This document shows positions 1-64,000 of a DNA stretch of 64,000 nucleotides, in pieces. Numbering within the stretch: position 1 is the first letter of the stretch; each line of letters begins with the position of its first letter. The position numbers and the translations under genes were made by a program. The stretch is from an uncultured Candidatus Saccharibacteria bacterium (GTDB taxonomy: Bacteria > Patescibacteriota > UBA1384 > JAGVHQ01), in contig CAYIGD010000002.1 in the NCBI GenBank assembly GCA_964362865.1, positions 4,253 to 68,252 of the forward strand. The letters run 5' to 3'. The notes under the pieces were generated by a model. That model was not told the origin of the DNA. It searched no databases and saw only the letters and a list, made by a program, of their open reading frames with translations.

Positions 1-37
1 TGGGAATCGTGATTACGTCTCGTAAAAAGGAGTAACA

Positions 38-2026
38 ATGGTACATGCGCGCCTCTACTTTATCGCAGTGTGCATCCTTGCCGTACTGGCGTTATTTGCC
101 TATCTGATATTGTGGCGCCCGATAATTTTCACCAGCAACGTGATTATTGACGGGGACTACTCCGTTGGCCGCCGGGCAGTTGTGATGAAAGGCGGGGCAA
201 CGCTGACAGTTAAAGGCAGCTTGACGGTGAATGGGTACCTTGGTTGCAAAGACGGGGGATTAGAGGTAACCGTTGTCGGCGATTTTGTGCTCAACGATAC
301 AATCGCCTGCCAACGTGTTGTATCAGATGACGCAAGTGCCATTGCTCCCCAAGGGGTGGCCCTTGTCGTCGGCGGATCAGCAGAGTTTCAAAGTAATTCA
401 GTGGTAGCAAGTAACGGCCATGTTCAAATTGTACCCACGGCTGAGGATCTTTTAACCGAACAAGAACTTGATCAAGCATTCGACGAGATCGGTGAAGATT
501 CAGGTGATGAACCTCGGATTGGGCCTCTCGGTTCACTGGGTAAGGATAGCGTACCTGACCAAGGGACGCAGACGCGCTCGAAACCGGTCAGTACATTGAA
601 TCATTTGCCAACTCAAATTCTTCCCGGAAAATCCTCGCTGATTGCACGCGTGCGAGCGCAGGGTCCGATCCAGCGGATCCTCATCGGCGGCACGTTGTAT
701 GTTGGTTCGAGGGACAAGCCGCTCCCGAAATGGATTGACGTGAAAAAACTCCCCAAGAAAGTAAAACGGGTTGTCGTGCGGGCGTATTTCCCCAATGGGG
801 ATGTCGAGTTTAGGGACAAGAGCGTGATCCTTTCACCAGATGGGCAAGACGGCCCTGATATCACAGGTGGATGCGACATCAATGTCCCTAAGCAAGAGAG
901 TGAAGCCGATAGAAAGGCACGCGACGCGATGCGCATGCGGGTGATGGCTCGCAACATTACGATTGGGGAGCTCGATTTGTATTTAGGTGATGGTGGACGG
1001 GGCGGGAACGCAACTACCGATCCAGATTGCGACCCGATCGGTAAAGCGATTGCTGGGCACGGTGGCCAATCAGGCAATTTCAAGATGAATACTGCCACTG
1101 GTGGGGCGCTCAAGATTCGAGGTCCGTTTCGAATTCATCCCGGCGTATCAGGCGCTGGCGGGGCTGCGACCGCGTACGGTAGAGATGGCAAAAACGGTGA
1201 AATCGGTGAAAACGGAAAAGCGGCCATAGCCGCCGGGGGGAATGGCGCGGATAACATCAAGGCTTTACGCGCGCGCGGCATAGCTGATTTACAAAATATT
1301 TACATTGATTCCCTCATTGCTGGTGACGGCGGAGACGGCATCGCGAGCCCGGGCGACGGCGGGGACAGTTCCAAATGTGATACGAAAGGCGGATTGCCCG
1401 GTGCGGGCGGCGCAAGCGGAGGGGCAGGTGGAACAGCGCGGCTTGATTACCCACTTCAGGTACGCGACATTCCCAGTGCGGTTGATCAAGATGGCTTGGA
1501 CGGAAATCCAATCATAGACGACGCAAACCCGGGAGCAGATGGTCCCCCCTGTGCGGGTGGGGATGGGAGAGTTCCAGATAAGACAAGCGTAACAGAGCCA
1601 ACAAAGACACCATCCAAAACCGATGGCGGATCCTCGTCAGGAAATGATGCTGTAAAAACGCCCACTCCAGCGCCGACCCCACCAACGCCGACCGTAGTCA
1701 AAGCCCTGGGCAAATTTGAGTTTCTTGATTCGCAATTCCAGCCGATAATTAATCTCCCAACCAGCTCACAGGTAGCGGTCCATATTATTGTTGCCAGTAC
1801 CGGTGGGAACCCCGATATCCGCCTCTACTTGCCGATTACGCTCGAGCTAAAGTCGGACGGCCAAGTTGTCTGGACTGGCACGATCGCCAATGACCCTGTC
1901 CTGAATTGTCGCGGCGCCGATGGCTGTAGTATGGATGGGCCAACAATCAGTGCGGCTTGGATAAAGAAACAATTGAAAGCGACCGGCAAAAACGGGGAGA
2001 TCCTCGCCACGTATTCCGAGCAGTAA
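38..2026 (+). CDS. Hypothetical membrane-anchored surface protein with beta-helix-like repeats, Gly/Asp-rich collagen-like runs, a Pro/Thr linker and a C-terminal domain
   Basis: 662 aa ORF with an N-terminal hydrophobic helix (LYFIAVCILAVLALFAYLILW). Repeats such as TVKGSLTVNGYLGCKDGGLEVTVVGDF are followed by Gly-X-Y-like runs (GKNGEIGENGKA, GDGGDGIASPGDGGDSS, GLPGAGGASGGAGGTA), a TPTPAPTPPTPT linker and a C-terminal domain of about 100 aa. I recognise no family. Confidence 0.6.
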   Translation: MVHARLYFIAVCILAVLALFAYLILWRPIIFTSNVIIDGDYSVGRRAVVMKGGATLTVKGSLTVNGYLGCKDGGLEVTVVGDFVLNDTIACQRVVSDDASAIAPQGVALVVGGSAEFQSNSVVASNGHVQIVPTAEDLLTEQELDQAFDEIGEDSGDEPRIGPLGSLGKDSVPDQGTQTRSKPVSTLNHLPTQILPGKSSLIARVRAQGPIQRILIGGTLYVGSRDKPLPKWIDVKKLPKKVKRVVVRAYFPNGDVEFRDKSVILSPDGQDGPDITGGCDINVPKQESEADRKARDAMRMRVMARNITIGELDLYLGDGGRGGNATTDPDCDPIGKAIAGHGGQSGNFKMNTATGGALKIRGPFRIHPGVSGAGGAATAYGRDGKNGEIGENGKAAIAAGGNGADNIKALRARGIADLQNIYIDSLIAGDGGDGIASPGDGGDSSKCDTKGGLPGAGGASGGAGGTARLDYPLQVRDIPSAVDQDGLDGNPIIDDANPGADGPPCAGGDGRVPDKTSVTEPTKTPSKTDGGSSSGNDAVKTPTPAPTPPTPTVVKALGKFEFLDSQFQPIINLPTSSQVAVHIIVASTGGNPDIRLYLPITLELKSDGQVVWTGTIANDPVLNCRGADGCSMDGPTISAAWIKKQLKATGKNGEILATYSEQ

Positions 2027-2075
2027 CTTTTTTGCTTTTACGGTATTTCCACTACTTTGAAGTACAATACGAACG

Positions 2076-2525
2076 ATGATGAAATTAGTTTCGCCAGATA
2101 TCGGCCACGAAAAGCCTATCATTGCTCAGTTTACCTGCGATGGGAAAAATATCGGGCCTATCCTTGCGATTGAAGGTGTTCCGAAAAGTACAAAAGCTTT
2201 TGCATTAATTCTGCACGACCCCGATGCGGTGAACGGCGACTTTCTGCACTGGAGCGTTTGGAACATTCCGCCCGATACTAAAACCTTTTCCGCGCAGAGT
2301 TTGCCACCCGGATGCCAAGAGGGTACAACTGATTTTAGCAAAGTTGGTTACGGCGGCCCCTGCCCCCCGAGCGGTACCGGAACGCATCGGTATATGTTTG
2401 AACTGTATGCGCTGCGGGAATTGCTTCAATTACCAGAGGGATCAGATCGAAAGACACTCGAAAACGCGCTTGCGACACGCGCGATCGAAAAGACGGTTCT
2501 AACCGGCCTCTATAGTCGAATGTAA
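2076..2525 (+). CDS. YbhB/YbcL-family phosphatidylethanolamine-binding protein (PEBP)
   Basis: Contains LILHDPDAV...HW and GYGGPCPPSGTGTHRYMFELYAL, which match the DPDAP and G-P-PP-G-HRY-F-YAL PEBP signature motifs. Confidence 0.75.
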   Translation: MMKLVSPDIGHEKPIIAQFTCDGKNIGPILAIEGVPKSTKAFALILHDPDAVNGDFLHWSVWNIPPDTKTFSAQSLPPGCQEGTTDFSKVGYGGPCPPSGTGTHRYMFELYALRELLQLPEGSDRKTLENALATRAIEKTVLTGLYSRM

Positions 2526-2543
2526 CAGGTTGCGCTACGATAT

Positions 2544-3059
2544 ATGCACGCAATGATTAAGATTCGCTTTTTTCCGCGGAAAGCATTTACGCTTGTTGAA
2601 CTATTAGTTGTTGTCGCTATAATTGCACTTCTCGCATCACTCATACTTTTTGTCGTCAGCGGGGCAAGGGCAAAAGCGCGCGACAGCGTACGTAAATCGG
2701 AAATCAGCCAGATCGGACAATTCATGTCTCTCTCGTGTTTTGTGCCCCAAGCGGGCGCGGGCGAGTACGACCTAGCAGAAATCGCCCAAGAACTGAAAAC
2801 AAAATACACGGGTTTTGAGCGGTTGTTTAAGAGAATCCCGAAAGACCCGCGGATTGGTACGGATGCACAAACATTTTACCGTTATCTGGTAACTGACGGG
2901 GGTTCTGGTTGCGCGATGTACGCCAATTTAGAAAACAAAAATGAGCCAGTCACGTTGCCCGAACTTACGAACCCTACCGCCGGCGGTGGAAAGGGAGTAT
3001 TCCAGGCAGCCGTTGAGGGCTGGAATAATTCTGACCGCTTTTTTCAGGACTCTAACTAA
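2544..3059 (+). CDS. Type IV pilin / pseudopilin-like protein with a prepilin N-terminal methylation domain
   Basis: Short basic leader followed by FTLVELLVVVAIIALLASLI, with Glu at +5 of the mature protein. Ala rather than Gly sits at -1. Two Cys residues lie in the C-terminal half. The stop codon overlaps the leuS ATG (TAATG). Confidence 0.6.
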   Translation: MHAMIKIRFFPRKAFTLVELLVVVAIIALLASLILFVVSGARAKARDSVRKSEISQIGQFMSLSCFVPQAGAGEYDLAEIAQELKTKYTGFERLFKRIPKDPRIGTDAQTFYRYLVTDGGSGCAMYANLENKNEPVTLPELTNPTAGGGKGVFQAAVEGWNNSDRFFQDSN

Positions 3060-5485
3060 TGGAGCGCTATCGTCCGCAAGAAATCGAAGAAAAATGGCGT
3101 AAGACTTGGGAGCGGGAAAAGCTTTACCGAACTGCCAAAGACCCCAAGAAAAAATATTACTGTTTAGATATGTTCCCCTATCCCTCGGGAGATGGGCTGC
3201 ACGTTGGGCACTGGCGCGGGTACGTACTTTCGGACATGTGGGCGCGTTACCAAAAGATGCGCGGGTATGACGTACTGCATCCGATCGGCTTTGACGCATT
3301 TGGTTTGCCGGCCGAAAATGCGGCGATTCAACGTAAATCCCATCCGAAAAAATTTACGCAAGAAGCGATCGGGCGTATTCGTGGACAACTCAAAGAAATC
3401 GGTACGCTGTATGATTGGGAACGTGAAATTATCACGAGCGATCCCGCCTATTACAAATGGACGCAGTGGCTTTTTCTTATGCTGTATAAACAGGGCCTTG
3501 CCTACCGTAAAAAAGCGCTGGTGAATTGGTGCCCTTCAGACCAAACTGTTCTGGCCAATGAACAGGTTGTGGACGGAAAGTGCGAGCGCTGCGATACGGC
3601 CGTTGAAAAACAAGAGCGCGAGCAGTGGTTTTTCAAGATTACAAAGTATGCCCAAGAATTACTAAATGATTTAGAAAAACTGGAGTGGCCAGAACGAGTA
3701 AAGACCCTGCAGCGTAATTGGATCGGACGCTCTGAGGGCGCGTTATTGAGCTTTGCGATTGCAGATACTAAGGAAAAAATTGAAGTGTTTACTACTCGAC
3801 CGGATACGCTTTTCGGCTGCACATATCTCGTGCTAGCCCCCGAGCATCCGCTTCTTGAAAAAATTACTCTTGCTGCAAATAAACCAAGCGTTGCAGCATA
3901 TCGTAAAACGGCAAGCGCGCTTTCGGAGCTGGAGCGTGTGGCGGAAAAGCGCGAGAAAACGGGAGTTAATCTTGGAGCTTTCGCATTGCATCCCGTAACG
4001 AAAGAGAAACTTCCCATTTTTGTGGCTGATTATGTTGTGATGGGCTACGGTACGGGCGCGATTATGGCCGTGCCCGCGCACGACCTGCGTGATTTTGAGT
4101 TTGCTAAAAAATATAACCTACCGATCAAATTAATCATTGATCCAGTTGTAATGATTTTTCATTCAGGAACTGACAACCACGCTACATTATCAGGAAAAGA
4201 GAAAGAGCCATTCTATCAGGGAGAAAAATGTTATCCCCATCACGGACGAATAATAAATTCGCCATTATTTGAAGGGTATGACTCTTTGGCGAATAAACAT
4301 GAGATTATTTCTATTATCGAAGATAAAAAGATTGGAGAACGAAAAATTATTTATCGCCTGCGCGACTGGCTGATTTCACGCCAGCGCTATTGGGGCGCGC
4401 CGATCCCGATTGTCTATTGTCAAAAGTGCGGCATTCAGCCGGTTGCCGAAAAAGACCTGCCCGTTATTCTGCCGCACGACGCGGATTTTAAGCCTACCGG
4501 CGAATCCCCGCTTGCTCGGCATGCGACTTTTACGAAAACAACGTGCCCGAATTGCAACGGTACGGCGCGGCGCGAAACGGACACAATGGACACGTTTGTG
4601 GACTCCTCGTGGTATTTTTTACGCTATACCGACCCGTACAATACAACAGAAGCATTTTCTCAAGAAGAGCTTAAAAAATGGCTACCTGTAGATATGTACG
4701 TGGGCGGGATCGAGCATGCCATCCTGCACCTTCTATACGCGCGTTTTATTACGAAAGCACTTGCGGATGCTAAGCTCGTTGGGTTCCGAGAACCTTTCAC
4801 GCGCCTGTTTAATATCGGGATTGTGTATTTGCATGGGGCAAAAATGAGCAAGTCGAAGGGTAACGTGGTGAATCCCGATGAGCTCGTCGCGCACTTTGGC
4901 GCAGACACGCTGCGGGGATACGAACTATTTCTGGGTCCGGCGGATAAAGATGTGGAATGGAATCCGCGCGCGATAACGGGAATCTATCGGTTTCTTGAGC
5001 GAATATGGGAGATTAGCGGAAACGTTGGGGACCACACTGATTCGCCTGCGCGCACGAAAAAACTTATTTTTGAGGTGACGCGCGAAATCGAAGGCCTGCG
5101 GCCCAATACCGCCCTTGCGCGCCTCATGTCGATCAGTCATGACTACGCTCACAACACACCGAACAAAGCGGAATTTGCACTTTATGTGCAACTGTTGGCG
5201 CCGTTTTTCCCACATCTTGCCGAAGAGCTGTGGCATGCTCTTGGAAAATCAGATTCAATTTTTAACTCCCGCTGGCCAGAAGGAGAAGAACATCTCGATG
5301 GGCAGTTAACGATTGTGGTGCAAGTAAACGGCAAGTTGCGCGCGACGGTTGCTCTACCCCGCGACATTACACGTAAAGCATTAGAGGAGCGCACACGTGC
5401 GGGTATTGAGCGTCACATTCAGGGCAAATCGGTGAAAAAAGTAATTGTCGTAGATGGTCGTCTAGTTAATTTTGTAGTACAGTAA
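3059..5485 (+). CDS. leuS: Leucyl-tRNA synthetase
   Basis: 808 aa with the class I HVGH motif (HVGHWRGY) and KMSKS (KMSKSKGN). Collinear with bacterial LeuS, including ERKIIYRLRDWLISRQRYWGAPIP. Confidence 0.97.
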   Translation: MERYRPQEIEEKWRKTWEREKLYRTAKDPKKKYYCLDMFPYPSGDGLHVGHWRGYVLSDMWARYQKMRGYDVLHPIGFDAFGLPAENAAIQRKSHPKKFTQEAIGRIRGQLKEIGTLYDWEREIITSDPAYYKWTQWLFLMLYKQGLAYRKKALVNWCPSDQTVLANEQVVDGKCERCDTAVEKQEREQWFFKITKYAQELLNDLEKLEWPERVKTLQRNWIGRSEGALLSFAIADTKEKIEVFTTRPDTLFGCTYLVLAPEHPLLEKITLAANKPSVAAYRKTASALSELERVAEKREKTGVNLGAFALHPVTKEKLPIFVADYVVMGYGTGAIMAVPAHDLRDFEFAKKYNLPIKLIIDPVVMIFHSGTDNHATLSGKEKEPFYQGEKCYPHHGRIINSPLFEGYDSLANKHEIISIIEDKKIGERKIIYRLRDWLISRQRYWGAPIPIVYCQKCGIQPVAEKDLPVILPHDADFKPTGESPLARHATFTKTTCPNCNGTARRETDTMDTFVDSSWYFLRYTDPYNTTEAFSQEELKKWLPVDMYVGGIEHAILHLLYARFITKALADAKLVGFREPFTRLFNIGIVYLHGAKMSKSKGNVVNPDELVAHFGADTLRGYELFLGPADKDVEWNPRAITGIYRFLERIWEISGNVGDHTDSPARTKKLIFEVTREIEGLRPNTALARLMSISHDYAHNTPNKAEFALYVQLLAPFFPHLAEELWHALGKSDSIFNSRWPEGEEHLDGQLTIVVQVNGKLRATVALPRDITRKALEERTRAGIERHIQGKSVKKVIVVDGRLVNFVVQ

Positions 5486-5558
5486 ATATACTGATTCATA
5501 CCGGTTTGGATTGCATGCCTTTGTGTCCAGGCCCCAGTGAGCCAGCAAGGAGAACGCA

Positions 5559-5738
5559 ATGGCAATGCCAAAGAAGCAGATGACCCGGACGCGGTCCGGC
5601 GGTCGCCGCAGCCAAATCCGGCTGCTCGCCCCAGCTCTTACAACGTGTCCCAACTGCCGCAGCGCGATGTACCCGCACCGCGTATGCACGAGGTGTGGCA
5701 TGTACCGCGGGAGAGTTGTGCTTAAGAAACAAAAATGA
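5559..5738 (+). CDS. rpmF: 50S ribosomal protein L32
   Basis: Manual translation in a frame other than the listed 5537..5725 ORF gives MAMPKKQMTRTRSGGRRSQIRLLAPALTTCPNCRSAMYPHRVCTRCGMYRGRVVLKKQK. This has the L32 N-terminal motif and a CxxC..CxxC zinc knuckle, and an AAGGAGAA RBS precedes it. Its stop overlaps the nusB start (ATGA). Confidence 0.85.
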   Translation: MAMPKKQMTRTRSGGRRSQIRLLAPALTTCPNCRSAMYPHRVCTRCGMYRGRVVLKKQK

Positions 5739-6178
5739 ACCGGCATCTTTCGCGCATGATCCTTATGCAGTCGCTCTACGAATGGGATGTGCGACCGAGC
5801 GAAAAACTGGATGAAATAATTGAACGCAACATCGCTCAATACGACGCAGAGGTTGATTTGGATTTCATCAATTCGCTTAAGCTTGGAATCCAAAAAGATC
5901 ATGATAAAATTGATGCCCTATTGATGAAAGCCGCGCCAGAATGGCCGATTGATCAAGTAGCGGTGATTGATAAGGTTATCCTGAGGATTTCGATTTACGA
6001 GCTTTTGTTTGACAACCAAGTTCCTGCAAAGGTTGCAATCAATGAAGCCGTGGAACTGGCGAAATCATTTGGGGGGGAGAACTCATCGAAATTTGTAAAT
6101 GGTGTGCTCGGGACACTCTATCGTGAAAGTGATCGCTTCGTTGCGGAGGATGATGTTAAAGACCGAGCTACTAACTAA
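5735..6178 (+). CDS. nusB: Transcription antitermination factor NusB
   Basis: MQSLYEWDV... and KVAINEAVELAKSFGGENSSKFVNGVLG match the NusB family consensus. Confidence 0.85.
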   Translation: MNRHLSRMILMQSLYEWDVRPSEKLDEIIERNIAQYDAEVDLDFINSLKLGIQKDHDKIDALLMKAAPEWPIDQVAVIDKVILRISIYELLFDNQVPAKVAINEAVELAKSFGGENSSKFVNGVLGTLYRESDRFVAEDDVKDRATN

Positions 6179-6860
6179 AATCGAACCGTTTCAAAAAAAG
6201 ATTCGGCACGCGTTCCGCGATCCAATGCTTTTGCTGCAGGTATTTTTACATCGTTCGTATCTGAATGAGCATCGTGATTTTCAACTTGAGCATAACGAAC
6301 GACTCGAGTTTTTAGGGGATGCCGTTTTGGAGCTGATTGTAACTGAACACCTGTATCTTACATACCCTAATCCTGAGGGTGAGCTTACTAACTGGAGAAG
6401 CGCTTTGGTAAAAGGCGAAACTCTTTCGGAAGTTGCGCGCGAGCTTGGGATCGAAGAATACCTCCTACTTTCAAAGGGAGAATCCAAGAGCCATGGTAAG
6501 GCACGGCAACTCATATTAGCCAACGCGTTTGAAGCATTGGTAGGGGCGCTTTATTTGGACGCGGGATTTAAAGGAACAAAAAGCTTCATCAAGCGCGTAT
6601 TGATCGTGCGCCTGGAAGAAATCTTCTCAAAGCAGCTTTATATTGACCCCAAAAGTAAATTACAAGAATTAATGCAAGAATTGCGCGGTCAGACTCCACT
6701 GTATCGCGTCTTAAAAGAAATCGGGCCGGATCATAATAAAGTATTTACTGTCGGCGTGTATGTTAAGCGTGAATTACTTGGAAAAGGTGAAGGTGCTTCA
6801 AAGAATAAAGCGCAGCAAGCAGCGGCAAAAATAGCACTTGATAACTTTGAACGCAATTAG
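6150..6860 (+). CDS. rnc: Ribonuclease III
   Basis: RNase III signature ERLEFLGDAVLEL plus a C-terminal dsRBD (KSKLQELMQE...GEGASKNKAQQAAAKIAL). The start is placed at an internal ATG (6150/6153) because the longer ORF overlaps nusB. Confidence 0.9.
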   Translation: MMLKTELLTKIEPFQKKIRHAFRDPMLLLQVFLHRSYLNEHRDFQLEHNERLEFLGDAVLELIVTEHLYLTYPNPEGELTNWRSALVKGETLSEVARELGIEEYLLLSKGESKSHGKARQLILANAFEALVGALYLDAGFKGTKSFIKRVLIVRLEEIFSKQLYIDPKSKLQELMQELRGQTPLYRVLKEIGPDHNKVFTVGVYVKRELLGKGEGASKNKAQQAAAKIALDNFERN

Positions 6861-7567
6861 CTCCCTCGCGCAAGTGGGCGGAGTTTTTCGTAGAGGGCAA
6901 ATGCCTTTGTGGCCGGCCAATCTTTGGGTAAGAGTGATTCTTCAATATTGGGATTAGAACCAGTGATAAGTGCGAAATCGAAAATCAGTTCTTTCGCGCT
7001 CATTCGAGTGTTTTCAGATCCACCTTTTTTTAACAGAGTCCCAGCGGCACGATTAAAGCGATTGTAACGGCTTGCAAGTTTCTTTATGTTCCATACTCGG
7101 GCAATGATTGTGGGCTGCACGTCCCATTTTGAGACTGATAAAATATGAATTCGGTGGGAAAGATTATGTTTGAGCGCAAATTGTTCAATTTTTTCGGTAT
7201 TGCCGATTGTTGAAATCCAAACGCTCGGTTGTAATGTTCCGTATCCAAGATGAGTAAGGAGTGCGCGTAACTGGGCCCGGAGTCCACGGCGTTTTTCCGG
7301 GATGTCAAACATTACGAATGTCCAGTGATCACTGATGGGTTTATCCCGTAATTGGCTTAACGTTGAATCAATGAATTGTTGACCTGCAGGTGTGAGTACA
7401 TATTTTTTTTGGTTCGTTTCAACAGTTTTTTTTACCCACCCCCTCTTCTCAAGCTGCCCGAGCGCACCGTATATCTTGCGAGAAGGCGCAAGGCGTGTGA
7501 GTTCGATCTCCACCATTGCCTTTGCGTCTTCAAGGTGGATTAAGATTTCATACGTTAAATTAAGCAT
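6857..7567 (-). CDS. PaaX-like transcriptional regulator (N-terminal winged HTH plus Cas2-fold middle domain)
   Basis: The N-terminus looks like a wHTH (ILIHLEDAKAMVEIELTRLAPSRKIYGALGQLEKRGW). The middle segment FVMFDIPEKRRGLRAQLRALLTHLGYGTLQPSVWIS matches the PaaX/Cas2-like pattern. Its stop is convergent with and overlaps the rnc stop. Confidence 0.5.
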   Translation of the reverse strand: MLNLTYEILIHLEDAKAMVEIELTRLAPSRKIYGALGQLEKRGWVKKTVETNQKKYVLTPAGQQFIDSTLSQLRDKPISDHWTFVMFDIPEKRRGLRAQLRALLTHLGYGTLQPSVWISTIGNTEKIEQFALKHNLSHRIHILSVSKWDVQPTIIARVWNIKKLASRYNRFNRAAGTLLKKGGSENTRMSAKELIFDFALITGSNPNIEESLLPKDWPATKAFALYEKLRPLARGS

Positions 7568-7603
7568 AGCCCAACACTATATGCTTAATGGACGCCCGTC
7601 AAG

Positions 7604-8413
7604 TTAGTTCTGCAATATTCCTTGGCGTAGCAACTGGTTCAATAACAAAGAAGTTTGTTGGAAGCGTTCTGCCTGGGTGGGTGTGCCCATCACAAGGGTA
7701 ATGATCGCAGGATCTGATTCGGTAAGGCCGAGCAAGTGAGCTCCAGTTTCAGGTAAATAGCCCGTTTTTATCCCTGAAAGTCCCTTACCGAGAAGTTGAT
7801 TTGTGCTTGAGTAAACTCGATTTTCGAACGTGAATGTTTTCTGAGAGACAATTTCTTTGAGCAAGGGGTTTCGCACTACAAGAGCGCCGATTAATAGCAT
7901 ATTTTGAACAGAGCTTATGTTGTGCGGATTAAGTCCGGTTGGCTCGACGATTTCAGTTGCAGTTAAACCGAGTTGTTGCGGAAGTTCTCGAGCAGCAGAA
8001 AAATTAACGCTTCCAAGAATTGCAGCGGCGTCGTTGCCGGATGAGATGAGGGTGGCCTGCAATGCATCGGAAAACGTAATGTTTGATTTTGGTATAAACC
8101 CAATCAAGGGAGCAGGAGTTGGCAGTTCTTCTGGTACCAAAAGCTGATCTGGGTGCGAGGTGTTTTTCAAGGCGGCCAGTGCCGTGAATAATTTTGTAAG
8201 ACTTGCGATTCCGATTGCATCCTGTGAAGAAGAGATGATTTGACCGCTTTGGGGAATATATACACCCCACAGTGGAGCATCCACAGTGAGCGCCGGCTTA
8301 TTAATGATTGATTTTGAATATGAAAAGCGATTTTGAGCAGGGACTGGTTTTGCGGGGAAATTAGTAAGAAGCAGTATCAGGGTTAGGGCGGTGAGCGCAC
8401 CGATTTTTATCAT
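7604..8413 (-). CDS. Secreted D-alanyl-D-alanine carboxypeptidase (peptidase S11 / PBP5-like)
   Basis: Signal peptide, then the three PBP active-site motifs: SxxK (ASLTK), SxN (SSGND) and KTG (IKTGY). Confidence 0.7.
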   Translation of the reverse strand: MIKIGALTALTLILLLTNFPAKPVPAQNRFSYSKSIINKPALTVDAPLWGVYIPQSGQIISSSQDAIGIASLTKLFTALAALKNTSHPDQLLVPEELPTPAPLIGFIPKSNITFSDALQATLISSGNDAAAILGSVNFSAARELPQQLGLTATEIVEPTGLNPHNISSVQNMLLIGALVVRNPLLKEIVSQKTFTFENRVYSSTNQLLGKGLSGIKTGYLPETGAHLLGLTESDPAIITLVMGTPTQAERFQQTSLLLNQLLRQGILQN

Positions 8414-10599
8414 CGCAGGGTTATGCCCTTGATTGTGCGAAAAATATTCAGTATTGAAGATTGTGTCTGGGCAAGCTCTTTTTGAGTCGGCGTATGCGTT
8501 TTAAAATCAAGTTCAAATCGGATGGTAATACTCTCCCCTTTTTCAGATGAGAATGCATCAATAACGTAATACCCTCGAACGTTGGCAGTAATTTTTTTAT
8601 CGAGTTCAGCTTGTATGGCGTAAAATAAAACGCGGCCTGTGAAAAATGACACATCAAAAATACTGACCGGGTACGAAGACGGTTCTTTAATTCCCAGAAC
8701 AGGTTGGAATGGGTCATGTAATGCGTTCAACTCTATTTTCAGGGATGCAATCTGAGGGTGGTTTTTGGCGGTGTGAGAACGTGGGAGAGTAAGGTATCCC
8801 AAGCTGATTTTTTCTGAATTCTGTTTCCAAGCAAAGGACGATCGAGCATCGAATTCAGCGGATGCGGGTTCTGCTGAAGGGCTGCCCGCCCCACACAGTA
8901 GTGTTCTCAATTGCTGGAGCACAGGCATTTTTGGGGCAGTGGGCGTGAACATAACCGCAGTTCGTTCCGACCCCCTATGAAAAATTGTGCCGATTTCAAA
9001 CAGCATCGGATCGTCAACCGACTGTAGCAGGGTACCAATCGCCTTTAAATGGGCTTGCGCAAAATTAGCGCGCAGGGCTTGTTTGCCGGTGGGGACATTT
9101 TCGGGAATGACTACGCCAATCTTTACAAAACTTGTTGTCAGGATTTCAGAAAAACCATAAGCAATCGCCAGGGCGCGAATGTATTCCGCCTTTAAATAAG
9201 AGGTGTTTTGCTGCGGGAGGGTGGTTGTAATGGTTAACGGCGCTTCTGGAATCGCGTCATACCCAATATCACGCGCAATTTCTTCCGCTAAATTAGAGCT
9301 ATGTTCGAGGTCATTGCGAAAACTCGGCGAATTAACACTCCTGCCATGTAGCTCACATCCGATTCTTTTTAGAGCAATCCGCATTCTAGATTCCCGGATT
9401 CGCGTACCCAGTAACGCATTGATAGCATCGGGATGAAAGGGTATCGCCTTCTTCGGGACAGGCCCCTTAATCGTTTCGTACCCCTCGATGCTCGCCCCGA
9501 TTTTTTGTAAAAGCACAATTAAGTAGCCGAGCGCCCGATCAATATTGGCAGTGTCTGCGCCTCTTCGAAAACGAAGACTACTTGCAGTCTGAAGGTTCAA
9601 TCTGATTGAGGTGCGGGCAATCGGCTCAGGCGCAAATGTTGCCAGTTCGATTGCGATCCGTTTTGTATTGAAAGAGACTGCTCCCGCGCGAGCGCCAATT
9701 ATTCCTGCCAGTGCAAGCACGTCGTGTCCGTCAGTTGTGACTACATCACCTTTTTGCAGCAGATATTGTTGGCCATCAAGGGCTTCAAATGCCTGTTTTT
9801 TTGTTACCGTTTTAACTAATAGACTCGAAAGTAAATCAGCATCATAGGCATGCGCGCTTTGGCCTGTGGCTAGCATGGTGAGGTTGAGAATGTCCACGAT
9901 CGGATGTACTCTCTTCAGAACCGTATGTGTGATAAGCTCCGATAATTGATCGGGAATAGTAATGTTTTTTAGATTGATTAGTAAAACATCAAGCCGTGCC
10001 GCGCTCCCACGTGCGATCGGGAATCCGAGCGGGATCTCTTTTTTAAGCGGGTTGGTAATCGCTTTCAAGCGTGTACGTGTCTTAACACTTATTTCGCGCG
10101 CTAAGCCATATGCCCCCAAGATGTCATGCCGTGGACTTTTCGTGTCAACTTCTAGCATGCGTCCGGTCTCAAAAGGTGCGCCGATCTCATCTTCCGGGGA
10201 GAGGATATGGATTCCCGTAGTTTCGTGACCAATCCCTATTTCCTTTTGTGAAAGTAGCATCCCTTCTGACTCAATCCCTCGGATTTTTTTGGGGGTAACG
10301 GTTAACGCAGGTAGGCGCGCCCCGGTAAGAGCGAGCGGAACTTTCTGCCCGAGGGCGATATTAGGCGCGCCGCACACCACTTCCAGCGGGCGTGTTGCGC
10401 CATAATCAACTACTGCAAGTCGCAGTCGCAAAACGTTCGGGTGCGCTCGGATGGAAATGATTTTTCCGACTACGACCCCTTCAAGACGTTGCGCAAGGTA
10501 CTCTGTTTCAATTCCACGCTGCGTCAGGGTGCGGGCCGCCTCCTCTCCAGAGAGAGCAGGTGTTAGAAATTGATTTACAAGCGCCAGCGGAATTCTCAT
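8410..10599 (-). CDS. pheT: Phenylalanyl-tRNA synthetase beta subunit
   Basis: 729 aa with an N-terminal tRNA-binding fold (VVVGKIISIRAHPNVLRLRLAVVDYG) and the B3/4, B5 and C-terminal domain architecture. Overlaps pheS by 4 nt. Confidence 0.9.
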   Translation of the reverse strand: MRIPLALVNQFLTPALSGEEAARTLTQRGIETEYLAQRLEGVVVGKIISIRAHPNVLRLRLAVVDYGATRPLEVVCGAPNIALGQKVPLALTGARLPALTVTPKKIRGIESEGMLLSQKEIGIGHETTGIHILSPEDEIGAPFETGRMLEVDTKSPRHDILGAYGLAREISVKTRTRLKAITNPLKKEIPLGFPIARGSAARLDVLLINLKNITIPDQLSELITHTVLKRVHPIVDILNLTMLATGQSAHAYDADLLSSLLVKTVTKKQAFEALDGQQYLLQKGDVVTTDGHDVLALAGIIGARAGAVSFNTKRIAIELATFAPEPIARTSIRLNLQTASSLRFRRGADTANIDRALGYLIVLLQKIGASIEGYETIKGPVPKKAIPFHPDAINALLGTRIRESRMRIALKRIGCELHGRSVNSPSFRNDLEHSSNLAEEIARDIGYDAIPEAPLTITTTLPQQNTSYLKAEYIRALAIAYGFSEILTTSFVKIGVVIPENVPTGKQALRANFAQAHLKAIGTLLQSVDDPMLFEIGTIFHRGSERTAVMFTPTAPKMPVLQQLRTLLCGAGSPSAEPASAEFDARSSFAWKQNSEKISLGYLTLPRSHTAKNHPQIASLKIELNALHDPFQPVLGIKEPSSYPVSIFDVSFFTGRVLFYAIQAELDKKITANVRGYYVIDAFSSEKGESITIRFELDFKTHTPTQKELAQTQSSILNIFRTIKGITLR

Positions 10600-11615
10600 C
10601 TGAGTACCCCAGGAAATTGCTCCATCACAAAGCGATCGGGTGTAAGAAAGGAACGGATGTCAGTAATTTTGTATTTGATCATTGCCAGCCGCTCGACACC
10701 TACACCAAATGCAAATCCCGAAATATGAGCGGGATTATAGCCGACATTTTGAAGAACTTGGGGGTGGATCATTCCTGCTCCGAGAATCTCAAGCCAACCG
10801 GTTTGTTTACAAATCGCACACCCTTCTCCTTCGCACTGAATGCAGGCAAGATCGACCTCCAGCGACGGCTGCGTAAACGGGAAATAACTCGGTCGGAATC
10901 GCAACTTTACGGAGCGCCCGAATATCGCTTCGAGCGCCGCATGGAGTGTCCACTTCAAATTCGCCACAGTTGTCCCCTGTTGCACAACAAACCCCTCCAC
11001 TTGGTGGAAAACACTCGCATGGGTCGCATCTTCTGCTTCGTAGCGATAGACCCGCCCCGGGACAATCACCCTCAGGGGTGGTTTTGACTCTGCCATCACG
11101 CGGATTTGCATGGGAGAGGTATGTGTGCGCAAGAGTGTTCCTTTTCGACGATTAATCCAAATCGTGTCGTGCGCTTCGCGGGCAGGATGTAAAGGAGGGA
11201 TATTTAATAAATCAAAATTGTACTTCGCGGTCTCAATTTCGGTGCCTTCCAGTACTTGAAAGTTTATTTTAGTAAAAAAAGAAACAATTTCGTTAATAAT
11301 TATTCCGACAGGATGGCGATGGCCGGCTTGAGATTTTTCGCCGGGAAACGTTGGGTCAAAATAGGGAGGGGCTCCCGCATCTTTTTGTGTTATGTCTGGA
11401 ATTGAATCTAGAAGAGTCTTCGCCCGAGTTTCTCGTTCGTGCAGCGCCTTCCCGAGGTTACGCCGCTCAGTTTGAGGAAGAGCCTTTAGTTGGTGATAGG
11501 CGCGGCGTAAAAGACCTTCCTTTCCTAACAGGAGCCCTCGGGCATCTTGGGAGCGTGCCCCGTGGGTGAGAACACGATCGATTTCATTCAGCAGCGCAGG
11601 GATTGACTGTGTCAT
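10596..11615 (-). CDS. pheS: Phenylalanyl-tRNA synthetase alpha subunit
   Basis: Class II motifs HPAREAHDT, FRPSYFPFTQPS and GAGMIHPQV. Confidence 0.92.
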   Translation of the reverse strand: MTQSIPALLNEIDRVLTHGARSQDARGLLLGKEGLLRRAYHQLKALPQTERRNLGKALHERETRAKTLLDSIPDITQKDAGAPPYFDPTFPGEKSQAGHRHPVGIIINEIVSFFTKINFQVLEGTEIETAKYNFDLLNIPPLHPAREAHDTIWINRRKGTLLRTHTSPMQIRVMAESKPPLRVIVPGRVYRYEAEDATHASVFHQVEGFVVQQGTTVANLKWTLHAALEAIFGRSVKLRFRPSYFPFTQPSLEVDLACIQCEGEGCAICKQTGWLEILGAGMIHPQVLQNVGYNPAHISGFAFGVGVERLAMIKYKITDIRSFLTPDRFVMEQFPGVLR

Positions 11616-11977
11616 TTTCCACCCTGAAAAAATAGTTCAACTAAAAATAAGATACTGACCGCGAGTAATGCATTCCAGACTGTTAGAATCTGTAATGTAT
11701 TAAGAACTAAGATAAATGTAATCCCGCCACCGATCAAAAGACCAGTCCGAATTGATGGGATAATCGAGCCAAGAATCATTTCCTTGTTGGATTGCGCAAC
11801 GCGCATACGATAGACGATCAGTGTTGCCCCGGAAGAAGAAATCAAAAAAAGACTCGCGAAAAAACTACCCATTAAAAGTTGATCACTGGAATTTGGCGGA
11901 AATCCGAATACAATCAAGCTGAAAATAATAAGCGAGCCGATCAGCGCGGATCGTACTGAGGAAAGGAGCTTTTTCAT
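11612..11977 (-). CDS. Hypothetical small integral membrane protein
   Basis: 121 aa with about four predicted hydrophobic helices. Overlaps pheS and rbfA by 4 nt each, which suggests translational coupling. Confidence 0.45.
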   Translation of the reverse strand: MKKLLSSVRSALIGSLIIFSLIVFGFPPNSSDQLLMGSFFASLFLISSSGATLIVYRMRVAQSNKEMILGSIIPSIRTGLLIGGGITFILVLNTLQILTVWNALLAVSILFLVELFFQGGK

Positions 11978-12336
11978 TGATGCCGTAGGCGTGAAAGCGC
12001 GGCATCAATCTTCACGCTCTGCTCATCCAGGCGCCACTCGAGCTGCGGGATATAGCGCAGGACCATCTTTGCATGTAATTTTTCCCGAATGTTCGGTAAG
12101 GATTGATTGAGGACGCGCAGGACGCGCCTTGTATTCTCGGGTACGCTAATAAAAACAGTCGCGGACCGTTTGTCTGTTCTCACAACCAAACCCGAGATTG
12201 TGATAAATCCAAGTGCAGGAAAGTTTTCAGCAATGATCGCTTGTAACGATTCTTGTAGCTGCCGTGTGAAACGTTCACGTTCATACATTACCATTACTGT
12301 AACAGCTTGAACCATGTTACTCAACGGATAGAACAA
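11974..12336 (-). CDS. rbfA: Ribosome-binding factor A
   Basis: ITISGLVVRTDKRSATVFISV matches the RbfA core (V-V---DL--A-VY-S). The true start is probably at an internal Met around 12288-12294. Confidence 0.7.
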   Translation of the reverse strand: MFYPLSNMVQAVTVMVMYERERFTRQLQESLQAIIAENFPALGFITISGLVVRTDKRSATVFISVPENTRRVLRVLNQSLPNIREKLHAKMVLRYIPQLEWRLDEQSVKIDAALSRLRHQ

Positions 12337-12359
12337 GAAATATCAGATTAAAGGGTGTG

Positions 12360-12734
12360 TTAGCGCTTGGCCCACTGCGGTGCTCGACGCGCACGTTTTA
12401 AGCCGGGTTTTTTACGTTCTTTGACACGCGAATCAGAGGTGAGAAATCCAGCGGCGCGCAGAACGGAGCGATATTCGGGGTTGAGCTCGATGAGCGCATG
12501 TGCGCTACCGCCACGAATCGCTTCCAGCTGCGATACCTTTCCTCCGCCTCGAACGTGGGCGCTCAGATGATATGCACCCTCTTTTCCAATGATTGAGAAG
12601 GCTGCTTGGACAATCGGAGAAAGTTCCACTTCTTTCTCGTTGATTGTGGAAATACCGGCGCCCGAATACACCCGCACTTGCGCCACAGCGCTCTTACGGC
12701 GTCCTGTTCCGTAATAGTAGTGGTTAGTCGCCAT
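12360..12734 (-). CDS. rpsI: 30S ribosomal protein S9
   Basis: GTGRRKSAVAQV and the C-terminal KKPGLKRARRAPQWAKR. Confidence 0.95.
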   Translation of the reverse strand: MATNHYYYGTGRRKSAVAQVRVYSGAGISTINEKEVELSPIVQAAFSIIGKEGAYHLSAHVRGGGKVSQLEAIRGGSAHALIELNPEYRSVLRAAGFLTSDSRVKERKKPGLKRARRAPQWAKR

Positions 12735-13089
12735 TTTCCACTCGAATGAACTGAAGATTTTTTAAGTATCGCGCCCTTAAACGGTTATTTGGCAGCATCC
12801 GGCGAACAGCATCTTTCAATACGTTTTCCGGCTCTTTCTGAAGCCGTTCCCCCAGTGTTTTGGATGTCAGCGCGCCCGGGTAGCCCGAATGGCGGTAATA
12901 GCGTTTTGTACTTAGCTTCCCACCGGTCACTTGGATTGAGCGGACTCCTGCGACCAATACTTTGACCGCAGGGACACGATTGGCAAGGAAGTCCGGGCGG
13001 TCTTTTCCGCGCAGCTTTACGGCGATTTCCGTTGCGACGCGCCCTAAAATTTTACCCGCGACGTTGATCGTAACCGTATTTTCGTTCAC
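12724..13089 (-). CDS. rplM: 50S ribosomal protein L13
   Basis: GRVATEIAVKLRGKDRPDF...RMLPNNRL matches L13. Confidence 0.93.
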   Translation of the reverse strand: MNENTVTINVAGKILGRVATEIAVKLRGKDRPDFLANRVPAVKVLVAGVRSIQVTGGKLSTKRYYRHSGYPGALTSKTLGERLQKEPENVLKDAVRRMLPNNRLRARYLKNLQFIRVENGD

Positions 13090-13490
13090 TGCTTACTCCG
13101 CGGAGTTATTTTTGGTTTAGGTTCTTTTTTTGCGGGTGCCTTTTGAGAGGCGACCGGCTCTTTCGCAATCAGCTCCACTCGGGCGAGCGGAGCATTATCT
13201 CCGCTGCGCGTACCAATTGAAGTAATCCGAAGCGCTCCCGACGAATCTTCCAATCGCGCGCCCAGGTTTTCTTGCATTTTCTTTGCGGCGGGGCCTGTTA
13301 GAGAGGCGCGCAACTGCCGGTATCCGGAAAGTGTTTTGGTACGTGCAATTGAGTGTACGCGCGCGAATACTCGTCGAACTTCTTTTGAGCGTGCGTGCGT
13401 GGTGGTTATACCTTCATACAGAATTAGTGAAGAAACAAGATTCTTCAGGAGGTGTTTTCGGGGGCCGCGTTGGCGGGAAAGTTTACGCAT
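13086..13490 (-). CDS. rplQ: 50S ribosomal protein L17
   Basis: RKLSRQRGPRKHLLKNLVSSL...TTTHARSKEVRR...SGDNAPLARVEL matches L17. Carries a lysine-rich C-terminal tail. Confidence 0.9.
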   Translation of the reverse strand: MRKLSRQRGPRKHLLKNLVSSLILYEGITTTHARSKEVRRVFARVHSIARTKTLSGYRQLRASLTGPAAKKMQENLGARLEDSSGALRITSIGTRSGDNAPLARVELIAKEPVASQKAPAKKEPKPKITPRSKQ

Positions 13491-14289
13491 CAGACGCTAC
13501 TTTTCCTTTTTTCTTATCGGAGGCAGGTGCTTTTTCTTTTTTCGGCGATAATTTTCGTTCAGATCGTTTGGGCGCGGCCGGTTCGGTAACCTGAGACTGA
13601 ATATGTTCGAGGTGATCACCAAGGATTGTAATCGCTGCCTTGACGGCGTTAATCGGAGGAATCGTTTGGTCAGTTTCAAGCGTAAGCGTTAAACGATCAA
13701 AGTTTGTCATTCCCTCTACGCGCGTGTTTTCAACCTCATAATGGACTTTACGGATCGGCGTAAAAATGCTGTCAATCGCGATCACCCCAATCGGTAGCTT
13801 TTCATCCACGCGCTTCTCCGTCGGAACATAGCCACGGCCATGCTCGACTGTCACTTCCAAGTTAATCGCCCCGCCTTTTTCAAGGTTGCAGATGACAAAA
13901 TCGCGGTCAACAAACTCTGAACGTGCGTTGGGAGTAAAATCAGATACCTTAACCGGACCGGGTGTTTTTTTGGAAAGGGTGAGAGTGACACCTTCTTCTC
14001 CTTCGAGTTTCAAGCGCACGCCTTTAAGATTCAGAATAATATTGACGATATCTTCTCGAACACCTTTAATGGTTGAGAATTCGTGGGTCGCATCTTCAAA
14101 TCGGACGGTTGTGATAGCGGCCCCACCGAGAGACGAGAGTAAAACTCGGCGCAGCGCGTTACCGATCGTGACTCCAAAACCGGGTAAAAGCGGCTCAATT
14201 ACAATTTCGGCTGCTCCCCGGGAAGCGTGCTGCGTGGTTACCTTAACAATTTCAGTCTCTGGGAGTTGATACATCTGTTCCTTTCTCAC
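13483..14289 (-). CDS. rpoA: DNA-directed RNA polymerase alpha subunit (N-terminal dimerisation domain only, Lys-rich tail)
   Basis: The alpha NTD is clear (IEPLLPGFGVTIGNALRRVLLSSL, GVREDIVNIILNLKGV, VPTEKR). After about residue 232 comes a 36 aa tail (PKRSERKLSPKKEKAPASDKKKGKVASDA) with no recognisable alpha-CTD HhH. rplQ starts immediately afterwards. Confidence 0.9.
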   Translation of the reverse strand: MRKEQMYQLPETEIVKVTTQHASRGAAEIVIEPLLPGFGVTIGNALRRVLLSSLGGAAITTVRFEDATHEFSTIKGVREDIVNIILNLKGVRLKLEGEEGVTLTLSKKTPGPVKVSDFTPNARSEFVDRDFVICNLEKGGAINLEVTVEHGRGYVPTEKRVDEKLPIGVIAIDSIFTPIRKVHYEVENTRVEGMTNFDRLTLTLETDQTIPPINAVKAAITILGDHLEHIQSQVTEPAAPKRSERKLSPKKEKAPASDKKKGKVASDA

Positions 14290-14861
14290 CGAGAATAATA
14301 CTCGACGATAAGTTGTTCATTAATTTCTGTTGGCATCTGCTCACGCTCGGGCAGAGCACTCACGGTTACTTCTTTTTTGGTGGCGTTGGCTTTGAGCCAT
14401 TTTTCAACCTGGCCCTCGGACTCTCGCATTCCCTTTTTCAGCGTCAGAGTGTCACTGATCTTTAAGTGCGCGGAAGGAATATTCATCCGTTTTCCATTTA
14501 AGAGTACAAGGCCATGCGTAATCAGCTGGCGCGCATGAGCGCGAGAGCGCGTAAACCCTGATCGGTACAAGACATTATCGGCGCGTTGTTCCAGGATTTT
14601 TAGCAGTGCCTCTCCGGTATTAGTGGTAGAGCGGGCTGCAATTTTAAACATTCGACGCAATTGGGCCTCTTTGAGTCCGTACAGCGCCTTAATTTTTTGT
14701 TTTTCTTTCAGCTGAAGGGAAAAGTTACTCTCTTTCATACGAACGCGGCTTGTTCCGTGTTGGCCTGGCCGGTATGGACGGCGTTGAAATGCCTTTACCG
14801 ATCCGGTGAGGTACGTCCCAAGGCGTCGTGAAATTTTTGTCTTCGCGCGGCGCAAATCCAT
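14286..14861 (-). CDS. rpsD: 30S ribosomal protein S4
   Basis: Canonical S4 N-terminus and S4 domain (LESRLDNVLYRSGF-like: LEQRADNVLYRSGF). Confidence 0.95.
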   Translation of the reverse strand: MDLRRAKTKISRRLGTYLTGSVKAFQRRPYRPGQHGTSRVRMKESNFSLQLKEKQKIKALYGLKEAQLRRMFKIAARSTTNTGEALLKILEQRADNVLYRSGFTRSRAHARQLITHGLVLLNGKRMNIPSAHLKISDTLTLKKGMRESEGQVEKWLKANATKKEVTVSALPEREQMPTEINEQLIVEYYSR

Positions 14862-15244
14862 CAGACTCTCCTCGGTTTCTTCGCCCGTACGCCGTTGTGC
14901 GGGATGGGCGTCACGTCTTGGATTGAATGCACGATAATACCGACGCCTTGGAGCGCGCGGATTGAAGCATCGCGGCCTGATCCGGCACCGGAAACAAAAA
15001 TATCCACTGCTGCAATTGTGTATGGGCGTGCGCGCTCTAAAGCATTTCGCATTGTGACCTGTGCGGCATAGGGCGTGGCCTTGCGGCCACCTTTAAATCC
15101 AGAAGAGCCGGCACTGGCCCAGGAGACGACGTTTCCGAGCTGATCGGCAATGGAAATAATGACATTATTAAACGTGGACTGAATTGTGATTCGGCCGCGT
15201 TGAATTGGAGCAATGATCTTTTTCTTTTTGCGTTGGAGCGCCAT
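14861..15244 (-). CDS. rpsK: 30S ribosomal protein S11
   Basis: IQSTFNNVIISIADQLGNVVSWASAGSSGFKGGRKATPYAAQ matches S11. Confidence 0.95.
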   Translation of the reverse strand: MALQRKKKKIIAPIQRGRITIQSTFNNVIISIADQLGNVVSWASAGSSGFKGGRKATPYAAQVTMRNALERARPYTIAAVDIFVSGAGSGRDASIRALQGVGIIVHSIQDVTPIPHNGVRAKKPRRV

Positions 15245-15245
15245 T

Positions 15246-15629
15246 TTATGTCTTTTCTGATGCTTTCTTACGGCCTGATCCGACCGTCACCCGTTTGCCG
15301 CGTTTCGTACGGGCATTTGTTTTTGTGCGCTGCCCGCGCACGGGAAGGTTGCGCGCATGCCGCAGTCCGCGATAAGCGTGGATTTCTTTGAGACGTTTAA
15401 TGTTTTGTCCGATCGTCACTTTGAGGTCTCCTTCAACCTTGTAGGCGGAAATTCGTGTTCGAATGCGCTCCACCTCTTCACTAGTGAGGTCTTTGAGCCG
15501 CACGTCTTCTTTCACGCGCGCATCTCGTAATATCTTGCGTGAAAGGGATGGTCCAATCCCGTAGATGGCGGTAATGCCCACCACGACCCTTTTTCCCATC
15601 GGTAAAAGTGTGCCCGCAATTCGAATCAT
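15246..15629 (-). CDS. rpsM: 30S ribosomal protein S13
   Basis: [26 protein letters not shown] and the basic C-terminal tail. Confidence 0.95.
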   Translation of the reverse strand: MIRIAGTLLPMGKRVVVGITAIYGIGPSLSRKILRDARVKEDVRLKDLTSEEVERIRTRISAYKVEGDLKVTIGQNIKRLKEIHAYRGLRHARNLPVRGQRTKTNARTKRGKRVTVGSGRKKASEKT

Positions 15630-15742
15630 TATCCCTGTCTTTGTTTATGTTTCGGGCTCGTGCAGATTACCCGAACAACACCCGCTCTGCGGATTATTTT
15701 ACAGTTACGGCACATTTTCTTAACCGATGGCCTTACCTTCAT
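15629..15742 (-). CDS. rpmJ: 50S ribosomal protein L36
   Basis: Not in the ORF track. Reverse-complement translation gives [37 protein letters not shown] (37 aa, C-x2-C...C-x4-H zinc ribbon). Its TAA stop shares 1 nt with the rpsM ATG, and the infA stop overlaps its start. Confidence 0.85.
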
Positions 15743-15975
15743 TGTACTGTTCCATTCTGGAGATTGAGACGGCGGCTGATGCGACCTTTCGACAAGTCGT
15801 ACGGAGTCAGTTCGACCGTGACGGTGTCGCCGGGAAGAATTTTGATGCGGTGGAGGCGCATTTTGCCGGAAATATGGCCTAAGATTTCATGCCCATTATC
15901 TAACACTACCTTAAATAAGGCGTTTGGCAGTGCCTCAAGCACTCTGCCTTGAGCTTCGATAACATCTTTATTCAT
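15739..15975 (-). CDS. infA: Translation initiation factor IF-1
   Basis: [31 protein letters not shown]...[21 protein letters not shown] matches the IF-1 S1-like fold. Confidence 0.93.
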
Positions 15976-16786
15976 GCGTGGGCTCTACCTCAACTCTTCC
16001 AATTCGCCCGAGAATTCGAGCGTACGCCTCTAGTGTAGCGTTTTGAGGGCGTTTCGTCAAGATCTCAGCCCCTTTTTTGGTAACTAGTATCGTATGTTCG
16101 AAATGAGCGGCGTTTTTTCCGTCGGCCGTTCGCACTGTCCAAGCGTCCGGGTCAGTCACAACGTGCCAGTCACCCAGAGTGACCATCGGTTCGATCGCTA
16201 ATGCCATTCCCGCTGCCAGGATAGGGCCTGTTCCAATTTCTCCAAGATTCAGGATCCGCGGATCCATCTGAAGTGCGGGTCCGATCCCGTGTCCGCACAG
16301 GTCCCGCACAATCCCGAGCCGAGCTTGCGTGATTACATCTGCAATCGCGGCCTGTACGTCGCCGAGGTGAACCCCATCCCGTACCTTCGCGATTCCCGCC
16401 ATCAGAGCAGATTCGGTCACTTGGAGGAGTCGGGCGTCTTCCAAGCGAGGTTTTCCAATAATTATGGTAAGGGCGGAGTCAACAAATACACCTTTGTTCT
16501 TCAAGCCGATGTCAATTCCCAAAACATCGCCAGTGCGGATACGTTCGTTATTCGGGATGCCATGCACCAGGGCGTCATTGCGTGAAAGACAGGTTGCATA
16601 ACGGTATCCTTGATGATTAAGGAATGCGGCCTTGACCCGCGCTTGTTTTATGCGCGCGTAGGCGAACGTGTCCAAAGCGATAAGAGTTACGCCGGGTTTT
16701 GCGGCCTGTGCGGTGAGAGCAAGGATATATCCTAAAAGCGGACCAAGTTCGCGCATGGCATTTATTTGTTTTTGGGAAAGAATCAT
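15968..16786 (-). CDS. map: Methionine aminopeptidase type I
   Basis: Metal-binding residues of the pita-bread fold (D...D...H...E...E pattern) with [14 protein letters not shown] and FEHTILVT. Confidence 0.92.
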
Positions 16787-17445
16787 CGTGCCTCTTTTTT
16801 TAAAAAAGTGTTGATTTCAGTAAGCAAAGCGCGCGTGACATCTTTAATCGGCGGGGTGCCGTCTACGCTTACTAAGCGGCCTTGTACGCGATAATGGTCA
16901 ATTACCGGAAGGGTTTGACGCCGAAAAATATCAAGCCGTTTTCGAATTGACTGTTCGGTATCGTCATGGCGAACCACAAGCGTCCCCCCGCATTTTTTGC
17001 ACTGTTCGGCAAATTCTTCGGACGAAGAAGGGGCTTTGATTGTGGCAACCAACTTGCAATTCGTGCAAATACGACGGTTTTTTATGCGTTCAAGGGAAAT
17101 TTTTTCGGGTAGCGTAATATAGACCGCGAACGGCTCCGCTCCTTTATATTTCTTCAACAGGAAGTTGAAATCGTTATACTGGCGCATATCACGCGGAAAT
17201 CCGTCAAAGACTATTCCATTAGCCTGATGGGTTTTAAAGTAATCCTCCATCAACTGGAAAATGAATCCATCCGGAATAAGCTTTCCTTGCGAAAGTATCC
17301 GTTCGATTTCTGGGTCGTGATGAGTGCGGGCAAATTCCCGCAGAACGTCTCCCGTGGAAAAAACTCGATATCCAAAATGCTTGGCGAGCTCCTTAGTTTG
17401 CGTTCCCTTCCCGCTTCCTTGCGGGCCGAATAAAGCAATGTTCAT
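16783..17445 (-). CDS. adk: Adenylate kinase
   Basis: P-loop GPQGSGKGTQ and a Zn-binding LID (CTNCK...CKKCGG). Confidence 0.93.
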   Translation of the reverse strand: MNIALFGPQGSGKGTQTKELAKHFGYRVFSTGDVLREFARTHHDPEIERILSQGKLIPDGFIFQLMEDYFKTHQANGIVFDGFPRDMRQYNDFNFLLKKYKGAEPFAVYITLPEKISLERIKNRRICTNCKLVATIKAPSSSEEFAEQCKKCGGTLVVRHDDTEQSIRKRLDIFRRQTLPVIDHYRVQGRLVSVDGTPPIKDVTRALLTEINTFLKKEAR

Positions 17446-18425
17446 TGAATGTTGAGGATGTTAGTTGCCGGCCCGAGGGTTGTGTTGTTGAGGAAAAGGG
17501 TGGTGGGTGTGTCAATTTTTGCGCGACTAATATTAAGTAGGCCAGTTGGGGTTTCGTGGGCATCGGAGAAGATCCGGTCAAACTCGCCATAGTCTTTCAA
17601 AAGCTGTCCGGTTAGGGAAAATGTCTGAACGCTTGTTTTCAGATCGGTTACTTTGAAGGATACAAGCACTCGTTCGCCCGTTACCCGTAGCGCGCGTACC
17701 GGCTGTGTAAAAGTTTTTAAAACAATCGGATCAGCAGGCGTTGTGGGAACTCGCTTCAGCAGGTATTGGGAGTTGCTGGGCGCGATATAATAGACCGCAC
17801 TTGCGTCCCCCGACCACTGGGGGAAGAGAATGCCTTCCTGTTCTTGGGCAAGTATGGAGGGTCCACTGTTGCCGAGTGAGTTTTTCATAAGATCAAATGA
17901 CGCGCCCTGCGCGTTCTGATTAAATTGAACGGTAAGATATGCGCTTCGGTCGGAAGATACACTCGGTGGTTGCACAGAAGAAACCGATTCGGCAAGCACC
18001 GTTGCCTGCGCGCTCCCTGCTTTTGGAAAGAGCACTAAGTCGACAACAGCTCCCATAAGATCCGTATTTTCTCGAGCGCGAGTTGCAATGATGGAATCGG
18101 AGCTGGAATAGACCACTTCCAAATACCCGCTCCCAGGTCCACGGGTAATGATTTGGGAGTTTTTCTGTGTTAGATTATAGGCGATCACTTCGCCGGTCGG
18201 AGCCGAGAATGCGTAAATAATCTGCTCGACGGGCGTTTTCTCTGGCTCAGGACTACTGCTCGGTGAACTCTGGTTCTCTGGTGTTGGACTCGCGTTCGAT
18301 ATAATCACGCTTGAGCTTGTTTCGCTCGTCGGCTTTGTCGTATCGGCGCGTACGACCAAATACCCGAAGCTGGCCAAGGCAAGCATGAAAATCACGGTTG
18401 AGAATGTTTTTCGTGCGCGTTTCAT
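17442..18425 (-). CDS. Hypothetical secreted protein inserted between secY and adk
   Basis: 327 aa with a signal peptide or anchor (VIFMLALASFGYLVVRA) and a Ser/Thr/Pro-rich linker, then a beta-rich domain with no motif I recognise. Its stop overlaps the adk start by 4 nt, and its start abuts the secY stop. Confidence 0.55.
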   Translation of the reverse strand: MKRARKTFSTVIFMLALASFGYLVVRADTTKPTSETSSSVIISNASPTPENQSSPSSSPEPEKTPVEQIIYAFSAPTGEVIAYNLTQKNSQIITRGPGSGYLEVVYSSSDSIIATRARENTDLMGAVVDLVLFPKAGSAQATVLAESVSSVQPPSVSSDRSAYLTVQFNQNAQGASFDLMKNSLGNSGPSILAQEQEGILFPQWSGDASAVYYIAPSNSQYLLKRVPTTPADPIVLKTFTQPVRALRVTGERVLVSFKVTDLKTSVQTFSLTGQLLKDYGEFDRIFSDAHETPTGLLNISRAKIDTPTTLFLNNTTLGPATNILNIQ

Positions 18426-18426
18426 C

Positions 18427-19698
18427 TTACGAAAACGTATCGTACGTGCGCATCACGACTTGGGCCTTGAGTTGGCGGGTGGTTTCGATAATAACGGAAA
18501 CCAAAATAAGAATACTAGTCCCACCCAGCACCAGAGTCTGGACCTTCGTGAGTGACTGTACAATAAACGGCAGAACCGCAACCAGCGCGATAAATAACCC
18601 CCCCAAAGTGGTAATGCGGATTAAGCTCGTGCGCAGATACGTGGCAGTCTCGTTCCCGGGCCGGATGCCGGGGATGAACCCCCCCTGTTTTTGGAGATTT
18701 TCCGCCACCTGAGGGGGCTGGAAGACAACGAATGTATAGAAAAAAGTAAACGCAAAAACAAACACGAAATACAGGATTCCATATACGGTTTGATTTTCAA
18801 GCAATCGCGTGAGCGTGTTCGCGGCATTCGCAATCCATTCGGTTTTAGCTAGAGCAAAGAAGCGCGCGACTACGGTTGGGAAGATCAACATTGAAAGCGC
18901 AAAAATAATCGGGATTACGCCGGCGGAATTCACCTTGAGCGGAATATGGGTATTCACGCCCGCCCAACTGCGTTGCCCTCTTACTCGGCGGGCATACGTT
19001 ACCGGAATTTGGCGTTCGCCCTGCGTAATAAATACAATCGCGGCGACCGTTGCGATCCCGATTGCGGCAAACGCAACCAGGCCAAAAATTTTACCGGTAT
19101 CCACAACCGCCAATGTATTGCGTACTTGAGTTGGGAGGCCGGACACGATCCCGAGCGCGATTAACATCGAGATTCCATTGCCAATACCGTTTTCAGAAAT
19201 AATTTCTCCAAGCCACATTAAAAGCATGGTCGTGGCGGTCGTGACCGCGAGCATGGTTGCGATCTGGATTCCATCCCATTCTGGCAGGATCCCTTGCTGT
19301 CGGAATAAAAGCAATGTTCCGATCCCTTGTAAGATCGCCATCGGAACGGTTAGGAGCCGCGTGTATTGGGTGATTTTTTTGCGGCCAAACTCCCCTTCTT
19401 TCTGGAGCGCCTCGAGCGATGGGACCACGTAGGTCATCAGCTGCACGACAATCGATGCGGTAATATAGGGGCCGACTCCCATCAACATGATTGAGAAATT
19501 ACTGAGTGTCCCGCCCGAGAAGAGATCCAGTAATCCAAAAAGCTGGTTTTGGGAGAAAAATTGTGAAAGTTGGCGGATGTCCACGCCCGGCAAAGGAACG
19601 TGCGCAATAAAGCGGGTTAAAATAAGAATCCCGACCGTTATCAGGGCTTTGCGCCGCAGGTCAGGTAAGCGCCAGATTTTGACAAGGAAATTGAACAT
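18427..19698 (-). CDS. secY: Preprotein translocase subunit SecY
   Basis: 423 aa, 10-TM SecY pattern with an N-terminus of the form L...DLRRK-L-T-L-L--R and a C-terminus ending RTYDTF. Confidence 0.93.
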   Translation of the reverse strand: MFNFLVKIWRLPDLRRKALITVGILILTRFIAHVPLPGVDIRQLSQFFSQNQLFGLLDLFSGGTLSNFSIMLMGVGPYITASIVVQLMTYVVPSLEALQKEGEFGRKKITQYTRLLTVPMAILQGIGTLLLFRQQGILPEWDGIQIATMLAVTTATTMLLMWLGEIISENGIGNGISMLIALGIVSGLPTQVRNTLAVVDTGKIFGLVAFAAIGIATVAAIVFITQGERQIPVTYARRVRGQRSWAGVNTHIPLKVNSAGVIPIIFALSMLIFPTVVARFFALAKTEWIANAANTLTRLLENQTVYGILYFVFVFAFTFFYTFVVFQPPQVAENLQKQGGFIPGIRPGNETATYLRTSLIRITTLGGLFIALVAVLPFIVQSLTKVQTLVLGGTSILILVSVIIETTRQLKAQVVMRTYDTFS

Positions 19699-19708
19699 AT
19701 ATCAAGAA

Positions 19709-20335
19709 TCAATTATACCCGAACAGAGTTTCGTTTACACTGGATGCGCTCTTTCTGCCAAACTCGGGAGCACGTTCGTAGCGGGGGTGTTGCGATCTAT
19801 ACGCAGTATTGAGTGCGATAATTTCAGATAGCTCTTTACGCTGCAGCTTATTTTTTGAAAACGGCGTACTCGGGTATCCCACCGCTAATAAAACAATCAC
19901 GCGCCCGCTATGGGGTATTCCGATCAGCTCGGCGATTGGTTTTTGTTTAAATCCGGCAATTTGATTAACGATTAAACCGCGCTCAAGCGCTGCGAGTGTG
20001 AACGCCATAACAGCCGCGCCTACATCGTATAAATAAAATAAGGTGTTGCCGATACGGTCGTCAAAAGCCGGATCTGACCAGACGGCAATCATAAGCGGTG
20101 CCTCTGCCCCCCATTCGTTTCCCGGATGAAGATTTTCATGAATTTTCGTGCGCACCGGTTTATCTCGGAGTATTACAAATCGCCACGGTTGTGTGTTGTG
20201 GGATGAGGGTGCCCATTGTGCGGCTTCAAAAAGTGCTTTCATGACAGATTTCAGCGGAATTCTTGTCAAAAAAAATCGTGAGCGAACCCTTTGCTTCAAA
20301 ATTGTGGGCAGCCCCAGGCGCGCTCGCACTCGCAT
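19709..20335 (-). CDS. Nitroreductase-family protein (NAD(P)H-flavin oxidoreductase-like) inserted between rplO and secY
   Basis: RVRSRFF...PLKSVMKALFEAAQWAPSSHNTQPWRFVIL is the nitroreductase N-terminal signature (RRS-R-F ... A-SS-N-QPW-F). The ATG at 20333-20335 sits 4 nt after the rplO stop. Confidence 0.7.
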   Translation of the reverse strand: MRVRARLGLPTILKQRVRSRFFLTRIPLKSVMKALFEAAQWAPSSHNTQPWRFVILRDKPVRTKIHENLHPGNEWGAEAPLMIAVWSDPAFDDRIGNTLFYLYDVGAAVMAFTLAALERGLIVNQIAGFKQKPIAELIGIPHSGRVIVLLAVGYPSTPFSKNKLQRKELSEIIALNTAYRSQHPRYERAPEFGRKSASSVNETLFGYN

Positions 20336-20339
20336 ACGT

Positions 20340-20750
20340 TTAGACCCGCTGCGCGTGCTTTTTAGTAAGTTTGATATGCTCTCCCAGTGTGAATCCGGTG
20401 GGAAGCGGTCCGCCAATCAGCTTCACTGCACTTACGCTTGTTTTAAGCAGGCCGGCTTGGCGTAATTTTTCGAGCGTAACTTGAGTAGGCTTTAATTTTT
20501 GGGTGAGCGCTTGGATCGTCACCGCAATCGGTTTTGTGCCTTGGCGCATCTGCCGCGAGAGTGAGCCGCGTTTTTTAGGGATTCTACGGATCAGGGGGGT
20601 TTGCCCGCCTTCAAACCGCGCAGATACCCTATATCGGGCTCTTTGACCTTTGGTACCTCGTCCGGCAGTTTTACCTTGCCCGGCTGCAATCCCCCGCCCG
20701 ACCCGGACCCTATTTTTTATTTGTCTTTTTGGAAGCTCGGTTAGATTCAT
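20340..20750 (-). CDS. rplO: 50S ribosomal protein L15
   Basis: [24 protein letters not shown] matches L15. Confidence 0.9.
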
Positions 20751-21276
20751 GTTTCTCTTCTTTCTGCTTTTGATTTTTAGCTTTCACGGTAACGCGTTGC
20801 GTTGGATTTTGATATGCGATGCGGGATTTTTCAGGTCGAAACGAAAGCAGCGCCTGTTGGGTGGCCCGAATCGTATTCAATTTATTTGAAGATCCCATAC
20901 TCTTCGTAATAATGTTTTTAATCCCGGCCACTTCCGCAATCGCCCGCACCGGGCCTCCCGCGATCACCGATGTTCCTGCTCTGGCGGGTTTTAACATGAC
21001 GGTCACGCCAGAAAAGAAACCAGTTGTCGGATGTGGGATTGTACCAGCGTGAAGCGGGATTGAAAACAGACTTCGCTTTGCTTGGGTAAAGGCTTTTTTT
21101 ACGGCAGCTTGCACTTCCGCCGCCTTTGCCACGCCGATCCCGACTGAACCTTGATGGTTACCAATCACAACGACGGCACGGAAACGGATCCGTCGACCGC
21201 CTTTTACGGTGCGAGCGACACGATTGATTTCGATCACTCGCTCTTCAAACTCTGGTTTTTCGGGTGAATCTTGCAT
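20710..21276 (-). CDS. rpsE: 30S ribosomal protein S5 (with Lys-rich C-terminal tail)
   Basis: [42 protein letters not shown] matches S5. Start chosen at MQDSPEK just after the rplR stop. The tail is [24 protein letters not shown]. The 3' end overlaps rplO by about 41 nt. No rpmD (L30) lies between. Confidence 0.9.
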
Positions 21277-21283
21277 TTTACTC

Positions 21284-21607
21284 CTATATCGTAAGGCCCG
21301 TGCTACGCGCCCCGTCGCAAATTCGTTGTACGTTGCCATGGTATGCGCGTGCTCCGCGGTCGAATACAACGCGTGTAATTTTTTTGGCAAGTGCTGCTTT
21401 ACCAATCGTCTCCCCAAGCTTAGTTGCCGCTTGGGCGGCTTCGCCTTTGGCGGGACGCACCAGTTGCGCGGCTAAGACCCGACCACCGTGATCGATTACT
21501 TGTGTATAGAAACTCCGGTTTGAAATTGTGACTACAAGGCGCGGGTAGAGCGCGGATTTAGCCCGCGCACGAACTTTTTGTTTTCGTCGAATACTTGAAA
21601 AACTCAT
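21284..21607 (-). CDS. rplR: 50S ribosomal protein L18
   Basis: RKQKVRARAKSALYPRLVVTISNRSFYTQVID...RVVFDRGARAYHGNVQRICDGAR matches L18. Confidence 0.9.
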   Translation of the reverse strand: MSFSSIRRKQKVRARAKSALYPRLVVTISNRSFYTQVIDHGGRVLAAQLVRPAKGEAAQAATKLGETIGKAALAKKITRVVFDRGARAYHGNVQRICDGARSTGLTI

Positions 21608-22161
21608 TACGCTCCTTTAGTCGCGGCACCTTTGCCTGCTTTTCCGGGTTTCAGGATAACACGTTCGTTGGAATAGCGGAGCCCTTTGCCTTTGTACGGC
21701 TCCACGGGACGCAAGCGCCGAATGCTTGCCGCTACCTCGCCCACTTTCTGCTTATCAATGCCAGAAATTACAATCGTATTCTTTTCCATTTTAAGCGTGA
21801 CCCCTTCGGGTGGGGAGTAATGTACAGGATGAGAAAAGCCGAGGTTCAGTGACAGGGTAACGCCCTCGAGTGTTGCCCGCATTCCAACCCCTTTGATTTC
21901 AATCCGGCGAACATACCCGTCTTTAACCCCGATGGCCGCGTTGGAAATAAGTCGTTGCCAGAGGCCATGCTGCGCTTTTGCGGTCCGCGTGTCGTCTTTG
22001 CGATTCACAACGATTTCTGACTCCGTTATGCTCGGCACGATTGTGCTCGTTGGGGAAAGCGTAATCGTTCCCAAAGGACCGCTCAGAGATAGCTCGTTAC
22101 CCAGAAGCTGGGCGTGTACGCCCTCAGGGAGTTTGATTGGAATTTTTCCGAGTCGTGACAT
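21607..22161 (-). CDS. rplF: 50S ribosomal protein L6
   Basis: MSRLGKIPIKLPEGV and two L6 alpha/beta repeats. Confidence 0.93.
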   Translation of the reverse strand: MSRLGKIPIKLPEGVHAQLLGNELSLSGPLGTITLSPTSTIVPSITESEIVVNRKDDTRTAKAQHGLWQRLISNAAIGVKDGYVRRIEIKGVGMRATLEGVTLSLNLGFSHPVHYSPPEGVTLKMEKNTIVISGIDKQKVGEVAASIRRLRPVEPYKGKGLRYSNERVILKPGKAGKGAATKGA

Positions 22162-22171
22162 TTAACCTTCT

Positions 22172-22579
22172 TTAAGAGACTTCACACAACAGTTCGCCGC
22201 CCAGTCCTTTGGAGCGCGCTGTTTCTCCAGCCATCACTCCTTTCGGAGTGGAAATGACGATTAACCCATATCCACCGAGCGGAATCGGGATCTGAGTTGC
22301 TTTCGCGTAGCGACGTAAACCCGGTCGACTAAGGCGTTTTATTGCTCTCAAAACCGGTTTTCTTGTTCCGCCGAGCAACCCCACTTTGAGTAATCCGGGT
22401 TTATCTTTGGGTTTTAATTCTTCGATTTCAAATACATACCCTGCGTCTTTCAAGATTTTCAGAATCGCGGCACTGAGTTTGCTTTTAGGTACGCTCACAA
22501 ACTCTGCCCGCCGGGCAGTGCCGTTTCTAAGCGTGGTTAACATTGCACCAATTGGATCGCTTGTCATAATTCCTACCAA
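22172..22579 (-). CDS. rpsH: 30S ribosomal protein S8
   Basis: [14 protein letters not shown]...[14 protein letters not shown] matches S8. Confidence 0.93.
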
Positions 22580-22758
22580 CTCGCTTTCGTTACTCCCGGA
22601 ATTTCACCCCGAGAGGCGTGCTCTCGAAAACAGATTCGGCACATGCCGAACATGCGCATATATCCGCGCCCTCTTCCACAAATATTGCAGCGCCGGATGG
22701 TGCGACTTGTGTACTTCGGTTTTCTTTTTGCTTTTTCAATCAGAGATTTTTTTGCCAT
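22573..22758 (-). CDS. rpsZ: 30S ribosomal protein S14 type Z (zinc-binding)
   Basis: 61 aa with two CxxC pairs ([23 protein letters not shown]). Confidence 0.92.
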
Positions 22759-22766
22759 AATTTTCC

Positions 22767-23303
22767 TTACTCATGTGTACGAAACGGGATCCCCAGGGCC
22801 TTGATGACGGCCTCACCCTCATGGCGTGTTTTAGCACTCGTTGCGATTGCGATCGACAAGCCGTGAGTTTCTTGTACTTGCTCGGCGGCAATTTCCGGTA
22901 ATGTCGTTTGTTCTGTAAATGCGATCGTAATTGCTCCGGTATCGGAAATGCTTGATTGCTTGAACCCGCGAAAATCACGGATTCGCGGAAGGCCGATTGC
23001 CACAAGTTTTTTCAGAAAATCCCACATTCGTGTGCCCCGTAACGTCACCATGTAGCCCACTTCATCTCCGGCACGGACTTTGAAGCCCGCGATCGCTTTA
23101 CGGGCCCGCGTGCTTATTGGTTTCTGGCCAGTGATCAGTGTCAGAGTTTTTTGGACCTCATCCGTAAATCGTTTGTTTGCACGCATTTTGCCGATCCCGA
23201 CAGATACGACTACTTTTTTAATGCGCGTTCCTGCGTGCGGGTTGCGATTCACAATCAGCTCCCCCAACTTGCGTGTAAATTCTTTTTGCGCGAGATTAGT
23301 CAT
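22767..23303 (-). CDS. rplE: 50S ribosomal protein L5
   Basis: [11 protein letters not shown]...[13 protein letters not shown] matches L5. Start placed at the internal MTNLAQKEF. Confidence 0.92.
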
Positions 23304-23607
23304 ACAGGGCTTCTTTGCATTTAGCGCAAATCCGCGTCCGTCCACCTGCATGAATTTTCACGTGCGCACGCGTTGGGCGGGAGCAGCGTGGGCAGACAAG
23401 CATAAGATTTGAAACGTGTAGCGAGGCTGCTTTATCAATTATTCCACCTTGTGGATGCGATCGGCCGGGCTTCAAGTGGATTTTTGCAATATTAAGGCCA
23501 CCCACAATCGCCCGTGACGTTTGGCGGTTGATTTGTTCCACTTTTCCGACCTTTGTGCGGTCTTTTCCGGTTCGAATTGTAACTGTGTCACCAACTTTAA
23601 AATGCAT
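23296..23607 (-). CDS. rplX: 50S ribosomal protein L24 with C-terminal zinc-ribbon extension
   Basis: KOW motif HFKVGDTVTIRTGKDRTKVGKV, then a C-terminal CPRCSRPTRAHVKIHAGGRTRICAKC (CxxC...CxxC). Confidence 0.85.
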   Translation of the reverse strand: MHFKVGDTVTIRTGKDRTKVGKVEQINRQTSRAIVGGLNIAKIHLKPGRSHPQGGIIDKAASLHVSNLMLVCPRCSRPTRAHVKIHAGGRTRICAKCKEALYD

Positions 23608-23612
23608 ATGTC

Positions 23613-23981
23613 CTACCATACCTCTGGCGCTAGAGAGAGAATCTTTGTATATCCGCGCTCGCGCAACTCGCGCGCGACCGGTCCGAAAACACGGGTCCCA
23701 CGGGGCGTTCCATCGGGCTGAATCATCACCACCGCGTTATCGTCAAAGCGAATCGTTGACCCATCCCGCCGCTTAAACGGTTTTTTCTGGCGGACTACAA
23801 CCGCATGCGCTACTTCTTTGGATTTTACTCCAGCATTTGGTAACGCGGATTTGACCGTCACGACAACCCGATCGCCGAGCTGGGCCGCAGAGCGGGGGGC
23901 GCCGCGTGAAACATGAATGCAGACAACCCTCTTAGCCCCGGAGTTATCCGCAACAACAAGATGGGATTGAGGCTGGATCAT
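23613..23981 (-). CDS. rplN: 50S ribosomal protein L14
   Basis: [17 protein letters not shown] matches L14. Confidence 0.95.
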
Positions 23982-24220
23982 GAGCGCTCCTTAGCCTTCG
24001 TGACAACTTTCCATGCTACCAGACGAGATCGACGCGCAGTAGCTTCGATTGTCACATTTTCTCCGATCCCAAATGTTCCCTTTTCTACGTGTGCGAGGTA
24101 GCGGCGGGAAACGATTCGACGTTTTCGGTATAAAGGATGAATAATTGATCGCTCAACAGCGATTTTTACCGTTGAGTCCCCGATCAAGCCCACGATTACT
24201 CCTTTTTTACGCTGTAACAT
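23978..24220 (-). CDS. rpsQ: 30S ribosomal protein S17
   Basis: [29 protein letters not shown] matches the S17 OB fold. Confidence 0.9.
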
Positions 24221-24416
24221 TAGATTTCTCCCTTAAAATCGTCCAGGTACGAGCCAATTTCTTGCGCAGCGCGCGTACTTTTTTTGTATTCTTTTGCTTA
24301 CCGAGGCCGATTTCGTGGATTGTTTTTATAATTTCAGATCTTGTGGTCACAATCACTTCCCCCAATGCTTGCAAAGGGATTTCTCGGATTTTTTTTAGCT
24401 CGTCACGGGTTTTCAT
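24207..24416 (-). CDS. rpmC: 50S ribosomal protein L29
   Basis: 69 aa, helical, of the form EL...E...L.E....LR. Confidence 0.85.
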
Positions 24417-24826
24417 CGATTATCTTTCACGAGGAACGTTGTTTTTACCATGAGCTTATGGGCTGCAAGTCGCATCGCCTCTTTGGCTACTGGCTCAGAT
24501 ACACCGTCCATCTCAAACAGTATCCGTCCTGGCCGTACTCGTGCGACAAAGTGGTCGAGCCCGCCCTTTCCGCCACCCATGCCAGTTTCTGCGGGTTGGC
24601 TCGTAACCGGCGTGTGAGGGAAAATTCGAATCCAAATCTCGCCTCCGCGTTTGACATAACGAGTCATTGCTCGGCGGGCCGCCTCGATTTGACGCGCGCT
24701 CAGGCGCCCTCTTTCAATCGCTTTTAAGCCATATTTGCCGAACGCTAGGTCTACTCCGCGTGAAGCGTTTCCGGGTAAAACACCGCGGAAAACCTTCCGA
24801 TGTTTTAATTTACGCGGCATGAGCAT
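24413..24826 (-). CDS. rplP: 50S ribosomal protein L16
   Basis: [15 protein letters not shown] matches the L16 N-terminus. Start placed at the internal Met, overlapping the rpsC 3' end. Confidence 0.92.
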
Positions 24827-25481
24827 GGATACTCTCCTCGCTATATTGGCCGCGATGAATCCAGACCTTAACTCCAATGACGCCATAGGTCGTACGGGCG
24901 TGCTCGACAGCAAAATCAATATCGGCCCTAAAGCTCGATAGCGGTAAAGTGCCGATCGTTACAGTTTGGGTACGGGCGATTTCGACCCCGCCCAGTCTTC
25001 CTGAAAGTTGGATTCGAACACCTTTTGCGCCGGCGCTCATGACTTTTTCACTTGCTAAGCGCATCGCACGTTTATACGCGATTCTCTTTTTAAGCTGATT
25101 GGAAATATTTTGGGCGACTAAGCTTGCGTGTAGGTCCGGTTTTTTGATTTCAAGAATATTAATTTTACATTTCACTAACGCGCCCGCAGTGCGTGTTAGG
25201 TGTGCTTCAATTTTAGTTCTCAGTGCGATAATTTCCTGCCCACTGCGGCCAATGAGCAAACCTGGTTTGGAGGTTGAAAGCGTGAGGGTAATGTCGGCTG
25301 GTCCACGTTCAATCTCCACGAGCGCAATCCCGGCGTTAGTGGAAAAGTGGGCACGGATGAAGCGTCGAATCTCCAGATCCTGTAGGAGGTTGCGCGTATA
25401 ATTGCGACCACTGAACCAGCGGCTGCGCCAGGCGCGCGTTAAAAGTGTACGCATTGCAATCGGATTTACTTTTTGGCCCAT
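24810..25481 (-). CDS. rpsC: 30S ribosomal protein S3
   Basis: [11 protein letters not shown] and the KH domain. Confidence 0.93.
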
Positions 25482-25831
25482 CGCGTTCCTTTTGGTTTTG
25501 GCTCACTCTCGTCGCTGAGCTCAATGTGGATGTGACTCATTTTTTTCATCATCGGTGCACTGCGCCCGCGTGAGTGGAGAATGCGCCGCTTGAGGGCTGG
25601 TCCCTCATCTACTCGGGCAATCACGCGTGCTTTTTCAATATCCATTTCCCGATCTTTTGCAAGCGCTGTGGCAGCCTTAAGCGTCTTGAGCAGTATAAGC
25701 GCCGCGTGATTGGGAATAAAGGTCAGGCGATCCAAAGCCTCCTGAGCGCGCACGCCCCGGATCGTTGTCGCGATTAAACGAACTTTGCGCGGCGCAATCC
25801 GTTGAAATCGAGAAACAGTGTGCACTTTCAT
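25466..25831 (-). CDS. rplV: 50S ribosomal protein L22
   Basis: [16 protein letters not shown]...[21 protein letters not shown] matches L22. Confidence 0.9.
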
Positions 25832-26109
25832 GAATTCACCTGTCGCTTTTCTTGCTCGCGGGCCATTTTCCCTCCATGTCGGCGAAACGTGCGCGTGCTT
25901 GCAAATTCTCCAAGTCGATGGCCAACCATGTCTTCCGTGATCTTGACAGGAATGAAGATTTTACCGTTGTGGACCGCGAACTGCACCCCGATCATTTCCG
26001 GTGTAATAACACTTGCCCTCGCCCAGGTTTTAATCGGTCCATTTCCAGCGGTTATTTTTTTCAATAATCGCTGGTCTATGTATGGCCCTTTTTTTAGTGA
26101 ACGTGACAT
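25828..26109 (-). CDS. rpsS: 30S ribosomal protein S19
   Basis: [12 protein letters not shown]...[17 protein letters not shown] matches S19. Confidence 0.95.
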
Positions 26110-26111
26110 AT

Positions 26112-26936
26112 CTATTTCCTTTTTCGCACGATTAACTGTGCCAGGGGGTTGCGCCGACGAGTTTTAAAGCCAAGCGCCGGTTTGCCCCACGGGGTTTTGG
26201 GGTGTTTCAATCCGATTGGGCTATTACCTTCACCTCCACCGTGAGGATGAGCGGCTGGGTACATTGCTTTTCCGCGCACAGTCGGACGCTTCCCCATCCA
26301 GCGCCCCCTCCCGGCTTTGCCGATTCTGATCGTCGAATGGGATAGATTACCGATTTTTCCGATCGATGCATGCGAACGAAGCTGGATTTTGCGGATTTCT
26401 CCAGATGGAAAACGCACTTGCGCATAGTCGCCTTCTTTGGAAACGATTACCGCGGCTGCCCCGGCAGATTGCGCAACCCGGACTCCTCCTTGGGGAAAGA
26501 GTTCCACACTATGAATTTCAATTCCGCTTGGAATCGCGTTTAGGCTCATTCGATTTCCAACTGAGATTTCTGCTTTTTCGTTCGATTCAATGATGTGCCC
26601 CACTTGTAAACCATCCGGCGCGAGGATATAAATCATCTTCCCGCTTTCGGCTTTTACCAACGCAATCCGCGCGCTACGATTCGGGTCATATTCGATTGTC
26701 GTAACTGTTCCGGTGTGCCGACCGAGTTGTTCAAGGGTGGAGATAATTCGAAATCGACGTCGTACCCCACCACCTCGGTGGCGGATCGAAATTGTACCCG
26801 ATTGATCGCGGCCAGAATGCACTCTGAGCGCCCTTGTCAGACTTTTGAGCGGTGTGCGCTTCGTGAGCTCCTTAAAATCAGGGTACGTGATGGCTCGAGA
26901 ACCGGCAGCATTTGGTTTAACTGTGCGTAAAGCCAT
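26112..26936 (-). CDS. rplB: 50S ribosomal protein L2
   Basis: 274 aa with the conserved His-containing C-terminus (PHGGGEG...). Confidence 0.95.
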
Positions 26937-27304
26937 TACTTCTCCGTATCCTTGCCTTTATCTGGACGGTCATTTGTGGTGCTGTTTTTTAATTTCTTTT
27001 TTTCGTTTTTTTCGCGCGATTCATGTCCCGCGGGGGATGAAAATTCAAATCCGGGAATTGTCATTCCCTTTTTTAAGTGGATGTAGGCAAACTTAACCGC
27101 GGAAACCGCCCCCTTGATTCGCTTGAAACGTCGGGCTTTTGGTTTTCTCGTGGAGGTCGTAATTTTAGTAACCACTACATCAAAAAGTTTACTAATCGTC
27201 CGTACAATTTCAGGTTTGCTCCTCGAAAGAGGAACCGCGAACGTGTAGATTGCAGTTCCTGCGCGGTGTAATGATTTTTCCGTTAAGTGCGGTCTCAGTT
27301 TCAT
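26936..27304 (-). CDS. rplW: 50S ribosomal protein L23 (with Lys/Glu-rich C-terminal extension)
   Basis: L23 core (PHLTEKS...YTFAV...K-EI...LF-V-V--IT) plus the tail REKNEKKKLKNSTTNDRPDKGKDTEK. Confidence 0.88.
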   Translation of the reverse strand: MKLRPHLTEKSLHRAGTAIYTFAVPLSRSKPEIVRTISKLFDVVVTKITTSTRKPKARRFKRIKGAVSAVKFAYIHLKKGMTIPGFEFSSPAGHESREKNEKKKLKNSTTNDRPDKGKDTEK

Positions 27305-27978
27305 AGCGTTTTCCTCTTGAGCGCAAGGCGCTTCTCAAGTTGAGGGAGGGCGTTTTTAGTAATTACGACCCAGTTATGCGTGAGGACATCCAAGGCGTTC
27401 ACTTCGGCAACCGTGCGGCATGTAGTGAAAGCTAGATTCCGGGTTGCCCTCAGCATCATTGGGTCTGGTGTAATATCAATAAAAAGGATTGAGCCCTCAT
27501 CAATCGGCAAACTTGCAAGTGCCGCAAGGGCTTCTTTTGTTCGAGGTGCGTTCAATGTTAGTGCGTTTACGACAATCACTTTTTTTTCTTTCGTGTGATC
27601 CGTTAATGCGCCGATAAGCGCTCTGCGACGCAGCGTCGGCGAAATCTTTTGCGCATCAGCGGAATTTGTACGCGGCCCAAATGTGATCCCGCCACCTTTC
27701 CAAAGTGGAGAGCGAATCGAGCCGGCACGGGCTCGTCCGGTTCCTTTTTGACGCCATGGTTTTCGCCCTCCGCCTGAAACCTCGGCGCGCGTTTTAGTAT
27801 GGGCGGTGTTCTGCTTGAGACGGGCTCCATACATTACGACCACCTGTTTGGTTAATTCCGGGTTGGCCGAAGCGTGAAACACAGTTTTAGGTAACGTTTC
27901 CGCGCCTAATTTCACAAGCGTAAACGCGCTGCGTGTTCCGGTACTACTCATCGCTTCCTCGTGCGGGTTCGATCTCAA
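27301..27978 (-). CDS. rplD: 50S ribosomal protein L4
   Basis: GGGRKPWRQKGTGRARAGSIRSPLWKGGG matches L4. Confidence 0.9.
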   Translation of the reverse strand: MRSNPHEEAMSSTGTRSAFTLVKLGAETLPKTVFHASANPELTKQVVVMYGARLKQNTAHTKTRAEVSGGGRKPWRQKGTGRARAGSIRSPLWKGGGITFGPRTNSADAQKISPTLRRRALIGALTDHTKEKKVIVVNALTLNAPRTKEALAALASLPIDEGSILFIDITPDPMMLRATRNLAFTTCRTVAEVNALDVLTHNWVVITKNALPQLEKRLALKRKTL

Positions 27979-28570
27979 GCGTTATCCATGTGCCGCGTGG
28001 ACCCGGAAGAGGGCCTTTAAGCAAAATCGTCGGAGGATTCGTAGTATCTTGTACGGCGATAACTTCGCGTTCGTGGAGCGTAATCTGCGTATGGCCGAGG
28101 TGGCCGGGAAGGCGTCGTCCGCGCACAACGCGTTGTGGGAACGCGGAACCGATCGAGCCCGGAGCGCGATGATGATCCGATCCATGCGTTTGGGGCCCTC
28201 GGTGAAAACCGTGCCGTTTGATAACCCCGGCAAAACCCTTCCCTTTTGAGATCCCCTGTATCCTTACCCGGTCGCCTACTTTGAATTGAGTGGGCGTAAG
28301 TTTAGTACCGACTTCAAGGAGTGTTTTAATCTTAAATTCTTTAAGAATCCGGGTTTTCGCGCCCGATTTTTTCAGATGACCCCTGAGCGGCTTCGAGTTG
28401 TTTTTTGTATTTCCCGCGCCGATCTGCGCTGCCCGATAGCCATCTTTTTCCAGTGTTTTTACTTGAGTAACCGTATTTTCAGGTACGCTCAAAACAGTCA
28501 CGGGAATTTCTCGTCCCGAGCTCGTAAAGATACGTGTCATGCCAATTTTTTGAACTAGTAAATAACTCAT
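27944..28570 (-). CDS. rplC: 50S ribosomal protein L3
   Basis: KIGMTRIF...GKGFAGVIKRHGF.GPQTHGS matches L3. Start placed at the internal MSYLLVQK. Confidence 0.9.
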   Translation of the reverse strand: MSYLLVQKIGMTRIFTSSGREIPVTVLSVPENTVTQVKTLEKDGYRAAQIGAGNTKNNSKPLRGHLKKSGAKTRILKEFKIKTLLEVGTKLTPTQFKVGDRVRIQGISKGKGFAGVIKRHGFHRGPQTHGSDHHRAPGSIGSAFPQRVVRGRRLPGHLGHTQITLHEREVIAVQDTTNPPTILLKGPLPGPRGTWITLEIEPARGSDE

Positions 28571-28694
28571 ATACTCCAGTACTAAAACGTGTCCGGAACC
28601 ATCCCTCCGCCAGCTGGCGGATACTCGGGACGTTTTCCTGACCTCTGGAGTTAATATAGCTGATATTCCATTCGTGGTCAATATGCGTAAAACC

Positions 28695-28724
28695 GATCAA
28701 CTCCGGCTCAGTCCGGAGTTGATC
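28695..28724 (-). other. Perfect 12-bp inverted repeat (hairpin) in the rpsJ-rplC intergenic region
   Basis: GATCAACTCCGG-ctcagt-CCGGAGTTGATC. On the transcribed (minus) strand it is followed by GGTTTTAC, a weak T-tract. Confidence 0.4.
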
Positions 28725-28771
28725 AAACGACGTAAAGCAAGAGCAGTAGTCCCGCTACAGTTGCAACTGTT

Positions 28772-29095
28772 TTAGGTCTTAATTTCGATATCCACGCCAG
28801 CAGGCAGGTCTAAACTCATGAGGGAGTCGATCGTTTTAGCGGAGGGTTCCACTATGTCAATCAGGCGTTTGTGGATCCGCATTTCAAACTGCTCCCGCGC
28901 GTCTTTATGCACAAACGTCGAGCGATTCACAGTAAATAACTTCCGTTCTGACGGAAGCGGGACCGGCCCGATTACTTTTGCCCCGGTCCGTTCGGCGGTT
29001 TCAATGATTTTTTTCGCAGATCGGTCAATAATACGGTAATCATAGGCGCGTAAACGGACTCTGATTCGTTGTGTTGATTTTTCTGTAGTTGCCAC
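28772..29095 (-). CDS. rpsJ: 30S ribosomal protein S10
   Basis: [38 protein letters not shown] matches S10. Confidence 0.95.
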
Positions 29096-29144
29096 GCTCT
29101 TTGGATTTCCTAAGGTGCGAATACGCAGTTCGCCAGTTGGCGGA

Positions 29145-30329
29145 TTACTTGTTGATCTTTGTTACGACTCCCGCGCCGACAGTTCGACCACCTTCACGAA
29201 TTGCGAAGCGCAGGCCATCTTCCATTGCAATCGGAACAATCAGTTTGACTTTGAAGCTGATCGTATCTCCCGGAACTACCATTTCGGTACCTTCCGGCAG
29301 TTCGACTTCGCCTGTTACGTCCGTTGTCCGAAAATAAAACTGGGGTTTGTAGCCTTTAAAAAAGGGAGTATGCCGTCCACCTTCGTCTTTGGTAAGGATA
29401 TACACCTCGGATTCAAATTCTGTGTGCGGGGTAGCGGTACCGGGTTTGGCAAGCACTTGTCCGCGTTCGATATCAGTGCGCTCGATACCGCGCAGTAACA
29501 CGCCCACATTATCGCCGGCTTGACCTTGGTCAAGCAGCTTCTTGAACATTTCCACGCCGGTTACGACGCTCTTTTTAGTGGGGCGGATTCCAACAATTTC
29601 GATTTCTTCGTTGACCTTTACGATCCCTCGCTCGATTCTTCCGGTTGCAACCGTTCCGCGCCCTTTGATTGAAAAGACGTCTTCAACCGGCATTAGAAAC
29701 GGCTTGTCAGTTTCCCGCGTCGGTTCGGGAATGTACGCATCCAAGGCGTCGATCAACTCCAGGATGGATTTTTCCGCTTCTGGGTCGCCTTCCAGTGCCT
29801 TGAGGGCAGAACCCTTAATCACGGGCACTTCATCGCCCGGGAATTTATATTTTGTGAGCAATTCGCGCACTTCGACTTCAACGAGGTCCAGGAGCTCTTT
29901 GTCGGTGACTTGATCAATTTTATTGAGATATACGACCATTCGCGGTACGCCTACTTGGCGGGCCAAAAGAATGTGTTCGCGGGTCTGGGGCATGGGGCCG
30001 TCGGCAGCAGACACAACCAAGATCGCCGCGTCCATCTGGGCCGCGCCGGTAATCATGTTTTTGACGTAATCAGCGTGTCCAGGGCAGTCAACGTGCGCAT
30101 AGTGGCGCTTTTCGGATTCGTACTCCTGATGCGAGGTGGCAATCGTAATCCCCCGCGCGCGCTCTTCAGGCGCATTATCAATCTCTTCGTACTTCTTTTC
30201 TTTTGCTAAACCCTTTTTTGCGAGCACTTTCGTAATTGCCGAGGTTAGGGTCGTTTTTCCGTGGTCAACGTGCCCGATTGTTCCGACATTGATGTGCGGC
30301 TTGGTTCTCTCAAATTTTCCTTCTGCCAT
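29145..30329 (-). CDS. tuf: Elongation factor Tu
   Basis: [19 protein letters not shown] and NKID. Confidence 0.98.
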
Positions 30330-30423
30330 CGATTACTCCTTTCACTGTAAATAGTGTTTCAGGCCACCTTAAACTTCCCCCAAAAACAATGCGTTTTTAT
30401 TATATGGGTGCATTCGGGTTCCG

Positions 30424-32508
30424 TCAAGCGGTTTTCGGGCTGCGGCGTTGGATAATTGATTGCGCTACACTTGTTGGAACAGGTTCATAGTGGTCGAATT
30501 CCATTGTGTAAGATGCCCTTCCGGTCGTCATGCCGCGCACTGTAGTCGCATATCCGAACATCTGCCCCAGTGGAACTAAAGCTTCAATCGTTTTAATTCC
30601 TACCCGTTCGCCGGTTGCAAGAATTTGTCCGCGTTTCGAATTCAAATCCCCGACCACATCACCGAAAAACGATTCAGGAGTAAGGACTTCGACTTTCATA
30701 ATCGGCTCCAGCAGAACCGGCGTGCCGGATTTAAAACCGTCTTGAAGGGCCATCGAGCCCGCAATCTGGAAAGCCATTTCAGATGAGTCTACGTCATGGT
30801 ACGTGCCATCGTATAAGGTAACTTGTATGTCGACAATCGGGTAATGAGCGATTACGCCGCGGTCCAAAGCCCCCCGGATACCTTTTTCGACAGCGGGTAT
30901 AAACTCGCGCGGAATTGCGCCACCGACAATTTTATTGACGAATTCAAAGCCTTGACCGCGTTCACGAGGTTCCAGCTTGAGAAAGACGTGTCCATATTGC
31001 CCACGGCCTCCGGTTTGTCGAATATATTTCCCTTCAGCTTTCGAAGGCTTCGTAATTGTTTCCTTGTACGCCACTTCCGGCGCGCCGACGTTCGCTGCCA
31101 CATTGAACTCGCGTTTCATGCGGTCCACCAGTACCTCGAGGTGTAATTCCCCCATCCCCGCGATGATTGTTTGAAGCGTTTCTTCGTTGGTGGTAATACG
31201 AAACGTCGGGTCTTCTTCAGCCAGTTTTTGCAGGGCGATCCCCATTTTCTCTTGATCTGCTTTCGTTTTCGGTTCAATCGCAACTGAAATCACCGGGTCA
31301 GGGAATTGAATCGATTCCAAGATGGCTGGACGCAAAGGATCGCAGATCGTTTGGCCGGTCATTACGTTTTTAAGGCCGACTACGGCCGCGATCTCACCCG
31401 CAAAAACTTCCTTTAATTCCTCTCGATGGTTGGCATGCAGACGCACAATCCGTCCCACACGTTCCTTCGAGTTACTCGAGGCATTCAGAATATAGGAGCC
31501 TGCTACAAGTTTTCCCGAATAGGCCCGAAAAAACGCAAGCCGCCCGACAAACGGGTCGGTTGCAATCTTAAACACAAGCGCTAAGAACGGTTCGTCGTCG
31601 TCGGTTTTGATTGCGATTAGCTCATCGGTGTTTGGCGCTTTTGCATGAATCGCCGGCACGTCTAGTGGAGAAGGAAGATAATCGACAACGCCGTCAAGCA
31701 GCTTTTGTACACCCGTATTTTTTAGGGCTGAACCACACAAGACCGGGACAATTTTATACTCAATCGTTGCGCTGCGCAGAGCGGATTTGAGCTGTTCAGC
31801 AGAAGGGTGTGTGCCTTCAAGGTATGCGTGCAGCAGCGTGTCGTCAGTCTCAACAATCTTTTCTACCAGTTCGGTGCGGACCGCACGCACCTCTGCCTTC
31901 ATCTCAGATGGTATTTCGATTTCTAAAACGTCTTCCCCTAATTTTCCACCCCAAGCAAAAGCTTTCTCTCGAATGAGGTCCACTAAACCATGAAAATTTG
32001 CTTCCGTACCGATTGGCAATTGGACTCTGACGGCGTGGGGACCAAGGCGCTCTTTAATCGAAGCGTATGCCTTATTAAAGTCCGCTCCCATGCGATCGAG
32101 CTTATTAATAAAGCAAATCCGGGGAACTTTGTATTTATCGGCTTGACGCCACACTGTTTCAGATTGGGGTTCGACACCAGCCACACCGTCGAAAACAACT
32201 ACGCCCCCATCTAATACCCTCAGGGATCGCTCAACTTCGACGGTGAAGTCTACGTGCCCGGGAGTATCAATAATGTTGATGCGGGTCTTATTCCAAAAGC
32301 AGGTGGTAGCGGCAGCGGTAATCGTAATGCCACGCTCCCGTTCCTGCTCCATCCAGTCCATCACGGCTTCGCCCTCGTGCACCTCACCGATTTTGTGTGT
32401 TTTGCCGGTATAGTACAGTACCCGTTCCGTGACAGTGGTTTTACCGGCGTCAATATGGGCAATAATGCCAATATTACGGGTGTTCTCAAGAGAGTATTCG
32501 CGGGGCAT
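30424..32508 (-). CDS. fusA: Elongation factor G
   Basis: [22 protein letters not shown] and domains II-V. Start placed at MPREYSLE (32508), immediately after the rpsG stop. Confidence 0.97.
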
Positions 32509-32509
32509 C

Positions 32510-32980
32510 TTACATTCGGGCAAAATGGGCAAAGGCGCGGTTTGCTTCTGCCATTTTATGCATTGTGTCGCGGCGTTTAACTGCCGTACCGGTATTGTTG
32601 TAGGCGTCCATGAGTTCAGAGGCTAAACGGATAGCCATTGTTTGGGATTTTCGCGCACGCGCGCTATCCAATATCCAGCGCAGCGCTAAAGCCTGCTTGC
32701 GGTTTGGCCGGACTTCAACCGGTACTTGATACGTTGCTCCACCGATCCGTTTGCTGCGGACTTCTAACACAGGGCCGATGTTTTGGACTGCTCGTTCAAA
32801 AACCGTGAGGGGGTCGGTTTTCAGTTTCGCCGCCGCCTCTTCAAGGGCGGAATACACAATTGAGCGCGCAGTCATTTTCTGCCCTGAGAGCATTGTTTTA
32901 TTAATCAACTGTTCGATTTGGATCGAATGATATTTTTGATCGGGCTTAATTGCACGGCGATTGGTTGCTGGTCGTCGCAT
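32510..32980 (-). CDS. rpsG: 30S ribosomal protein S7
   Basis: S7 fold with a C-terminal tail ending [11 protein letters not shown]. Confidence 0.95.
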
Positions 32981-32982
32981 AA

Positions 32983-33396
32983 TTACGCTCGCTTGGCGCC
33001 GTACAGGGAACGACCCTGTTTGCGATCTTTTACGCCTTCTGTATCGAGTTTACCGCGTACAATGTGGTAGCGCACACCCGGAAGGTCCTTGACCCTACCA
33101 CCGCGAATCAGCACCACAGAGTGCTCTTGTAAGTTATGCCCAACACCTGGAATGTAGGCCGTGACTTCAGTGCCGGATGTTAAACGTACCTTGGCGATTT
33201 TGCGTAACGCCGAGTTTGGTTTTTTGGGCGTAATCGTGGTTACCTTGATGCATACTCCCCGCTTGAGGGGCGCACCAATCCTGTTCCAAGTAGACCGGTT
33301 TTTCATAAAATTCATCCCACGCTTAAGAGCGGGCGTCGCCGGGGCTGCGACGATCCGTTTTCGTCCCTTACGAATTAACTGTGCAATGGTTGGCAT
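32983..33396 (-). CDS. rpsL: 30S ribosomal protein S12
   Basis: [12 protein letters not shown]...[19 protein letters not shown]. The start shares 1 nt with the rpoC stop. Confidence 0.95.
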
Positions 33397-36300
33397 CAGC
33401 GTGTTCCGTGGATCGCTTTTTTACGAGCACTGCTCGGGTCAAAACCGGTACCCGCGGGAATTAATTTTCCAATAATCACATTTTCCTTCATTCCGTTGAG
33501 GTGGTCAACCGCCCCCCGTGCGGCGGCCTCAATCAACACTCCTGTGGTTTCTTGGAAGCTCGCGGCGGAAAGGAAACTCTGGGTTTTTAAAGAAACGCGC
33601 GTAATGCCCATCACGACGTCTTCAACTTGCACAAGCCGGCGCCCCTTTTTTGTAAGCTCTGCGTTGACAATCCCGGCATGCAGACTGTCAATAATTTGCC
33701 CAGGTAGAAACTCGGAATCGCCTTCGTCGGTCACGCGCACTTTTGAAAACATTTGACGTACGATCATCTCAATGTGTTTCGGGTTGATTGTTTGCCCCTG
33801 GGAAGAATAAATCGAAAGCACGTCATTGATGATATAGGCTTGCGTCGCAACTCGACCGCGGAACTTGAGTGATTCCCCGAGGTCAAAGTGACCATCAGTT
33901 AATTGCTGCCCGATGCCAACGACGTCGCCGTCTTTGACAAGCACAGTTTCGTTTGCCCTGAGCGGGAAACTGATTGACGTAAATTCCGAAGAAATAACCT
34001 TTATCTGGCGTTCTTTCACACGAACTGTCCCGGGAATTTTGGTTCGGATTGCCTTGGCGTCTTTGGCATTGCCCAGTATTTGCTTGGCTACAACCGGCGC
34101 GCCGTTTTTGACGGTTATTTCGTAGCCTTCGGGGATTTCATATACTTCTTCCATTTTTTGGTTCGTGACGATTTGGAGTGTTCGACGTCCTTTTTCGGTA
34201 AAGATTTTAACCGTTCCGGCGATTTGCGCGAGTGTCGCCGGATTCTGTGGGGTACGCGCTTCGAATAATTCCTCGACCCTCGGCAGACCACTCGTGATGT
34301 CTTCGCCGACGACACCGCCCGAGTGGAACGTTTTCATCGTCAACTGCGTACCTGGTTCGCCGATCGCTTGCGCAGCCATAATTCCGACTGCTTCACCGTG
34401 CTTTACCATCTCTCCTGTGGCCAAATCGCGCCCATAACAATTTTGGCAGACGCCCCACCGGGCTTGGCAATAGAGGATCGAACGCACGATTACATCAAAG
34501 GGCTCGTTCGTGTTCAGCTGCCGTAGGCGTTCTTCTGAAATCAAAGTGTTAGCGGGGACGATCGTTTTACGAGCGAGCATTATCGGTTTGACCGTGACTC
34601 GGTCAATAAGGTGACGGAAATGCTTCGGATCAGCATGGAACCGAAGCCCCTCTTTTGTTCCACAATCCTCTAGGGCAACGACCATATCCTGCGAGACGTC
34701 CACAAGGCGGCGCGTAAGATATCCCGCATCTGAGGTTCGAAGCGATGTATCAGATTTTCCCTTGCGCGCTCCATGGGTGGAAATAAAGTATTCAAACACG
34801 CTCAATCCTTCGCGATAGTTGGATTTAATTGGTAATTCAATGATCTCTCCGGCAGGGTTTACCACGAGGCCTTTCATACCGCCGAGCTGCGTGACCTGGG
34901 TTACGGAGCCACGGGCACCGGACAACATCATGACGTTTACCGGGTTATGCAAGTTAAACAGAGCAAGCATTTCTTTTTCGATTTTCGCCCGAGCACTTGT
35001 CCATTGTTCGATGATTTTCAGGCGACGCTCATGATTGGTAATCAGTCCGCGGCGATATTGCATTTCGATTTCTTCTACGAGTAGATCGGTTGCCTTGATG
35101 ATCTCGCTTTTTTTGGCTGGAACATTGATATCTGAAATCGAAATCGTCATTCCTGAGAGAGTCGCGTGTCGGAAGCCGACCTTTTTAATCTCATCACTGA
35201 CAGTGGTTGTGGCTTCGGCGCCTTCTGTTTTGAAAATGTGTTCTACCAGCTCACGCAACGACTTCGAATCCATAGCATAGTTTCGAAAACGTGCAGATTT
35301 CGGCAGAATTGCATTCAAGATAATGCGCCCGATACTCGTTTCGACTAAATCACCTGCTTTTACTTCTGGGTCGGGAGAATTTTCTTTGGTGATAAAGCCA
35401 TCCTCTAGTCGAACCTTAATTGACGCCCGTACATGTAGTTGCCCATTTTGATAGGCAAGCATTGCCTCATCACTGGAAGCAAAAGTTCTGCCGTTACCTT
35501 TGACACCGTCTTCGATCGTCGTGAGGTAATAGCAGCCAAAGACAATGTCCAAACGTGGGGTAATCACAGGTTCACCGGAGGCGGGTTTTAATACGTTTTT
35601 AGTGGAAAGCATGATGTCGCGCGCTTCTATATGTGCCTGCTTGGAAAGCGGGACATGTACTGCCATCTGGTCTCCGTCAAAGTCGGCGTTAAAAGCGTAA
35701 CAAACCAGAGGATGCAGCTGGATTGCTTTTCCTTCGATCAATACTGGTTGAAAGGCCTGGATTCCCAACCGGTGTAAGGTTGGGGCGCGGTTCAAGAGTA
35801 CGTATTGTTCGGAAGTGATCCGTTCAAGAATATCCCATACTTCTGGTGTGGCACGCTCGATCAGGCGCGTAGCGTTTTTAACGTTGTGGACATACCCTTC
35901 GGAAATCATTTTAGAGATGACAAACGGTTTGAATAGTTCAAGCGCCATGCCCTTGGGTAATCCGCACTGGTGCAATTTAAGGTTCGGGCCGACTACAATC
36001 ACCGAGCGTCCGGAATAGTCAACGCGTTTTCCTAAAAGGTTTTGACGGAATCGGCCTTGTTTACCGCGTAGCATGTCCGAAAGTGAACGCAGTTTGCGCT
36101 GAGCAGCTGTTGTCGAGACTGCTTTGCCCCGGCGTACACTGTTATCAATTAGGGCATCTACTGCCTCCTGCAACATACGTTTTTCATTGCGGCAAATGAC
36201 ATCTGGTGCGCCCAGAGAAATCAGTTTCTTCAAGCGATTATTGCGGTTGATGACACGTCGGTAAAGGTCGTTCAGGTCGGAGGCGGCAAATCGCCCTCCG

Positions 36301-37214
36301 TCTAGTTGGACCATTGGCCGCAGATCCGGGGGGATCACTGGCAGGCGCGTCGTAATCAGCCATTTCGGATCGATTTTTGCCTTTAGCATATCCTTAAGGA
36401 CCCGGATACGTTTCAAGATCCGGCGGCGCTGGCTTCCTTGGGAGTTCTCGACTTCCTTTTCCAAATTGCGCACGACCTCAACAAAATCTATATCTTTAAG
36501 GAGTTGATGGAAGGCCTCTGCCCCGATCCCGACCTTGATAATTGAGCCGTACTTCAAACTGATTTCATGGTAGCGCTGCTCAGTAATGATTTTATATTTA
36601 GCAAGCGAAGTGATCTCATTTTTTGTAGTTCGGTACATCCCTTCGAGCTCGGTGAGAGGAGTTGATTGTTTAAGGTCGGGTTTTGCAGTTGCGTGGTTGT
36701 TTTTTAATCTGCCGCGCAGTTCGCGATATTCATTTTCCAACTGGCTCAGCGCCTCGGTGCGGATTGTCTCGTCTACTGCCAGAACGATAAATCCGGCAAA
36801 GTAAATCACTTTCTCCAGATCATTAACCGAAAGATTGAGCGCTAGACCAAGAATAGACGGTACGCTACGTACAAACCATACATGAGCAACAGGGACGGCA
36901 AGCTCAATGTGTCCCATACGTTCTCGGCGTACGGCCGCTCGAGTTACTTCGACGCCGCATTTATCACAGATGACACCTTTGTAACGAATTTTTTTATATT
37001 TACCGCAATAACACTCCCAGTCTTTAATCGGTCCGAAGATGCGTTCGTCAAACAGGCCGTCGCGTTCTGGTTTTTGTGTGCGGTAGTTAATTGTTTCCGG
37101 CTTTGTGACTTCGCCGTAAGACCAGTTATACACATCTTCGGGGGACGCAATCGAAATTCGTATCGCGTTGAAATCAGCAACACGCGTGTCCTGGCGGGTC
37201 AGAGTTTCTTGCAT
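33396..37214 (-). CDS. rpoC: DNA-directed RNA polymerase beta' subunit
   Basis: 1272 aa. The catalytic [12 protein letters not shown] motif is present as [19 protein letters not shown], and a zinc-binding N-terminus is present. Confidence 0.98.
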
Positions 37215-40200
37215 TATGCCTCCTCCACCGGTTCGGATACCGGTTCTGGTTCGTCAAGTTTCAACTCGGTTAGTTCCCGGTCTAACGTTTCTTCCTGGTC
37301 CTCCTCATGTTCCGGTGTCGCTCGTGCAGACGCCCGGACGGCTTTGGGCTTCTCTTCTGCTCCAATTTTGGTTGAACCCTGCTGGGAAAGGAGCTCGATG
37401 TTCAACCCTAAACTTTGCAATTCGCGGGTTAAGACGAAGAACGAGGCTGGGACGGAAGGCTTCTGGATTTCCTCGCCCCGGATAATTGCCTCATACGCTT
37501 TACTGCGTCCGATGACATCATCTGATTTCAGGGTGAGCATTTCCTGCAGCGAATGAGCTGCCCCATATGCTTCAAGTGCCCAGACTTCCATCTCGCCAAA
37601 GCGTTGGCCGCCGAACTGCGCCTTGCCTCCCAAAGGTTGCTGGGTTACCATAGAATATGGTCCGGTGGAGCGGGCATGCATTTTGTCGTCCACTAAATGG
37701 TTCAATTTCATCATGTAAATGATGCCGACCGTTGTCTTTTGGTCAAACGGTTCTCCGGTGCGGCCGTCGCGGAGCTGAATTTTTCCGGTCTCGGGCAGAC
37801 CCGCTTTTTTGAGCTCGGCTTCGATCTGATTCACGCTCACGCCTTCAAAAACCGGAGTCGCAACCTTGTAATTAAGCGCTTGCGCGGCCCATCCTAAATG
37901 GGTTTCGAGGATCTGCCCGAGGTTCATGCGAGAGACGACTCCCAAAGGGTTCAATACGATATCAACGGGGGTACCATCTGGCAAATATGGCATCTCTTCC
38001 TCGGGGAGGATCACTGAAATCACACCTTTATTCCCGTGACGGCCGGCGAGTTTATCCCCCACTGAAATTTTTCTCAGTTGTGCAACTGAGATTTGAATCA
38101 TTTGATACACACCGGAAGAGAGCTCGTCCCCCTGGTCTTTCGAGAAGAGTTTGATGCCGACGACTTTTCCCCGTTCCCCGTGCGGCAATCGCAGCGACGT
38201 GTCTTTGACGTCCTTTGCTTTTTCGCCGAAAATTGCCCGCAGCAGCTTCTCTTCGGCGGACAACTCGGACTCTCCTTTCGGAGAGATTTTACCGACCAAG
38301 ATGTCGCCCGCGGATATTTCTGCGCCGATTCGAATCACACCCACCTCATCAAGGTTTGCAAGCGCCTCGTCCCCCACGTTTGGAATATCGCGCGTGACGA
38401 TTTCCGGCCCTAACTTCGTGTCCCGTACCTCAATGGAATATTCTTCAATGTGAATTGAGGAGAAGCGGTCATCTTTAACCAAACGCTCGGAGATCGCGAT
38501 TGCGTCTTCGAAGTTGGTACCCCAGAAAGACAAAAACGCAACGAGTACATTTTGCCCCAACGCGAGCTCGCCCCCGTCCACGGAAGCCCCGTCCGCAATT
38601 ACGTCATTCTTTTTTACTTTGTCTCCCACGTAAACGATCGGAGTTTGATTCATGCATGTTGCTTGATTAGAACGGACAAATTTCTCGAGTTTTTGGCGGT
38701 GGATTTTACCGGATTTGTCGCTTAAGTGGATTTCATTGCCATCCACGTAGCGCACTAAACCGTCAAAGGGGGCGACGCATACCTGACCTGAATTTTGAGC
38801 GGCTGTCGCTTCCAGTCCGGTACCCACTAAAGGAGCCGAGGCGCGCACGAGCGGTACTGCTTGGCGTTGCATGTTGGAACCCATCGAGGCGCGGGTGGCG
38901 TCGTCATGCTCGACAAACGGAATGAGTCCGGTTGTAACCGAAACAATTTGGCACGCTGAAACGTCAATATATTGAATCTTTTCTACTTTTTCTTTGGATG
39001 GCTTACCGAACTTTCGCACAACCACCCTTGCTTCAGTGATGTACCCATCCTTATCTACGTGAGTGGAAGCAGGCGCGATAATATAGCGTTCTTCCTCCAT
39101 TGCGTCCATATAGACAATTTTTTTCGTAAGGCGCGGTTTGTGGCCTGGTTTTTGAACGACCTCCAGATATGGTGTTTCTATAAAACCGTATTCATTTACC
39201 TTGCCGTACGTTGCGAGATATCCAACTAATCCAATGTTTGGACCTTCGGGAGTTTCAATCGGGCATACACGACCATAGTGTGAAGCGTGGACATCGCGCA
39301 CTTCAAAGCCGGCTCGCTCGCGGGAAAGGCCACCCGGACCGGTAGAAGAAAGTGTCCGCTTATGCTCCAATTCAGCCAGGGGGTTGGTTTGGTTCATAAA
39401 TTGGGAGAGCTGTGAGGAAGCAAAGAACTCTTGCAGGACTGCCGCAACCGGGCGGGAGTTTACCAGCTGCGCCGCGGTTACTGTTAAGGGGTCTACGACG
39501 CTCATGCGGTCGCGAATAATGCGCTCCATTCTTAAGAATCCAACTCGTAACCGGGCTTGTACAAGTTCCCCAACAGCCCTCACGCGGCGATTGCGTAAAT
39601 GGTCGATATCATCCGGCTGGGCGGTGGGGTCATTATTAAGGCGAATTACCTCTTTCACGATTTCAATGATGTCTTCGAGTCGAAGGATGCGGTCGCGGGC
39701 AGAATCTTTACCGGCAAGATTGAGCCGTTGGTTTAGCTTATAGCGGCCTACCTTACCGAGGTCGTAGCGTTTCGGATTGAAGAAAAGGGCTTCGAGGAAC
39801 GTTTTTGCGGTATCAGCGGTGGTGAGGTCTCCGGGGCGAATACGCTTATAGACTTCCGTGAAGCTTTCCGCGCGTGTTTTTGCGGGATCTTTTAAAAGCG
39901 TTGCCTTGATGTAATCGTGGTCAGCATTGTCGTTGACATCTTTGAAGGTATTGAGAATACTTTCGTCTTTTTCGAGTCCAAGTGATTTTAAAAATGTGGT
40001 AATCGGAATTTTCCGTTTCCGATCAACTTTGACGGAGATGATATCGCGGTTTGAAGTCTCAATTTCGAGCCAAGCGCCACGGGCCGGAATGAGTTTTGCG
40101 CCGAATAACGTTCGCCCAGCAGATTCTTCGCCCGTAAACAGCACTCCATACGAGCGCACAATCTGAGAAACCACGACCCGTTCGACACCGTTAATAATAA

Positions 40201-40549
40201 AGGTCCCGCGGTTCGTCATAACCGGGAAATCACCAAGAAAGATGGCAGATTCTTTTTGCTTCCCGGTTACTTTATTATAAAGAATCGCTTTGCACTTTAA
40301 GGGCGCTTTATAGGTGAGGTTTTTTTCCCGGGCAGTCGTTTCGTCTACGCGGGGCGCTTCAAGGGCATAATCGCCGAATTCAAGACGTAAGTTTTTTCCC
40401 GTAAAATCATCAACTGGAGAGATTTCGTTAATAATCTCTCGAATACCCTCGTCAAAGAGCCATCGGTATGAATCAAGCTGCAGTTGAATAAGGTTGGGAA
40501 AGGAAATGTTCGTTTTCCCTTCTTTCCCTTGAGAGAAGTATTTGCGCAT
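37214..40549 (-). CDS. rpoB: DNA-directed RNA polymerase beta subunit
   Basis: 1111 aa, collinear with bacterial RpoB (rifampicin cluster region [33 protein letters not shown]). Confidence 0.98.
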
Positions 40550-40672
40550 ATTTTTCTCCTCATGTTAAAATATTCCACACAAGATGGAACTTCAGTTAAG
40601 TACTGCTTTTTAATTCGCTGCGATTTGTATAGCTGACACCTTTGCCTTTGTACTGTCTATAGGATCATTTTT

Positions 40673-40701
40673 ACTCTATCGAACAGTTTTTGATTTGTCA
40701 A
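40673..40701 (-). promoter_or_regulatory. Candidate sigma70-type promoter upstream of rpoB
   Basis: On the minus strand: TTGACA (plus 40696-40701), a 17 nt spacer, then TAGAGT (plus 40673-40678). This lies about 120 nt upstream of the rpoB ATG. Consensus match only. Confidence 0.25.
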
Positions 40702-40722
40702 GTCCTACACCAAATAAGGAAA

Positions 40723-41679
40723 TTATAATTTTTCGCGCACGTACAGCTCTCGAATCCCTTGTTTTAATTGAGTAATTCCCCGATGAGTTTTACTAGAAAC
40801 TATGTAGTCGTGCGCGATTTTCGGGGGGGTGTGAACAAGATCACTCTTTGTGATGACCACTATATATGGACGGCGGATTAAGATGGGGGAAAAGGTGCGC
40901 AGCTCCTGTTTTAAGACCTTGAATTGATCTTGTAAATCATCTTGGGTAGCGTCAAAAACATATACGAGGGCCCGGGTGCGCTCTATATGCTTCAGAAACC
41001 GGATTCCGAGTCCCTTTCCGGTTGATGCGCCGCCAATTAAGCCTGGAATATCAGCGATTACAATCCGAGGGCGACCTTCCAGTACACCGAGGCTGGGTCG
41101 GATTGTAGTAAACGGGTAGGCACCAACCTCCGGGTGGGCGTTTGTTAACGCGGTGATTAGGGAAGATTTCCCCGCGTTCGGGAATCCGACAAGACCAACA
41201 TCGGCGAGCAGTTTCAGCTTTAGTTCCAGCGTGCATTTTTCGCCCTTACCCGGTGGACGCGATTCTCGCGGTGCTCGGTTAGTTGAAGAGCGAAAATGGC
41301 GATTTCCCAATCCCCCCGCCCCCCCGCGGACAACTAAAAGTCTTTCGCCCGTATGGATCAGGTCGGAACGTATGCCGTTTCCCGATATTTGTGTCCCGAT
41401 TGGAACGGGAATGATCAGATCAGGCGCATTCGCGCCGGTTTTGTTGGAAGATCCGCCGTTTTCACCATTTTGGGCCTTAAAATGTCGAATTCGTACACAA
41501 TTATCGAGCGAGGTTAGGGATGAGTTCACTTCAAGAAACACATCGCCGCCTTTACCCCCGTCGCCGCCGTCTGGCCCGCCTCGGGGGACAAAGCGTTCAC
41601 GTCGAAATGAAACACAACCCATCCCTCCCGTGCCAGCGCTGAGCTCAATCTGCGCTTCGTCAATTAAGCGATATGCCAT
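40723..41679 (-). CDS. obg: GTPase Obg (short form lacking a C-terminal extension)
   Basis: Gly-rich Obg fold (GGPDGGDGGKGGDV) plus G-domain motifs GFPNAGKSSL, DIPG and TKSD. Only 318 aa. Confidence 0.9.
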   Translation of the reverse strand: MAYRLIDEAQIELSAGTGGMGCVSFRRERFVPRGGPDGGDGGKGGDVFLEVNSSLTSLDNCVRIRHFKAQNGENGGSSNKTGANAPDLIIPVPIGTQISGNGIRSDLIHTGERLLVVRGGAGGLGNRHFRSSTNRAPRESRPPGKGEKCTLELKLKLLADVGLVGFPNAGKSSLITALTNAHPEVGAYPFTTIRPSLGVLEGRPRIVIADIPGLIGGASTGKGLGIRFLKHIERTRALVYVFDATQDDLQDQFKVLKQELRTFSPILIRRPYIVVITKSDLVHTPPKIAHDYIVSSKTHRGITQLKQGIRELYVREKL

Positions 41680-41717
41680 CTTTGATTTTTTGGGAGGGAT
41701 ATTGATAGAAGCGAAGC

Positions 41718-42746
41718 TTATATACCCGGATCAAACGGTCGGCCGTTTCGTTCTGTTTGTAAATGCAGATGCGGTCCGGTAGAGTTTCCGGTGTCACCGA
41801 CGCCGCCGATTACTTCCGCTTGTCCGACTGTTTGTCCGATGCCCACATAGACTTGATTAAGGTGAGCGTACCGAGAAGTAAGGCCACCACCGTGGCTGAC
41901 CACAATTGATTTTCCGAATCCGCTCCCCCAACCACCCGTAATTTCTATCACAGTCCCGCTTGAAATCGCTCGAACCGGAGCGTTCGTATCCGCGCGATAG
42001 TCTACTCCGGCGTGGGAACGGGTTAAGCGACGTGAAACACCCTGAAACCCGCTTGACAAGGGGAAAACAAAATTTGTGTCTGCTGGCCCCTCTCCTGGGT
42101 CATCAATTCGTTCACGGGTTACTACTCGGCGAGAGGTACTTGTTGCGAGCGCAAGGCGCTTTTCGCGTGCCCTGCGATCTTCCTCTTTCTTTTTATTGAG
42201 GGCGATGAGCCAATCTTGGGAGGTTGAAATGTCTTTGCTGGCGATTTTTAACTCTTGACCGGGGGTCAAATCATTAACCTGGTCATTGGAAAGGCCATTG
42301 GCTTCTTGGACCGAGGCAACATGCAGATCAAACTTGTTCGCCACTGTGCTCGCGGTATCCCCTGCTTGGACAATGTAGGTTGTGTAGGCAACAGGGGCGT
42401 CTGAACGGTCTGATGCGTCAACGGGGATTGCGCTCGTGATCGTTTCTTCTTCGCGAAAATGAGCCGCAACGTTATTTCGGGATTCTCCCAGATAGGGGGT
42501 GTATGGGCCGACTGACTCCACAATGTCAGCCGCTTGCCCTGATGAGGTCAGTAGAATTCCTTGTTCAAGTTGAATTAGTTCCGCGTGCACAGTGATGCGC
42601 TGGAAAACGAGCAGGGCTAAAGCCGTACACAAAAAAGCAGCGTATTGACCGCCCAGACGGATACGACGCATAGGAATTGCTCGCATTCTTTCAGTGACAC
42701 GCCAGACTTCTTTCAGGGCCTTTATTACCCACTGTTGTAAGCTCAC
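41718..42746 (-). CDS. LysM-domain M23 family metallopeptidase
   Basis: N-terminal TM, a LysM domain (YIVQAGDTASTVANKFDL...ANGL) and the M23 motifs HAGVDY and GDTGNSTGPHLHL. Confidence 0.8.
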   Translation of the reverse strand: MSLQQWVIKALKEVWRVTERMRAIPMRRIRLGGQYAAFLCTALALLVFQRITVHAELIQLEQGILLTSSGQAADIVESVGPYTPYLGESRNNVAAHFREEETITSAIPVDASDRSDAPVAYTTYIVQAGDTASTVANKFDLHVASVQEANGLSNDQVNDLTPGQELKIASKDISTSQDWLIALNKKKEEDRRAREKRLALATSTSRRVVTRERIDDPGEGPADTNFVFPLSSGFQGVSRRLTRSHAGVDYRADTNAPVRAISSGTVIEITGGWGSGFGKSIVVSHGGGLTSRYAHLNQVYVGIGQTVGQAEVIGGVGDTGNSTGPHLHLQTERNGRPFDPGI

Positions 42747-42814
42747 GTTGTTCTTATACTACTCAAATTAGTTTAATCAGTCAATCCCAAATCATCTTTC
42801 GTATAGAGGGAGCG

Positions 42815-44026
42815 TTACTGAAGTTCGATCACAACGGATTGTATCGGTATTCCAACAACCGCGATGCCCGAGGGCGCCACAACGGAACGGGAAGTAAGTT
42901 CAACCGTGTAGCTACCGGGGTTTGCGTAACTTGCTAGATCAACTCGAACCCGTACGTCGCTTGCCGAAAGTGCTGTAAGCGCAGTAGCAGGGCCGCTGAC
43001 AATCACCTTAATACTTGAAGGATTCGTGCTTGCTATACGACGATTCGGGTTGAGGTTTACGGGCTCAAAATTCGCAATAATTTCCCGCTCGAGCACGATT
43101 GGCGCAAGGCTGATAGTGACCAGAACTTCAGGTTGATTGCTGTTCACTAAGCTAATTCCAGGCGGGAGATGAACGGCAAGTCTTTGCGTCAGCGATTCAC
43201 TGATCCCGTTCAGGTTGACTCTTGCCGTTTCGAGAGCGTTTGTTCCGGCCAATACGGCGGGCTCGCCTGTAACCTCTAGCGTTGATGGGTTGGTGGTGAT
43301 CGCTGTAACGACAAATCCAGGAGCAGTTCTGCCTTCGAGTGGAACTCGAATACCGACGGTTTTAGATTGCGTGCTGTCAACGATCGGGACGCGTACCTCA
43401 ACACTCGCTGGATTAAAGCTGATTGCCCCATATGGATTCCCACTCCCGTCTAAAGTCATAACAGGTACAATCCGCTCTACCTCTTCCGCTTCTCCCGCTA
43501 AAGTGATCAAGGCTGTGGCGGACTCAATTTTATCAATCAGACTTTGGGGACCGCGGGCAGTCACTACGCTGGGTTCGATGAGCGCTTGCGCGGGAATTTT
43601 TCCTTCCGCGGCGCTGCCATCGAAACGGACCCGTACCGGGATCTTTTTTTCACTTACTTTTTCGATCGTAACAAATGTTCGCTCCGGTGTTACGCGAACG
43701 ACTTGCACCCCCGCTTCTTTGCTCACGACGTTGATTTGAATTTCGTGCGTACCTTCCGCAATCCCGCGCAAATCGAGATATGCTCGAAACGAACGGGCGG
43801 TCAGTTCCCTGAGACGGATCGTTTCGGTCGAAATTGAGATTTTTACGGCTTTTACCTCAATGAGTGCCGCAAGATCAGGTTGGACATTCTCGATTTCAAC
43901 CGGAATTTCAACTGGGAATTGGCTGCGCGATATCGTACCGGACGCAATCAAAAACCAAACAATACTCGCCACAGCGATACTGATGAGCTTTAAGGGCTGA
44001 TTTTGAGTAAAACGCATCGACATCAT
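42815..44026 (-). CDS. cdaR: YbbR-domain protein (CdaR-like regulator of diadenylate cyclase)
   Basis: N-terminal TM followed by repeated YbbR-like beta domains. Lies immediately downstream of cdaA and overlaps it. Confidence 0.7.
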   Translation of the reverse strand: MMSMRFTQNQPLKLISIAVASIVWFLIASGTISRSQFPVEIPVEIENVQPDLAALIEVKAVKISISTETIRLRELTARSFRAYLDLRGIAEGTHEIQINVVSKEAGVQVVRVTPERTFVTIEKVSEKKIPVRVRFDGSAAEGKIPAQALIEPSVVTARGPQSLIDKIESATALITLAGEAEEVERIVPVMTLDGSGNPYGAISFNPASVEVRVPIVDSTQSKTVGIRVPLEGRTAPGFVVTAITTNPSTLEVTGEPAVLAGTNALETARVNLNGISESLTQRLAVHLPPGISLVNSNQPEVLVTISLAPIVLEREIIANFEPVNLNPNRRIASTNPSSIKVIVSGPATALTALSASDVRVRVDLASYANPGSYTVELTSRSVVAPSGIAVVGIPIQSVVIELQ

Positions 44027-44856
44027 CCCTCTTTCCGGTGCGCTGTATTAAACTCTCGTTTTAACAGGCGCTCTAAGCCTTTTAAATCGAGTCGGCGCAG
44101 TTGACTCCCCATTGCAACCGAAATGCTTCCTTTTGCTTCAGAAGTGACGATCACCAGCGCGTCCGTTTGCGATGATAGCCCGAGTGCTGCACGGTGACGA
44201 GTACCTAATTCGGTGTCGAAGATGGAATCCGAGAGGGGGAGTACGACGCTTGCCGCCGCGATTTGATTTCCGACCAGTACAACCGCGCCGTCGTGTAGCG
44301 GACTGTGGGGTTGGAAAATACTCATTAAAAGTTGGGCCGAAAGGCGCGCATTCAAGAGCATTCCGGATTCAATATAATCGCGTAACCCTGTCAAACGGCT
44401 TAAAACAATCAGGGAGCCGGTTTTAGTTTTTGCCAAGCGTTCCACCGCAAATAGAATCTCATGCATTACGTATTCCTGTTCCGGGGCTTTCAGGCGGGAA
44501 AAATCACCTGTAAAACGCGTTCGCCCCAGTCGTTCAAGCGCGGAGCGGATTTCGGGCTGGAATATAACGGGAATCGCGATTAAAAGCGTTGTCGCAAGGG
44601 CACGGAAAATGTAGTTTACGGCAATTAATTCAAACGCTATGCCGATAAAATAGACAATCGCAAGCAATCCGAGGCCGTATACAATTCTGAGCGCCCGCGT
44701 CTCTTTGGCCAGTAAAATTATATAGTAGATGAAGATCGAGACAATCAGGATATCGGCAATAATAATGAACGGGTCTTTGACTAAGTTAAACTGCCCGAAG
44801 AGCGTGTCAACTTTTGTCGCGGCCCCCAAAATTTTATTCGACAGTGTTTCCTGCAA
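44023..44856 (-). CDS. cdaA: Diadenylate cyclase CdaA (c-di-AMP synthase)
   Basis: Three N-terminal TM helices plus a DAC domain (TGSLIVL, HDGAVVL, GTRHRAALGLSSQTDALVIVTSEAKGSISV). Confidence 0.85.
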   Translation of the reverse strand: MQETLSNKILGAATKVDTLFGQFNLVKDPFIIIADILIVSIFIYYIILLAKETRALRIVYGLGLLAIVYFIGIAFELIAVNYIFRALATTLLIAIPVIFQPEIRSALERLGRTRFTGDFSRLKAPEQEYVMHEILFAVERLAKTKTGSLIVLSRLTGLRDYIESGMLLNARLSAQLLMSIFQPHSPLHDGAVVLVGNQIAAASVVLPLSDSIFDTELGTRHRAALGLSSQTDALVIVTSEAKGSISVAMGSQLRRLDLKGLERLLKREFNTAHRKEG

Positions 44857-46687
44857 CCGCGCTCCTTACCGTTTTTTCTCTTACGATCAGCATATCCCCT
44901 GCCAAGGGCTCAATGCTAGCATTCTCAATTCCGATTCCAGCTTCTGTCCCTTGGGAAATCGTAGTCACAGTTTCCGGGCCAATTCGAAGAGTTGCAATCA
45001 CAAGCGAACCGACACGTTCGCCTTCACGATCTATCTGAACTTGGCCGGTACGTAATTGCCCTTCCTCTACCGCGACACCGACGATTCCCTTCCCATTTTT
45101 GAAACGAAAAATCTTGAGGATCGTCGCTTTCCCAAGAGTTTTTGGACCGGCCGGTACTGTCAGCGCATCTTTCGTCTGATTAACAATGTCATAAATGATG
45201 TCGGATTCAATCACGCGGATGGAATGCAATTGGGCAAGTTGTGCGGCTGGTTTTGTAATGCCGCTTCGAAACCCGATCACAAGCGCGCTTGATGCAATCG
45301 CGACGTTAATATCAGACTCACTGACCGGGCCAACGCCTTCGAGGACATAGGTGATTGGCCGTTCTGCTAAAATGCCTTTAATCGCATTTTTTAGTGCGGG
45401 TAAAGAGCCCCCCACATCTGCCTTCAAAATGCAGGTTACTCCAGTCCCTCCGATTACATCGGAACTGTGACGCTGGGCGTGTGTGGTTTTAGCCCGGTCA
45501 ACACTTATCCGAGCGTCATCGGTATTTTCTACAACGGTGATTTGGTCCCCGACAGAGGGCAGCGTCGAAAGACCTGCAATCAGAACCGGCATTCCCGGGA
45601 GCGCTTGATCGATGCGTTTACCCGCATCATCTTCCATAAATCGGATTTTTCCGTAACTGAGAGCTGCGGTAACGACATCTCCTGTGCGAAAATGACCATC
45701 CTGTACAATTACCGTTGCGAGCGGTCCTTTTCCGGGGCTCATTTGACTCTCGAGAATTACCCCGAGACCAGGACGTTTTGGATTAACAGGGCGGGAGCGC
45801 ATGCTGGCGACAAGCTGGATGTATTCTAGCAGGGTATCAAGCCCTGTTCCAAGTTTTGCTGAGATGGGAACGACAACCGTATCTCCGCCCCAATCCTCGG
45901 GATTTAACCCGTGTTGTCCAAGCTCCTGCTTAAGACGTTCTAAGTCTGCACCGGGGGTATCCATCTTGGTTGCCGCAACGATGATCGGAACGTGCGCTAA
46001 GCGTGCATGTTGAATTGCTTCTTCGGTTTGGGGCTTAACTCCCTCGTCAGCGGCCACAACCAATACCACAACATCGGTTACGTTCGCTCCGTGGGCACGC
46101 ATTGCCGCGAAAGCCTCATGGCCGGGGGTATCAATAAACGTGAGCGCCACATCCCCGCCTGTTTTAGTGGGCACCTGAATCTGGTAGGCGCCGATGTGCT
46201 GCGTGATTCCCCCTGATTCGCCTTCTGCTACGCGTGTTTTGCGTAAACTATCAAGTAAGGTTGTTTTGCCGTGATCAACATGTCCCATCACGGTCACAAT
46301 CGCGCTCCGCTCGACACTCCCCTTTCGGCCAAGTACGGGTTCTTTACGGGACTCTACTTCGAGAGTTTTTTCTTTTTGATGTGGAGCAAAACCAAGTTCG
46401 TGCGCGGCGATTGCGGCGCTGTCGTAATCCACGCGCTCGTTCAAGGTTGCCAGTACGCCGTTATCTAAAAGCGCACGAATTACGGCGGTTACCGGTACTT
46501 CCAAAATGTCGGAAAGCTCTTTCACCCCCACCTCGGAAGGAATATTGACATCTTTTTTGAGGATGATTTTAGGGGCTTCAACGGATCTCTCGGAGTCGCG
46601 CGCAGCTTGAAGCACCTCGGCCTTTTTGAGGGCTTTGGCCTGCTTCTTGGAAATCTTTCTTTTTCGGACTTTATTCGTAAGCGCCAT
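44834..46687 (-). CDS. infB: Translation initiation factor IF-2 (short N-terminus)
   Basis: G-domain motifs [20 protein letters not shown] and ATKMD, plus a C-terminal beta-barrel. 617 aa. Confidence 0.95.
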
Positions 46688-46759
46688 TACATGAAGTGTA
46701 GCACTAACCTGTTATCAGGGCAAGAAAAGAGATCCCCAGGGCAGATCCCCTGATCGAGC

Positions 46760-49294
46760 TTAAGCCTTGTTCGGAGCCTGCTCTTGGGGCGTTTGAGGCG
46801 CCAAACCGTCGGGCTGCGTTTTAACAAGAGCGGCAGATGCGACACGGTCGCCTTCGCGCAAGCGCATTAAAATCACGCCCTGCGTGTCGCGTCCGATTCG
46901 TCGGACACGTTTCAAGGGGAGTCTAATCATTGTTCCCTTAATCGAGAGCATGATGAGATCGCCCTCGTCGCCCGTGCTAACATGCATCGCAATCAACGCC
47001 CCGGTTTTGCCGGTCACTTTCGCAACTCGAATTCCCACCCCGCCGCGGTGTTGATTGCGAAAATTGGAAAGGCGCGTCCGTTTCCCAAGACCTTTCTCTA
47101 ATACGACCAAGACATCTGTTTGGTTAGTCAGTTGTTCCTGTCCGATCACGTCCACGCCGATCACCAGATCATCACTGCGCAACTTAATCGCTCGCACGCC
47201 TTCTGCGCCTCGGCCGATCGGGCGGACCTCGGTTTCGTTAAACAAAATCGCCTGGCCCTTGGCGGTTGCGATGAAGATTTCATCGCCCCCTCGTACAACG
47301 CGCACCCACTGCAACTGATCTTTGGCCCGCAGCGAAATCGCGATAATTCCGGATTTACGTACGTTTTGATACAAGCTGATCAAGGTTTTTTTGATCATTC
47401 CCCGCGAAGTTACGAACAAGATATAACTTTCAGTGAGGTTCTTCCCGCGACGTAAAGGGATCGTTGCTGTGACGCGCTCCTCAGGGGCGAGCTGGATAAT
47501 GTTTTGAACCGCAATCCCTTTTGCTTGGCGAGAGGCCGCGGGAATGTCATACACATTCGCGATAAACAGACGCCCACGATCGGTAAATAACCACATCTGG
47601 TCGTGAGTGTTTGCACCGACAACATCCAAAAGTATATCTTCTTCTTTCGGGGTCATGCCGGTGACGCCCACCCCTCCGCGTTCTTGTGCTCGGTATCCGC
47701 TCACCGGCTGTCGTTTTAAGTATCCTCCCCGCGTGAGAGTGACGATTACTTCCTCGTTCGGAATGAGATCTTCAGTGGTGAAACCTTTAAGAGCCGCGCT
47801 GACTACCCCTGTACGCCGCGGGTCGGAAAATTTATTTTTTAATTGCGTAAACTCTTTTTTGATAAGCGCCAGTATTTTTTTTGGATCTTCAAGCAACTCT
47901 TTTAGACGCGCGATTGTTTGCAGGATTTCGTCGTATTCAGCCTTGATTTTTTCGCGTTCCAACGCGGCAAGGGTTGCAAGCCGCATGTCCAGAATGGCAG
48001 TTACCTGGCGATCTGAAAGCTGAAAGGTTTTCTTGAGCGCTTGATGCGCGTCTTCCCGACTTGCTGATGCCTTAATCGTTGCGATTACGGCATCAATCTG
48101 CTGGAGGGCTTTAGTGAGCCCTTCTAAAATGTGAGCGCGATCTTGGGCGACTTTTAATTCATACTCGGCGCGCGCCTTCACTACGACCGTACGATGTTTT
48201 ATGTATTCTTCAAGAACACTCTTCAGGTTCAGTAACCTTGGTTGACGGCCGTCAACCAAGGTTACCATGTTCATATGAAAAGCGTTGTTAAGTGGGGTTA
48301 ATTCATAAAGGGCATTTAATACTTTTTTGGGATACGCAGAGCCTTTAAGATCAATCACTATTCGGACAGGATCTGTACGGTCCGATTCGTCTCGCAAGTC
48401 AGTTACCCCTTGGATTTTTTTATTTTTTACTAAATCGGCAATCTTAAGGACTAGATCCGCTTTGTTCACTTGGTATGGGAGTTCGGAAATAATAATCTTG
48501 AAATCCCCTTTTTTGTCCTGCGTGATCTCTGCCTTACCCCGCACGGTAATTCGCCCTCGGCCGGTAACATAAGCGCTCACGATTTCGGCTCGGCCGTAAA
48601 TCACCCCGCCCGTTGGGAAATCCGGCCCTTGAATGAATTGCATAAGATCTTCAACGGAAGCGGTCGGATGATCGATTAAGTGCACTGTCGCGTCGAGTAC
48701 TTCCCCCAGGTTGTGGGGGGGAATGTTGGTGGCCATCCCGACTGCGATTCCGAGCGTTCCGTTCAAAAGCAAGTTGGGGAGTTTACCGGGCAGAACCGCC
48801 GGTTCTTTGCGCGTGGCGTCATAGTTGTCAACGAAGGCCACCGTTTCTTTTTCGATGTCAAAGAGCAATTCCTCCGCCAAAGCGGTCATGCGCGCTTCGG
48901 TGTAGCGCATCGCGGCTGCGTTATCTCCATCGATCGAACCGAAGTTTCCCTGCCCTTGAACCAAGGGATAGCGCATCGAAAAGTTTTGAGCCATACGCAC
49001 CATTGAGTCGTATACCGCAACGTCTCCATGGGGATGGAATTTACCGAGAACCTCTCCCACCACGGTGGCTGATTTGCGCAGTTTCGCGCCGGAGCGCAAG
49101 CCCATCTCCCACATCGCCCATAAGATTCGACGGTGCACTGGTTTGAGGCCATCGCGCACGTCGGGTAGCGCGCGTGCGACAATCACGCTCATCGCGTATT
49201 CAAGGTAGGAACGCTCCATTTCGGGCACGATCCCACGCTCGGTTACGTTCGGGTTCTCGTTTTTTCGAGGAGTTAGTTTATGCTCTTCTGGCAT
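46760..49294 (-). CDS. gyrA: DNA gyrase subunit A
   Basis: AMRYTEARM, active-site Tyr region, GKFHPHGD, and a C-terminal beta-pinwheel. Confidence 0.97.
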
Positions 49295-49296
49295 TC

Positions 49297-51267
49297 TTAG
49301 ATATCCAAATTTTCTACGCTACGGGCATGAGTTTGGATAAAGCGCTTGCGCGGCTCGACTTCGTTACCCATGAGCATTGAGAATGTAACGTCCGCTTTCA
49401 AGCTATCGTCAATCGTTACGTTTAAGAGCATCCGATTTTCCGGGTTCATTGTCGTTTCCCACAGTTGTTCGGCGTTCATCTCTCCCAACCCTTTATAACG
49501 TTGGATTGTTGGTGGTTTGTGCTCTTTTCCTTTGGGCATGTCGGTTTCCATTTCAGAAAGTATGAGATTTTTTTCCTCTTCCGAGTACGCATACGTGGTT
49601 TTCCCCGAGCGCGTGATCGCATACAGAGGCGGCTGGGCGATATAGAGGTATCCATTTTTAATCACGTCCGGGTAATGGCGGAACAAGAAGGTTAAAAGCA
49701 GAGTGCGGATATGGGCGCCGTCCACGTCCGCGTCGGTCATAATCACAATTCGGTGATAACGCAATTTCGAATAATCTACCTGCTCACCCGCCCCGATTCC
49801 CATGGAGACAATCAGGGCTTTAATTTCTTCTGATGAAAGGATGCGGTCGAGTCGGGCACGCTCCACATTCAGGATTTTCCCCCGCAAGGGTAAAATTGCT
49901 TGAAAACGCCGGTCGCGCCCCTGTTTAGCGGTTCCTCCCGCGGAATCGCCTTCGACAATAAAGAGTTCAGTTTCGGCGGGGTTGCGATTGCTGCAGTCGG
50001 CCAGCTTACCAGGGAGCGTCATCCCTTCCAACGCCCCCTTGCGAATGATTGTTTCACGCGCTGCCCGCGCCGCAAGGCGGGCCCGTAACGAAAGGGTTGC
50101 TTTTTCGATAATACGCCGAGCGTCAGATGGGTGTTCGTCCAGATAATACGTGAGCGCTTCCGCCGTAGCTGATTCAACAGCCGTGCGTACCTCAGGATTT
50201 CCGAGGCGTGTTTTAGTTTGTCCCTCAAATTGGGGGTCGCGCAACTTCACCGATACAATCGCGGTTAATCCTTCGCGGACGTCTTCGCCCGTGAGCACGT
50301 GCGATGTATCTTTTGCGCCGAGCGTGCGGCGTAAATAATCATTCAGGGCGCGCGTTAGGGCCGATTTGAAACCAGTAAGATGTGTACCGCCTTCGGTTGT
50401 ATGAATGTTGTTGGCGAATGTAAATAAATGCTCGTTAAAGTCGTCAGTGTAGGCGAGCGCGACCTCCACGAGGATGTCATCGAGCAATTTTGAGACAAAA
50501 AATGGGGGGTCATTAAATGCGGTGCGCTCTTTGTTGAGATGGCGAACATACGATGCGATTCCACCTTCAAAATGAAACGTGTATGGGAACGCTGCAGCTC
50601 TCTCGCGCCGATCCGTAATCGTAAGCCAGATCCCTTTGGTCAGGTAGGCCTGTTGGCGGGCGTGGTCAAGGATATTTTTCAGATTAAATGAAATCTCCGT
50701 AAAGATTATCGGATCAGGTTCGAATGTAACGGTTGTCCCGGTTTTGGCATGCTCGGCAGGAGCGAGCTTCTCTTTCGTTACTTTGCTTTTTACCTTTCCT
50801 CGTTCGTACGTTTGGGTATAGCGTGTCCCGGCACGGTAGACATCAACTTGCATCCAGCTGGAGAGTGCGTTTACGACTGAGACGCCCACGCCGTGCAGGC
50901 CGCCGGATACCTTATATCCGCCTGTGCCGAACTTACCGCCGGCATGCAAGGTCGTCATCACGGTTTCGAGCGCGCTGAGCTTGGTTTGTGCGTGGGTATC
51001 CACGGGGATGCCGCGTCCGTTGTCGGTTACCTCAACGCGGGAATCCGGCAATAGGGTGACGCTGATGTGGCTAGCATGTCCGGCCATGGCTTCGTCAATC
51101 GCATTATCAAGCACTTCCCAAACCAAATGGTGGAGGCCTTCCAGGCCCGTACCGCCGATGTACATTCCCGGGCGTTTACGGACCGGTTCCAACCCCTCAA
51201 GTACGACGATTTGTTTGGCTGTATATTCGCTGTGGGCGTTCACCTGGATCCTTTTTAATACCGACAA
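49297..51267 (-). CDS. gyrB: DNA gyrase subunit B
   Basis: GHKL ATPase ([16 protein letters not shown]), Toprim (EGDSAGG) and [10 protein letters not shown]. Confidence 0.97.
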
Positions 51268-51335
51268 AATAAATTGCGAGTAGTTCGCAAAAAATAGTCT
51301 TTCGAACTAATTATAACAGATTTCAGTCTTGGTTT

Positions 51336-52664
51336 CTAGCGCGTGAAATCGGCCTCGAGTGCACCGTCAAAGAGCACGCGATCGTCACGGATGAGGCGTA
51401 GCGTTTCCTCAGTTGCGCCAACCTGCTTCAATACGCGGGTTTTTGAACGGATGGATATGGATGAGGCGTATGAAAGTTCAACGACAGTTGATTGCCCAAC
51501 CGCCGTATCAGCCCAAAAACCGATTATTTTTTGACCATAGCGCAGCGTTGAAGATACTTTTTGCATAATTGGAAACCCCTGCGGGTTCGTTTCAAGCAGA
51601 AACGGATTCTTGCCGATATCTGCTCCGTTTACTAAAATTGCATTCAGTTGGGCGTCAGAGGGCACGATTATCTCCAGATAATTCGCGTCATCTCCATCGG
51701 GCCAAGAATATGAGCCAACATGGGTTCTGGTAATCCGTACATTTGTGAATCGAGCAGCGCCGACTGTTTGTTCATCAATATCTGTGTGCTGTCGAATCGA
51801 CCGCGAACTTTTTGCCTGATCAAGGTTTGCGTTGACAACTGCGAATATGGGTTCGGGGTCGGTCGGGACTCTTCCGGCCCAATTCCACTTCTCGACTCGT
51901 TGCTGATTTTGCGCGTTCCCAAACCAAAAGACGATTTGCTTTTCGCGTGCGAGGCGCGCGACATACCGAGCCAGCGTAACCGCATTTGTTTTTTTTATTT
52001 TTTCCAAGAATGGTGGGATGAGATTAGCAATGATGGTCTTCGGCTCGTTCATGTTAATATTTTCTTCTTGGGCGTAATATCCTTTTTCGACCTCATACTG
52101 AATTTGCGCAAAAAAATTCTCATGCGTTACTGTAAGGTTTTGTTCTGGAATGTAGATCGGCCCGGTGAGCTTCACAAGGGCTTCAGCAGCAGTGAGGGTG
52201 ATACCAATCACTCCATCAATTGATTCGCTCTTCGGCGCACCGTGCTCGTAAAACCACTGAACATGTTGAGCCGAATCGGCAAAGTCGGGATACCAGTTAG
52301 CGTCATGGAGTGCCCATCGGCCTTCATGATTAACGCGGCGAAGTGGTTCAGGGGGCTCCACTATATTTTCGGTAATAAAAGCGTTGTCACGTTTGTAGAT
52401 GTTTGTTTCAACTGCTAGATCTTTAATTGCGCCGTCTTCAAACTGAACACGAGCAAAACTACCAATAAATCCCCCGCCCGGGCGAATCTCACTATTGTTG
52501 AGAAATAATAAGAGGTACTTGCCAGATTTTGTATTCTGGTATAAACCATACAGATCGACAACCGGGGTAGCGAGCGCAAAAGTCGAGGTGCCCAACGCTA
52601 AAATTATCAGAGTGAGAAGCCCCTTGAGTACGAAGTGCGCGCCCAACCTAGGAGCACGTGCCAT
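51336..52664 (-). CDS. Secreted DUF4012-like protein
   Basis: N-terminal anchor followed by LLLFLNNSEIRPGGGFIGSFA, which resembles the DUF4012 signature (NNAE-R-TGGFIGS). Lies adjacent to polysaccharide-synthesis genes. Confidence 0.55.
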   Translation of the reverse strand: MARAPRLGAHFVLKGLLTLIILALGTSTFALATPVVDLYGLYQNTKSGKYLLLFLNNSEIRPGGGFIGSFARVQFEDGAIKDLAVETNIYKRDNAFITENIVEPPEPLRRVNHEGRWALHDANWYPDFADSAQHVQWFYEHGAPKSESIDGVIGITLTAAEALVKLTGPIYIPEQNLTVTHENFFAQIQYEVEKGYYAQEENINMNEPKTIIANLIPPFLEKIKKTNAVTLARYVARLAREKQIVFWFGNAQNQQRVEKWNWAGRVPTDPEPIFAVVNANLDQAKSSRSIRQHTDIDEQTVGAARFTNVRITRTHVGSYSWPDGDDANYLEIIVPSDAQLNAILVNGADIGKNPFLLETNPQGFPIMQKVSSTLRYGQKIIGFWADTAVGQSTVVELSYASSISIRSKTRVLKQVGATEETLRLIRDDRVLFDGALEADFTR

Positions 52665-52670
52665 CGCCGA

Positions 52671-53282
52671 CTACGCTTCGCGGACGATGTAGAGAACCGT
52701 CCCCCATAAAACGAGTACCGCTAGAGCGGCTCCTAAAAAGCCGGTTAGGGCGAGAAGGCCGATATTAACTTGATTGGCAGAGGTGTACACGGGGGAGGCA
52801 ATAATTTGATATGTATCCTGTTCACCTTGCGATATTTGAGCAAGGCGCTCGCTAAAGATTGTGTGGCTCGCCAGGGCTAGGCGATCAGCATCATCTTTGC
52901 TGCCAGAGCGAAAACGGACAGCTAGGTTTGCCGGGGGGCGTTTTGTAGCGCGGATTAGCTTGCCAACTTTAGCGGGCTTTACGCTCGGTAATTCAACTTG
53001 TGCCGCTCGATATACTTGCTCAACAATTCCAGGGCTTACAAACCACGCTTGAATAATGTCGGCATACTGCTGACTCGCAAGCGTAATGTAATACTGGTCA
53101 TACAGATAGTAATCGGTTTTTTGCTGCGAAAGTGCTGACGATTTACTAACCGTCCAGGTCGTTGCGGCGTCATAGGTTGTGGCAAGACGACTCGTGATGA
53201 CGAATATTAAACCTGCAACAACGATTCCCACACCAACCGCAATCGGAATTGACTTTAGAAATGATTGAAAATCCTTTTTCAT
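52671..53282 (-). CDS. Putative Wzz/CpsC-like polysaccharide chain-length determinant
   Basis: 203 aa with one TM near each terminus and a periplasmic middle. Sits between the DUF4012 gene and a glycosyltransferase. Called on topology and context only. Confidence 0.4.
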   Translation of the reverse strand: MKKDFQSFLKSIPIAVGVGIVVAGLIFVITSRLATTYDAATTWTVSKSSALSQQKTDYYLYDQYYITLASQQYADIIQAWFVSPGIVEQVYRAAQVELPSVKPAKVGKLIRATKRPPANLAVRFRSGSKDDADRLALASHTIFSERLAQISQGEQDTYQIIASPVYTSANQVNIGLLALTGFLGAALAVLVLWGTVLYIVREA

Positions 53283-53286
53283 GCGT

Positions 53287-54378
53287 TTATTTTTTCACAA
53301 GCGGGGCGTACTCGTAAACAGCGCTGCGAACTTCATTTTGAAATCGCCTCCGAGCAAAGCGGCGTGCCGCTTGAACCAGTGCCCCACGATCCCATATCCT
53401 GCGCTGCTCGCGCTCTAAGGCACGAGTTAGTGAAGAAATCGTCGGTTCGGGGAAAAATACTCCGGTCTGGGAGCTTAGGATTTCTTGAGCTCCGCCAGCT
53501 TGATACGCAATTACCGGTCTGCCAGAGGCAAGTGCTTCCACGGCTGTGATCCCAAAGTCTTCTTCTTGGGGGAAGATCAGGGCGCGTGATTTCTTGTATA
53601 GTTGGGGAATCTGTCGGTCCGAGACAAAGCCAAGGAATTTAACGGAGGGTCCCGCATCGTGTTCAAGCGCAGTGCGGCTGCTCCCAATACCAGCAACGAT
53701 GAGCTTGGCGTTGGTCCTCTTGACTGCCCCAATCGCTAGATCAACGCGTTTGTGAGGTTCTAAACGGCTGATTATGAGATACGGCGCGTTAGTTGGAATG
53801 GGAGTAGGTTTGAAACGTTCAATATCTACAGGCGGGTAGATAACGCGCGCGGTACGCCGATAGAACTTTTTGATCCGCTGGGCAACAGTATGGGAATTAG
53901 CAATGAAATGATCTACGCGTTGGGCGGCGTTGTAATCCCACGCGCGAAAAAACGTCGCGCCCAGCGGTAAAAATCGCTCCAGAAGCCGTCCAACATGCTG
54001 GAGCGCCTCATCTCTTTGGTGCCACAAGTACCGTGTTGGGGTGTGACAGTAACAAATGTGTACGGTTTCGGGTTGCGTAATAATGCCTTTGATGAAGCTG
54101 TGGGCACTCGAAATCACGACATCGTATCCGGCAAGGTCGAACTGTTCTACGTGATACGGCATCAGAGCTCGTGCGCGGTTGATGTGGAGGCGGGCCCAGC
54201 GGTGCCGATTCAAGTTGCTCGGGATAATTTTTGCCGCACGAATTCGAGCACTGGTTGTTTTTGGTTCGTACAAAAGCGTAAAGACTGGGGCATCCGGAAA
54301 GACGTCCAGTAGGGCCTCCAGGACACGCTCAGCGCCTCCGTATTTAACTAAGTAGTCATGAACCAGCGCCACGCGCAC
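53287..54378 (-). CDS. Glycosyltransferase family 4 (GT-B, RfaB-like)
   Basis: EDFGITAVEALASGRPVIAYQAGGAQEIL matches the GT4 E-G---EA-A-G-PVI motif. Confidence 0.8.
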   Translation of the reverse strand: MRVALVHDYLVKYGGAERVLEALLDVFPDAPVFTLLYEPKTTSARIRAAKIIPSNLNRHRWARLHINRARALMPYHVEQFDLAGYDVVISSAHSFIKGIITQPETVHICYCHTPTRYLWHQRDEALQHVGRLLERFLPLGATFFRAWDYNAAQRVDHFIANSHTVAQRIKKFYRRTARVIYPPVDIERFKPTPIPTNAPYLIISRLEPHKRVDLAIGAVKRTNAKLIVAGIGSSRTALEHDAGPSVKFLGFVSDRQIPQLYKKSRALIFPQEEDFGITAVEALASGRPVIAYQAGGAQEILSSQTGVFFPEPTISSLTRALEREQRRIWDRGALVQAARRFARRRFQNEVRSAVYEYAPLVKK

Positions 54379-55800
54379 CTAATACGCCCCTTTACCTTTT
54401 AGGACAATCCAGATCGTTTTCAAAAGAATCGTTATATCGAGCCAAATTGACCAGTTCTCAATGTACGTGAGATCGAGTCGGACCCATTCGTCAAATGGGA
54501 TGTCGCTACGGCCGGAAACCTGCCAGAGACCGGTAAGTCCGGGCTTAATATGCAATCGCCGACGTTGCCAGGAAGTATAATGCTCGACTTCTTCCACCAT
54601 CGGGGGGCGGGGGCCGACAAGGCTCATTTCTCCCCGCACGACATTCCATAACTGCGGCAGCTCGTCCAGGCTGGAGCGGCGCACGTAAGAGCCAAAGCGC
54701 GTTACCCTTGGATCCTCTTTCAGTTTAAACATCACCCCGTGGCGTTCCATCAATTCCTGGTGCTGCTCGTTTGCTCCGACGCGCATCGTACGGAACTTAT
54801 AGCAATTGAATGTTTTACGCTCCGAGATGCGCTTCTGAGAGAAAAAGATCGGACCAGAAGAGGTGAGTTTGATCCCCAGCGCGATCGTAAGAAAAACAGG
54901 AAGAAGCAGGAGGATACCGAGCAGTGCCCCGACTAGATCAAAGATGCGTTTGAACACCCGCCCCCAGCCGTCCAATGGAGTCCGCAGGTACGTTACGATT
55001 GGAACCCGGCCGATGGTGGAGGGCTCGACGTTTGTGGCCCGTACCTCATATAAGCTGGGTACGATTCTCACAGTCGCGTGCTCATGCTCGGCGGTTTCCA
55101 GCAGGTTCACGTTCGTTGTTATTGGTAATTGCGGATCCGCGACAAGTACCTCGTCAATTGCGCGAGAGTGTAAGATCTCCTTCAGATCTTCCAGTTTTCC
55201 GATAATCGGGATGCCTTTGAGATTGGCGTTGCTCACGCCTGCTCGGGAACGAATGAGGCCCTTAAGGCGCATCCCTAAAGAGCGATCCGCAAGAATTTCC
55301 TTGACGAGCGCAGCTGCGGTTCCGTTAGTGCCAATGATTACGACACTGCGTACTCCCACCCCATAACGATATAAAAAGCGTTCCAGCGCGAGTAAAAGAA
55401 TGCGTGCCAGCATTACAATCACAATCGAAAAGATCCAAAAATACCCAACAACAAGCCGCGAACTTAAGGTTTGATTGGTGAAGAAGAGGTAACCCACGAT
55501 GAGCGCCACACCGGTTGCGATTCCTAAAAAAAGCCCGGCGAATAGATCAAATCCGCGACGGGACTGCTTGACATTATACAAACCGGCAAGCGCAAAAATA
55601 GCAATCAGGATCGGAATAAAACCGGCGATTAAGCGCAAGAAATCCGGTAGCGGTGCGATTTCAGACAATGGAAAACGCAGCACTCCCCCAAACAATTCGG
55701 GCTGAACGCGCAATTTATACGCTAAAAAAGCCGCTGCAAAGATGCTGAGGGCATCCACGGGGACCTCTAGAACTCGAAAGAAGAGCGCAGATCTTTTCAT
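54379..55800 (-). CDS. Polyprenyl-phosphate sugar phosphotransferase (WbaP/exopolysaccharide priming transferase family)
   Basis: Multi-TM N-terminus plus the C-terminal bacterial sugar transferase domain (GPIFFSQKRISERKTFNCYKFRTM...DELPQLWNVVRGEMSLVGPRP). Confidence 0.85.
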   Translation of the reverse strand: MKRSALFFRVLEVPVDALSIFAAAFLAYKLRVQPELFGGVLRFPLSEIAPLPDFLRLIAGFIPILIAIFALAGLYNVKQSRRGFDLFAGLFLGIATGVALIVGYLFFTNQTLSSRLVVGYFWIFSIVIVMLARILLLALERFLYRYGVGVRSVVIIGTNGTAAALVKEILADRSLGMRLKGLIRSRAGVSNANLKGIPIIGKLEDLKEILHSRAIDEVLVADPQLPITTNVNLLETAEHEHATVRIVPSLYEVRATNVEPSTIGRVPIVTYLRTPLDGWGRVFKRIFDLVGALLGILLLLPVFLTIALGIKLTSSGPIFFSQKRISERKTFNCYKFRTMRVGANEQHQELMERHGVMFKLKEDPRVTRFGSYVRRSSLDELPQLWNVVRGEMSLVGPRPPMVEEVEHYTSWQRRRLHIKPGLTGLWQVSGRSDIPFDEWVRLDLTYIENWSIWLDITILLKTIWIVLKGKGAY

Positions 55801-55856
55801 ACAAATTTCTTTATTGAGTGTAGCGCATCTTGTTCATCAGGTTCAAGTTTAATACG

Positions 55857-55888
55857 CAAGAAAATCCAACTTTCGTTGGATTTTCTTG
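55857..55888. other. Perfect 14-bp AT-rich inverted repeat with a 4-nt loop
   Basis: CAAGAAAATCCAAC-tttc-GTTGGATTTTCTTG, lying between the small ORF 55910..56113 and the sugar-transferase start. Confidence 0.45.
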
Positions 55889-55909
55889 CTCCACTCGGAA
55901 TTGAATCTG

Positions 55910-56113
55910 TTATCGGGCTTTTCTAAGCATAGGAAGACCAGTGCGAGAGTTTTCCATGACTTCGTATCCTGCGGGAAGACTATCGAGGGCACCGTCTTTG
56001 ACTTGGCGGCCAAAAAAGTAAATCGTCTGCAGACGCCCACCGCGCAGCGTAACGTCACGAGAGTGCAGGTAATAGGTTTCACCAGTCTTTTTCGAAGCGA
56101 CTGAATATGCCAT
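55910..56113 (-). CDS. Hypothetical small protein (67 aa)
   Basis: Open frame MAYSVASKKTGETYYLHSRDVTLRGGRLQTIYFFGRQVKDGALDSLPAGYEVMENSRTGLPMLRKAR, co-directional with its neighbours. No family recognised. Confidence 0.4.
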   Translation of the reverse strand: MAYSVASKKTGETYYLHSRDVTLRGGRLQTIYFFGRQVKDGALDSLPAGYEVMENSRTGLPMLRKAR

Positions 56114-56216
56114 CTTGATTCACCTCCCCTCTTAACCTGTTATGCTAATTCCCCCTTATCATGGGTGTCAGTTACAGGTATGTCAAGAGGAGAGTCAAAA
56201 AAACTCATCTGGGTGA

Positions 56217-56828
56217 TTATTGACCCCGAGCTGTATCGGGCGTGTGCGTTAGATAAAGAAGCCCGATCTTGGTCAGTTCTGATTTTAAGATTTCGCGACT
56301 GCGTTGATCTTGCCACCACAGATCTTGCTGGTACCAACTCGCTCGGGCGGGCACGCTCACGACCGTAACATTTTTACCCAACGCACGTCTAAACGAAATC
56401 AATGCACGGCGCTGATGGTAGGCGGAACTGACTAAAATTATGGAATTAAGATGACGCTCTTTCACAATCTGGGCGACGTTGCGGGCGTTTTCAAACGTGT
56501 CCCGCGCATTTTCTTCCATGAGAATGTGGTCGTTACTTACGCCTTGTTTTCGGGCGAGAGCCCCCATTGCTTCGGCGTTTGAAACCTCTCCTGCGCGTGC
56601 CGCTCCGGAAAAGATGAGCAGCGGGGCAAAGCCCTCCTTGTACAAAGCGATCCCTTTTTCCGGCCGTTCCAAACCACCCCCTGAGATCACAACAATCGCA
56701 TCGGCCGCGTGCACAGCGTCTTCTGCCGCGATCCAGTTGCCTAACTTAGCGTAAAAAATATGCCGGCTCAGATACAGCACGGCGGTAAGAGCTAAAAAAA
56801 ATATAAAAATAAGAGCGAGTTTTTTCAT
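56217..56828 (-). CDS. DUF218 (YdcF/ElyC/SanA-like) membrane-anchored protein
   Basis: Signal or anchor peptide, then AIVVISGGG, DTFENA and LVSSAYHQRRA. Start placed at the internal MKKLALIF, 3 nt after the sufU stop. The longer ORF would overlap sufU. Confidence 0.7.
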   Translation of the reverse strand: MKKLALIFIFFLALTAVLYLSRHIFYAKLGNWIAAEDAVHAADAIVVISGGGLERPEKGIALYKEGFAPLLIFSGAARAGEVSNAEAMGALARKQGVSNDHILMEENARDTFENARNVAQIVKERHLNSIILVSSAYHQRRALISFRRALGKNVTVVSVPARASWYQQDLWWQDQRSREILKSELTKIGLLYLTHTPDTARGQ

Positions 56829-57190
56829 TTTTGCAGGACAGAGTGCAAAGCTAAAATAGGTAAGAACGTACATTGAGCGCGTGCCGGGTTTGGAGAAATA
56901 CCAAGTTCTTTTAAGAGCGTGCCCGGCGTAATCGTAGCAATTTCTGTTTGCGATTTTCCAACAATCATATCGGAAAGCACAGAGGCCGCCGCAATCGAAA
57001 CTGCGCATCCTGAGGTCAAAAAAGCGACCTCCGCTAAGATATCTTTTTCCCAACGCACTTGGATTCTCACAGAGTCGCCACAGGCCTCATTTGTTTTGAT
57101 CGCTTCAGCATCCGCTTTGCTCAACGCTTGTGCGTGATGCGGAGTGCGAAAGTGGTCGAGAATGATTTGGCGGTACAGTTCTGAGCTCAT
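56825..57190 (-). CDS. sufU: SUF system Fe-S cluster scaffold, NifU/SufU-like
   Basis: ILDHFRTPHHAQ...EACGDSVRIQV...LTSGCAVSIAAAS is the three-Cys IscU/SufU fold. Confidence 0.8.
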   Translation of the reverse strand: MSSELYRQIILDHFRTPHHAQALSKADAEAIKTNEACGDSVRIQVRWEKDILAEVAFLTSGCAVSIAAASVLSDMIVGKSQTEIATITPGTLLKELGISPNPARAQCTFLPILALHSVLQK

Positions 57191-58392
57191 CTAAAAACTC
57201 GGTGTACTTTCTCAAGTCCTTCAATCAGCCGGTCTACATCGGTTTTACTGGTATACACATGGATTGATGCGCGTACACTGGGGGGAAGCCGATACGCTTC
57301 ATGCAGAGGTTGGGCGCAATGAAAACCAGCTCTGACGGCCACCGTGTACTCGTCCAAAATACTTGCCACATCATGCGCTGGAACACCATCGAGTTGAAAT
57401 GCGAATACCCCCAGTCGCTCCTGTGCCTCCGATGGGCCGAATAACGTAATAAACGGCAACTGTTTCAGTTGCGCGAGGGTATAGACTATAATTTCTTGTT
57501 CATGCTCTTTCAGTGCGTCCAAGCCCAAATGAGCCATGTATTCAACAGCAGCGCCTAAGCCAATCGCCTCTGCGATCGGGGGCGTACCTGCCTCATAGCG
57601 CAGAGGAGCGTCATTCAAGCTAAATTCATCCGCGTGCACTTGGCCAATCATGGAGCCGCCATAGGTAACGGGGCTTAATTGCTCCAAGTATTTTTCCTTT
57701 ACCCAAAGAATTCCGATCCCACTGGGGCCAAGCATTTTATGTCCTGAAAAAAAAGCGAAATCAGGATTAAGCGCGCCCACGTCAATCCCCATGTGGGGAA
57801 CGCTTTGACTGATGTCCAACAGCACCACTGCCCCGGCGCGGTGCGCGGCTGCGATTAAGCTCTGAACATCATTGACCGTCCCGAGCACGTTCGAAGCGTG
57901 TATCAGAGCAACAAAATCTGGTTTTTTCTCAAGAAGTTTGTAAAACTCTTTCACGTTGATTCGGAAGTGACTTGTTAAAGGGGCGATATCAAGCGTTGTC
58001 CCGAACTCTTGCGCGAATTCCAGAGCAGGCACGAAATGGGCATGGTGTTCCATCATTGTGATTAGAATTCTGCTCTTTTGGTTAAGGAATTTCCCCGCCC
58101 ACCCACGAAACACCATATTCGACGATTCAGTCGCGTTACGCGTAAAAATGATCTGCCTAGCGGTGGGCGAACCGATAAATGCCGCGATTTTCTCGCGGGC
58201 GTTTTCGTACCTTTGAGTAGCATATTCACTCAAGTGGTATATACCGCGGTGCACGTTGGCGCTGTAGTGCTCATAGTACTTATCCATCGCTTCGATTACA
58301 GATTGCGGCCGCAAAGAGCTGGCGGCTGAATCGAGATAGATCAAGCCGGTGTTGTTTTTGAGAACACTAAAATCTCCTCGTACATCAAGCAT
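57187..58392 (-). CDS. sufS: Cysteine desulfurase SufS (class V aminotransferase)
   Basis: The PLP Lys is in FSGHKMLGPSGIG, and the catalytic Cys is in RAGFHCAQP. Confidence 0.9.
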   Translation of the reverse strand: MLDVRGDFSVLKNNTGLIYLDSAASSLRPQSVIEAMDKYYEHYSANVHRGIYHLSEYATQRYENAREKIAAFIGSPTARQIIFTRNATESSNMVFRGWAGKFLNQKSRILITMMEHHAHFVPALEFAQEFGTTLDIAPLTSHFRINVKEFYKLLEKKPDFVALIHASNVLGTVNDVQSLIAAAHRAGAVVLLDISQSVPHMGIDVGALNPDFAFFSGHKMLGPSGIGILWVKEKYLEQLSPVTYGGSMIGQVHADEFSLNDAPLRYEAGTPPIAEAIGLGAAVEYMAHLGLDALKEHEQEIIVYTLAQLKQLPFITLFGPSEAQERLGVFAFQLDGVPAHDVASILDEYTVAVRAGFHCAQPLHEAYRLPPSVRASIHVYTSKTDVDRLIEGLEKVHRVFR

Positions 58393-58427
58393 CGCACGTT
58401 CATTTTACCCTACATCTAAGCAACGCT

Positions 58428-59012
58428 CTAGGGTAAACCGGCAATAATCTGACGGTGTGTTTTTCGGGGTGCAATTTGAGACGCCTCGAAAAGAAACGCT
58501 TCTGCCACAAAACGCTCGGCAGCCTTACGTGAAATTCCGCGCGATTGAAGATAAAAAAGGTACTCGGGATTGATCGGAGCGGCAGTGGCGGCATGCGAGG
58601 CCTTCACCTCGTTTGCTTCGATCTCGAGCGACGGGAAAGCATTTGCGCTCGCCCCCTCGCTTAAAATGAGCGAGTCCTGGCGTAGAAAATCAACGGAGTG
58701 TTGGGCCTGTTTTTCTATTTTAATCATTCCTGCAAAATCAAATTGTGCTGTGTCAGTGACAATTGCCTTTACAAGCGTTTCACTTTTGGTATGGGGGGCT
58801 TTGTGAACTGTATCAACGCGTAGCTTCAGCTCGTTTTGCCCGTTGAGTACTCCCGCTCCGAAGACGCGGCACTGCGCGGCTTCCGCTTTCAGAACTAGCG
58901 TACAACTAAAATTACCGCTAAGTCCAGTAAACGGGATAAAGAAATCCACGGGATTCTGATCGGTAATCGTAATTGTTTGTGAGGGTTTGCTCAGTGCGAG
59001 TACTTTAACCAA
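58428..59012 (-). CDS. sufD: Fe-S cluster assembly protein SufD (short form)
   Basis: SufB/D C-terminal beta-helix. Gene order is sufC-sufB-this-sufS. Only 194 aa. Confidence 0.7.
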   Translation of the reverse strand: MVKVLALSKPSQTITITDQNPVDFFIPFTGLSGNFSCTLVLKAEAAQCRVFGAGVLNGQNELKLRVDTVHKAPHTKSETLVKAIVTDTAQFDFAGMIKIEKQAQHSVDFLRQDSLILSEGASANAFPSLEIEANEVKASHAATAAPINPEYLFYLQSRGISRKAAERFVAEAFLFEASQIAPRKTHRQIIAGLP

Positions 59013-60414
59013 CGCTACCTTCCATTTCCAACAAGATTAGGCGGTTGAGCTCGATGGCGTACTCAAGCGGTAAGGTTTTCACGATCGGCTCAATGAAGCC
59101 GTTGACGACCATCGCGGATGCCTCCGTTTCCGAAAGACCCCTCGAGCGCAGATAAAACAGCTGTTCATCCCCGATTTTACTGACGGTTGCCTCGTGTCCG
59201 ATTGTAACGTTTTTAGCGCGTACCTCAATCGTGGGGTAGGTATCGGAACGGCTTAGCTTGTCCAAGATTAAGGCGTCGCAACGCACTGTTGAGCGCGCGC
59301 TGTCGGCTTGGGGCGTGATATGGAGCAAGCCGCGATATGAGGTGCGTCCACCGCCTTTAGAGATTGACTTAGAGGTAATAAGCGAGGTTGTTTCAGGTGC
59401 GACGTGAATTGCCTTGCCGCCGGCGTCTTGATGCTGACCCGCTCCCGCAAACGCGAGCGATAATACCTCGCCGTGTGCCTTGCGGCCCACCAAATATACA
59501 CTGGGGTATTTCATCGTAACCCGAGAGCCCAAATTCCCGTCAATCCACTCCATAACGCCTTCTTCTTCCACCCGGGCGCGCTTAGTGACAAGGTTGTACA
59601 CATCTTTCGACCAGTTTTGAATCGTAGTATAACGCACTCGCGCGCCTTTTTTGACAAAGATTTCCACTACGGCCGCGTGTAAAGAGTCCGAGGCATAAAC
59701 GGGCGCGGTACAACCCTCGACATAGTGCACGGATGAGCCCTCTTCCGCGACAATCAGGGTCCGCTCAAACTGCCCCATATTCTTGGCGTTAATGCGGAAA
59801 TAAGCCTGGAGCGGTAATTCAACATGCACGCCTGAGGGAATGTACACAAACGATCCGCCTGACCACGCGGCTGAGTTGAGTGCCGCAAACTTATTGTCGG
59901 AAGCTGGAATGAGCTTTCCAAAGTACTGCTGTACGATTTCCGGGTGTTCGCGCAAGCCGGAATCCATGTCGGTAAAGATCACTCCCTGTTTAGAAAGTTT
60001 CTCGTGCACGGAGTGGTAGATCACTTCCGAGTCATACTGCGCGCCCACACCGGCTAGGTATTTTTGTTCGGCCTGAGGAATTCCCAGCCGGTCGAAAGTG
60101 CGTTTCATGCTTGAAGGGACGTCATCCCACGATTTAAGCTGAACGGAGACTGGTTTGAGGTAGTAGAAAATGGTGTCGAAGTTGATTCGCGAAAGATCAG
60201 CGCCCCAAGTGGGCATTTGTTTAGCCTGAAAGGTTTGATAGCTTTGCAAGCGAAACGCCCTCATCCATGAAGGCTCATGCTTGTGGTTCGAGATTGACTC
60301 GACCACGGTACTCGAAAGCCCACGGGGGGCTTTATACACCGATTCCTCAGGTTCGTTAAAACCGAAGCGGTACGTATCGAGTTCGGCAGCGATTTTGTTC
60401 TGGATGCTTTTCAT
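59005..60414 (-). CDS. sufB: Fe-S cluster assembly protein SufB
   Basis: 469 aa, SufB family with a conserved C-terminus (NGFIEPIVKTLPLEYAIELNRLI). Confidence 0.92.
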   Translation of the reverse strand: MKSIQNKIAAELDTYRFGFNEPEESVYKAPRGLSSTVVESISNHKHEPSWMRAFRLQSYQTFQAKQMPTWGADLSRINFDTIFYYLKPVSVQLKSWDDVPSSMKRTFDRLGIPQAEQKYLAGVGAQYDSEVIYHSVHEKLSKQGVIFTDMDSGLREHPEIVQQYFGKLIPASDNKFAALNSAAWSGGSFVYIPSGVHVELPLQAYFRINAKNMGQFERTLIVAEEGSSVHYVEGCTAPVYASDSLHAAVVEIFVKKGARVRYTTIQNWSKDVYNLVTKRARVEEEGVMEWIDGNLGSRVTMKYPSVYLVGRKAHGEVLSLAFAGAGQHQDAGGKAIHVAPETTSLITSKSISKGGGRTSYRGLLHITPQADSARSTVRCDALILDKLSRSDTYPTIEVRAKNVTIGHEATVSKIGDEQLFYLRSRGLSETEASAMVVNGFIEPIVKTLPLEYAIELNRLILLEMEGSVG

Positions 60415-61157
60415 CAGCTAATTTTTTGCTCTGCAAGCTGCGCATAACCGGTTTTTTCAAGTTTTTTAGCAAGTCCAAATGTTCCTGAGCGCACGATTGT
60501 CCCACGCAACATAATATGTACAAAATCGGGTTTGATAAAATTGAGCAGCCGCTGGTAGTGCGTAATCAAGACAATTGCGCGCTTTGCACTACGCAAAGCG
60601 TTAATCCCGCTCGCAACGGTGCCAAGCGAATCAATATCCAGCCCGGAGTCGGTTTCGTCTAAAATCGCGTACGCGGGTTCCAGTACGGCCATCTGCAGGA
60701 TTTCGTTGCGCTTTTTCTCTCCACCCGAGAAGTTTTCGTTCAGGGAACGCTCGATGAAGTCGTCTTTAATGTGCAAAGGGCGCGCTTTTTCTTGAACCAA
60801 GCGGCGCAGTTTAATGGGAGTAAGCTTTTCTTTTTTGAGCGAATTGTAGGCAAGGCGTAAAAAAGCGGTAATGCTGACTCCCGGGATTTCAATGGGGTAC
60901 TGAAATCCCAAAAATAAGCCCAGTTGGGCGCGCTTCTCAGGCATTAGGCGGTTGATTATTTTTCCATCCAAGATGATTTTCCCCTTAGTAATCGCGTAAC
61001 TTGGATGTCCCATGAGTACGTGTGCCAAGGTTGATTTACCGCTCCCATTCGGGCCCATGATCGCGTGCACTTCACCCTTGTTCACCGTAAGGTCAAGCCC
61101 ATGCAGGATCGCTACTTTTCCTGCGCTTACGTGCAGGTTGGAAATCGCTAGACTCAT
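60414..61157 (-). CDS. sufC: Fe-S cluster assembly ATPase SufC
   Basis: Walker A GPNGSGKST, ABC signature FSGGEKKR and Walker B AILDETDSGLD. Confidence 0.93.
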   Translation of the reverse strand: MSLAISNLHVSAGKVAILHGLDLTVNKGEVHAIMGPNGSGKSTLAHVLMGHPSYAITKGKIILDGKIINRLMPEKRAQLGLFLGFQYPIEIPGVSITAFLRLAYNSLKKEKLTPIKLRRLVQEKARPLHIKDDFIERSLNENFSGGEKKRNEILQMAVLEPAYAILDETDSGLDIDSLGTVASGINALRSAKRAIVLITHYQRLLNFIKPDFVHIMLRGTIVRSGTFGLAKKLEKTGYAQLAEQKIS

Positions 61158-61396
61158 TTTTTTTCAGGTTGCTTTGTATTTTTCTCAACTGCCTGGTTTA
61201 TTTCCTCTAACATTTCGTCTACCTCTTGGTCGCTCATCCCGTGCAGTTTGGCCCCGTTTTCCACGCTATCAAACCGATTCGCAAAACAACCCACACAATG
61301 CAGGCCATATTCCAGCATTACTTTTGCGGCCTCGGGGTGTTTGGCGGCCAGCTCCCCCAGATTTTGCTCCCGTTTAATCTCTAGCATCTCTATCAC
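61154..61396 (-). CDS. DUF1858-type redox-disulfide small protein (hybrid-cluster-protein-associated domain)
   Basis: 80 aa with a GLHCVGC motif. Overlaps the sufC start by 4 nt. Confidence 0.6.
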   Translation of the reverse strand: MIEMLEIKREQNLGELAAKHPEAAKVMLEYGLHCVGCFANRFDSVENGAKLHGMSDQEVDEMLEEINQAVEKNTKQPEKK

Positions 61397-61522
61397 AACT
61401 CTACCTTAAAATAAGGCAAGTAGCCAATCAAAGCAGCGTCATACGAACCTAGAGATTCCTCAATAACTAACCATGGGATATACTGAAAAAGATTTCCAAC
61501 GACCTTTGATAAGGGGTGAGAA

Positions 61523-62455
61523 ATGTCGACATTGGTTTCCGATATTGGACGGGGGATATTCGGCGGTCAAATGTCGATATTCCTGTATGTGAAAAAGGGG
61601 GGGCGGCTCACTTTTTCGGTAGTTCGCTACCTAGGATTCATCGGTGTGCACCTACCGATGCTCTATGCCCTACTCTGGGTGCTCGACCGTGGCGGGTTAG
61701 AACGCAACCTAGGGGCTGCCTGGTGGGCAATGCTGTTCACCTTTATTGGGATGCGAGTGGGGATGTCACTTGCGGAGTACTTGTTCCACCGGGACATTCT
61801 CCACGCGGCTCCCTGGCCGTGGGTCAACCGCTTTTATAGAGCGCATGAACTCCATCATGCGCTCACGCCGGCCAAGGCCTACGCCATTGAGAAAGAAGAA
61901 CAACTCGAGGCGGCCGTGTTTCCCGCCTACACGCTCCTCGCGTTTTGGGCTGTGTTCAGTTGCCTGATTGTGCCAGGGCAACTGTTAATCCCTCAGGTCC
62001 CCATCTATCTCGGCGGATATATGGCGATCGTTTCGGCGCTGGTTGACTATGAGATCATGCACGCCGCCTTCCATCGGCCCTATGCGTGGTGGCAGCGGTA
62101 CCTGGAGCATTCCCTGCCCTGGGTGCGTTGGATGGCTGACCGAGCATACAAGTACCACCTCATGCACCATGAGTGCAATACGTGCAATGAAGCCATTGCC
62201 GGATGCGGCTATTACGCGGTCTGGGACAAGTGGTTCAAAACACTCAAGATGCCAAAACACCCGCTTGTGGAGGGCACACTCGATCCGCGCGAAGATCTCG
62301 AGGCGCCGATTGCCTCGAGATTTATCCGCAGGCTTGATTGTGCGGTAGCAATTCATCAAGCGATATGGAAGTTGGAAGAAAGTACGGGACAAAAGCTAAC
62401 CCGTGAGGAAAAAAGCAAAATTGTCGCACAAAAAAGAGTTCGCTGCGCGTTGTAG
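61523..62455 (+). CDS. Fatty acid hydroxylase / sterol desaturase superfamily integral membrane protein
   Basis: Hydrophobic N-terminal half with four His boxes: HRDILH, HELHH, HAAFH and HLMHH. A strong RBS (AAGGGGTGAG) lies 6 nt upstream of the ATG. A rho-independent terminator follows immediately. Confidence 0.7.
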   Translation: MSTLVSDIGRGIFGGQMSIFLYVKKGGRLTFSVVRYLGFIGVHLPMLYALLWVLDRGGLERNLGAAWWAMLFTFIGMRVGMSLAEYLFHRDILHAAPWPWVNRFYRAHELHHALTPAKAYAIEKEEQLEAAVFPAYTLLAFWAVFSCLIVPGQLLIPQVPIYLGGYMAIVSALVDYEIMHAAFHRPYAWWQRYLEHSLPWVRWMADRAYKYHLMHHECNTCNEAIAGCGYYAVWDKWFKTLKMPKHPLVEGTLDPREDLEAPIASRFIRRLDCAVAIHQAIWKLEESTGQKLTREEKSKIVAQKRVRCAL

Positions 62456-62471
62456 TGAGAAAGGGGTGTCG

Positions 62472-62503
62472 CGGCCGGGGCAGAGTGCCCCGGCCGTTTT
62501 TTT
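62472..62503 (+). terminator. Rho-independent terminator
   Basis: CGGCCGGGG-cagagtg-CCCCGGCCG followed by TTTTTTT. It also sits 3' of the convergent ferredoxin gene and could act bidirectionally. Confidence 0.7.
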
Positions 62504-62508
62504 ATTTG

Positions 62509-62751
62509 TTACGGATAGATCTGTTTACCGCTTTTATCTTTGAGGATAATCGCGTTCACCGGGCAGGATTGAGCTGCGTCGCGAATGGTTTTGGAATCCG
62601 CTCCATTTGGGTTTTTGACAATCGCAATTCCTTCACTGTCGAGCTCAAAAACGTCGGGCGCGATCGCCACACAACTGGCAGAGCCAATGCACAGCTTTCG
62701 ATCAACCTCAACCGAGCCGATTTCTTCAGAGTTCGCGCTGGGATCTGCCAT
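62509..62751 (-). CDS. Small ferredoxin (single [3Fe-4S]/[4Fe-4S] cluster type)
   Basis: 80 aa with CIGSASCVAIAPDVFE...CPVNAI, the Cys pattern of single-cluster ferredoxins. Confidence 0.8.
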   Translation of the reverse strand: MADPSANSEEIGSVEVDRKLCIGSASCVAIAPDVFELDSEGIAIVKNPNGADSKTIRDAAQSCPVNAIILKDKSGKQIYP

Positions 62752-63153
62752 CTAATCCTCGACGTTCACTGTGCCAATCGCCGACGGATTTAAGTGGTTA
62801 TGGTATCCGAACGAACCGACCTTGTCAAAGGTAAAAGAATAGGTAGCACCCGCTTGAAGTTCATCCGATTCAAATCCGCTCAATCCCGTATGAGCGGGGT
62901 GGGGGTTAGAGGCAACCTGCACCGTGCCGCCGTTGACGGTCCAGGTAACGGTTGTTTCCCTTTTCACGATAATGGTCGCAGGGTTAAAATTGTTGGATGT
63001 CGCACTCACTTCGTTTACAAATGCGTTTGGCTCTTGTTGTTCCTCGGTAGTAACTGGCCCCTCTAAAGTAGGATTACTGCGATTTTTGGCAAAAAACCAA
63101 ATCCCGACGGCCACAACAAGCACGATCACGATCACAAGCCATATTTTAGACAC
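62752..63153 (-). CDS. Membrane-anchored cupredoxin-like domain protein (no Cys ligand)
   Basis: N-terminal TM followed by the cupredoxin-type pattern FNPATIIV...TVTWTVNGG...H...GATYSFTF...GSFGYHNHLNPSAIGTVNV. His residues are retained but the type-1 copper Cys is absent. Its stop abuts the ferredoxin start. Confidence 0.45.
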   Translation of the reverse strand: MSKIWLVIVIVLVVAVGIWFFAKNRSNPTLEGPVTTEEQQEPNAFVNEVSATSNNFNPATIIVKRETTVTWTVNGGTVQVASNPHPAHTGLSGFESDELQAGATYSFTFDKVGSFGYHNHLNPSAIGTVNVED

Positions 63154-63162
63154 TTTGACCTC

Positions 63163-64000
63163 CTAATGTACTTTGACTATAACAGAACGGTTTGGAATTT
63201 TGCGCAGAAGCCCTGCGGTTGATCCGACGTGGCGGACAACACTGGCGGAATTGAGGGTTGCCTTGCGTAGGGCATTGCGCGGGTCTTCTTGGGTAAGCAG
63301 CGTAGCGAAAAACGTAGACGCGAACGCGTCTCCGGCACCCGTGGAATCCACCATCGGGACGCGGGGAGCTACAGCTTCGAGCGTGAGCCCGTCGAACAAG
63401 AGCAGTGAACCATATTTTCCCTTGGTAATGACGCAATACGGCGTGCTAAGATCGCGGAAAAACTGCTCTGCTTGGCGCAAAGTTTCCTCACCGCTCACGC
63501 GTGCTGCTTCGGATTCGTTCAAAATTAAGACATCAACAAGTTCGGCGTTCGCTTGAAATCGGCGTTGATCGGCAAAGTCAAGCGCCCCGGGCGTCCAGCA
63601 GATCTTCATTCTGTGCCCTCGCGCGCTTTTGAAGATTCGGTATGTTTGCGTCGGCGCAAGATGATGCGCGCTGTAGTAGAGTGCCGTGCCATTGTGCAAA
63701 CGCACCAGCATATCCTGAGCACTCAGCGCATGCGAGCCGACATCATAGGTAAAGATCGTGCGCTCTCCTGATTTAGTGAGGATGATGAACGATTCCCCAG
63801 TCGGCTGGTGGGAAACTTCTGCGAGAGACCGGATCCTTTCTTTGTGGCAGTGGGCCAACACATCCACCCGTGCGTGATCTTCGCCTACCGTGGAAATCAG
63901 GTAGGGCGTATGGCCGAGACGCGCAAAACAGGTCGCGGCATTCAGCGCTCCGCCCCCGACCGTGCGGGTAACACGGGTAAGGTCAATTTTTGCCCCGAGC
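63163..64000 (-). CDS. PfkB-family carbohydrate kinase (ribokinase-like), 5' end beyond the window
   Basis: C-terminal DSTGAGDAFASTFFATLL motif. Manual minus-strand translation upstream of 63867 continues open to the window edge and contains GGGALNAATCFARLGH, a Gly-rich sugar-binding motif. Confidence 0.8.
   Translation of the reverse strand, partial: LGAKIDLTRVTRTVGGGALNAATCFARLGHTPYLISTVGEDHARVDVLAHCHKERIRSLAEVSHQPTGESFIILTKSGERTIFTYDVGSHALSAQDMLVRLHNGTALYYSAHHLAPTQTYRIFKSARGHRMKICWTPGALDFADQRRFQANAELVDVLILNESEAARVSGEETLRQAEQFFRDLSTPYCVITKGKYGSLLLFDGLTLEAVAPRVPMVDSTGAGDAFASTFFATLLTQEDPRNALRKATLNSASVVRHVGSTAGLLRKIPNRSVIVKVH

Follow-up and report, generated by a model that had tools for sequence, protein, structure and literature searches.

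A membrane-anchored beta-helix protein and its neighbours upstream of leuS in a patescibacterial genome

Does a tightly packed row of genes in front of leuS encode one surface module, or does it line up functionally independent neighbours in a very compact genome? An earlier note on this DNA had suggested the module, made up of a large membrane protein, a PEBP and a pilin, in an episymbiont-type organism. We examined the window, i.e. the whole analysed stretch of 64,000 nucleotides, and found the four open reading frames as that note described them, all on the + strand (as are all features reported below): 38..2026 (662 aa), 2076..2525 (PEBP, 149 aa), 2544..3059 (pilin, 171 aa) and 3059..5485 (leuS, 808 aa). 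Judged by the source names of the homologues and the groundwater metagenome origin, the organism is a Patescibacterium of the episymbiont type, as had been proposed. It is very probable that the first three of these genes do not make up one module.

The reading of the three proteins as one surface or pilus module coupled to leuS, in which the large protein would be a pilus-associated adhesin, can draw on genes that are co-directional and closely spaced with no terminators between them, and on an order that is repeated in one relative (L005), the pilin-leuS pair being found in a further one (L081). It was largely refuted by the comparison of about 120 related loci, and we consider it highly improbable. 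In none of the 70 other genomes with the pilin family was leuS, the PEBP gene or the 662 aa gene located 6 kb or less from the pilin gene, and the neighbours of pilin-family loci were highly variable. Close relatives of the 662 aa gene lacked the PEBP and/or the pilin gene beside it: on their 3' side we found pilin and leuS without PEBP, DUF378 and leuS, or CsoR and copper genes. Distant homologues of the 662 aa protein had no pilin, PEBP, leuS or upstream partner (see below) nearby, and clustering of the neighbours around them, as well as around the pilin family, yielded no conserved partner. The order of the trio is thus not conserved; in one sub-lineage, PEBP and pilin would rather fill a space of changing content that separates the beta-helix gene from leuS. 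Furthermore, no export signal is present in the PEBP, overlapping genes are commonplace in this genome, and the 662 aa protein carries its own membrane anchor, has no prepilin motif and shows no synteny with pilins, which speaks against its role as a pilus-associated adhesin.

The pilin TAA stop does overlap the leuS ATG (TAATG, 3057..3061), with AGGA 9 nt 5' of that ATG. Since pilin and leuS are read in different frames, they overlap by 1 nt and are not translationally fused, contrary to what had been claimed. Nor is the arrangement unusual here: among 58 co-directional ORF pairs across the window, 29 overlap (in 7 cases by 1 nt), and as this is half of all such pairs, the pilin-leuS overlap reflects genome compaction. 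It was kept in two close relatives only (as TGATG, in L005 and L081), one of which lacks the PEBP, and across the loci compared the pilin-leuS link turns out to be a chance product of a single small lineage. When the intergenic spacers were scanned for promoters and terminators and folded as RNA, no signal exceeded that of shuffled controls; because neither a terminator nor a convincing promoter was seen between the genes, all of them may be co-transcribed. The 1-nt overlap would be a by-product of compaction, accompanied by probable co-transcription and translational coupling, with no shared function implied. In streamlined genomes of this kind, neither close packing nor a stop/start overlap should be taken as evidence of functional coupling. 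The downstream gene (3059..5485) was assigned by Pfam and NCBIfam matches to the bacterial-type leucine-tRNA ligases, with 1016.8 bits for TIGR00396 (the leuS_bact equivalog; cut-off 548.4) and with PF13603, PF00133 and PF08264 all matched, as expected of an enzyme with editing and anticodon-binding domains.

The PEBP (2076..2525) matched PF01161 (E=4.2e-35) and TIGR00481 (103.5 bits, cut-off 57.75), which bears out its description as a YbhB/YbcL-type protein. As it has no hydrophobic segment or signal peptide, it is, by its sequence, cytoplasmic and not a surface protein. In these features (both models above cut-off, no signal peptide) it resembles the cytoplasmic E. coli YbhB, but it scores under the equivalog cut-offs NF007609 and NF007330 for E. 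coli YbhB/YbcL and so belongs to the family without being orthologous to a protein of known function. It would be unconnected to the cell surface.

The pilin (2544..3059) probably starts at the second ATG (2553, 168 aa), matching its relatives, and we corrected the start given before (2544, 171 aa) accordingly. It matched PF07963 (29 bits, cut-off 21.2) and TIGR02532 (26.9 bits, cut-off 16.3), and its profile matched solved pilins with E down to 3e-10; the nearest named pilins were T. thermophilus PilA4, a Geobacter pilin, S. sanguinis PilE1, the ETEC CFA/III pilin and PulG/EpsG. The N-terminus reads MIKIRFFPRKA/FTLVELLVVVAIIALLASL (the slash marks the cut): a basic leader ending in RKA, a cleavage site predicted before F15, the motif RKA/FTLVE with Ala at -1, Phe at +1 and Glu at +5, and a hydrophobic stretch. 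Together with 189 homologues across the Patescibacteria, this makes the protein a true class III signal-peptide protein, as had been supposed. The predicted structure (pLDDT 93) has the lollipop fold, with an alpha-1 helix of 47 residues (17-63) on an antiparallel beta-sheet head that carries the invariant C65 and C123. The label "atypical" can be dropped, since Ala at -1 is an accepted alternative prepilin cleavage residue (PMC3244431) and varies within the family, whose consensus is G/FTLIE with Ala in a subset. A T2SSE ATPase gene lies directly 5' of the pilin in two of the loci (L010 and L011), and no genes for T4P machinery or prepilin peptidase were found among the scanned window ORFs. 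The protein would be a normal family member: a prepilin peptidase would cut it after Ala -1, and an assembly machinery whose genes lie at another site would polymerise it.

The 662 aa protein (38..2026) is an uncharacterised protein of ultra-small bacteria from groundwater and belongs to a family of 607 clusters that is apparently confined to Patescibacteria and has no Pfam model. It has one hydrophobic helix only, at the N-terminus (residues 2-25; 41..112), which is also evident on direct reading of the sequence; with no AxA cleavage site behind it, this helix probably stays uncleaved and serves as a signal anchor. In the AF2 model (mean pLDDT 81; 365 residues at 90 or above) the protein forms a parallel beta-helix of stacked three-strand coils. 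In particular, we distinguished N-terminal coils (residues 26-135; 113..442) with the conserved C70 and C91 and an SNGHVQIV motif, a disordered and poorly conserved loop (residues 169-212; 542..673) that ends in a conserved A-x-A-Q motif, and a central beta-helix (residues 213-508; 674..1561) with Gly-rich GxGGxAxA coils from about residue 316. These are followed by a low-complexity Pro/Thr/Ser linker (residues 509-557; 1562..1708; pLDDT<50), with its Pro/Thr part at residues 540-552, and by a C-terminal beta-sandwich (residues 558-662; 1709..2023) with a Cys-x5-Cys loop. Gly and Asp make up 14% and 8.5% of the whole protein and 24% and 11% of residues 300-510, and Gly-X-Y runs are of at most 5 triplets (381-395 and 452-466). 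Sequence and model thus agree with the previous description as a single-pass membrane protein with beta-helix-like repeats, a PT linker and short Gly-X-Y runs.

That the protein falls into no known family was upheld as well: we found no match in Pfam (E up to 1) or NCBIfam, no Pfam match for 38 homologues, nothing significant for the family in a profile search of PDB and a PHROGs search, and no paper on it in literature searches. For the Gly-rich region, we rejected collagen-like (PF01391), RTX beta-roll (PF00353, GGxGxDxUx), chlamydial Pmp (PF02415, GGA[ILV]/FxxN) and bactofilin (DUF583, PF04519) identities, given no Pfam match at E up to 1 and confident beta-helix coils, within which even the longest Gly-X-Y run (5 triplets) sits. 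Of the folds put forward earlier, the beta-helix was therefore recovered, while bactofilin and Pmp were not. A phmmer match of the C-terminal domain to WD40 designer proteins in PDB (E=3e-17) was judged an artefact, because a short motif matches many repeats additively and no single stretch is significant.

In the 187 family members compared, conservation of 80% or more was confined to Gly, Ala, Pro, Cys and Leu positions plus one Asn, and no charged residue reached that level; the polar positions at 55-83% were Asn, Lys, Arg, Asp and Thr, with no invariant acidic pair. Nothing in this pattern points to an enzyme. Conserved Cys pairs are present. The family is most conserved in the central beta-helix, the C-terminal beta-sandwich is exchanged for other domains in distant members, and longer homologues carry fused fn3, PKD or BACON domains. 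The Cys pairs, the fused domains and the domain exchange suggest a setting outside the cell. In the close clade, conservation is as high in the C-terminal domain (79%) as in the helix core (76-79%), thus no fast-evolving binding tip is evident at short range.

A constant neighbour of the 662 aa gene lies on its 5' side; the window start truncates it, and it had gone unnoticed before. The window holds only its 3' end (1..34, ...GIVITSRKKE, stop at 32-34), the full gene being at L001:3708-4349, outside the window, and the Shine-Dalgarno sequence of the 662 aa gene (AAGGAG) lies within its last codons. Its product is a membrane protein: behind the signal peptide come a beta-sandwich and a Ser/Pro linker, followed by a C-terminal TM helix with a basic tail. 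The beta-sandwich is a paralogue of residues 563-661 in the 662 aa protein (E=7e-6). This partner gene was upstream of the 662 aa gene in every close-clade locus in which upstream sequence was included. Its 12 homologues are all at least 50% identical and are limited to the same clade as the close 662 aa relatives.

We propose that the genes of this region stand in a row but function independently of one another. The 662 aa protein would be tethered in the membrane by its uncleaved N-terminal helix and present, outside the cell, a right-handed parallel beta-helix of mostly Gly-rich GxGGxAxA coils, followed by a flexible Pro/Thr linker and a small disulfide-containing beta-sandwich; it would thus act as a rigid stalk bearing a distal binding domain. 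A role as a non-enzymatic surface fibril or adhesin is our tentative assignment, with a chance slightly below even. The protein encoded by the upstream partner gene would probably cooperate with it, perhaps through a pairing between their sandwiches. The composite picture, i.e. independent genes, a beta-helix fibril or adhesin, a cytoplasmic PEBP, a normal pilin and an overlap due to compaction, seems to us evenly balanced between holding and failing as a whole. As the central helix is the best conserved part, a functional site could be there, which counts against the distal-tip model.

Two other functions were weighed against the fibril or adhesin. The beta-helix protein could be a membrane-tethered polysaccharide depolymerase or lyase acting on the host or on its own envelope, much as phage tailspike depolymerases and the PL6/PL9 lyases do; unlike those, it has no conserved catalytic residues, no PHROG match and no Pfam beta-helix enzyme match. 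Pectate-lyase-like/CASH enzymes were likewise rejected (no Pfam match for the query and the 38 homologues, no charged residue at 80% or above in the 187 members), and we regard an enzymatic function as improbable. Slightly less improbable, yet still unlikely, is that the protein and its partner are structural parts of the envelope (wall-spanning or S-layer-associated spacers) and not adhesins. Both proteins are membrane-anchored, the conservation is purely structural (Gly/Ala/Pro/Cys), the family is widespread and the sequences are well conserved within the clade, all of which would suit such spacers; however, swapped modular C-terminal domains and fused PKD, fn3 or BACON domains are more typical of binding proteins, and the gene context has no tie to envelope biogenesis.

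The fibril or adhesin that we prefer would also differ from known beta-helix adhesins. The adhesin domains of two-partner secretion (HMW1, FHA, EtpA, HxuA) share just 8-13% sequence identity with the 662 aa protein, which has no TPS-domain Pfam match and no evident TpsB partner; those proteins are secreted, whereas this one is held by an N-terminal TM helix in an organism without an outer membrane, and its coils are unusually Gly-rich. Assignment to the TpsA adhesins (Haemagg_act plus TpsB) was rejected, with no Pfam match at E up to 1 and a TM anchor as the N-terminus, and no TpsB-like conserved neighbour was seen when the neighbours in the loci were clustered. Among the beta-helix adhesins of monoderms and yeasts that are attached to wall or membrane, PfbA of S. 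pneumoniae and Awp1/Awp3 of Candida glabrata have a C-terminal LPXTG or GPI anchor, in contrast to the N-terminal signal anchor and separate C-terminal beta-sandwich found here, and show no sequence similarity to the 662 aa protein.

Most Patescibacteria are not culturable and, to our knowledge, their host attachment is known for a few Saccharibacteria only, in which type IV pili are involved. A lineage-wide, membrane-anchored beta-helix family with swappable distal domains, at present entirely unannotated, is a concrete candidate for a further attachment device, one that works without pili. It is conceivable, though we hold it unlikely, that the Gly-rich beta-helix family is a principal host-recognition adhesin of Parcubacteria-type episymbionts, with the exchangeable C-terminal domains as determinants of host specificity and the clade-specific upstream paralogue as the membrane protein on which the tip domain docks or which serves as its co-receptor. 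The analogy behind the host-specificity reading is with phage receptor-binding proteins.

We examined the four co-directional ORFs at the beginning of the window (forward strand), and all four agreed with the description in the earlier note: ORF calling gave a 662 aa protein (38..2026), a 149 aa protein (2076..2525), a 171 aa pilin (2544..3059) and leuS (3059..5485; 808 aa). The second ORF indeed encodes a YbhB/YbcL-family PEBP (PF01161, E=4e-35; TIGR00481, 103.5 bits with a cut-off of 57.75), and the fourth corresponded to a bacterial LeuS (TIGR00396, 1017 bits). The PEBP sequence had no hydrophobic segment anywhere, so the protein is predicted to be cytoplasmic and its proposed assignment to the surface does not hold. 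The pilin/leuS junction reads TAATG: the pilin TAA stop overlaps the leuS ATG by 1 nt, as had been noticed, but pilin and leuS are read in different frames and therefore overlap rather than form the translational fusion that had been suggested. In relatives the pilin starts at the second ATG (2553), giving 168 aa. The overlap was retained, in the form TGATG, in two homologous loci (L005 and L081), which points to inheritance within a single small sub-lineage.

The earlier note had considered this arrangement unusual. Nevertheless, 29 of the 58 co-directional neighbouring ORF pairs in the window overlapped (7 by 1 nt and 12 by 4 nt), so the TAATG junction is the norm in this genome; the coding fraction of the window was 97% (greedy ORF set). 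No terminator or convincing promoter was found between the genes, and their co-transcription is therefore possible, but it would be no more than a result of the packing. The longest rnc ORF overlapped nusB by 80 nt (6099-6178); the annotation of L005 has a 26-nt overlap, so rnc probably begins at a later start codon.

Two models of the prepilin N-terminal methylation motif, PF07963 and TIGR02532, matched the pilin above their cut-offs. Its sequence, …RKA|FTLVELLVVV…, has Ala (-1) and Glu (+5) where the first reading had placed them, and Phe at +1. The family is well conserved: of the 189 homologues recovered, about 65 were full-length (42-85% identity), and the -1 residue was Gly by consensus and Ala in several members. 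Cleavage by PilD takes place at Gly or Ala (PMC3244431); contrary to what had been claimed, the pilin is thus not atypical, apart from its lineage-specific head. Pilin genes need not adjoin the machinery genes (PMC3244431), and no pilus machinery genes were found among the scanned ORFs of the rest of the window.

We then took 70 loci of the pilin family from species-representative Patescibacteria genomes and used LeuS, PEBP and the 662 aa protein as queries against them. In no locus did a gene for any of the three lie within 6 kb, and the proposal of a surface trio coupled to leuS was not supported. The neighbours were highly variable housekeeping genes; two loci had a T2SSE pilus ATPase (PilB/PilT-type) directly upstream of the pilin (L010, ~2380-3537; L011, 4832-6013, PF00437 E=2.5e-113), while in the other 68 they were mostly unrelated housekeeping genes. 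For the 662 aa family we used 46 metagenome loci and six contigs, comprising a close clade (61-73% identity) and distant homologues (31-38%). Gene content downstream of the 662 aa gene was variable in the close clade, and the full order PEBP, pilin and leuS of the window was seen in L005. In particular, L081 had the pilin and leuS without PEBP (slot at 3900-4654), L004 a DUF378 gene on the minus strand (slot at 8068-8298) followed by leuS, L080 a spacer of ~490 nt (slot at 3271-3765) followed by leuS, and L002, L003, L078 and L079 had CsoR and copper-ATPase genes. None of these genes was found near the distant homologues. Between the beta-helix gene and leuS there is thus a slot that serves as a variable insertion point, and the three genes very probably do not make up one functional unit. 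This slot is a local gene-turnover hotspot adjoining the conserved leuS-L32-nusB-rnc block.

In the close clade only one neighbouring gene was conserved, on the other side of the 662 aa gene: every locus with upstream sequence had a gene of ~180-210 aa ending 0-2 nt ahead of the 662 aa gene start, or overlapping it. The window contains only its last codons (1-34; full gene L001:3708-4349), within which sits AAGGAG, the 662 aa gene's ribosome-binding site. The encoded protein starts with a signal peptide, which is followed by a beta-sandwich, a Ser/Pro linker, a TM helix near the C-terminus and a basic tail. Its beta-sandwich and residues 563-661 of the 662 aa protein are homologous (E=7e-6) and have a Cys-x5-Cys loop in common. 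Only 12 homologues of the gene product were found, all at least 50% identical, indicating that this gene arose together with the C-terminal domain of the close clade. The upstream paralogue is likely an interaction partner of the 662 aa protein.

The 662 aa protein had a single hydrophobic helix, at the N-terminus, a Gly/Asp-rich region (residues 300-510, where Gly makes up 24% and Asp 11%), Gly-X-Y runs of five triplets at most and a PT linker (residues 540-552), all features already noticed, and it matched no Pfam or NCBIfam model. AlphaFold2, based on a 38-homologue alignment, predicted a beta-helix fold (mean pLDDT 81; 365 residues at 90 or above) with a TM helix (2-25), beta-helix coils (26-135), a short helix, a disordered loop (169-212), a long beta-helix (213-508), the disordered PT linker (between 508 and 558) and a beta-sandwich (558-662). 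The variable loop (window 542-673) ends in an A-x-A-Q motif, whose A207 is conserved in at least 90% of the 38 homologues; it resembles a signal-peptidase-type site, but no TM segment precedes it, and it may be a processing site.

An exhaustive profile search for the family retrieved 607 clusters (50% identity level) at E<=1e-3, and 188 at E<=1e-30. A protein identical to ours was present on a contig of a Hainich groundwater metagenome, and named homologues came from Parcubacteria, Kerfeldbacteria or "Patescibacteria group"; the family is unannotated and seems to be confined to Patescibacteria. Longer members contained fn3, PKD or BACON domains. In distant members of the 38-homologue alignment (A1), the C-terminal sandwich was swapped for a HWHA…DPGPQCGYG module (~70 aa; e.g. 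P0012, P0014, P0025) or an Ig-like FTCQLxxY module (P0019, P0029, P0036), neither with a Pfam match. Among close-clade members, C-terminal domain and helix core were equally well conserved (79% and 76-79% identity), and the N-terminal coils (60%) and linkers (34-39%) were more variable.

Positions conserved in at least 80% of 187 members were Gly, Ala, Pro, Cys, Leu and one Asn, forming repeated GxGGxAxA corners, and the polar residues R299, N347, K349, N406, K408 and N420 reached only 55-83%, a pattern more in keeping with Asn ladders and structural contacts than with catalytic residues. A tethered depolymerase seems improbable, and a structural role in the envelope is only slightly less so. 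The protein has an N-terminal anchor that is probably not cleaved, extracellular cysteines that are conserved, and a rigid beta-helix joined by a flexible linker to an exchangeable distal domain, and it shows no catalytic signature; taken together, these features best fit a surface fibril or adhesin, which we propose tentatively. The family builds on a known fold but has a Gly-rich repeat of an unusual kind and is anchored in the membrane by its N-terminus, a combination in which it differs from TPS, autotransporter, LPXTG or GPI beta-helix adhesins.

The remaining window contained housekeeping genes (L32/NusB/RNase III, PheST, a ribosomal operon, EF-Tu/G, RpoBC, Obg, IF2 and GyrAB), along with a Suf system and a small cluster of envelope-glycan genes. 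The group to which this organism belongs is generally regarded as lacking lipid biosynthesis; a fatty-acid hydroxylase superfamily protein was encoded at 61523-62455 (+; PF04116, E=7e-9). The glycan cluster (51336-55800, -) included a DUF4012 protein, a 203 aa ORF without a family, a GT4 glycosyltransferase and a Bac_transf initiating sugar transferase. Finally, the Suf operon (58428-60414, -) encoded a SufD-like protein of just 194 aa, which covers only the C-terminal portion of the SUFBD core; the adjacent SufB is full-length (469 aa).

Follow-up and report, generated by a model that had tools for sequence, protein, structure and literature searches.

A PaaX-superfamily regulator with a Cas2-like domain at a conserved locus of Berkelbacteria-like CPR bacteria

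Results

A regulator gene between a carboxypeptidase gene and rnc

The stretch of DNA analysed here (the window) is 64 kb long. Its minus strand carries a 236-aa ORF running from ATG to TAA, at the coordinates that an earlier note made from the sequence had given (Table 1); the minus strand is a correction to that note. An identical 236-aa protein was present on contigs from Hainich groundwater (well H51, 0.1 µm fraction), and homologues of 25–77% identity were found in many metagenomes. The ORF at 6857–7567 is a genuine gene.

Upstream of the regulator gene and in the same direction were rbfA, a gene for a 121-aa membrane protein, pheS, pheT and a Peptidase_S11 gene, each abutting or overlapping the next. 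The S11 gene overlapped pheT, and a 36-nt spacer separated it from the regulator ORF. The S11 protein, as read from its translation, has a hydrophobic N-terminus and the motifs SLTK, SGN and KTG, which are those of active PBP5-type carboxypeptidases. On the other side rnc was convergent with the regulator gene (true start likely at 6153), and the stops of the two genes overlapped by 4 nt; nusB, rpmF (5559–5738) and leuS lay past rnc. The gene thus stands at the end of a pheST-dacA co-directional block and converges on rnc with overlapping stops, just as the earlier note had described, if “dacA” is taken as the PBP5-type D,D-carboxypeptidase gene, which is distinct from the diadenylate cyclase gene at 44023–44856.

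The rest of the window contained ribosomal-protein genes, secY, adk, map, tuf, fusA, rpoBC, obg, an M23 peptidase gene, cdaA-ybbR, infB, gyrAB, glycosyltransferase genes and suf genes. No paralogue of the regulator was found in the 64 kb, and a scan of the same DNA with Rfam gave no matches.

Table 1. Positions of the regulator gene, its domains, the candidate control sequences and the adjacent genes in the window
Feature	Position	Strand	Basis or detail
PaaX-superfamily regulator gene (236 aa)	6857–7567	minus	ATG 7567–7565, stop TAA 6859–6857
Winged HTH	7352–7567	minus	DSSP of model; MarR/PadR/AspA structural matches; sub-threshold PadR/TrmB Pfam matches; AspA/MarR profile matches
PaaX_M Cas2-like ferredoxin domain (residues 77–150)	7118–7339	minus	PF20803, Cas2 models, secondary structure, conservation
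Helical PaaX_C-like domain (residues 159–230)	6878–7093	minus	PF08223; alignment to 8a39
Candidate own promoter	7574–7602	minus	-35 TTGACG (7602–7597), 17-nt spacer, -10 TAGTGT (7579–7574)
Inverted repeat ATTAAGCATA-N11-TATGCTTAAT, 10-bp, candidate operator	7559–7589		Covers -10 and start codon
Peptidase_S11, PBP5-type D,D-carboxypeptidase, upstream and co-directional	7604–8413	minus	Pfam 63.1 bits
rnc (RNase III), convergent	6099–6860	plus	ORF list; gene calls and Pfam in identical contig L001

Domain architecture and predicted structure

The earlier note had named PaaX and Cas2 profiles and a structure prediction as means of checking its reading. The Pfam model PaaX_M (PF20803), which Pfam describes as a “central Cas2-like domain”, matched residues 77–150 with 65.6 bits against a cutoff of 24, and the middle segment that the note had quoted (FVMFDIPEKRRGLRAQLRALLTHLGYGTLQPSVWIS, residues 84–119) lay inside this match. 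PaaX_C (PF08223) reached 21.5 bits against 22 at residues 159–230, and this domain superposed on that of PaaX from E. coli W (8a39). At the N-terminus winged helix-turn-helix (wHTH) models of PadR and TrmB matched, all below threshold, and the PaaX N-terminal domain (PF07848) gave no match at E ≤ 10. The NCBIfam model TIGR02277 aligned across residues 31–228 with 63.4 bits, far under its equivalog cutoff of 264.55. The term “PaaX-like” in the note is therefore right for the superfamily, by the PaaX_M match, but not for the PaaX equivalog.

Cas2 profiles also stayed under their cutoffs (TIGR01573, 23.9 bits against 24.5; PF09827, 12.7 against 23.8). Cas2 models of PADLOC matched residues 81–130 with E down to 4 × 10−6, over ~45 residues only; the other PADLOC output was weak RT_II-A and LmuC matches over the HTH region, and the neighbouring gene gave nothing. 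In its ferredoxin-like topology (beta-alpha-beta-beta-alpha-beta) the middle domain agrees with Cas2, and the sequence similarity runs over beta1-alpha1-beta2. It includes the Asp that ends beta1 (D88), the catalytic/metal-binding position of Cas2; Asp occupied this position in 91 of 152 family representatives and in 32 of the 79 short ones. Cas2 is a stand-alone protein of ~90 aa, whereas the domain of the regulator sits inside a transcription factor fold.

An AlphaFold2 model built with 40 homologues (pLDDT 92.7, pTM 0.84) comprised a wHTH (residues 1–72) with the recognition helix and wing of the MarR/PadR type, a ferredoxin-like beta-alpha-beta-beta-alpha-beta domain (82–145) and a helical bundle (152–234), and as a whole it superposed on the fold of the DNA-binding repressor PaaX. 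A search of the PDB with the single sequence gave noise only; a profile of the 42-member subfamily was needed to reach 8a39, which it matched over all three domains with E = 1 × 10−22. The model thus showed the full three-domain fold of PaaX, that is, a MarR/PadR-like wHTH, a Cas2-like ferredoxin domain and a helical PaaX_C domain. Together, the model and the fold and profile matches indicated that the earlier structural reading, an N-terminal wHTH followed by a Cas2-fold domain, had been correct.

The middle domain carried the motif F-D-I-P-E-x2-R-x2-R-x3-R, and the C-terminal domain carried W159, Y168 and a (D/N)P-x-hydrophobic-x(3)-LLPxxWP motif that is common with E. coli PaaX. Near-invariant residues of these two domains were E91, R94, R97, R101, W117, W159, Y168, K192 and P206; E91 (92%), R97 (97%), R101 (93%), Y168 and P206 were conserved at 92–97% across the family.

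Three forms of the family and the host

A word-index homologue search gave just five proteins, and the family became visible by an exhaustive profile search, which returned 4989 cluster representatives at E ≤ 1 × 10−3 and 815 at E ≤ 1 × 10−10. It comprised three forms: canonical PaaX-like proteins of about 250–300 aa; short three-domain proteins of about 230–249 aa, including the one studied here; and two-domain proteins of 165–205 aa from CPR bacteria (Daviesbacteria, Kaiserbacteria, Saccharibacteria and others; loci L015–L043), with a wHTH and a Cas2-like domain but without PaaX_C. PaaX_M was found in 42 of the 42 short three-domain members examined and PaaX_C in 39, and PF07848 in 2 of the 42. 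A profile scan of genome contigs gave one true orthologue only, plus two-domain relatives, and a scan of metagenome contigs gave no further relatives.

The nearest species representative was a Candidatus Berkelbacteria MAG (77% identity). Genes of close relatives were located on contigs of 790,634 to 867,279 bp, as is usual for CPR bacteria. The host belongs to the CPR and is Berkelbacteria-like.

Compared with PaaX of E. coli W, the regulator shared the W..Y..F and DP-LP-ELLP-W motifs of the C-terminal domain, but it was about 70–80 residues shorter (236 versus 305–316 aa) and only ~17% identical, and its N-terminal domain fitted PadR, TrmB and MarR models rather than PF07848. The PE-x2-R-x2-R-x3-R motif was absent from E. 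coli PaaX, indicating that the CPR proteins are more Cas2-like than it is. With Rv0674 of Mycobacterium tuberculosis (3kfw) and a protein of Jannaschia (3l09) the regulator shared the blocks W-x-V/I..R..LR and DP-LP-ELLP-DWP, although identity was only ~16% and the phyla are different. The Rv0674 structure was deposited as “Uncharacterized protein”; PaaX-like proteins without an assigned function are thus already in the PDB. The two-domain CPR proteins had PaaX_M scores of 73–79 bits and a near-identical core, W-R-x-V-x-FD(I/V)PEKRR-x-R-x2-LR-x2-L-x2-GF-x2-Q-x-SVW (31–49% identity over the core). Their hosts are likewise CPR bacteria, but they lack PaaX_C, and only one of them (L026) was near rnc-nusB.

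Literature searches found no paper on the CPR subfamily, and nothing relevant on a PaaX-Cas2 link, Cas2-like regulators, PF20803 or the function of Rv0674. PaaX-family labels for relatives are already public, and neither the fold nor the general mechanism is new, both having been described for PaaX.

Conserved synteny with the carboxypeptidase gene and rnc-nusB

Twelve loci encoding three-domain proteins were compared (the window, L004, L008, L014, L009, L010, L011, L012, L013, L044, L045 and L046). A Peptidase_S11 gene was immediately upstream of the regulator gene in 12/12, at 25–100% identity, and the regulator gene stood tail-to-tail with rnc-nusB in every locus that had downstream DNA. 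The pair of S11 and regulator genes was kept where asnS/aspS was inserted between pheT and the S11 gene (L011, L013) and where a PGA_cap gene stood in place of leuS (L044). Its persistence despite these changed flanks is good evidence for vertical inheritance, and the regulator was shown to be single-copy and vertically inherited.

Such synteny hints at, but does not prove, a functional connection with the carboxypeptidase or rnc; gene order in CPR genomes may be conserved through descent and not because of function. Direct regulation of the S11 gene from a promoter of its own was judged a weak candidate, since this gene lies within a long housekeeping operon, where it overlaps pheT, and no separate regulated promoter is evident for it.

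Convergence with rnc could also point to a role at the RNA level or together with RNase III and NusB, in which RNA would be bound or cleaved by the Cas2-like domain, or an antisense double-stranded RNA link would arise from the overlap with rnc. The 4-nt stop overlap was present in three loci (the window, L004 and L044), the two-domain relative L026, from a Paceibacterota genome, also adjoined rnc-nusB, and sequence similarity to Cas2 was detectable. However, convergent genes are not co-transcribed, the gap between the regulator gene and rnc varied from overlap to 73 nt, Asp at the D88 position was found in a minority of the short representatives, and the entire protein superposed on a DNA-binding repressor. 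We consider a role of this kind improbable. The remaining two-domain relatives were in varied, unrelated contexts, and the two-domain form had no S11 neighbour.

A candidate promoter and palindromes in the 36-nt spacer

On the minus strand the 36-nt spacer read TAA-c-TTGACG-GGCGTCCATTAAGCATA-TAGTGT-TGGGCT-ATG, with 6 nt from the putative -10 (TAGTGT) to the ATG of the regulator gene. The same layout, cTTGACG, 17–18 nt, TAnnnT, 6–7 nt and the start codon, recurred upstream of orthologues of 36–77% identity (seen in the window, L004, L008, L014, L009, L010, L044 and L045). For L010 and L044 the true start was a GTG upstream of the called start, placed there because the family N-terminus ML(N/T)L... 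was visible. The promoter is our own reading of the sequence; a scan with a consensus promoter did not call it upstream of the regulator gene. As read, it predicts that the regulator gene is transcribed on its own from the spacer. Its position 6–7 nt before the start codon suggests that the mRNA is probably leaderless. The more distant members L011, L012 and L046 had a leader.

Two palindromes overlapped this candidate promoter. A small one, GACGggCGTC (7600–7591), overlapped the -35. The sequence “nnCG” right after the -35 was kept in all nine closer loci, and together with the -35 it formed TGACGnnCGTCA, which was a perfect 12-bp palindrome in L045, had 5-bp arms and a 2-nt centre in L009 and had 4-bp arms in the window. 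A palindrome of 12 bp is a short target for a dimer of the PaaX type, the half-sites in E. coli being 27 bp apart (PMC9493321). The second was the 10-bp inverted repeat, whose span takes in the -10 and the start codon; it occurred once in the window, where chance would give 0.02 occurrences. Its arms were 6–7 bp in L004 and L014 and it was lost in L008, so that its conservation was weak.

TTGACGNGCGTC was not enriched in the window, and no further copies of the candidate operator motifs were found there beyond chance. For this reason no regulon is proposed.

Searches for paa genes, cas genes and the PaaX operator

In the ORFs that were scanned over the 64-kb window we found neither paa nor cas genes, and the syntenic 20 kb of L004 likewise had no paa genes; the earlier statement that neither kind lies nearby thus holds for the whole 64 kb. 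Direct-repeat families of CRISPR type (spacing ≤ 120 nt) were absent from the window. The operator of E. coli PaaX is TGATTC-N27-GAATCA (PMC9493321); no match to it was found in the window with spacers of 20–34 nt.

These results bear on the possibility that the protein is PaaX proper, with phenylacetate catabolic genes elsewhere in the genome under its control. The three-domain fold is the same, and a 75%-identical protein is named [quoted passage not shown] in the source databases. Orthology with PaaX was nevertheless rejected on the TIGR02277 score far under the cutoff, the missing PF07848 match and the lack of the E. coli-type operator in the window. Moreover, no paa genes were within 64 kb, the largest contigs with a close relative were just 0.79–0.87 Mb, and in a survey of complete genomes paaX was rarely found away from a paaK context (PMC13186573). 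The many CPR members that lack a paaK context are not covered by the picture from that survey. Control of phenylacetate genes by this protein is therefore hardly credible.

The similarity to Cas2 raised another explanation, namely a Cas2/VapD-type nuclease fused to an HTH, as a remnant of CRISPR adaptation, a toxin or a defence component. Cas2 profiles matched residues 81–130, D88 is present in the protein of the window, and some two-domain CPR relatives exceeded the Pfam CRISPR_Cas2 threshold. Against this, neither cas1, other cas genes nor a repeat array was found in the window, the PADLOC output consisted of Cas2-domain models and weak RT_II-A and LmuC matches, and D88 was not conserved in the family. 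The neighbours in every locus were pheST, the S11 gene, rnc and nusB, with neither a toxin-antitoxin or defence partner gene nor a patchy, mobile distribution; the stable vertical synteny is unlike that of mobile defence or toxin-antitoxin genes, and the full-length fold equals that of PaaX. The protein was accordingly rejected as Cas2 proper, with profiles just under the curated cutoffs and no linked cas1 or array in the window, and a nuclease of this type is very unlikely.

Discussion

We interpret the protein as a transcription factor of the PaaX superfamily from Berkelbacteria-like CPR bacteria that is not a phenylacetate regulator and that, by analogy with PaaX, would be dimeric, effector-responsive and probably autorepressing. 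The probability of this reading is put at about 0.7, and none of the four other explanations considered is favoured by the data.

In E. coli, repression of the Px promoter by its own product PaaX works through steric hindrance, and phenylacetyl-CoA releases the repressor (PMC9493321). By analogy, the regulator would dimerise through its Cas2-like domain, and the dimer would set two wHTH domains on the DNA. A small-molecule effector, bound at the middle and C-terminal part, where the near-invariant residues lie, would then release or alter the DNA-bound protein. Phenylacetyl-CoA is unlikely to be this effector. The 36-nt spacer would hold the gene's own promoter. In the manner of PaaX at Px, the protein would probably repress this promoter by occlusion, using the palindromes that cover its -35 and -10 and the start codon. 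Like PaaX, the regulator is likely a dimeric repressor with autoregulation; the window lacks both the paa context and the operator of E. coli.

An alternative is a DNA-binding protein without an effector, acting as a constitutive repressor or as an architectural or global regulator in a genome that has few transcription factors, in which the Cas2-like and C-terminal domains would serve as an oligomerisation scaffold only. It would suit a gene that is core-like, present in one copy and kept among housekeeping genes over a deep lineage, the lack of linked metabolic genes and the existence of two-domain CPR relatives without any PaaX_C domain. However, the near-invariant E91, R97, R101, W159, Y168 and P206 lie outside the wHTH and suggest a functional site rather than a scaffold alone, and the closest solved relative is effector-controlled (PMC9493321). 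We regard it as unlikely, though less so than the other three explanations.

The first candidate for a regulon beyond the regulator's own gene is the adjacent cell-wall carboxypeptidase operon. As a speculation that we think unlikely, the three-domain CPR subfamily might be a dedicated cell-wall sensor, responding to a peptidoglycan-related metabolite or one of the nucleotide/CoA type and hard-wired to the PBP5-type D,D-carboxypeptidase gene; more broadly, the abundant CPR proteins with a wHTH and a Cas2-like domain, both two- and three-domain, might form an evolutionary bridge from stand-alone Cas2 to PaaX repressors.

For annotation, the name [quoted passage not shown] on such proteins is an over-transfer, and related two-domain proteins may be miscalled Cas2. 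The practical importance is modest, and nothing points to a new kind of system. Transcription factors are very few in CPR bacteria, and hardly any of them has a known signal or target; these organisms cannot be cultured alone. Regulation in CPR bacteria could reasonably be approached through a regulator whose position has stayed fixed over a deep lineage.

Neighbouring genes in the window

The nusB-rnc segment of the window and its flanking genes were compared with three loci of a related Berkelbacteria lineage carrying orthologues of the PaaX-like regulator (L004, L008 and L014). RNase III and NusB shared 90–95% identity with their counterparts there, but the genes adjoining nusB-rnc were far more diverged: identities were 74–77% for the regulator, 66–67% for the Peptidase_S11 gene directly upstream of it, 67–72% for pheT and 70–76% for leuS. 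The high identity of nusB-rnc could reflect unusually strong constraint or recent recombination of the segment. A weak terminator-like hairpin (a 5-bp stem followed by a T-run) was found just past the rnc stop, inside the 3′-terminal part of the PaaX-like reading frame, and the convergent rnc and regulator transcripts would overlap there.

As listed in the table, a gene with a DAC domain was followed by a YbbR-domain gene, and the two are a cdaA-cdaR pair, indicating that c-di-AMP signalling is present. The label "dacA" in the earlier note applies to the Peptidase_S11 gene (a PBP5-type D,D-carboxypeptidase) and not to this diadenylate cyclase gene. A nitroreductase-family gene (235 aa) lay within the ribosomal-protein/secY cluster, an unusual insertion in a conserved block. 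Three conserved ORFs of the window (662, 327 and 121 aa) had no match in Pfam.

Features of the window and of related loci
Feature	Locus	Position	Remark
662-aa ORF	window	38–2026	window start
RNase III and NusB genes	window	5735–6860	
Terminator-like hairpin	window	6865–6888	+ strand
121-aa predicted membrane protein	window	11612–11977	between rbfA and pheS; kept in all related loci
327-aa ORF	window	17442–18425	between adk and secY; L004 counterpart likewise unannotated
Nitroreductase-family gene	window	19709–20416	between secY and rpsE
YbbR-domain gene	window	42815–44026	
Diadenylate cyclase gene	window	44023–44856	
Two-domain protein	L015	about 5800–6333	
Two-domain proteins	L018, L033, L036		
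Palindrome CACGTTCGAACGTG	L011	5937–5950	
Palindrome TCCGTACGGA	L012, L013		upstream of regulator gene

Relatives of the regulator

Two-domain wHTH + Cas2-like proteins of 165–205 aa, with the core FD(I/V)PEKRR, were widespread in CPR phyla (L015–L043); outside CPR, two MAGs of Bdellovibrionales and one of Gammaproteobacteria also carried them. The Pfam CRISPR_Cas2 threshold was passed by two of the four scanned, a third falling just below it. The surrounding genes, inspected without a profile scan, included none recognisable as cas. Such proteins are probably easily mistaken for Cas2 in annotation.

The called starts of two regulator homologues, P0005 and P0016, were too far downstream (sites at L010 493–516 and L044 880–882). 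Upstream GTG starts, 6–7 nt past a -10 box, gave back the family N-terminus ML(N/T)L... in both. Near the promoters of more distant orthologues, CG-rich palindromes were found that differed from those of the closer loci, suggesting, from few sequences, that the candidate operators may co-vary with the recognition helix.

Follow-up and report, generated by a model that had tools for sequence, protein, structure and literature searches.

Comparative work on the ribosomes of Patescibacteria (CPR) has shown that about half of their ribosomal proteins have missing or added regions, that uS19 carries an Ala/Lys-rich C-terminal region of ~25 aa, that uL22 and uL23 are enlarged, and that surface segments are missing from the rRNAs; compensation by the added regions has been raised for CPR and left unclear (Tsurumaki, Saito, Tomita & Kanai, RNA 2022; PMC9297842). 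The absence of uL30 from CPR has likewise been published. RNA polymerase alpha subunits that lack the alpha-CTD are known from Hodgkinia, Tremblaya and Euglena chloroplast rpoA, all cases of small genomes with few transcription factors, and the alpha N-terminal domain is enough for assembly and basal transcription (PMC8321222). Loss of the alpha-CTD in Parcubacteria is mentioned in the same source as a passing remark, and the paper cited for it does not deal with the polymerase in its main text. CRP/FNR-type activators are notably missing from CPR (PMC12531629). Polycationic disordered tails of histones and ribosomal proteins bind nucleic acid non-specifically, as summarized in a review (PMC11764897).

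In the window analyzed here, that is, the whole 64-kb stretch of DNA, the S10-spc-alpha operon from a genome of Patescibacteria (CPR) occupies 12.3-29.1 kb on the minus strand (Table 1). The C-termini that a sequence-only reading had quoted for L17, RpoA, S5, L22, L23 and L24 were found as written in all six cases, on minus-strand ORFs with real stop codons. Its claim that lysine-rich C-terminal tails recur is borne out by the number of lysines in the last 25 residues, which is highest in S5 (9), RpoA (8), L23 (8) and L17 (7) among the 72 ORFs of the window. Given a lysine background of 6.2% across these ORFs (n=72), the binomial expectation is 0.045 ORFs with at least 7 K in the last 25 residues vs. 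4 observed, and none of the metabolic and membrane proteins encoded by the 72 reaches 5 K. Within the window, lysine-rich tails are confined to ribosomal proteins and RNA polymerase alpha; GyrA, GyrB, RpoB and RpoC are also DNA-binding, yet no such tail was found when the C-termini of the window ORFs were checked.

Table 1. Positions in the window of the tailed proteins, their tails and associated features
Feature	Residues	Window position	Strand	Details
rplQ (bL17)		13086..13490	-	134 aa; ORF, Pfam L17 domain 14-108
bL17 lysine-rich tail	109-134	13089-13166	-	AKEPVASQKAPAKKEPKPKITPRSKQ; 7 K + 1 R, net +6
rpoA, N-terminal domain only		13483..14289	-	263 aa from ATG 14274; 268 aa from GTG 14289
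RpoA tail	226-263	13486-13599	-	QSQVTEPAAPKRSERKLSPKKEKAPASDKKKGKVASDA
rplO (uL15)		20340..20750	-	136 aa; ORF
rpsE (uS5)		20710..21276	-	188 aa; Pfam S5 N and C domains, ending ~147-156
uS5 tail	157-188	20713-20808	-	beyond Pfam domain end
rplX (uL24)		23296..23607	-	103 aa from ATG 23607
uL24 four-cysteine motif CPRC...CAKC	72-97	23317-23394	-	inside Pfam PF17136
rplV (uL22)		25466..25831	-	121 aa; Pfam L22 domain 7-105
uL22 short tail	106-121	25469-25516	-	16 aa, 4 K, 1 R; weak case
rplW (uL23)		26936..27304	-	122 aa; Pfam L23 domain 3-83
uL23 tail	89-122	26939-27040	-	SSPAGHESREKNEKKKLKNSTTNDRPDKGKDTEK; mixed charge

The tails are of low complexity (K/E/P/A/S-rich) and 16-38 codons long. 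They lie C-terminal to the conserved globular domains recognized by Pfam, and PDB alignments of L17, L22, L23 and S5 stop at the same points. Chain ends confirm that the tails of L17, L22, L23, S5 and RpoA are absent from the E. coli orthologues, as the sequence-only reading had stated. For example, the E. coli L17, L22 and L23 chains stop 1-7 residues past the aligned core, and S5 continues after its anchor for 19 residues in E. coli vs. 41 here, an extension that passes the Firmicutes end in the alignment. Both tails modelled with AF2, those of RpoA and S5, are predicted to be disordered (coil, pLDDT <55), with values of 35-47 over residues 155-188 of S5. The description of the tails as basic holds for L17, RpoA and S5 but fails for L23, whose tail is a mixture of K, E and D with a net charge of +2 here and 0 in a relative. 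Among CPR, the C-tail of L23 measures 26-52 aa in the non-Saccharibacteria loci and in one of the five Saccharibacteria loci, while the other four have 9-18 aa; at most 10 aa follow the anchor in ~61 non-CPR loci, and no C-tail is seen in the solved uL23 structures among the PDB matches. A tail on L22 is present as claimed, but it is marginal and exceeds that of Bacillus (6 aa) by only ~10 aa, the range in other CPR being 19-80. Both the near-neutral charge of L23 and the shortness of the L22 tail were counted against interpreting these tails as polycationic tethers.

Protein lengths hardly differ between the window and relatives at 85-90% identity (L17 134/134, S5 188/187, L22 121/121, L23 122/122), and tail net charges are the same for L17 (+6/+6) and S5 (+9/+9). 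Over tails of equal length, identity to the close relative falls from core to tail in L17 (0.89/0.46, over a tail of 26 aa in the relative as well), RpoA (0.92/0.61), S5 (0.91/0.56) and L23 (0.83/0.32); the short L22 tail is 81% identical vs. 83% for its core. As judged from these alignments, the tails of relatives drift in sequence but retain their length and their net positive charge.

A survey of 90 operons places these tails in a broader context. The 11 operons richest in lysine-rich ribosomal protein tails (3-7 each) all belong to CPR and include the window, which has 4, whereas non-CPR loci have 0-2 per operon and never more. Carriers of tails on L23, L22, S5, L15 and L17 are spread across deeply divergent CPR lineages. 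Outside CPR, lysine-rich tails of L17, L22 and S5 were found in Myxococcota, Proteobacteria, Verrucomicrobia, Ignavibacteriota and Actinomycetota, and extended bL17 and uL22 are present in solved ribosomes of Mycobacterium, Cutibacterium, Flavobacterium and Mycoplasma; the actinobacterial S5 tails in the genome sample are acidic rather than basic. The suggestion that the tails are lineage-specific is consequently valid for operons with multiple tails, which are linked to CPR, but not for single tails of L17, L22 and S5. Several lysine-rich tails per operon, on the evidence of the sampled sequences, are typical of CPR, a trait only partly described before.

The tails are genuine lysine-rich C-terminal extensions, predicted to be disordered, and we consider it probable, at roughly 0.6, that they serve as polycationic tethers on nucleic-acid-binding proteins of Patescibacteria. 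In the established architecture of the ribosome, the C-termini of uL23, uL22 and bL17 lie around the peptide exit on the solvent face, and that of uS5 is on the solvent-facing side of the 30S body. Acting independently of sequence, the tails of these four proteins would rest on the rRNA surface next to their C-termini or sweep across it, and the added binding energy could aid assembly or stability of a ribosome with fewer proteins (there is no uL30 here). The Shine-Dalgarno sequence and start of the next gene, which fall in the last codons, in addition constrain the tail ends to purine-rich DNA coding for K, E and G.

Another origin, which we regard as unlikely, is a neutral one, in which compaction of the operon produced the tails as by-products that are tolerated on solvent-exposed C-termini and devoid of function. 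Stop codons would have drifted downstream into purine-rich inter-cistronic DNA such as Shine-Dalgarno regions and A-rich spacers, and A-rich low-complexity stretches would have expanded by slippage, giving peptides rich in K and E. Each tail does reach the next gene, its 3' end overlapping or abutting the start codon, and in every tail the last few codons encode the Shine-Dalgarno sequence of that gene. For instance, the rplQ stop shares 4 nt with the start of L13 and GGAG lies inside the tail, the rplV tail shares 16 nt with the start of S3, and the last 41 nt of rpsE overlap rplO, so that the S5 tail end covers the first 13 rplO codons; the overlap is likewise 41 nt in a relative (L081). The rapid divergence of tails relative to cores, the near-neutral L23 tail and a tail lysine codon usage (28 AAA : 9 AAG) equal to that of the rest of the operon also agree with this origin. 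Likewise, tail lengths range from 11 to 80 aa among CPR lineages and the L15 tail present in most other CPR loci is not found in the window, as would be expected if any given tail is constrained weakly or not at all. However, the Shine-Dalgarno sequences and overlaps explain just the last 3-8 codons of tails that comprise 16-38, and drift alone does not account for tail length being exactly conserved, and net charge conserved, at 85-90% overall identity, for the same five proteins being tailed across divergent CPR, or for the restriction of tails to nucleic-acid-binding proteins. Moreover, Parcubacteria-like S5 tails have a common end motif, KKAAKKS[IM]KK, without any gene overlap. That the tails could be errors of annotation or assembly (wrong stops, frameshifts, chimeric contigs, with RpoA a truncated pseudogene) is hardly credible. 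The ORF list does place the start of S5 too far upstream, and possibly those of L24 and RpoA as well: the mechanical S5 ORF of 235 aa should begin at ATG 21276, in agreement with the public gene call of 188 aa (P0121). Start calls do not affect C-termini, however, and the S5 tail is unchanged. Wrong stop calls, which the sequence-only reading had named among the findings that would overturn it, are ruled out by tails that meet the next start codons and keep their lengths in relatives. The same gene ends recur in independent ENA, JGI, Logan and NCBI assemblies, and the RpoA homologues described below come from many samples; on these grounds the artefact reading was effectively refuted.

The sequence-only reading had suggested that the tails possibly compensate for lost proteins or rRNA segments; in a specific version, each tail would replace the contacts or space of a particular lost rRNA helix or ribosomal protein (for example uL30, bL9 or gaps in the 23S), in the manner of mitochondrial ribosomes. 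No L30 gene lies between S5 and L15 in the window, the tails are typical of CPR, and CPR combine rRNAs without surface segments with proteins that have added regions (PMC9297842), all of which suit such compensation. On the other hand, the added regions are not necessarily near the missing ones (PMC9297842), similar tails of L17, L22 and S5 occur in phyla with full-size ribosomes, and the tail of the same kind on RpoA cannot compensate for a ribosomal loss. We think this reading improbable. No rRNA genes lie within the window, and neither the PDB matches nor the literature search turned up a CPR ribosome structure.

L24 represents a different situation. The CxxC...CxxC pattern reported for it is present, but it is neither an added C-terminal module nor specific to the lineage. 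PF17136 covers residues 42-104 of the 107-aa L24 ORF with the motif within it, and the motif was found in 28 of 84 sampled L24 orthologues from many phyla. A residue-by-residue alignment places the CPAC...CAKC of Thermus thermophilus L24 at the same positions of the domain, the shared pattern being CPxC...C(A/K)KC, with no relevant difference between the two. By its sequence, uL24 here is the widespread four-cysteine, zinc-ribbon-like form.

The most interesting part of these results is the RpoA tail, which stands in place of the end domain that contacts DNA and activators. The sequence-only reading had included it in a remodelling of the ribosome surface, which does not apply, as RpoA is non-ribosomal and its tail is the sign of a different event, in which the entire alpha-CTD was lost. 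Pfam recognizes only the N-terminal dimerization/insert domain (PF01193, E 4.5e-22; PF01000, E 3.2e-30), ending at ~227-232 of 268, and the protein matches T. thermophilus alpha at 2e-56. PDB alignments end at about residue 230-252, while full-length solved alphas have 305-368 aa and E. coli alpha, with its alpha-CTD, has 329; the protein here ends 38 aa beyond its N-terminal domain. In the AF2 model, pLDDT is ~90 over residues 10-228 and 46-55 over the tail (229-263, coil). RpoA has no Pfam match to the alpha-CTD (PF03118, helix-hairpin-helix), and an alpha-CTD HMM, checked on 62 positive controls, found nothing in six frames of the 64-kb window and close relatives (best E 0.85). There is no room for this domain because L17 starts 8 nt ahead of the RpoA stop, and no separately encoded alpha-CTD was found in the window or in three related loci, searched over 8-21 kb. 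The best 120 RpoA homologues, which include Berkelbacteria AKM82743.1 and QQG50113.1, are 248-301 aa long and have PF01000 and PF01193 only, without PF03118. Alphas of this type form ~20-25 clusters at 50% identity and group in an NJ tree as a single pure clade with 36 tips, and the alpha-CTD is present in the Parcubacteria-like loci fetched. This distribution indicates, at the level of sequence, that alpha-CTD loss is common to a clade and not the condition of a single truncated gene.

The tails of these alphas (n=121) have a median length of 40 aa and 28% K vs. 7.4% in the core; 107/121 have at least four K/R in the last 10 residues, and 34/121 have no net positive charge. In alphas that do have an alpha-CTD, the C-terminal part following the same anchor carries a net negative charge. 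With that domain gone, the polymerase would therefore be unable to make canonical contacts to UP elements or class-I activators. The tail is located where the interdomain linker would be and could plausibly supply non-specific contact with upstream DNA instead. We tentatively suggest, as a possibility on the doubtful side, that in a diverse clade of CPR, to which this lineage belongs together with Berkelbacteria and relatives, the folded alpha-CTD was swapped, perhaps repeatedly, for a histone-tail-like polylysine that acts as a sequence-independent upstream DNA anchor. If so, this would be a promoter-upstream contact of a type undescribed for bacterial RNA polymerase, and it would parallel the ribosomal polylysine tails of the same organisms, with cheap polycations taking the place of structured nucleic-acid-binding modules in minimal cells.

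Among known systems, the CPR ribosomal proteins compiled previously are the closest, as they concern the same group of organisms and the same phenomenon (PMC9297842). That work differs in that uS5 and bL17 are outside its enlarged list, the added region of uL23 is N-terminal rather than a C-tail, no single recurrent lysine-rich class is recognized, and RpoA is not considered. Solved ribosomes of M. smegmatis, M. tuberculosis, C. acnes, F. johnsoniae and M. pneumoniae have C-terminal additions past the same conserved domains, with extended bL17 chains of 163-199 aa vs. 118-127 in E. coli and Thermus and extended uL22 chains of 153-197 aa vs. 110; these come from other phyla than the present CPR, and the likeness is one of position and length. 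Histone and ribosomal protein tails, the lysine-rich C-tails of uS13 and uS19 and the basic, ribosome-binding C-tails of YidC are also K-rich, disordered and terminal, but they share no homology with the present tails; the likeness is in a possible mode of action, and binding here is what we infer. The alphas of Hodgkinia, Tremblaya and the Euglena chloroplast have likewise kept the N-terminal assembly domain and lost the alpha-CTD, whereas here, in place of endosymbionts and organelles, the loss extends over a diverse CPR clade and goes together with a lysine-rich tail that is conserved.

All of the C-termini on which the sequence-only reading had based its claim of lysine-rich tails (L17 residues 109-134, RpoA 226-263, S5 157-188, L22 106-121 and L23 89-122) were found as written in the open reading frames (ORFs), and each tail begins past both the end of the Pfam domain and the last residue aligning with solved orthologues. 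Among the 72 ORFs of the window, S5 (9), RpoA (8), L23 (8) and L17 (7) have the most lysines in their last 25 residues; given a background lysine content of 6.2% in window ORFs, 0.045 ORFs with at least seven would be expected by chance. No metabolic or membrane protein reaches five, and lysine-rich tails in the window are confined to nucleic-acid-binding proteins. Two of the tails need qualifying: that of L22, at 16 aa, is short and exceeds its Bacillus counterpart by about 10 aa, and that of L23 combines both charges (net +2 in the window, 0 in a relative). Wrong stop calls or frameshifts can be ruled out and an artefactual origin of the tails is refuted, since independent assemblies of relatives at 85-90% identity give the same ends and protein lengths and every tail overlaps or touches the start codon of the next gene (L23-L2 by 1 nt, L22-S3 by 16 nt, S5-L15 by 41 nt, RpoA-L17 by 8 nt and L17-L13 by 4 nt). 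The S5 ORF had been given a start that lies too far upstream; the protein actually has 188 aa, with no change to its tail.

The tailed proteins are encoded in a complete S10-spc-alpha ribosomal operon, with the gene order S10, L3, L4, L23, L2, S19, L22, S3, L16, L29, S17, L14, L24, L5, S14, S8, L6, L18, S5, L15, nitroreductase, SecY, a 327-aa protein, Adk, Map, IF1, L36, S13, S11, S4, RpoA, L17, L13, S9. S5 and L15 overlap, and no L30 gene separates them. The closest named homologues belong to Patescibacteria and Berkelbacteria, which places the host in the candidate phyla radiation (CPR). No RNA genes were found in the window with Rfam.

Coordinates of features in the window
Feature	Position	Strand	Remarks
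S10-spc-alpha ribosomal operon	12.3-29.1 kb	minus	complete
L17 stop to L23 start	13086-27304	minus	span covered by the sequence-only reading
L36 gene, 37 aa	15629-15742	minus	overlaps IF1 stop and S13 start
Gene for 327-aa unknown protein	17442-18425	minus	no Pfam match; between secY and adk
Nitroreductase gene (PF00881)	19709-20416	minus	between rplO and secY
L15 gene, 136 aa	20340-20750	minus	no Pfam match at E<=0.01
Obg directly upstream of rpoB	37214-41679	minus	L10 and L7/L12 genes absent between
662-aa ORF	38-2026	plus	no Pfam match; at window edge

Several further features of this region were observed. L36, seemingly missing between IF1 and S13, is present and falls under the ORF-list cut-off. 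The lysine-rich tail of 13-30 aa carried by most other sampled CPR L15 proteins is absent from L15 of the window. The nitroreductase at the L15-SecY junction is kept in three close relatives (loci L081-L083), and the cargo at this junction differs in other CPR operons (L084, L086-L089), including about 6 kb with nine genes, an NYN gene, a 1434-aa NHL-repeat protein, small ORFs and, in another case, about 6.6 kb including heliorhodopsin; the site resembles a hot spot for insertions. In the 327-aa protein, a hydrophobic anchor at the N-terminus precedes a linker rich in Ser and Pro; the protein has the same length and position in three related loci. The C-terminus of RpoB is strongly acidic (net -8 over the last 25 residues), opposite in charge to the RpoA tail.

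Comparison of the window with a close relative reveals the nature of the tails. Identity is 83-92% in the cores and 32-61% in the tails (except the short L22 tail, 81%), tail lengths are equal, and the net charges of the L17 (+6) and S5 (+9) tails are the same. In the AlphaFold2 models the fold extends as far as residue ~156 in S5 and residue 228 in RpoA, the remainder being coil with pLDDT of 35-55. The tails are real, lysine-rich, lineage-typical and conserved in length and charge, and they behave like disordered regions in which composition rather than sequence is under constraint. Each tail's final codons include the next gene's Shine-Dalgarno sequence (GGAG or AAGGA) and often run into its start. 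This arrangement explains why the very end is conserved (e.g., KKTNKK in S5, which overlies the start of L15) and accounts for a few K/E/G codons, but not for tails of 16-38 codons.

To place the tails in a wider context, they were compared with 80 operons from across bacteria (among the matches listed), used as background, with a best identity of 57% and no close relative among those matches, four close-relative loci obtained via exact-protein look-ups, and six further CPR operons. Orthologues were identified by profile searches, with a tail defined as the residues after a fixed anchor at the Pfam domain end; the L23 protein search gave only four matches because L23 is too divergent for the word index. 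The L23 tail (39 aa after the anchor in the window) spans 26-52 aa in non-Saccharibacteria CPR and 9-52 aa in Saccharibacteria versus at most 10 aa in about 61 non-CPR loci, and no C-tail was found on solved uL23 structures. The L17 tail (26 aa; 11-77 aa in other CPR, 0 aa in Firmicutes) has counterparts in Myxococcaceae (96 aa with 30 lysines), a proteobacterial MAG (79 aa with 20 lysines), Ignavibacteriota and Bacteroidetes, and among solved structures bL17 is long too, with chains of 180 and 199 aa in Mycobacterium, 187 aa in Cutibacterium and 163 aa in Flavobacterium. For L22 (16 aa; 19-80 aa in other CPR, ~6 aa in Bacillus), lysine-rich tails also occur in one Actinomycetota MAG, Verrucomicrobiae and Ignavibacteriota, and the solved uL22 chains of Mycobacterium and Mycoplasma pneumoniae are long. 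The S5 tail measures 41 aa in the window, 52-69 aa in most other CPR loci (21-37 in four) and 19 aa in Bacillus, and ends in KKAAKKS[IM]KK in many other CPR loci. In several Actinomycetota, Solirubrobacterales among them (loci L035, L050, L055, L072 and L075), the S5 tails are long (58-92 aa) and strongly acidic (net -6 to -20), opposite in charge to CPR tails on the same protein.

Ribosomal proteins were counted as tailed if they carried a tail of 10 or more extra residues with a lysine content of 20% or above; by this count the top 11 loci were all CPR, with 3-7 tailed proteins per operon (4 in the window) versus 0-2 outside CPR. A single tail is therefore not unusual, and it is the recurrence of lysine-rich tails within one genome that is a CPR signature in this sample and sets CPR apart from the other phyla sampled. 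The proposal of a lineage-specific remodelling of the ribosome surface is thus correct in part: tails recurring within one genome are lineage-typical, but those of L17, L22 and S5 taken singly are not special. Similarly, the C-terminal CxxC...CxxC zinc ribbon singled out in L24 is present but ordinary: the motif (CPRC...CAKC) is part of the Pfam L24 domain, each of its cysteines aligns with one in Thermus thermophilus L24 (CPAC...CAKC), the solved orthologue with the best score, and it occurs in 28/84 sampled orthologues, from Clostridia, Veillonellaceae, Actinomycetota, Myxococcota, Bacteroidetes, Chloroflexia, Ignavibacteriota and CPR, which excludes it as a novelty. A search for literature on zinc in Thermus L24 returned nothing relevant. 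S14 (61 aa), L24 and L36 of the window all appear to be cysteine-rich, zinc-type forms.

In general ribosome architecture, uL23, uL22 and bL17 have their C-termini on the solvent face that surrounds the peptide exit, and uS5 has its C-terminus on the solvent-exposed side of the 30S body. We propose that the tails serve as polycationic tethers without sequence specificity, which on the ribosome would add electrostatic binding to rRNA, either during assembly or in the mature particle. The tails might instead be neutral by-products of operon compaction, as their fast divergence, variable length and overlap with Shine-Dalgarno sequences would suggest; we regard this as unlikely, since tail length and charge are conserved, the same proteins are tailed across CPR and the S5 end motif is shared. 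Specific compensation, with every tail making up for one particular rRNA helix or protein that was lost, as the sequence-only reading had suggested, is more doubtful still, given similar tails in phyla whose ribosomes are complete. Tsurumaki et al. 2022 (PMC9297842) reported regions missing from or added to roughly half of the ribosomal proteins of CPR; the same study described an Ala/Lys-rich C-terminal region on uS19, listed uL22 and uL23 as enlarged, considered it unclear whether additions compensate for losses, and called for a structure. No CPR ribosome structure was found. The ribosomal part of our results is of a known and partly published kind; uS5 and bL17 are not among the enlarged proteins in that list, and RpoA was not considered there. 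The value of the ribosomal part is mostly descriptive, extending the known set of ribosomal protein additions specific to CPR by the uS5, bL17 and uL23 C-tails; these additions and their recurrence are targets for the first CPR ribosome structures.

The RpoA tail is a different case. Its lysine-rich C-terminus is real but was not added to a normal protein: according to Pfam, RpoA consists of the N-terminal dimerisation and insert domains followed by 38 residues, and the alpha-CTD (PF03118) is absent. Full-length solved alphas have 305-368 aa, and their alignment to RpoA of the window ends at the interdomain linker. As L17 starts 8 nt before the RpoA stop, there is no space for an alpha-CTD, and a profile built from 62 alpha-CTDs found no match in any frame of the window and three related loci (best E 0.85), ruling out for the window a copy in another frame or nearby gene. 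The best 120 RpoA homologues, among them Berkelbacteria proteins from complete genomes (AKM82743.1 and QQG50113.1), are all 248-301 aa long and all lack the domain. In these alpha-CTD-less proteins, the median tail is 40 aa long with a lysine content of 28% versus 7.4% in the core, and 107/121 carry four or more K/R among their final ten residues; alphas keeping the alpha-CTD have a net negative charge in the C-terminal region past this anchor. CPR as a whole have not lost the domain, which is present in five Saccharibacteria and four Parcubacteria-like loci. With the library clustered at 50% identity, genuine alpha-CTD-less, lysine-rich-ended proteins make up about 20-25 of the 150 best clusters. 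In a neighbour-joining tree (no bootstrap), 36/46 sampled alpha-CTD-less sequences form one pure clade with the window; ten others (library proteins P0258, P0266, P0272, P0282, P0309, P0315, P0319, P0326, P0346 and P0394), all lysine-rich-ended, fall outside it, scattered among alpha-CTD-containing CPR-like sequences. This topology hints at repeated loss of the alpha-CTD.

In model bacteria, the alpha-CTD is the module for UP elements and class-I activators. The only published report of its loss in CPR that we found is one passing sentence on Parcubacteria (PMC8321222 and its preprint), and the main text of the paper cited there for this loss does not mention the polymerase. The alpha N-terminal domain alone is enough for core assembly and basal transcription (summarised in PMC8321222), and thus the enzyme without alpha-CTD is expected to retain activity while being unable to respond to UP elements or class-I activators; this fits a report that CPR have no CRP/FNR-type regulators (PMC12531629). 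In B. subtilis, loss of the alpha-CTD lowers transcription of ribosome-synthesis genes (PMC4495994). The RpoA tail may supply a non-specific upstream DNA contact; if it does substitute for the alpha-CTD, promoter architecture and regulation must depart from the textbook picture. A sizeable bacterial clade seems to live without this domain, and the alpha-CTD-less, lysine-tailed RpoA of this diverse CPR clade is the piece of interest to transcription specialists. Extreme endosymbionts and some plastids are already known to have lost the alpha-CTD, and the CPR case is a variant of that loss.

Follow-up and report, generated by a model that had tools for sequence, protein, structure and literature searches.

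A predicted membrane-tethered PD40/TolB-like propeller protein encoded between secY and adk in Candidatus Berkelbacteria

Described propellers and the secY–adk locus

Among the closest known systems to the protein described here is the C-terminal propeller of TolB, which belongs to the Tol-Pal system (PDB 7mx5, 1c5k, and 2hqs; PD40, PF07676). TolB is soluble and carries an N-terminal TolA-binding domain, whereas the product of the gene studied here, gene X, is predicted to be tethered by a transmembrane helix and a stalk of its own; moreover, gene X has no tolQRA/pal context and lies far below the TolB equivalog cut-off. Atu1656 of Agrobacterium tumefaciens, a "putative TolB" (PDB 2ojh), is an uncharacterized stand-alone PD40 propeller that shares 10% identity with the gene X product, but it comes from a diderm proteobacterium, and no link to secY is shown for it here. 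The overall architecture of one helix followed by a TolB-like propeller has been published for a clade that is left uncharacterized in that paper and is presented with mention of neither Patescibacteria nor CPR. The propellers of S9 peptidases, DPP-IV, and Tricorn are also comparable, as members of the gene X family match PD40/DPPIV_N/Tricorn-type repeats and Foldseek returned S9 peptidase propellers; unlike these, however, the gene X product has no catalytic domain. A split peptidase was rejected because no peptidase domain appeared in the Pfam and NCBIfam results and helix, linker, and propeller fill all 327 residues.

A second kind of likeness concerns secretion. In E. coli, PpiD and YfgM are membrane-anchored periplasmic chaperones at the SecYEG translocon. 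Similarly, a single transmembrane anchor is predicted at the N-terminus of the gene X product, whose other 300 residues would lie outside the membrane. However, the E. coli proteins have parvulin/SurA-like and TPR folds instead of a propeller, and thus the likeness would lie in the working only and not in the family, while the link between gene X and SecY is genetic. The envelope and secretion apparatus of CPR/Patescibacteria is experimentally almost uncharted, and many of the accessory factors known from model bacteria are missing from their tiny genomes. In the literature on CPR bacteria, whose coverage here was incomplete, no gene between secY and adk and no TolB-like protein of Berkelbacteria was found described, which is weak evidence of novelty.

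Gene X was located in the window, i.e., the whole stretch of 64,000 nucleotides that was analyzed, on the reverse strand at 17442–18425. It comprises 327 codons from an ATG start, with a TGA stop included in the interval, and its product is predicted from the reading frame, orthologues, dN/dS, and hhalign to be a membrane-tethered PD40/TolB-like beta-propeller protein. Upstream on the same strand lies secY (18427–19698; Pfam SecY, PF00344, E = 5.9e-101), its conserved synteny partner, and downstream lies the adenylate kinase gene adk (16783–17445; Pfam ADK, PF00406, E = 2.5e-31). The position and length given in the original prediction, which was made from the letters alone, were thus confirmed. 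SecY of the window shares 95% identity with that of Candidatus Berkelbacteria DeMMO2_25. The host is a member of Candidatus Berkelbacteria (CPR/Patescibacteria), and gene X sits in its tightly packed ribosomal superoperon.

The junctions on both sides of gene X are minimal. The stop codon of gene X and the start codon of adk overlap by 4 nt (ATGA, 17442–17445, reverse strand), as had been predicted, while the supposed 1-nt overlap between secY and gene X proved to be a 1-nt spacer (TAA-G-ATG, 18423–18429, reverse strand). No Shine-Dalgarno sequence precedes the gene X start, where the anti-SD duplex has a dG of +0.3 kcal/mol versus −1 to −9 for most neighboring genes; the adk start is also without one (dG of +2.2). 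Such tight junctions are general in the operon and no peculiarity of gene X, with the 13 junctions from L15 to L17 ranging from −8 to +10 nt. Promoter-like and terminator-like sites showed no excess over the shuffled expectation, and Rfam and tRNA scans of the window gave no matches.

Ribosomes finishing secY would probably reinitiate 1 nt downstream on gene X and, at the ATGA shared by the two genes, again on adk. Co-translation with the operon had been predicted as well: the tight junctions, which leave no intergenic room for a promoter of its own, agree with it, while the coupling of gene X to secY and adk is itself only probable. As the gene has no detectable Shine-Dalgarno sequence and follows the secY stop at a distance of 1 nt, its output should track that of SecY and not that of the ribosomal proteins; expression would be constitutive and roughly in step with SecY. 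Accordingly, the ribosomal-protein stoichiometry that had been proposed does not follow from co-transcription, and in two relatives the gene is present without preceding ribosomal-protein genes.

Coding evidence and predicted architecture

Three orthologues, 63–67% identical to the gene X product, aligned without gaps over 327 columns, and the reading frame was intact in every close orthologue. The dN/dS values against the orthologues were 0.12–0.15 at dS of 0.3–1.9. Since the gap-free alignment and the low dN/dS are not those of a chance reading frame, gene X is real and evolves under purifying selection. The comparison also supports the start codon at 18425, because residues 1–13 are conserved in the orthologues and the orthologues carry Phe, not Met, at position 14. 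For the same reason, the public version of the protein (P0001, 314 aa), which starts at Met14, is probably truncated, with its start called 13 codons too late.

Codons 1–27 (18345–18425, reverse strand) encode a basic N-terminus, MKRARK, then a hydrophobic helix of 19 uncharged residues, TFSTVIFMLALASFGYLVV, and then RA; in the AlphaFold2 (AF2) model, the helix spans residues 5–26. The AF2 model, the family comparison, and dN/dS point to a signal-anchor with N-in/C-out topology. An uncharged hydrophobic segment of 15–24 residues was found behind a short N-terminus in all 34 family members compared, with Lys or Arg in that N-terminus in 31 of them, and no recurring Ala-X-Ala-type cleavage motif was seen by eye after the segment in these 34. 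Moreover, codons 1–31 are the most constrained part of the gene among close relatives (dN/dS 0–0.09, pS 0.12–0.60). Because of these three features, namely, the segment in all members, the lack of a recurring motif, and the constraint, the N-terminal segment is probably a retained signal-anchor rather than a cleaved signal peptide. The description of the protein as secreted in the original prediction is thus doubtful. The N-terminus can nevertheless be divided into n-, h-, and c-regions, and in LVVRA|D, Val and Ala take positions −3 and −1 ahead of Asp28, which satisfies the −3/−1 rule; the protein may therefore be cleaved after VRA, although an anchor is more likely.

The anchor is followed by a stalk encoded by codons 28–65 (18231–18344, reverse strand), in which Ser, Thr, and Pro make up 63% of the residues versus 26% in the rest of the protein. 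The stalk is predicted to be disordered (AF2 pLDDT <50) and evolves fast, with the highest dN of the three regions, a dN/dS of 0.22–0.36 where dS was measurable, and a pN of 0.38–0.46 against the window protein. Across the family, both its length and its sequence vary.

Codons 66–327 (17445–18230, reverse strand) encode the propeller. The AF2 model used was built from an alignment of 21 diverse sequences and reached a pLDDT of 77, whereas the model built with only four close orthologues reached 46 and was discarded. In the model used, residues 66–320 are all-beta and form a six-bladed beta-propeller of the PD40/TolB type. The predicted order of hydrophobic N-terminus, STP-rich linker, and beta-rich domain was therefore borne out, and the homology and structure predictions that had been suggested as a check led to this propeller.

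Family membership and conservation behind secY

Direct searches with the window protein revealed little. No Pfam family matched at E ≤ 0.01, the sole match at E ≤ 1 being DUF3739, which was below its cut-off and irrelevant, and NCBIfam gave no match. Among 5.8 billion proteins, only four close homologues were found, and phmmer against 1.8 billion representatives returned only seven proteins (E = 3e-13 to P0007 and 2e-7 to P0008), of which five have 323–353 aa and the same architecture. It was this exhaustive search of the representatives that exposed the distant family, and profile re-searches added few members.

At the profile level, the relationship was clear. The clade of the window protein matched the 28 other members of the secY-linked PD40 family in hhalign (99.3%, E = 3.8e-20, 315 columns). 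Half of the members (17 of 34) match Pfam PD40, and the family profile against the PDB matched the TolB propeller at E = 1.9e-24. The family has more than 40 members with full-length homology. Judged by sequence, gene X is a diverged member of this PD40/TolB-type family, whose superfamily is known and whose members are uncharacterized. The possibility raised earlier, that relatives would identify the gene as a known conserved factor, thus held for the presence of the gene in relatives and for the superfamily, but not for a characterized member. Although the fold assignment of the window protein rests on profile transitivity and structure prediction, the protein is very likely a six-bladed beta-propeller, distantly related to TolB and located extracytoplasmically. 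The residues conserved throughout the family are those of the structural PD40 motif, and no ligand site was readable from them.

The occurrence of gene X in relatives, which had also been suggested as a check, was evaluated in two ways. Each of the 11 homologues retrieved through protein similarity alone has secY upstream, although one of these loci begins inside a truncated upstream gene presumed to be secY. In addition, among 80 species-representative loci of Berkelbacteria-like bacteria retrieved through SecY, gene X follows secY in 33, i.e., approximately 40%. The place directly behind secY is kept across lineages whose SecY differs by approximately 40%, and the secY–X junction measures −14 to +23 nt in 20 of 28 family loci. 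The distances of gene X and SecY co-vary (Mantel r = 0.85, with 0 of 2000 permutations as high), and divergence is roughly twofold higher in the gene X product than in SecY (78% versus 41%). Because of the 11 homologues behind secY, the 33 of 80 species, and the co-varying distances, the comparison indicates that gene X has long belonged to the operon, was passed on vertically, and was lost repeatedly, and that it is not a recent insertion. The word "insertion" in the original prediction was therefore apt for a gene inside the operon but not for a private or recent event, as the same slot is occupied in many Berkelbacteria-like genomes. As a negative control, a metagenome scan with the generic PD40 motif yielded only generic PD40 genes of 21–38% identity, none of which adjoins secY or adk.

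The presence of gene X is clade-structured on the SecY tree, and the family can serve as a synteny marker for Berkelbacteria sublineages. Gene X is present, for example, in CP011213.1 and OY969116.1 and lacking in the genomes of L042 and L046. More than half of the related species lack it, one large subclade among them, and from this distribution its function appears to be dispensable or replaceable. As the absence is concentrated in one clade, any signature differences in SecY between carriers and non-carriers would be confounded by phylogeny. In three loci, another small gene lies between secY and gene X. In the two relatives without preceding ribosomal-protein genes, the genes form a block of secY, X, a LysM gene, adk, and map. 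This linkage away from the ribosomal cluster was rejected as proof of a SecY-specific link because adk and map move along. Elsewhere, the secY–adk slot holds unrelated genes, namely, a CofE/F420-ligase-like gene and a gene of 902 aa whose N-terminus is restriction-modification-like by appearance, and thus the slot may simply be permissive.

Proposed role and competing explanations

Taken together, the predictions describe a bitopic envelope protein of a single-membrane CPR bacterium. It would have a six-residue basic cytoplasmic tip and one transmembrane signal-anchor helix, inserted N-in/C-out by the Sec machinery. A flexible Ser/Thr/Pro stalk of approximately 38 residues would carry a non-catalytic propeller on the exterior side of the cytoplasmic membrane. 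Outside the cell and a stalk-length away from the membrane, this propeller would offer a platform to which a ligand or protein of the wall or envelope binds. The whole of this explanation, i.e., a tethered propeller coupled to secY that binds the wall or envelope, is judged to have an even chance of being right, and the role as a wall or envelope scaffold in particular is put forward tentatively, at slightly less than that. In such a protein, a TolB-type propeller would be used outside Tol-Pal, with a membrane tether in place of the TolA-binding domain. An envelope component, which the original prediction had offered as one reading, is a reasonable one for a real and conserved protein predicted to be extracytoplasmic and beta-rich. 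Gene X is a candidate for either a housekeeping wall and envelope organizer or a new translocon accessory; if it encodes only a constitutively expressed surface protein, the interest is modest and lineage-level.

The constant neighborhood of secY also suggests a lineage-specific accessory subunit of SecYEG, with the transmembrane helix docking on SecY or SecE and the propeller placed over the channel exit. We consider this unlikely. It draws on the position behind secY in all members with known context (the 11 found by similarity and the 33 species loci), the mostly short secY–X junctions, the linkage kept where secY is apart from the ribosomal-protein genes, the strongest constraint on the segment bearing the helix, the co-divergence with SecY, and the generic PD40 genes without secY linkage. 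Moreover, with a cytoplasmic tail of just six residues, the function must be in the membrane or outside. However, approximately half of the related species lack the gene and have no gene in its place, the protein diverges about twice as far as SecY, a small gene separates the two in three loci, and gene X may be a passenger in a block in which adk and map also stay with secY. It is similarly improbable that the propeller would receive, hold, or help fold emerging secretory and wall proteins, as a functional analogue of PpiD/YfgM with another fold, and we would expect only with low probability that an unrecognized Sec translocon subunit in this CPR branch replaces the periplasmic chaperones and accessory factors of model bacteria. 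Cleavage after VRA27, as in an ordinary Sec signal peptide, would instead yield a secretory or surface protein that is released and interacts with a host or with a partner cell. This reading, which is in line with the original prediction, is also judged unlikely; the n-, h-, and c-regions with Val and Ala before Asp28, the fast-evolving STP-rich linker, and the propeller divergence at about twice that of SecY can be cited for it. It gains in weight because an episymbiotic life that relies on surface proteins is common among CPR bacteria. However, the hydrophobic run of 19 residues (15–24 in the family) is longer than a typical signal-peptide core, no recurring Ala-X-Ala-type site was seen by eye in the other members, and codons 1–31 are more conserved than the mature domain, while signal peptides usually drift. 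Furthermore, a dN/dS of 0.12–0.15 gives no sign of diversifying selection, and a housekeeping operon is an odd home for a host-range factor. The further step, in which stalk and propeller detach from the membrane or bind to the wall, is considered equally improbable.

The remaining explanations are far less probable than these. Among solved proteins, TolB propellers match best in both sequence and structure, and a relative is annotated in one source as "Tol biopolymer transport system component"; the idea of a true TolB or of a leftover Tol-Pal system was nevertheless rejected and is considered highly improbable. PF04052, the N-terminal alpha/beta TolA-binding domain of TolB, is absent from every listed secY-linked member, while the same tables show it in six of seven TolB-type matches of 436–454 aa, and the AF2 model has only a disordered linker between helix and propeller. 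Relatives score 32–68 bits with TIGR02800 against a cut-off of 343, and the window protein gave no match to it. Gene X has secY and adk as neighbors in the window and in all relatives, and Pfam scans of 30 other genes in the window found no TolQ-, TolR-, TolA-, or Pal-type domain. The host group (CPR/Berkelbacteria) is not known to have an outer membrane. A spurious or decaying reading frame, for which the missing Pfam and NCBIfam matches of the window protein and the mere four close homologues among 5.8 billion proteins could be quoted, is hardly conceivable; it was refuted by the purifying selection with intact frames in all orthologues, the full-length homology shared with more than 40 family members, and the confident propeller model.

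The scaffold role proposed above draws on the neighbors of gene X in sister lineages, where the same slot encodes membrane-anchored LysM (peptidoglycan-binding) and Ig-like proteins beside the propeller. LysM membrane proteins follow gene X in at least 10 loci (L004, L020–22, L026, L035, L051, L054, L175, and L176), and in three loci (L074, L089, and L091) a LysM membrane protein is alone in the slot. Among these 13 loci, nine LysM calls were made by Pfam, and the others were derived from size and N-terminal motif. In the window genome, no LysM partner lies next to gene X, and tblastn with the partner from L022 gave no match elsewhere in the window. In L021, a Big_5 Ig-like protein is encoded after the LysM protein.

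Operon position and coding status of the intervening gene

The gene between secY and adk, hereafter X, was found exactly as originally predicted, at 17442..18425 on the minus strand, with an ATG start and a product of 327 aa. It lies downstream of secY (18427..19698, minus strand; Pfam SecY, E 6e-101) and upstream of adk (16783..17445, minus strand; Pfam ADK, E 2.5e-31). Overlaps had been claimed at both of its junctions; the 4-nt overlap of X and adk (ATGA) was confirmed, whereas secY and X are separated by a 1-nt spacer (TAA-G-ATG) rather than overlapping by 1 nt. The window carries a long minus-strand array of ribosomal and housekeeping genes, and the order around X is L15, nitroreductase, secY, X, adk, map, infA, L36, S13, S11, S4, rpoA, and L17. 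The 13 junctions from L15 to L17 ranged from −8 to +10 nt; close packing is thus general in this operon and not peculiar to X.

The nitroreductase-family gene between L15 and secY (19709..20416, minus strand; PF00881, E 2e-17) is a second non-ribosomal gene within the operon. Its true start is likely Met28 at 20335, giving a protein of about 208 aa. It is confined to the window's close relatives (loci L001, L002, L003, and L012), and the remaining 80-odd related loci lack it. L15 (20340..20750, minus strand) directly follows and overlaps S5 (20710..21417, minus strand), and no L30 gene was found between them (20340..21417), which is a known trait of Candidate Phyla Radiation (CPR) genomes. L36 is present at 15629..15742.

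Three orthologues, 63–67% identical to X, aligned without gaps across 327 columns, and the L15-nitroreductase-secY-X-adk arrangement was common to all three. The dN/dS of the whole gene was 0.12–0.15 at dS of 0.3–1.9 (Nei-Gojobori), compared with 0.024 for secY. The N-terminal 31 codons gave 0–0.09, while the linker showed the highest dN and a dN/dS of 0.22–0.36 where dS was measurable. X is a real gene. Moreover, the orthologues conserve residues 1–13 and have Phe, not Met, at position 14, and the ATG at 18425 is read from this alignment as the conserved start. Thus, the public 314-aa version of the protein (P0001), which starts at Met14, is probably truncated, the deposited start being 13 codons (18387..18425, minus strand) late and cutting into the predicted transmembrane helix.

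Family, predicted fold, and inheritance

The X protein alone gave no meaningful Pfam or NCBIfam match, and only seven proteins were retrieved when 1.8 billion representatives were searched exhaustively with phmmer. Among them, five (323–353 aa, 24–32% identical to X) were built alike, with a basic N-terminus, a single hydrophobic segment, a linker of low complexity, and repeats resembling PD40. When the window clade was compared with 28 other members using hhalign, the probability was 99.3% (E 3.8e-20, 315 columns). Pfam PD40 was matched in 17 of the 34 family members, and the family profile matched a TolB propeller in the PDB with E 1.9e-24. These profile matches are evidence that X belongs to a secY-linked family and that the family is TolB-like. 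The AlphaFold2 pLDDT was 46 with four sequences and 77 with 21 diverse sequences, and the latter model was used. The model predicts a helix at residues 5–26, a disordered segment at residues 28–65 (63% Ser/Thr/Pro), and 22 strands at residues 66–320, which can be read as about six four-stranded blades. The earlier observation was confirmed and its interpretation is supported in part; a PD40/TolB-type propeller is now predicted for the beta-rich domain. X appears to be a novel PD40/TolB-type propeller protein that is linked to secY and probably tethered to the membrane.

Among solved structures, TolB propellers and Atu1656 (2ojh) are the nearest relatives. X is not TolB itself: the secY-linked family has no counterpart of the N-terminal domain of TolB (PF04052, found in six of the seven TolB-type matches in the same tables), scored 32–68 bits against the TIGR02800 cut-off of 343, and has a gene context unrelated to Tol-Pal. 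CPR bacteria are not known to have an outer membrane and would thus lack Pal. A peptidase reading was also rejected, as the protein has no space left for a peptidase domain. The combination of one helix with a TolB-like propeller appears, uncharacterised, in a structural phylogeny of TolB relatives (PMC12204202), which makes no mention of CPR. Full-text literature searches yielded no account of a gene located between secY and adk in CPR bacteria or of TolB-like proteins in Berkelbacteria.

Many relatives carry the gene at the same position. All 11 homologues found purely by protein similarity lay downstream of secY and upstream of adk, although in one of them (locus L004) the sequence starts within an incomplete upstream gene, which is only presumed to be secY; extra genes separate X from adk in L004, L175, and L176. 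In the case of the 80 species-representative loci retrieved through SecY, an X-family ORF followed secY in 27 by HMM and in six more by tblastn (33/80), while adk directly followed secY in about 40. The distance from the secY stop to the X start was −14 to +23 nt in 20 of 28 loci. No secY linkage was observed in a generic PD40 control comprising one tandem paralogue array and 80 metagenomic PD40 loci. In a neighbour-joining tree of SecY, the presence of X was clade-structured over several deep branches, with absence from one large subclade and from a Magasanikbacteria/Komeilibacteria-like branch. Pairwise distances of X and SecY were correlated (Mantel r 0.85; 0 of 2000 permutations as high), and X had diverged about twice as far (78% vs 41%). 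Vertical inheritance accompanied by loss accounts for this pattern better than repeated insertion does.

In this clade, the space between secY and adk is a hot spot (L020-L022, L026, L035, L051, L054, L074, L089, L091, L052, L086, and L075). Some lineages hold membrane-anchored LysM proteins there, after X or alone, and some a Big_5 Ig-like membrane protein or small membrane proteins. Two loci have a CofE/F420-ligase-like gene, and one has a 902-aa gene whose N-terminus looks restriction-modification-like.

Expression, topology, and proposed role

The gap upstream of X is too short to hold a promoter, and promoter-like and terminator-like matches were not above shuffled expectation. Among the 15 genes tested against a generic anti-SD, X and adk had the weakest Shine-Dalgarno potential (dG +0.3 and +2.2 kcal/mol, respectively). 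Termination-reinitiation from secY through X to adk would be the simplest reading, and the output of X would then follow that of SecY rather than that of the ribosomal proteins. The ribosomal-protein stoichiometry originally proposed does not follow from co-transcription, as SecY, Adk, Map, and IF1 are on the same transcript. Furthermore, in the metagenomic loci L175 and L176, the secY-X-LysM-adk-map block is intact with no ribosomal-protein genes upstream of secY, showing that it works without them. Upstream, one of the two has opposite-strand DUF2207/NAGPA genes, and the other has a Y1 transposase gene on the same strand and, after it, a 179-aa gene on the opposite strand; in both, the break in the spc cluster lies just before secY.

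A short N-terminus, containing Lys/Arg in 31 of the 34 aligned members, is followed in all of them by an uncharged run of 15–24 residues (19 in X). No Ala-X-Ala-type site recurred after this run in the 34 members, as judged by eye. Together with the conserved N-terminal segment of the close relatives, these features favour a retained signal-anchor (N-in/C-out), which we consider the likelier state of X, over a cleaved form. Signal peptidase I could nevertheless cut after the Val-Arg-Ala that precedes Asp28. In either case, the propeller is predicted to lie outside the cytoplasm, and only six residues would face inward. The earlier term "secreted" is doubtful.

We propose that X is a non-catalytic binding module held at the external face of the membrane by a helix of its own and a stalk of ~38 residues, that it is produced constitutively and in step with SecY, and that it acts in the wall/envelope compartment. 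This fold and location are very likely. A wall/envelope scaffold role is put forward tentatively, with slightly less than an even chance. In sister lineages, genes neighbouring X code for anchored proteins of the peptidoglycan-binding LysM and Ig-like types. A LysM-M23 peptidase (41718..42746) and an S11 D-Ala-D-Ala carboxypeptidase-like protein (7604..8413) are also encoded in the window, both on the minus strand; therefore, the host produces and remodels peptidoglycan, a point relevant to a wall-related role of X.

A direct SecYEG accessory would be the most interesting reading and would raise the interest of X, which is otherwise moderate; it is unlikely. The lack of X in more than half of the related species counts against any essential role. 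A cleaved surface or host-interaction protein, which would need the cut before Asp28, is similarly improbable given the features favouring an anchor. The remaining probability falls to roles other than these three.

Host and other genes of the window

In a SecY scan of one genome per species, the nearest SecY was that of 'Candidatus Berkelbacteria bacterium DeMMO2_25' (95% identity), and the next relatives (50–61%) were mostly labelled Berkelbacteria or Patescibacteria. This similarity places the host in the CPR (Patescibacteria). A 133-aa ORF (62752..63153, minus strand), with no Pfam match, matched the X-family HMM weakly (E 1.6e-4), which probably reflects only a similar hydrophobic, low-complexity N-terminus. 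Two further ORFs, of 662 aa (38..2026, plus strand) and 203 aa (52671..53282, minus strand), had no Pfam match at E<=1e-4; the latter sits within a glycosyltransferase/DUF4012 surface-polysaccharide-like cluster at ~51.3–55.8 kb.
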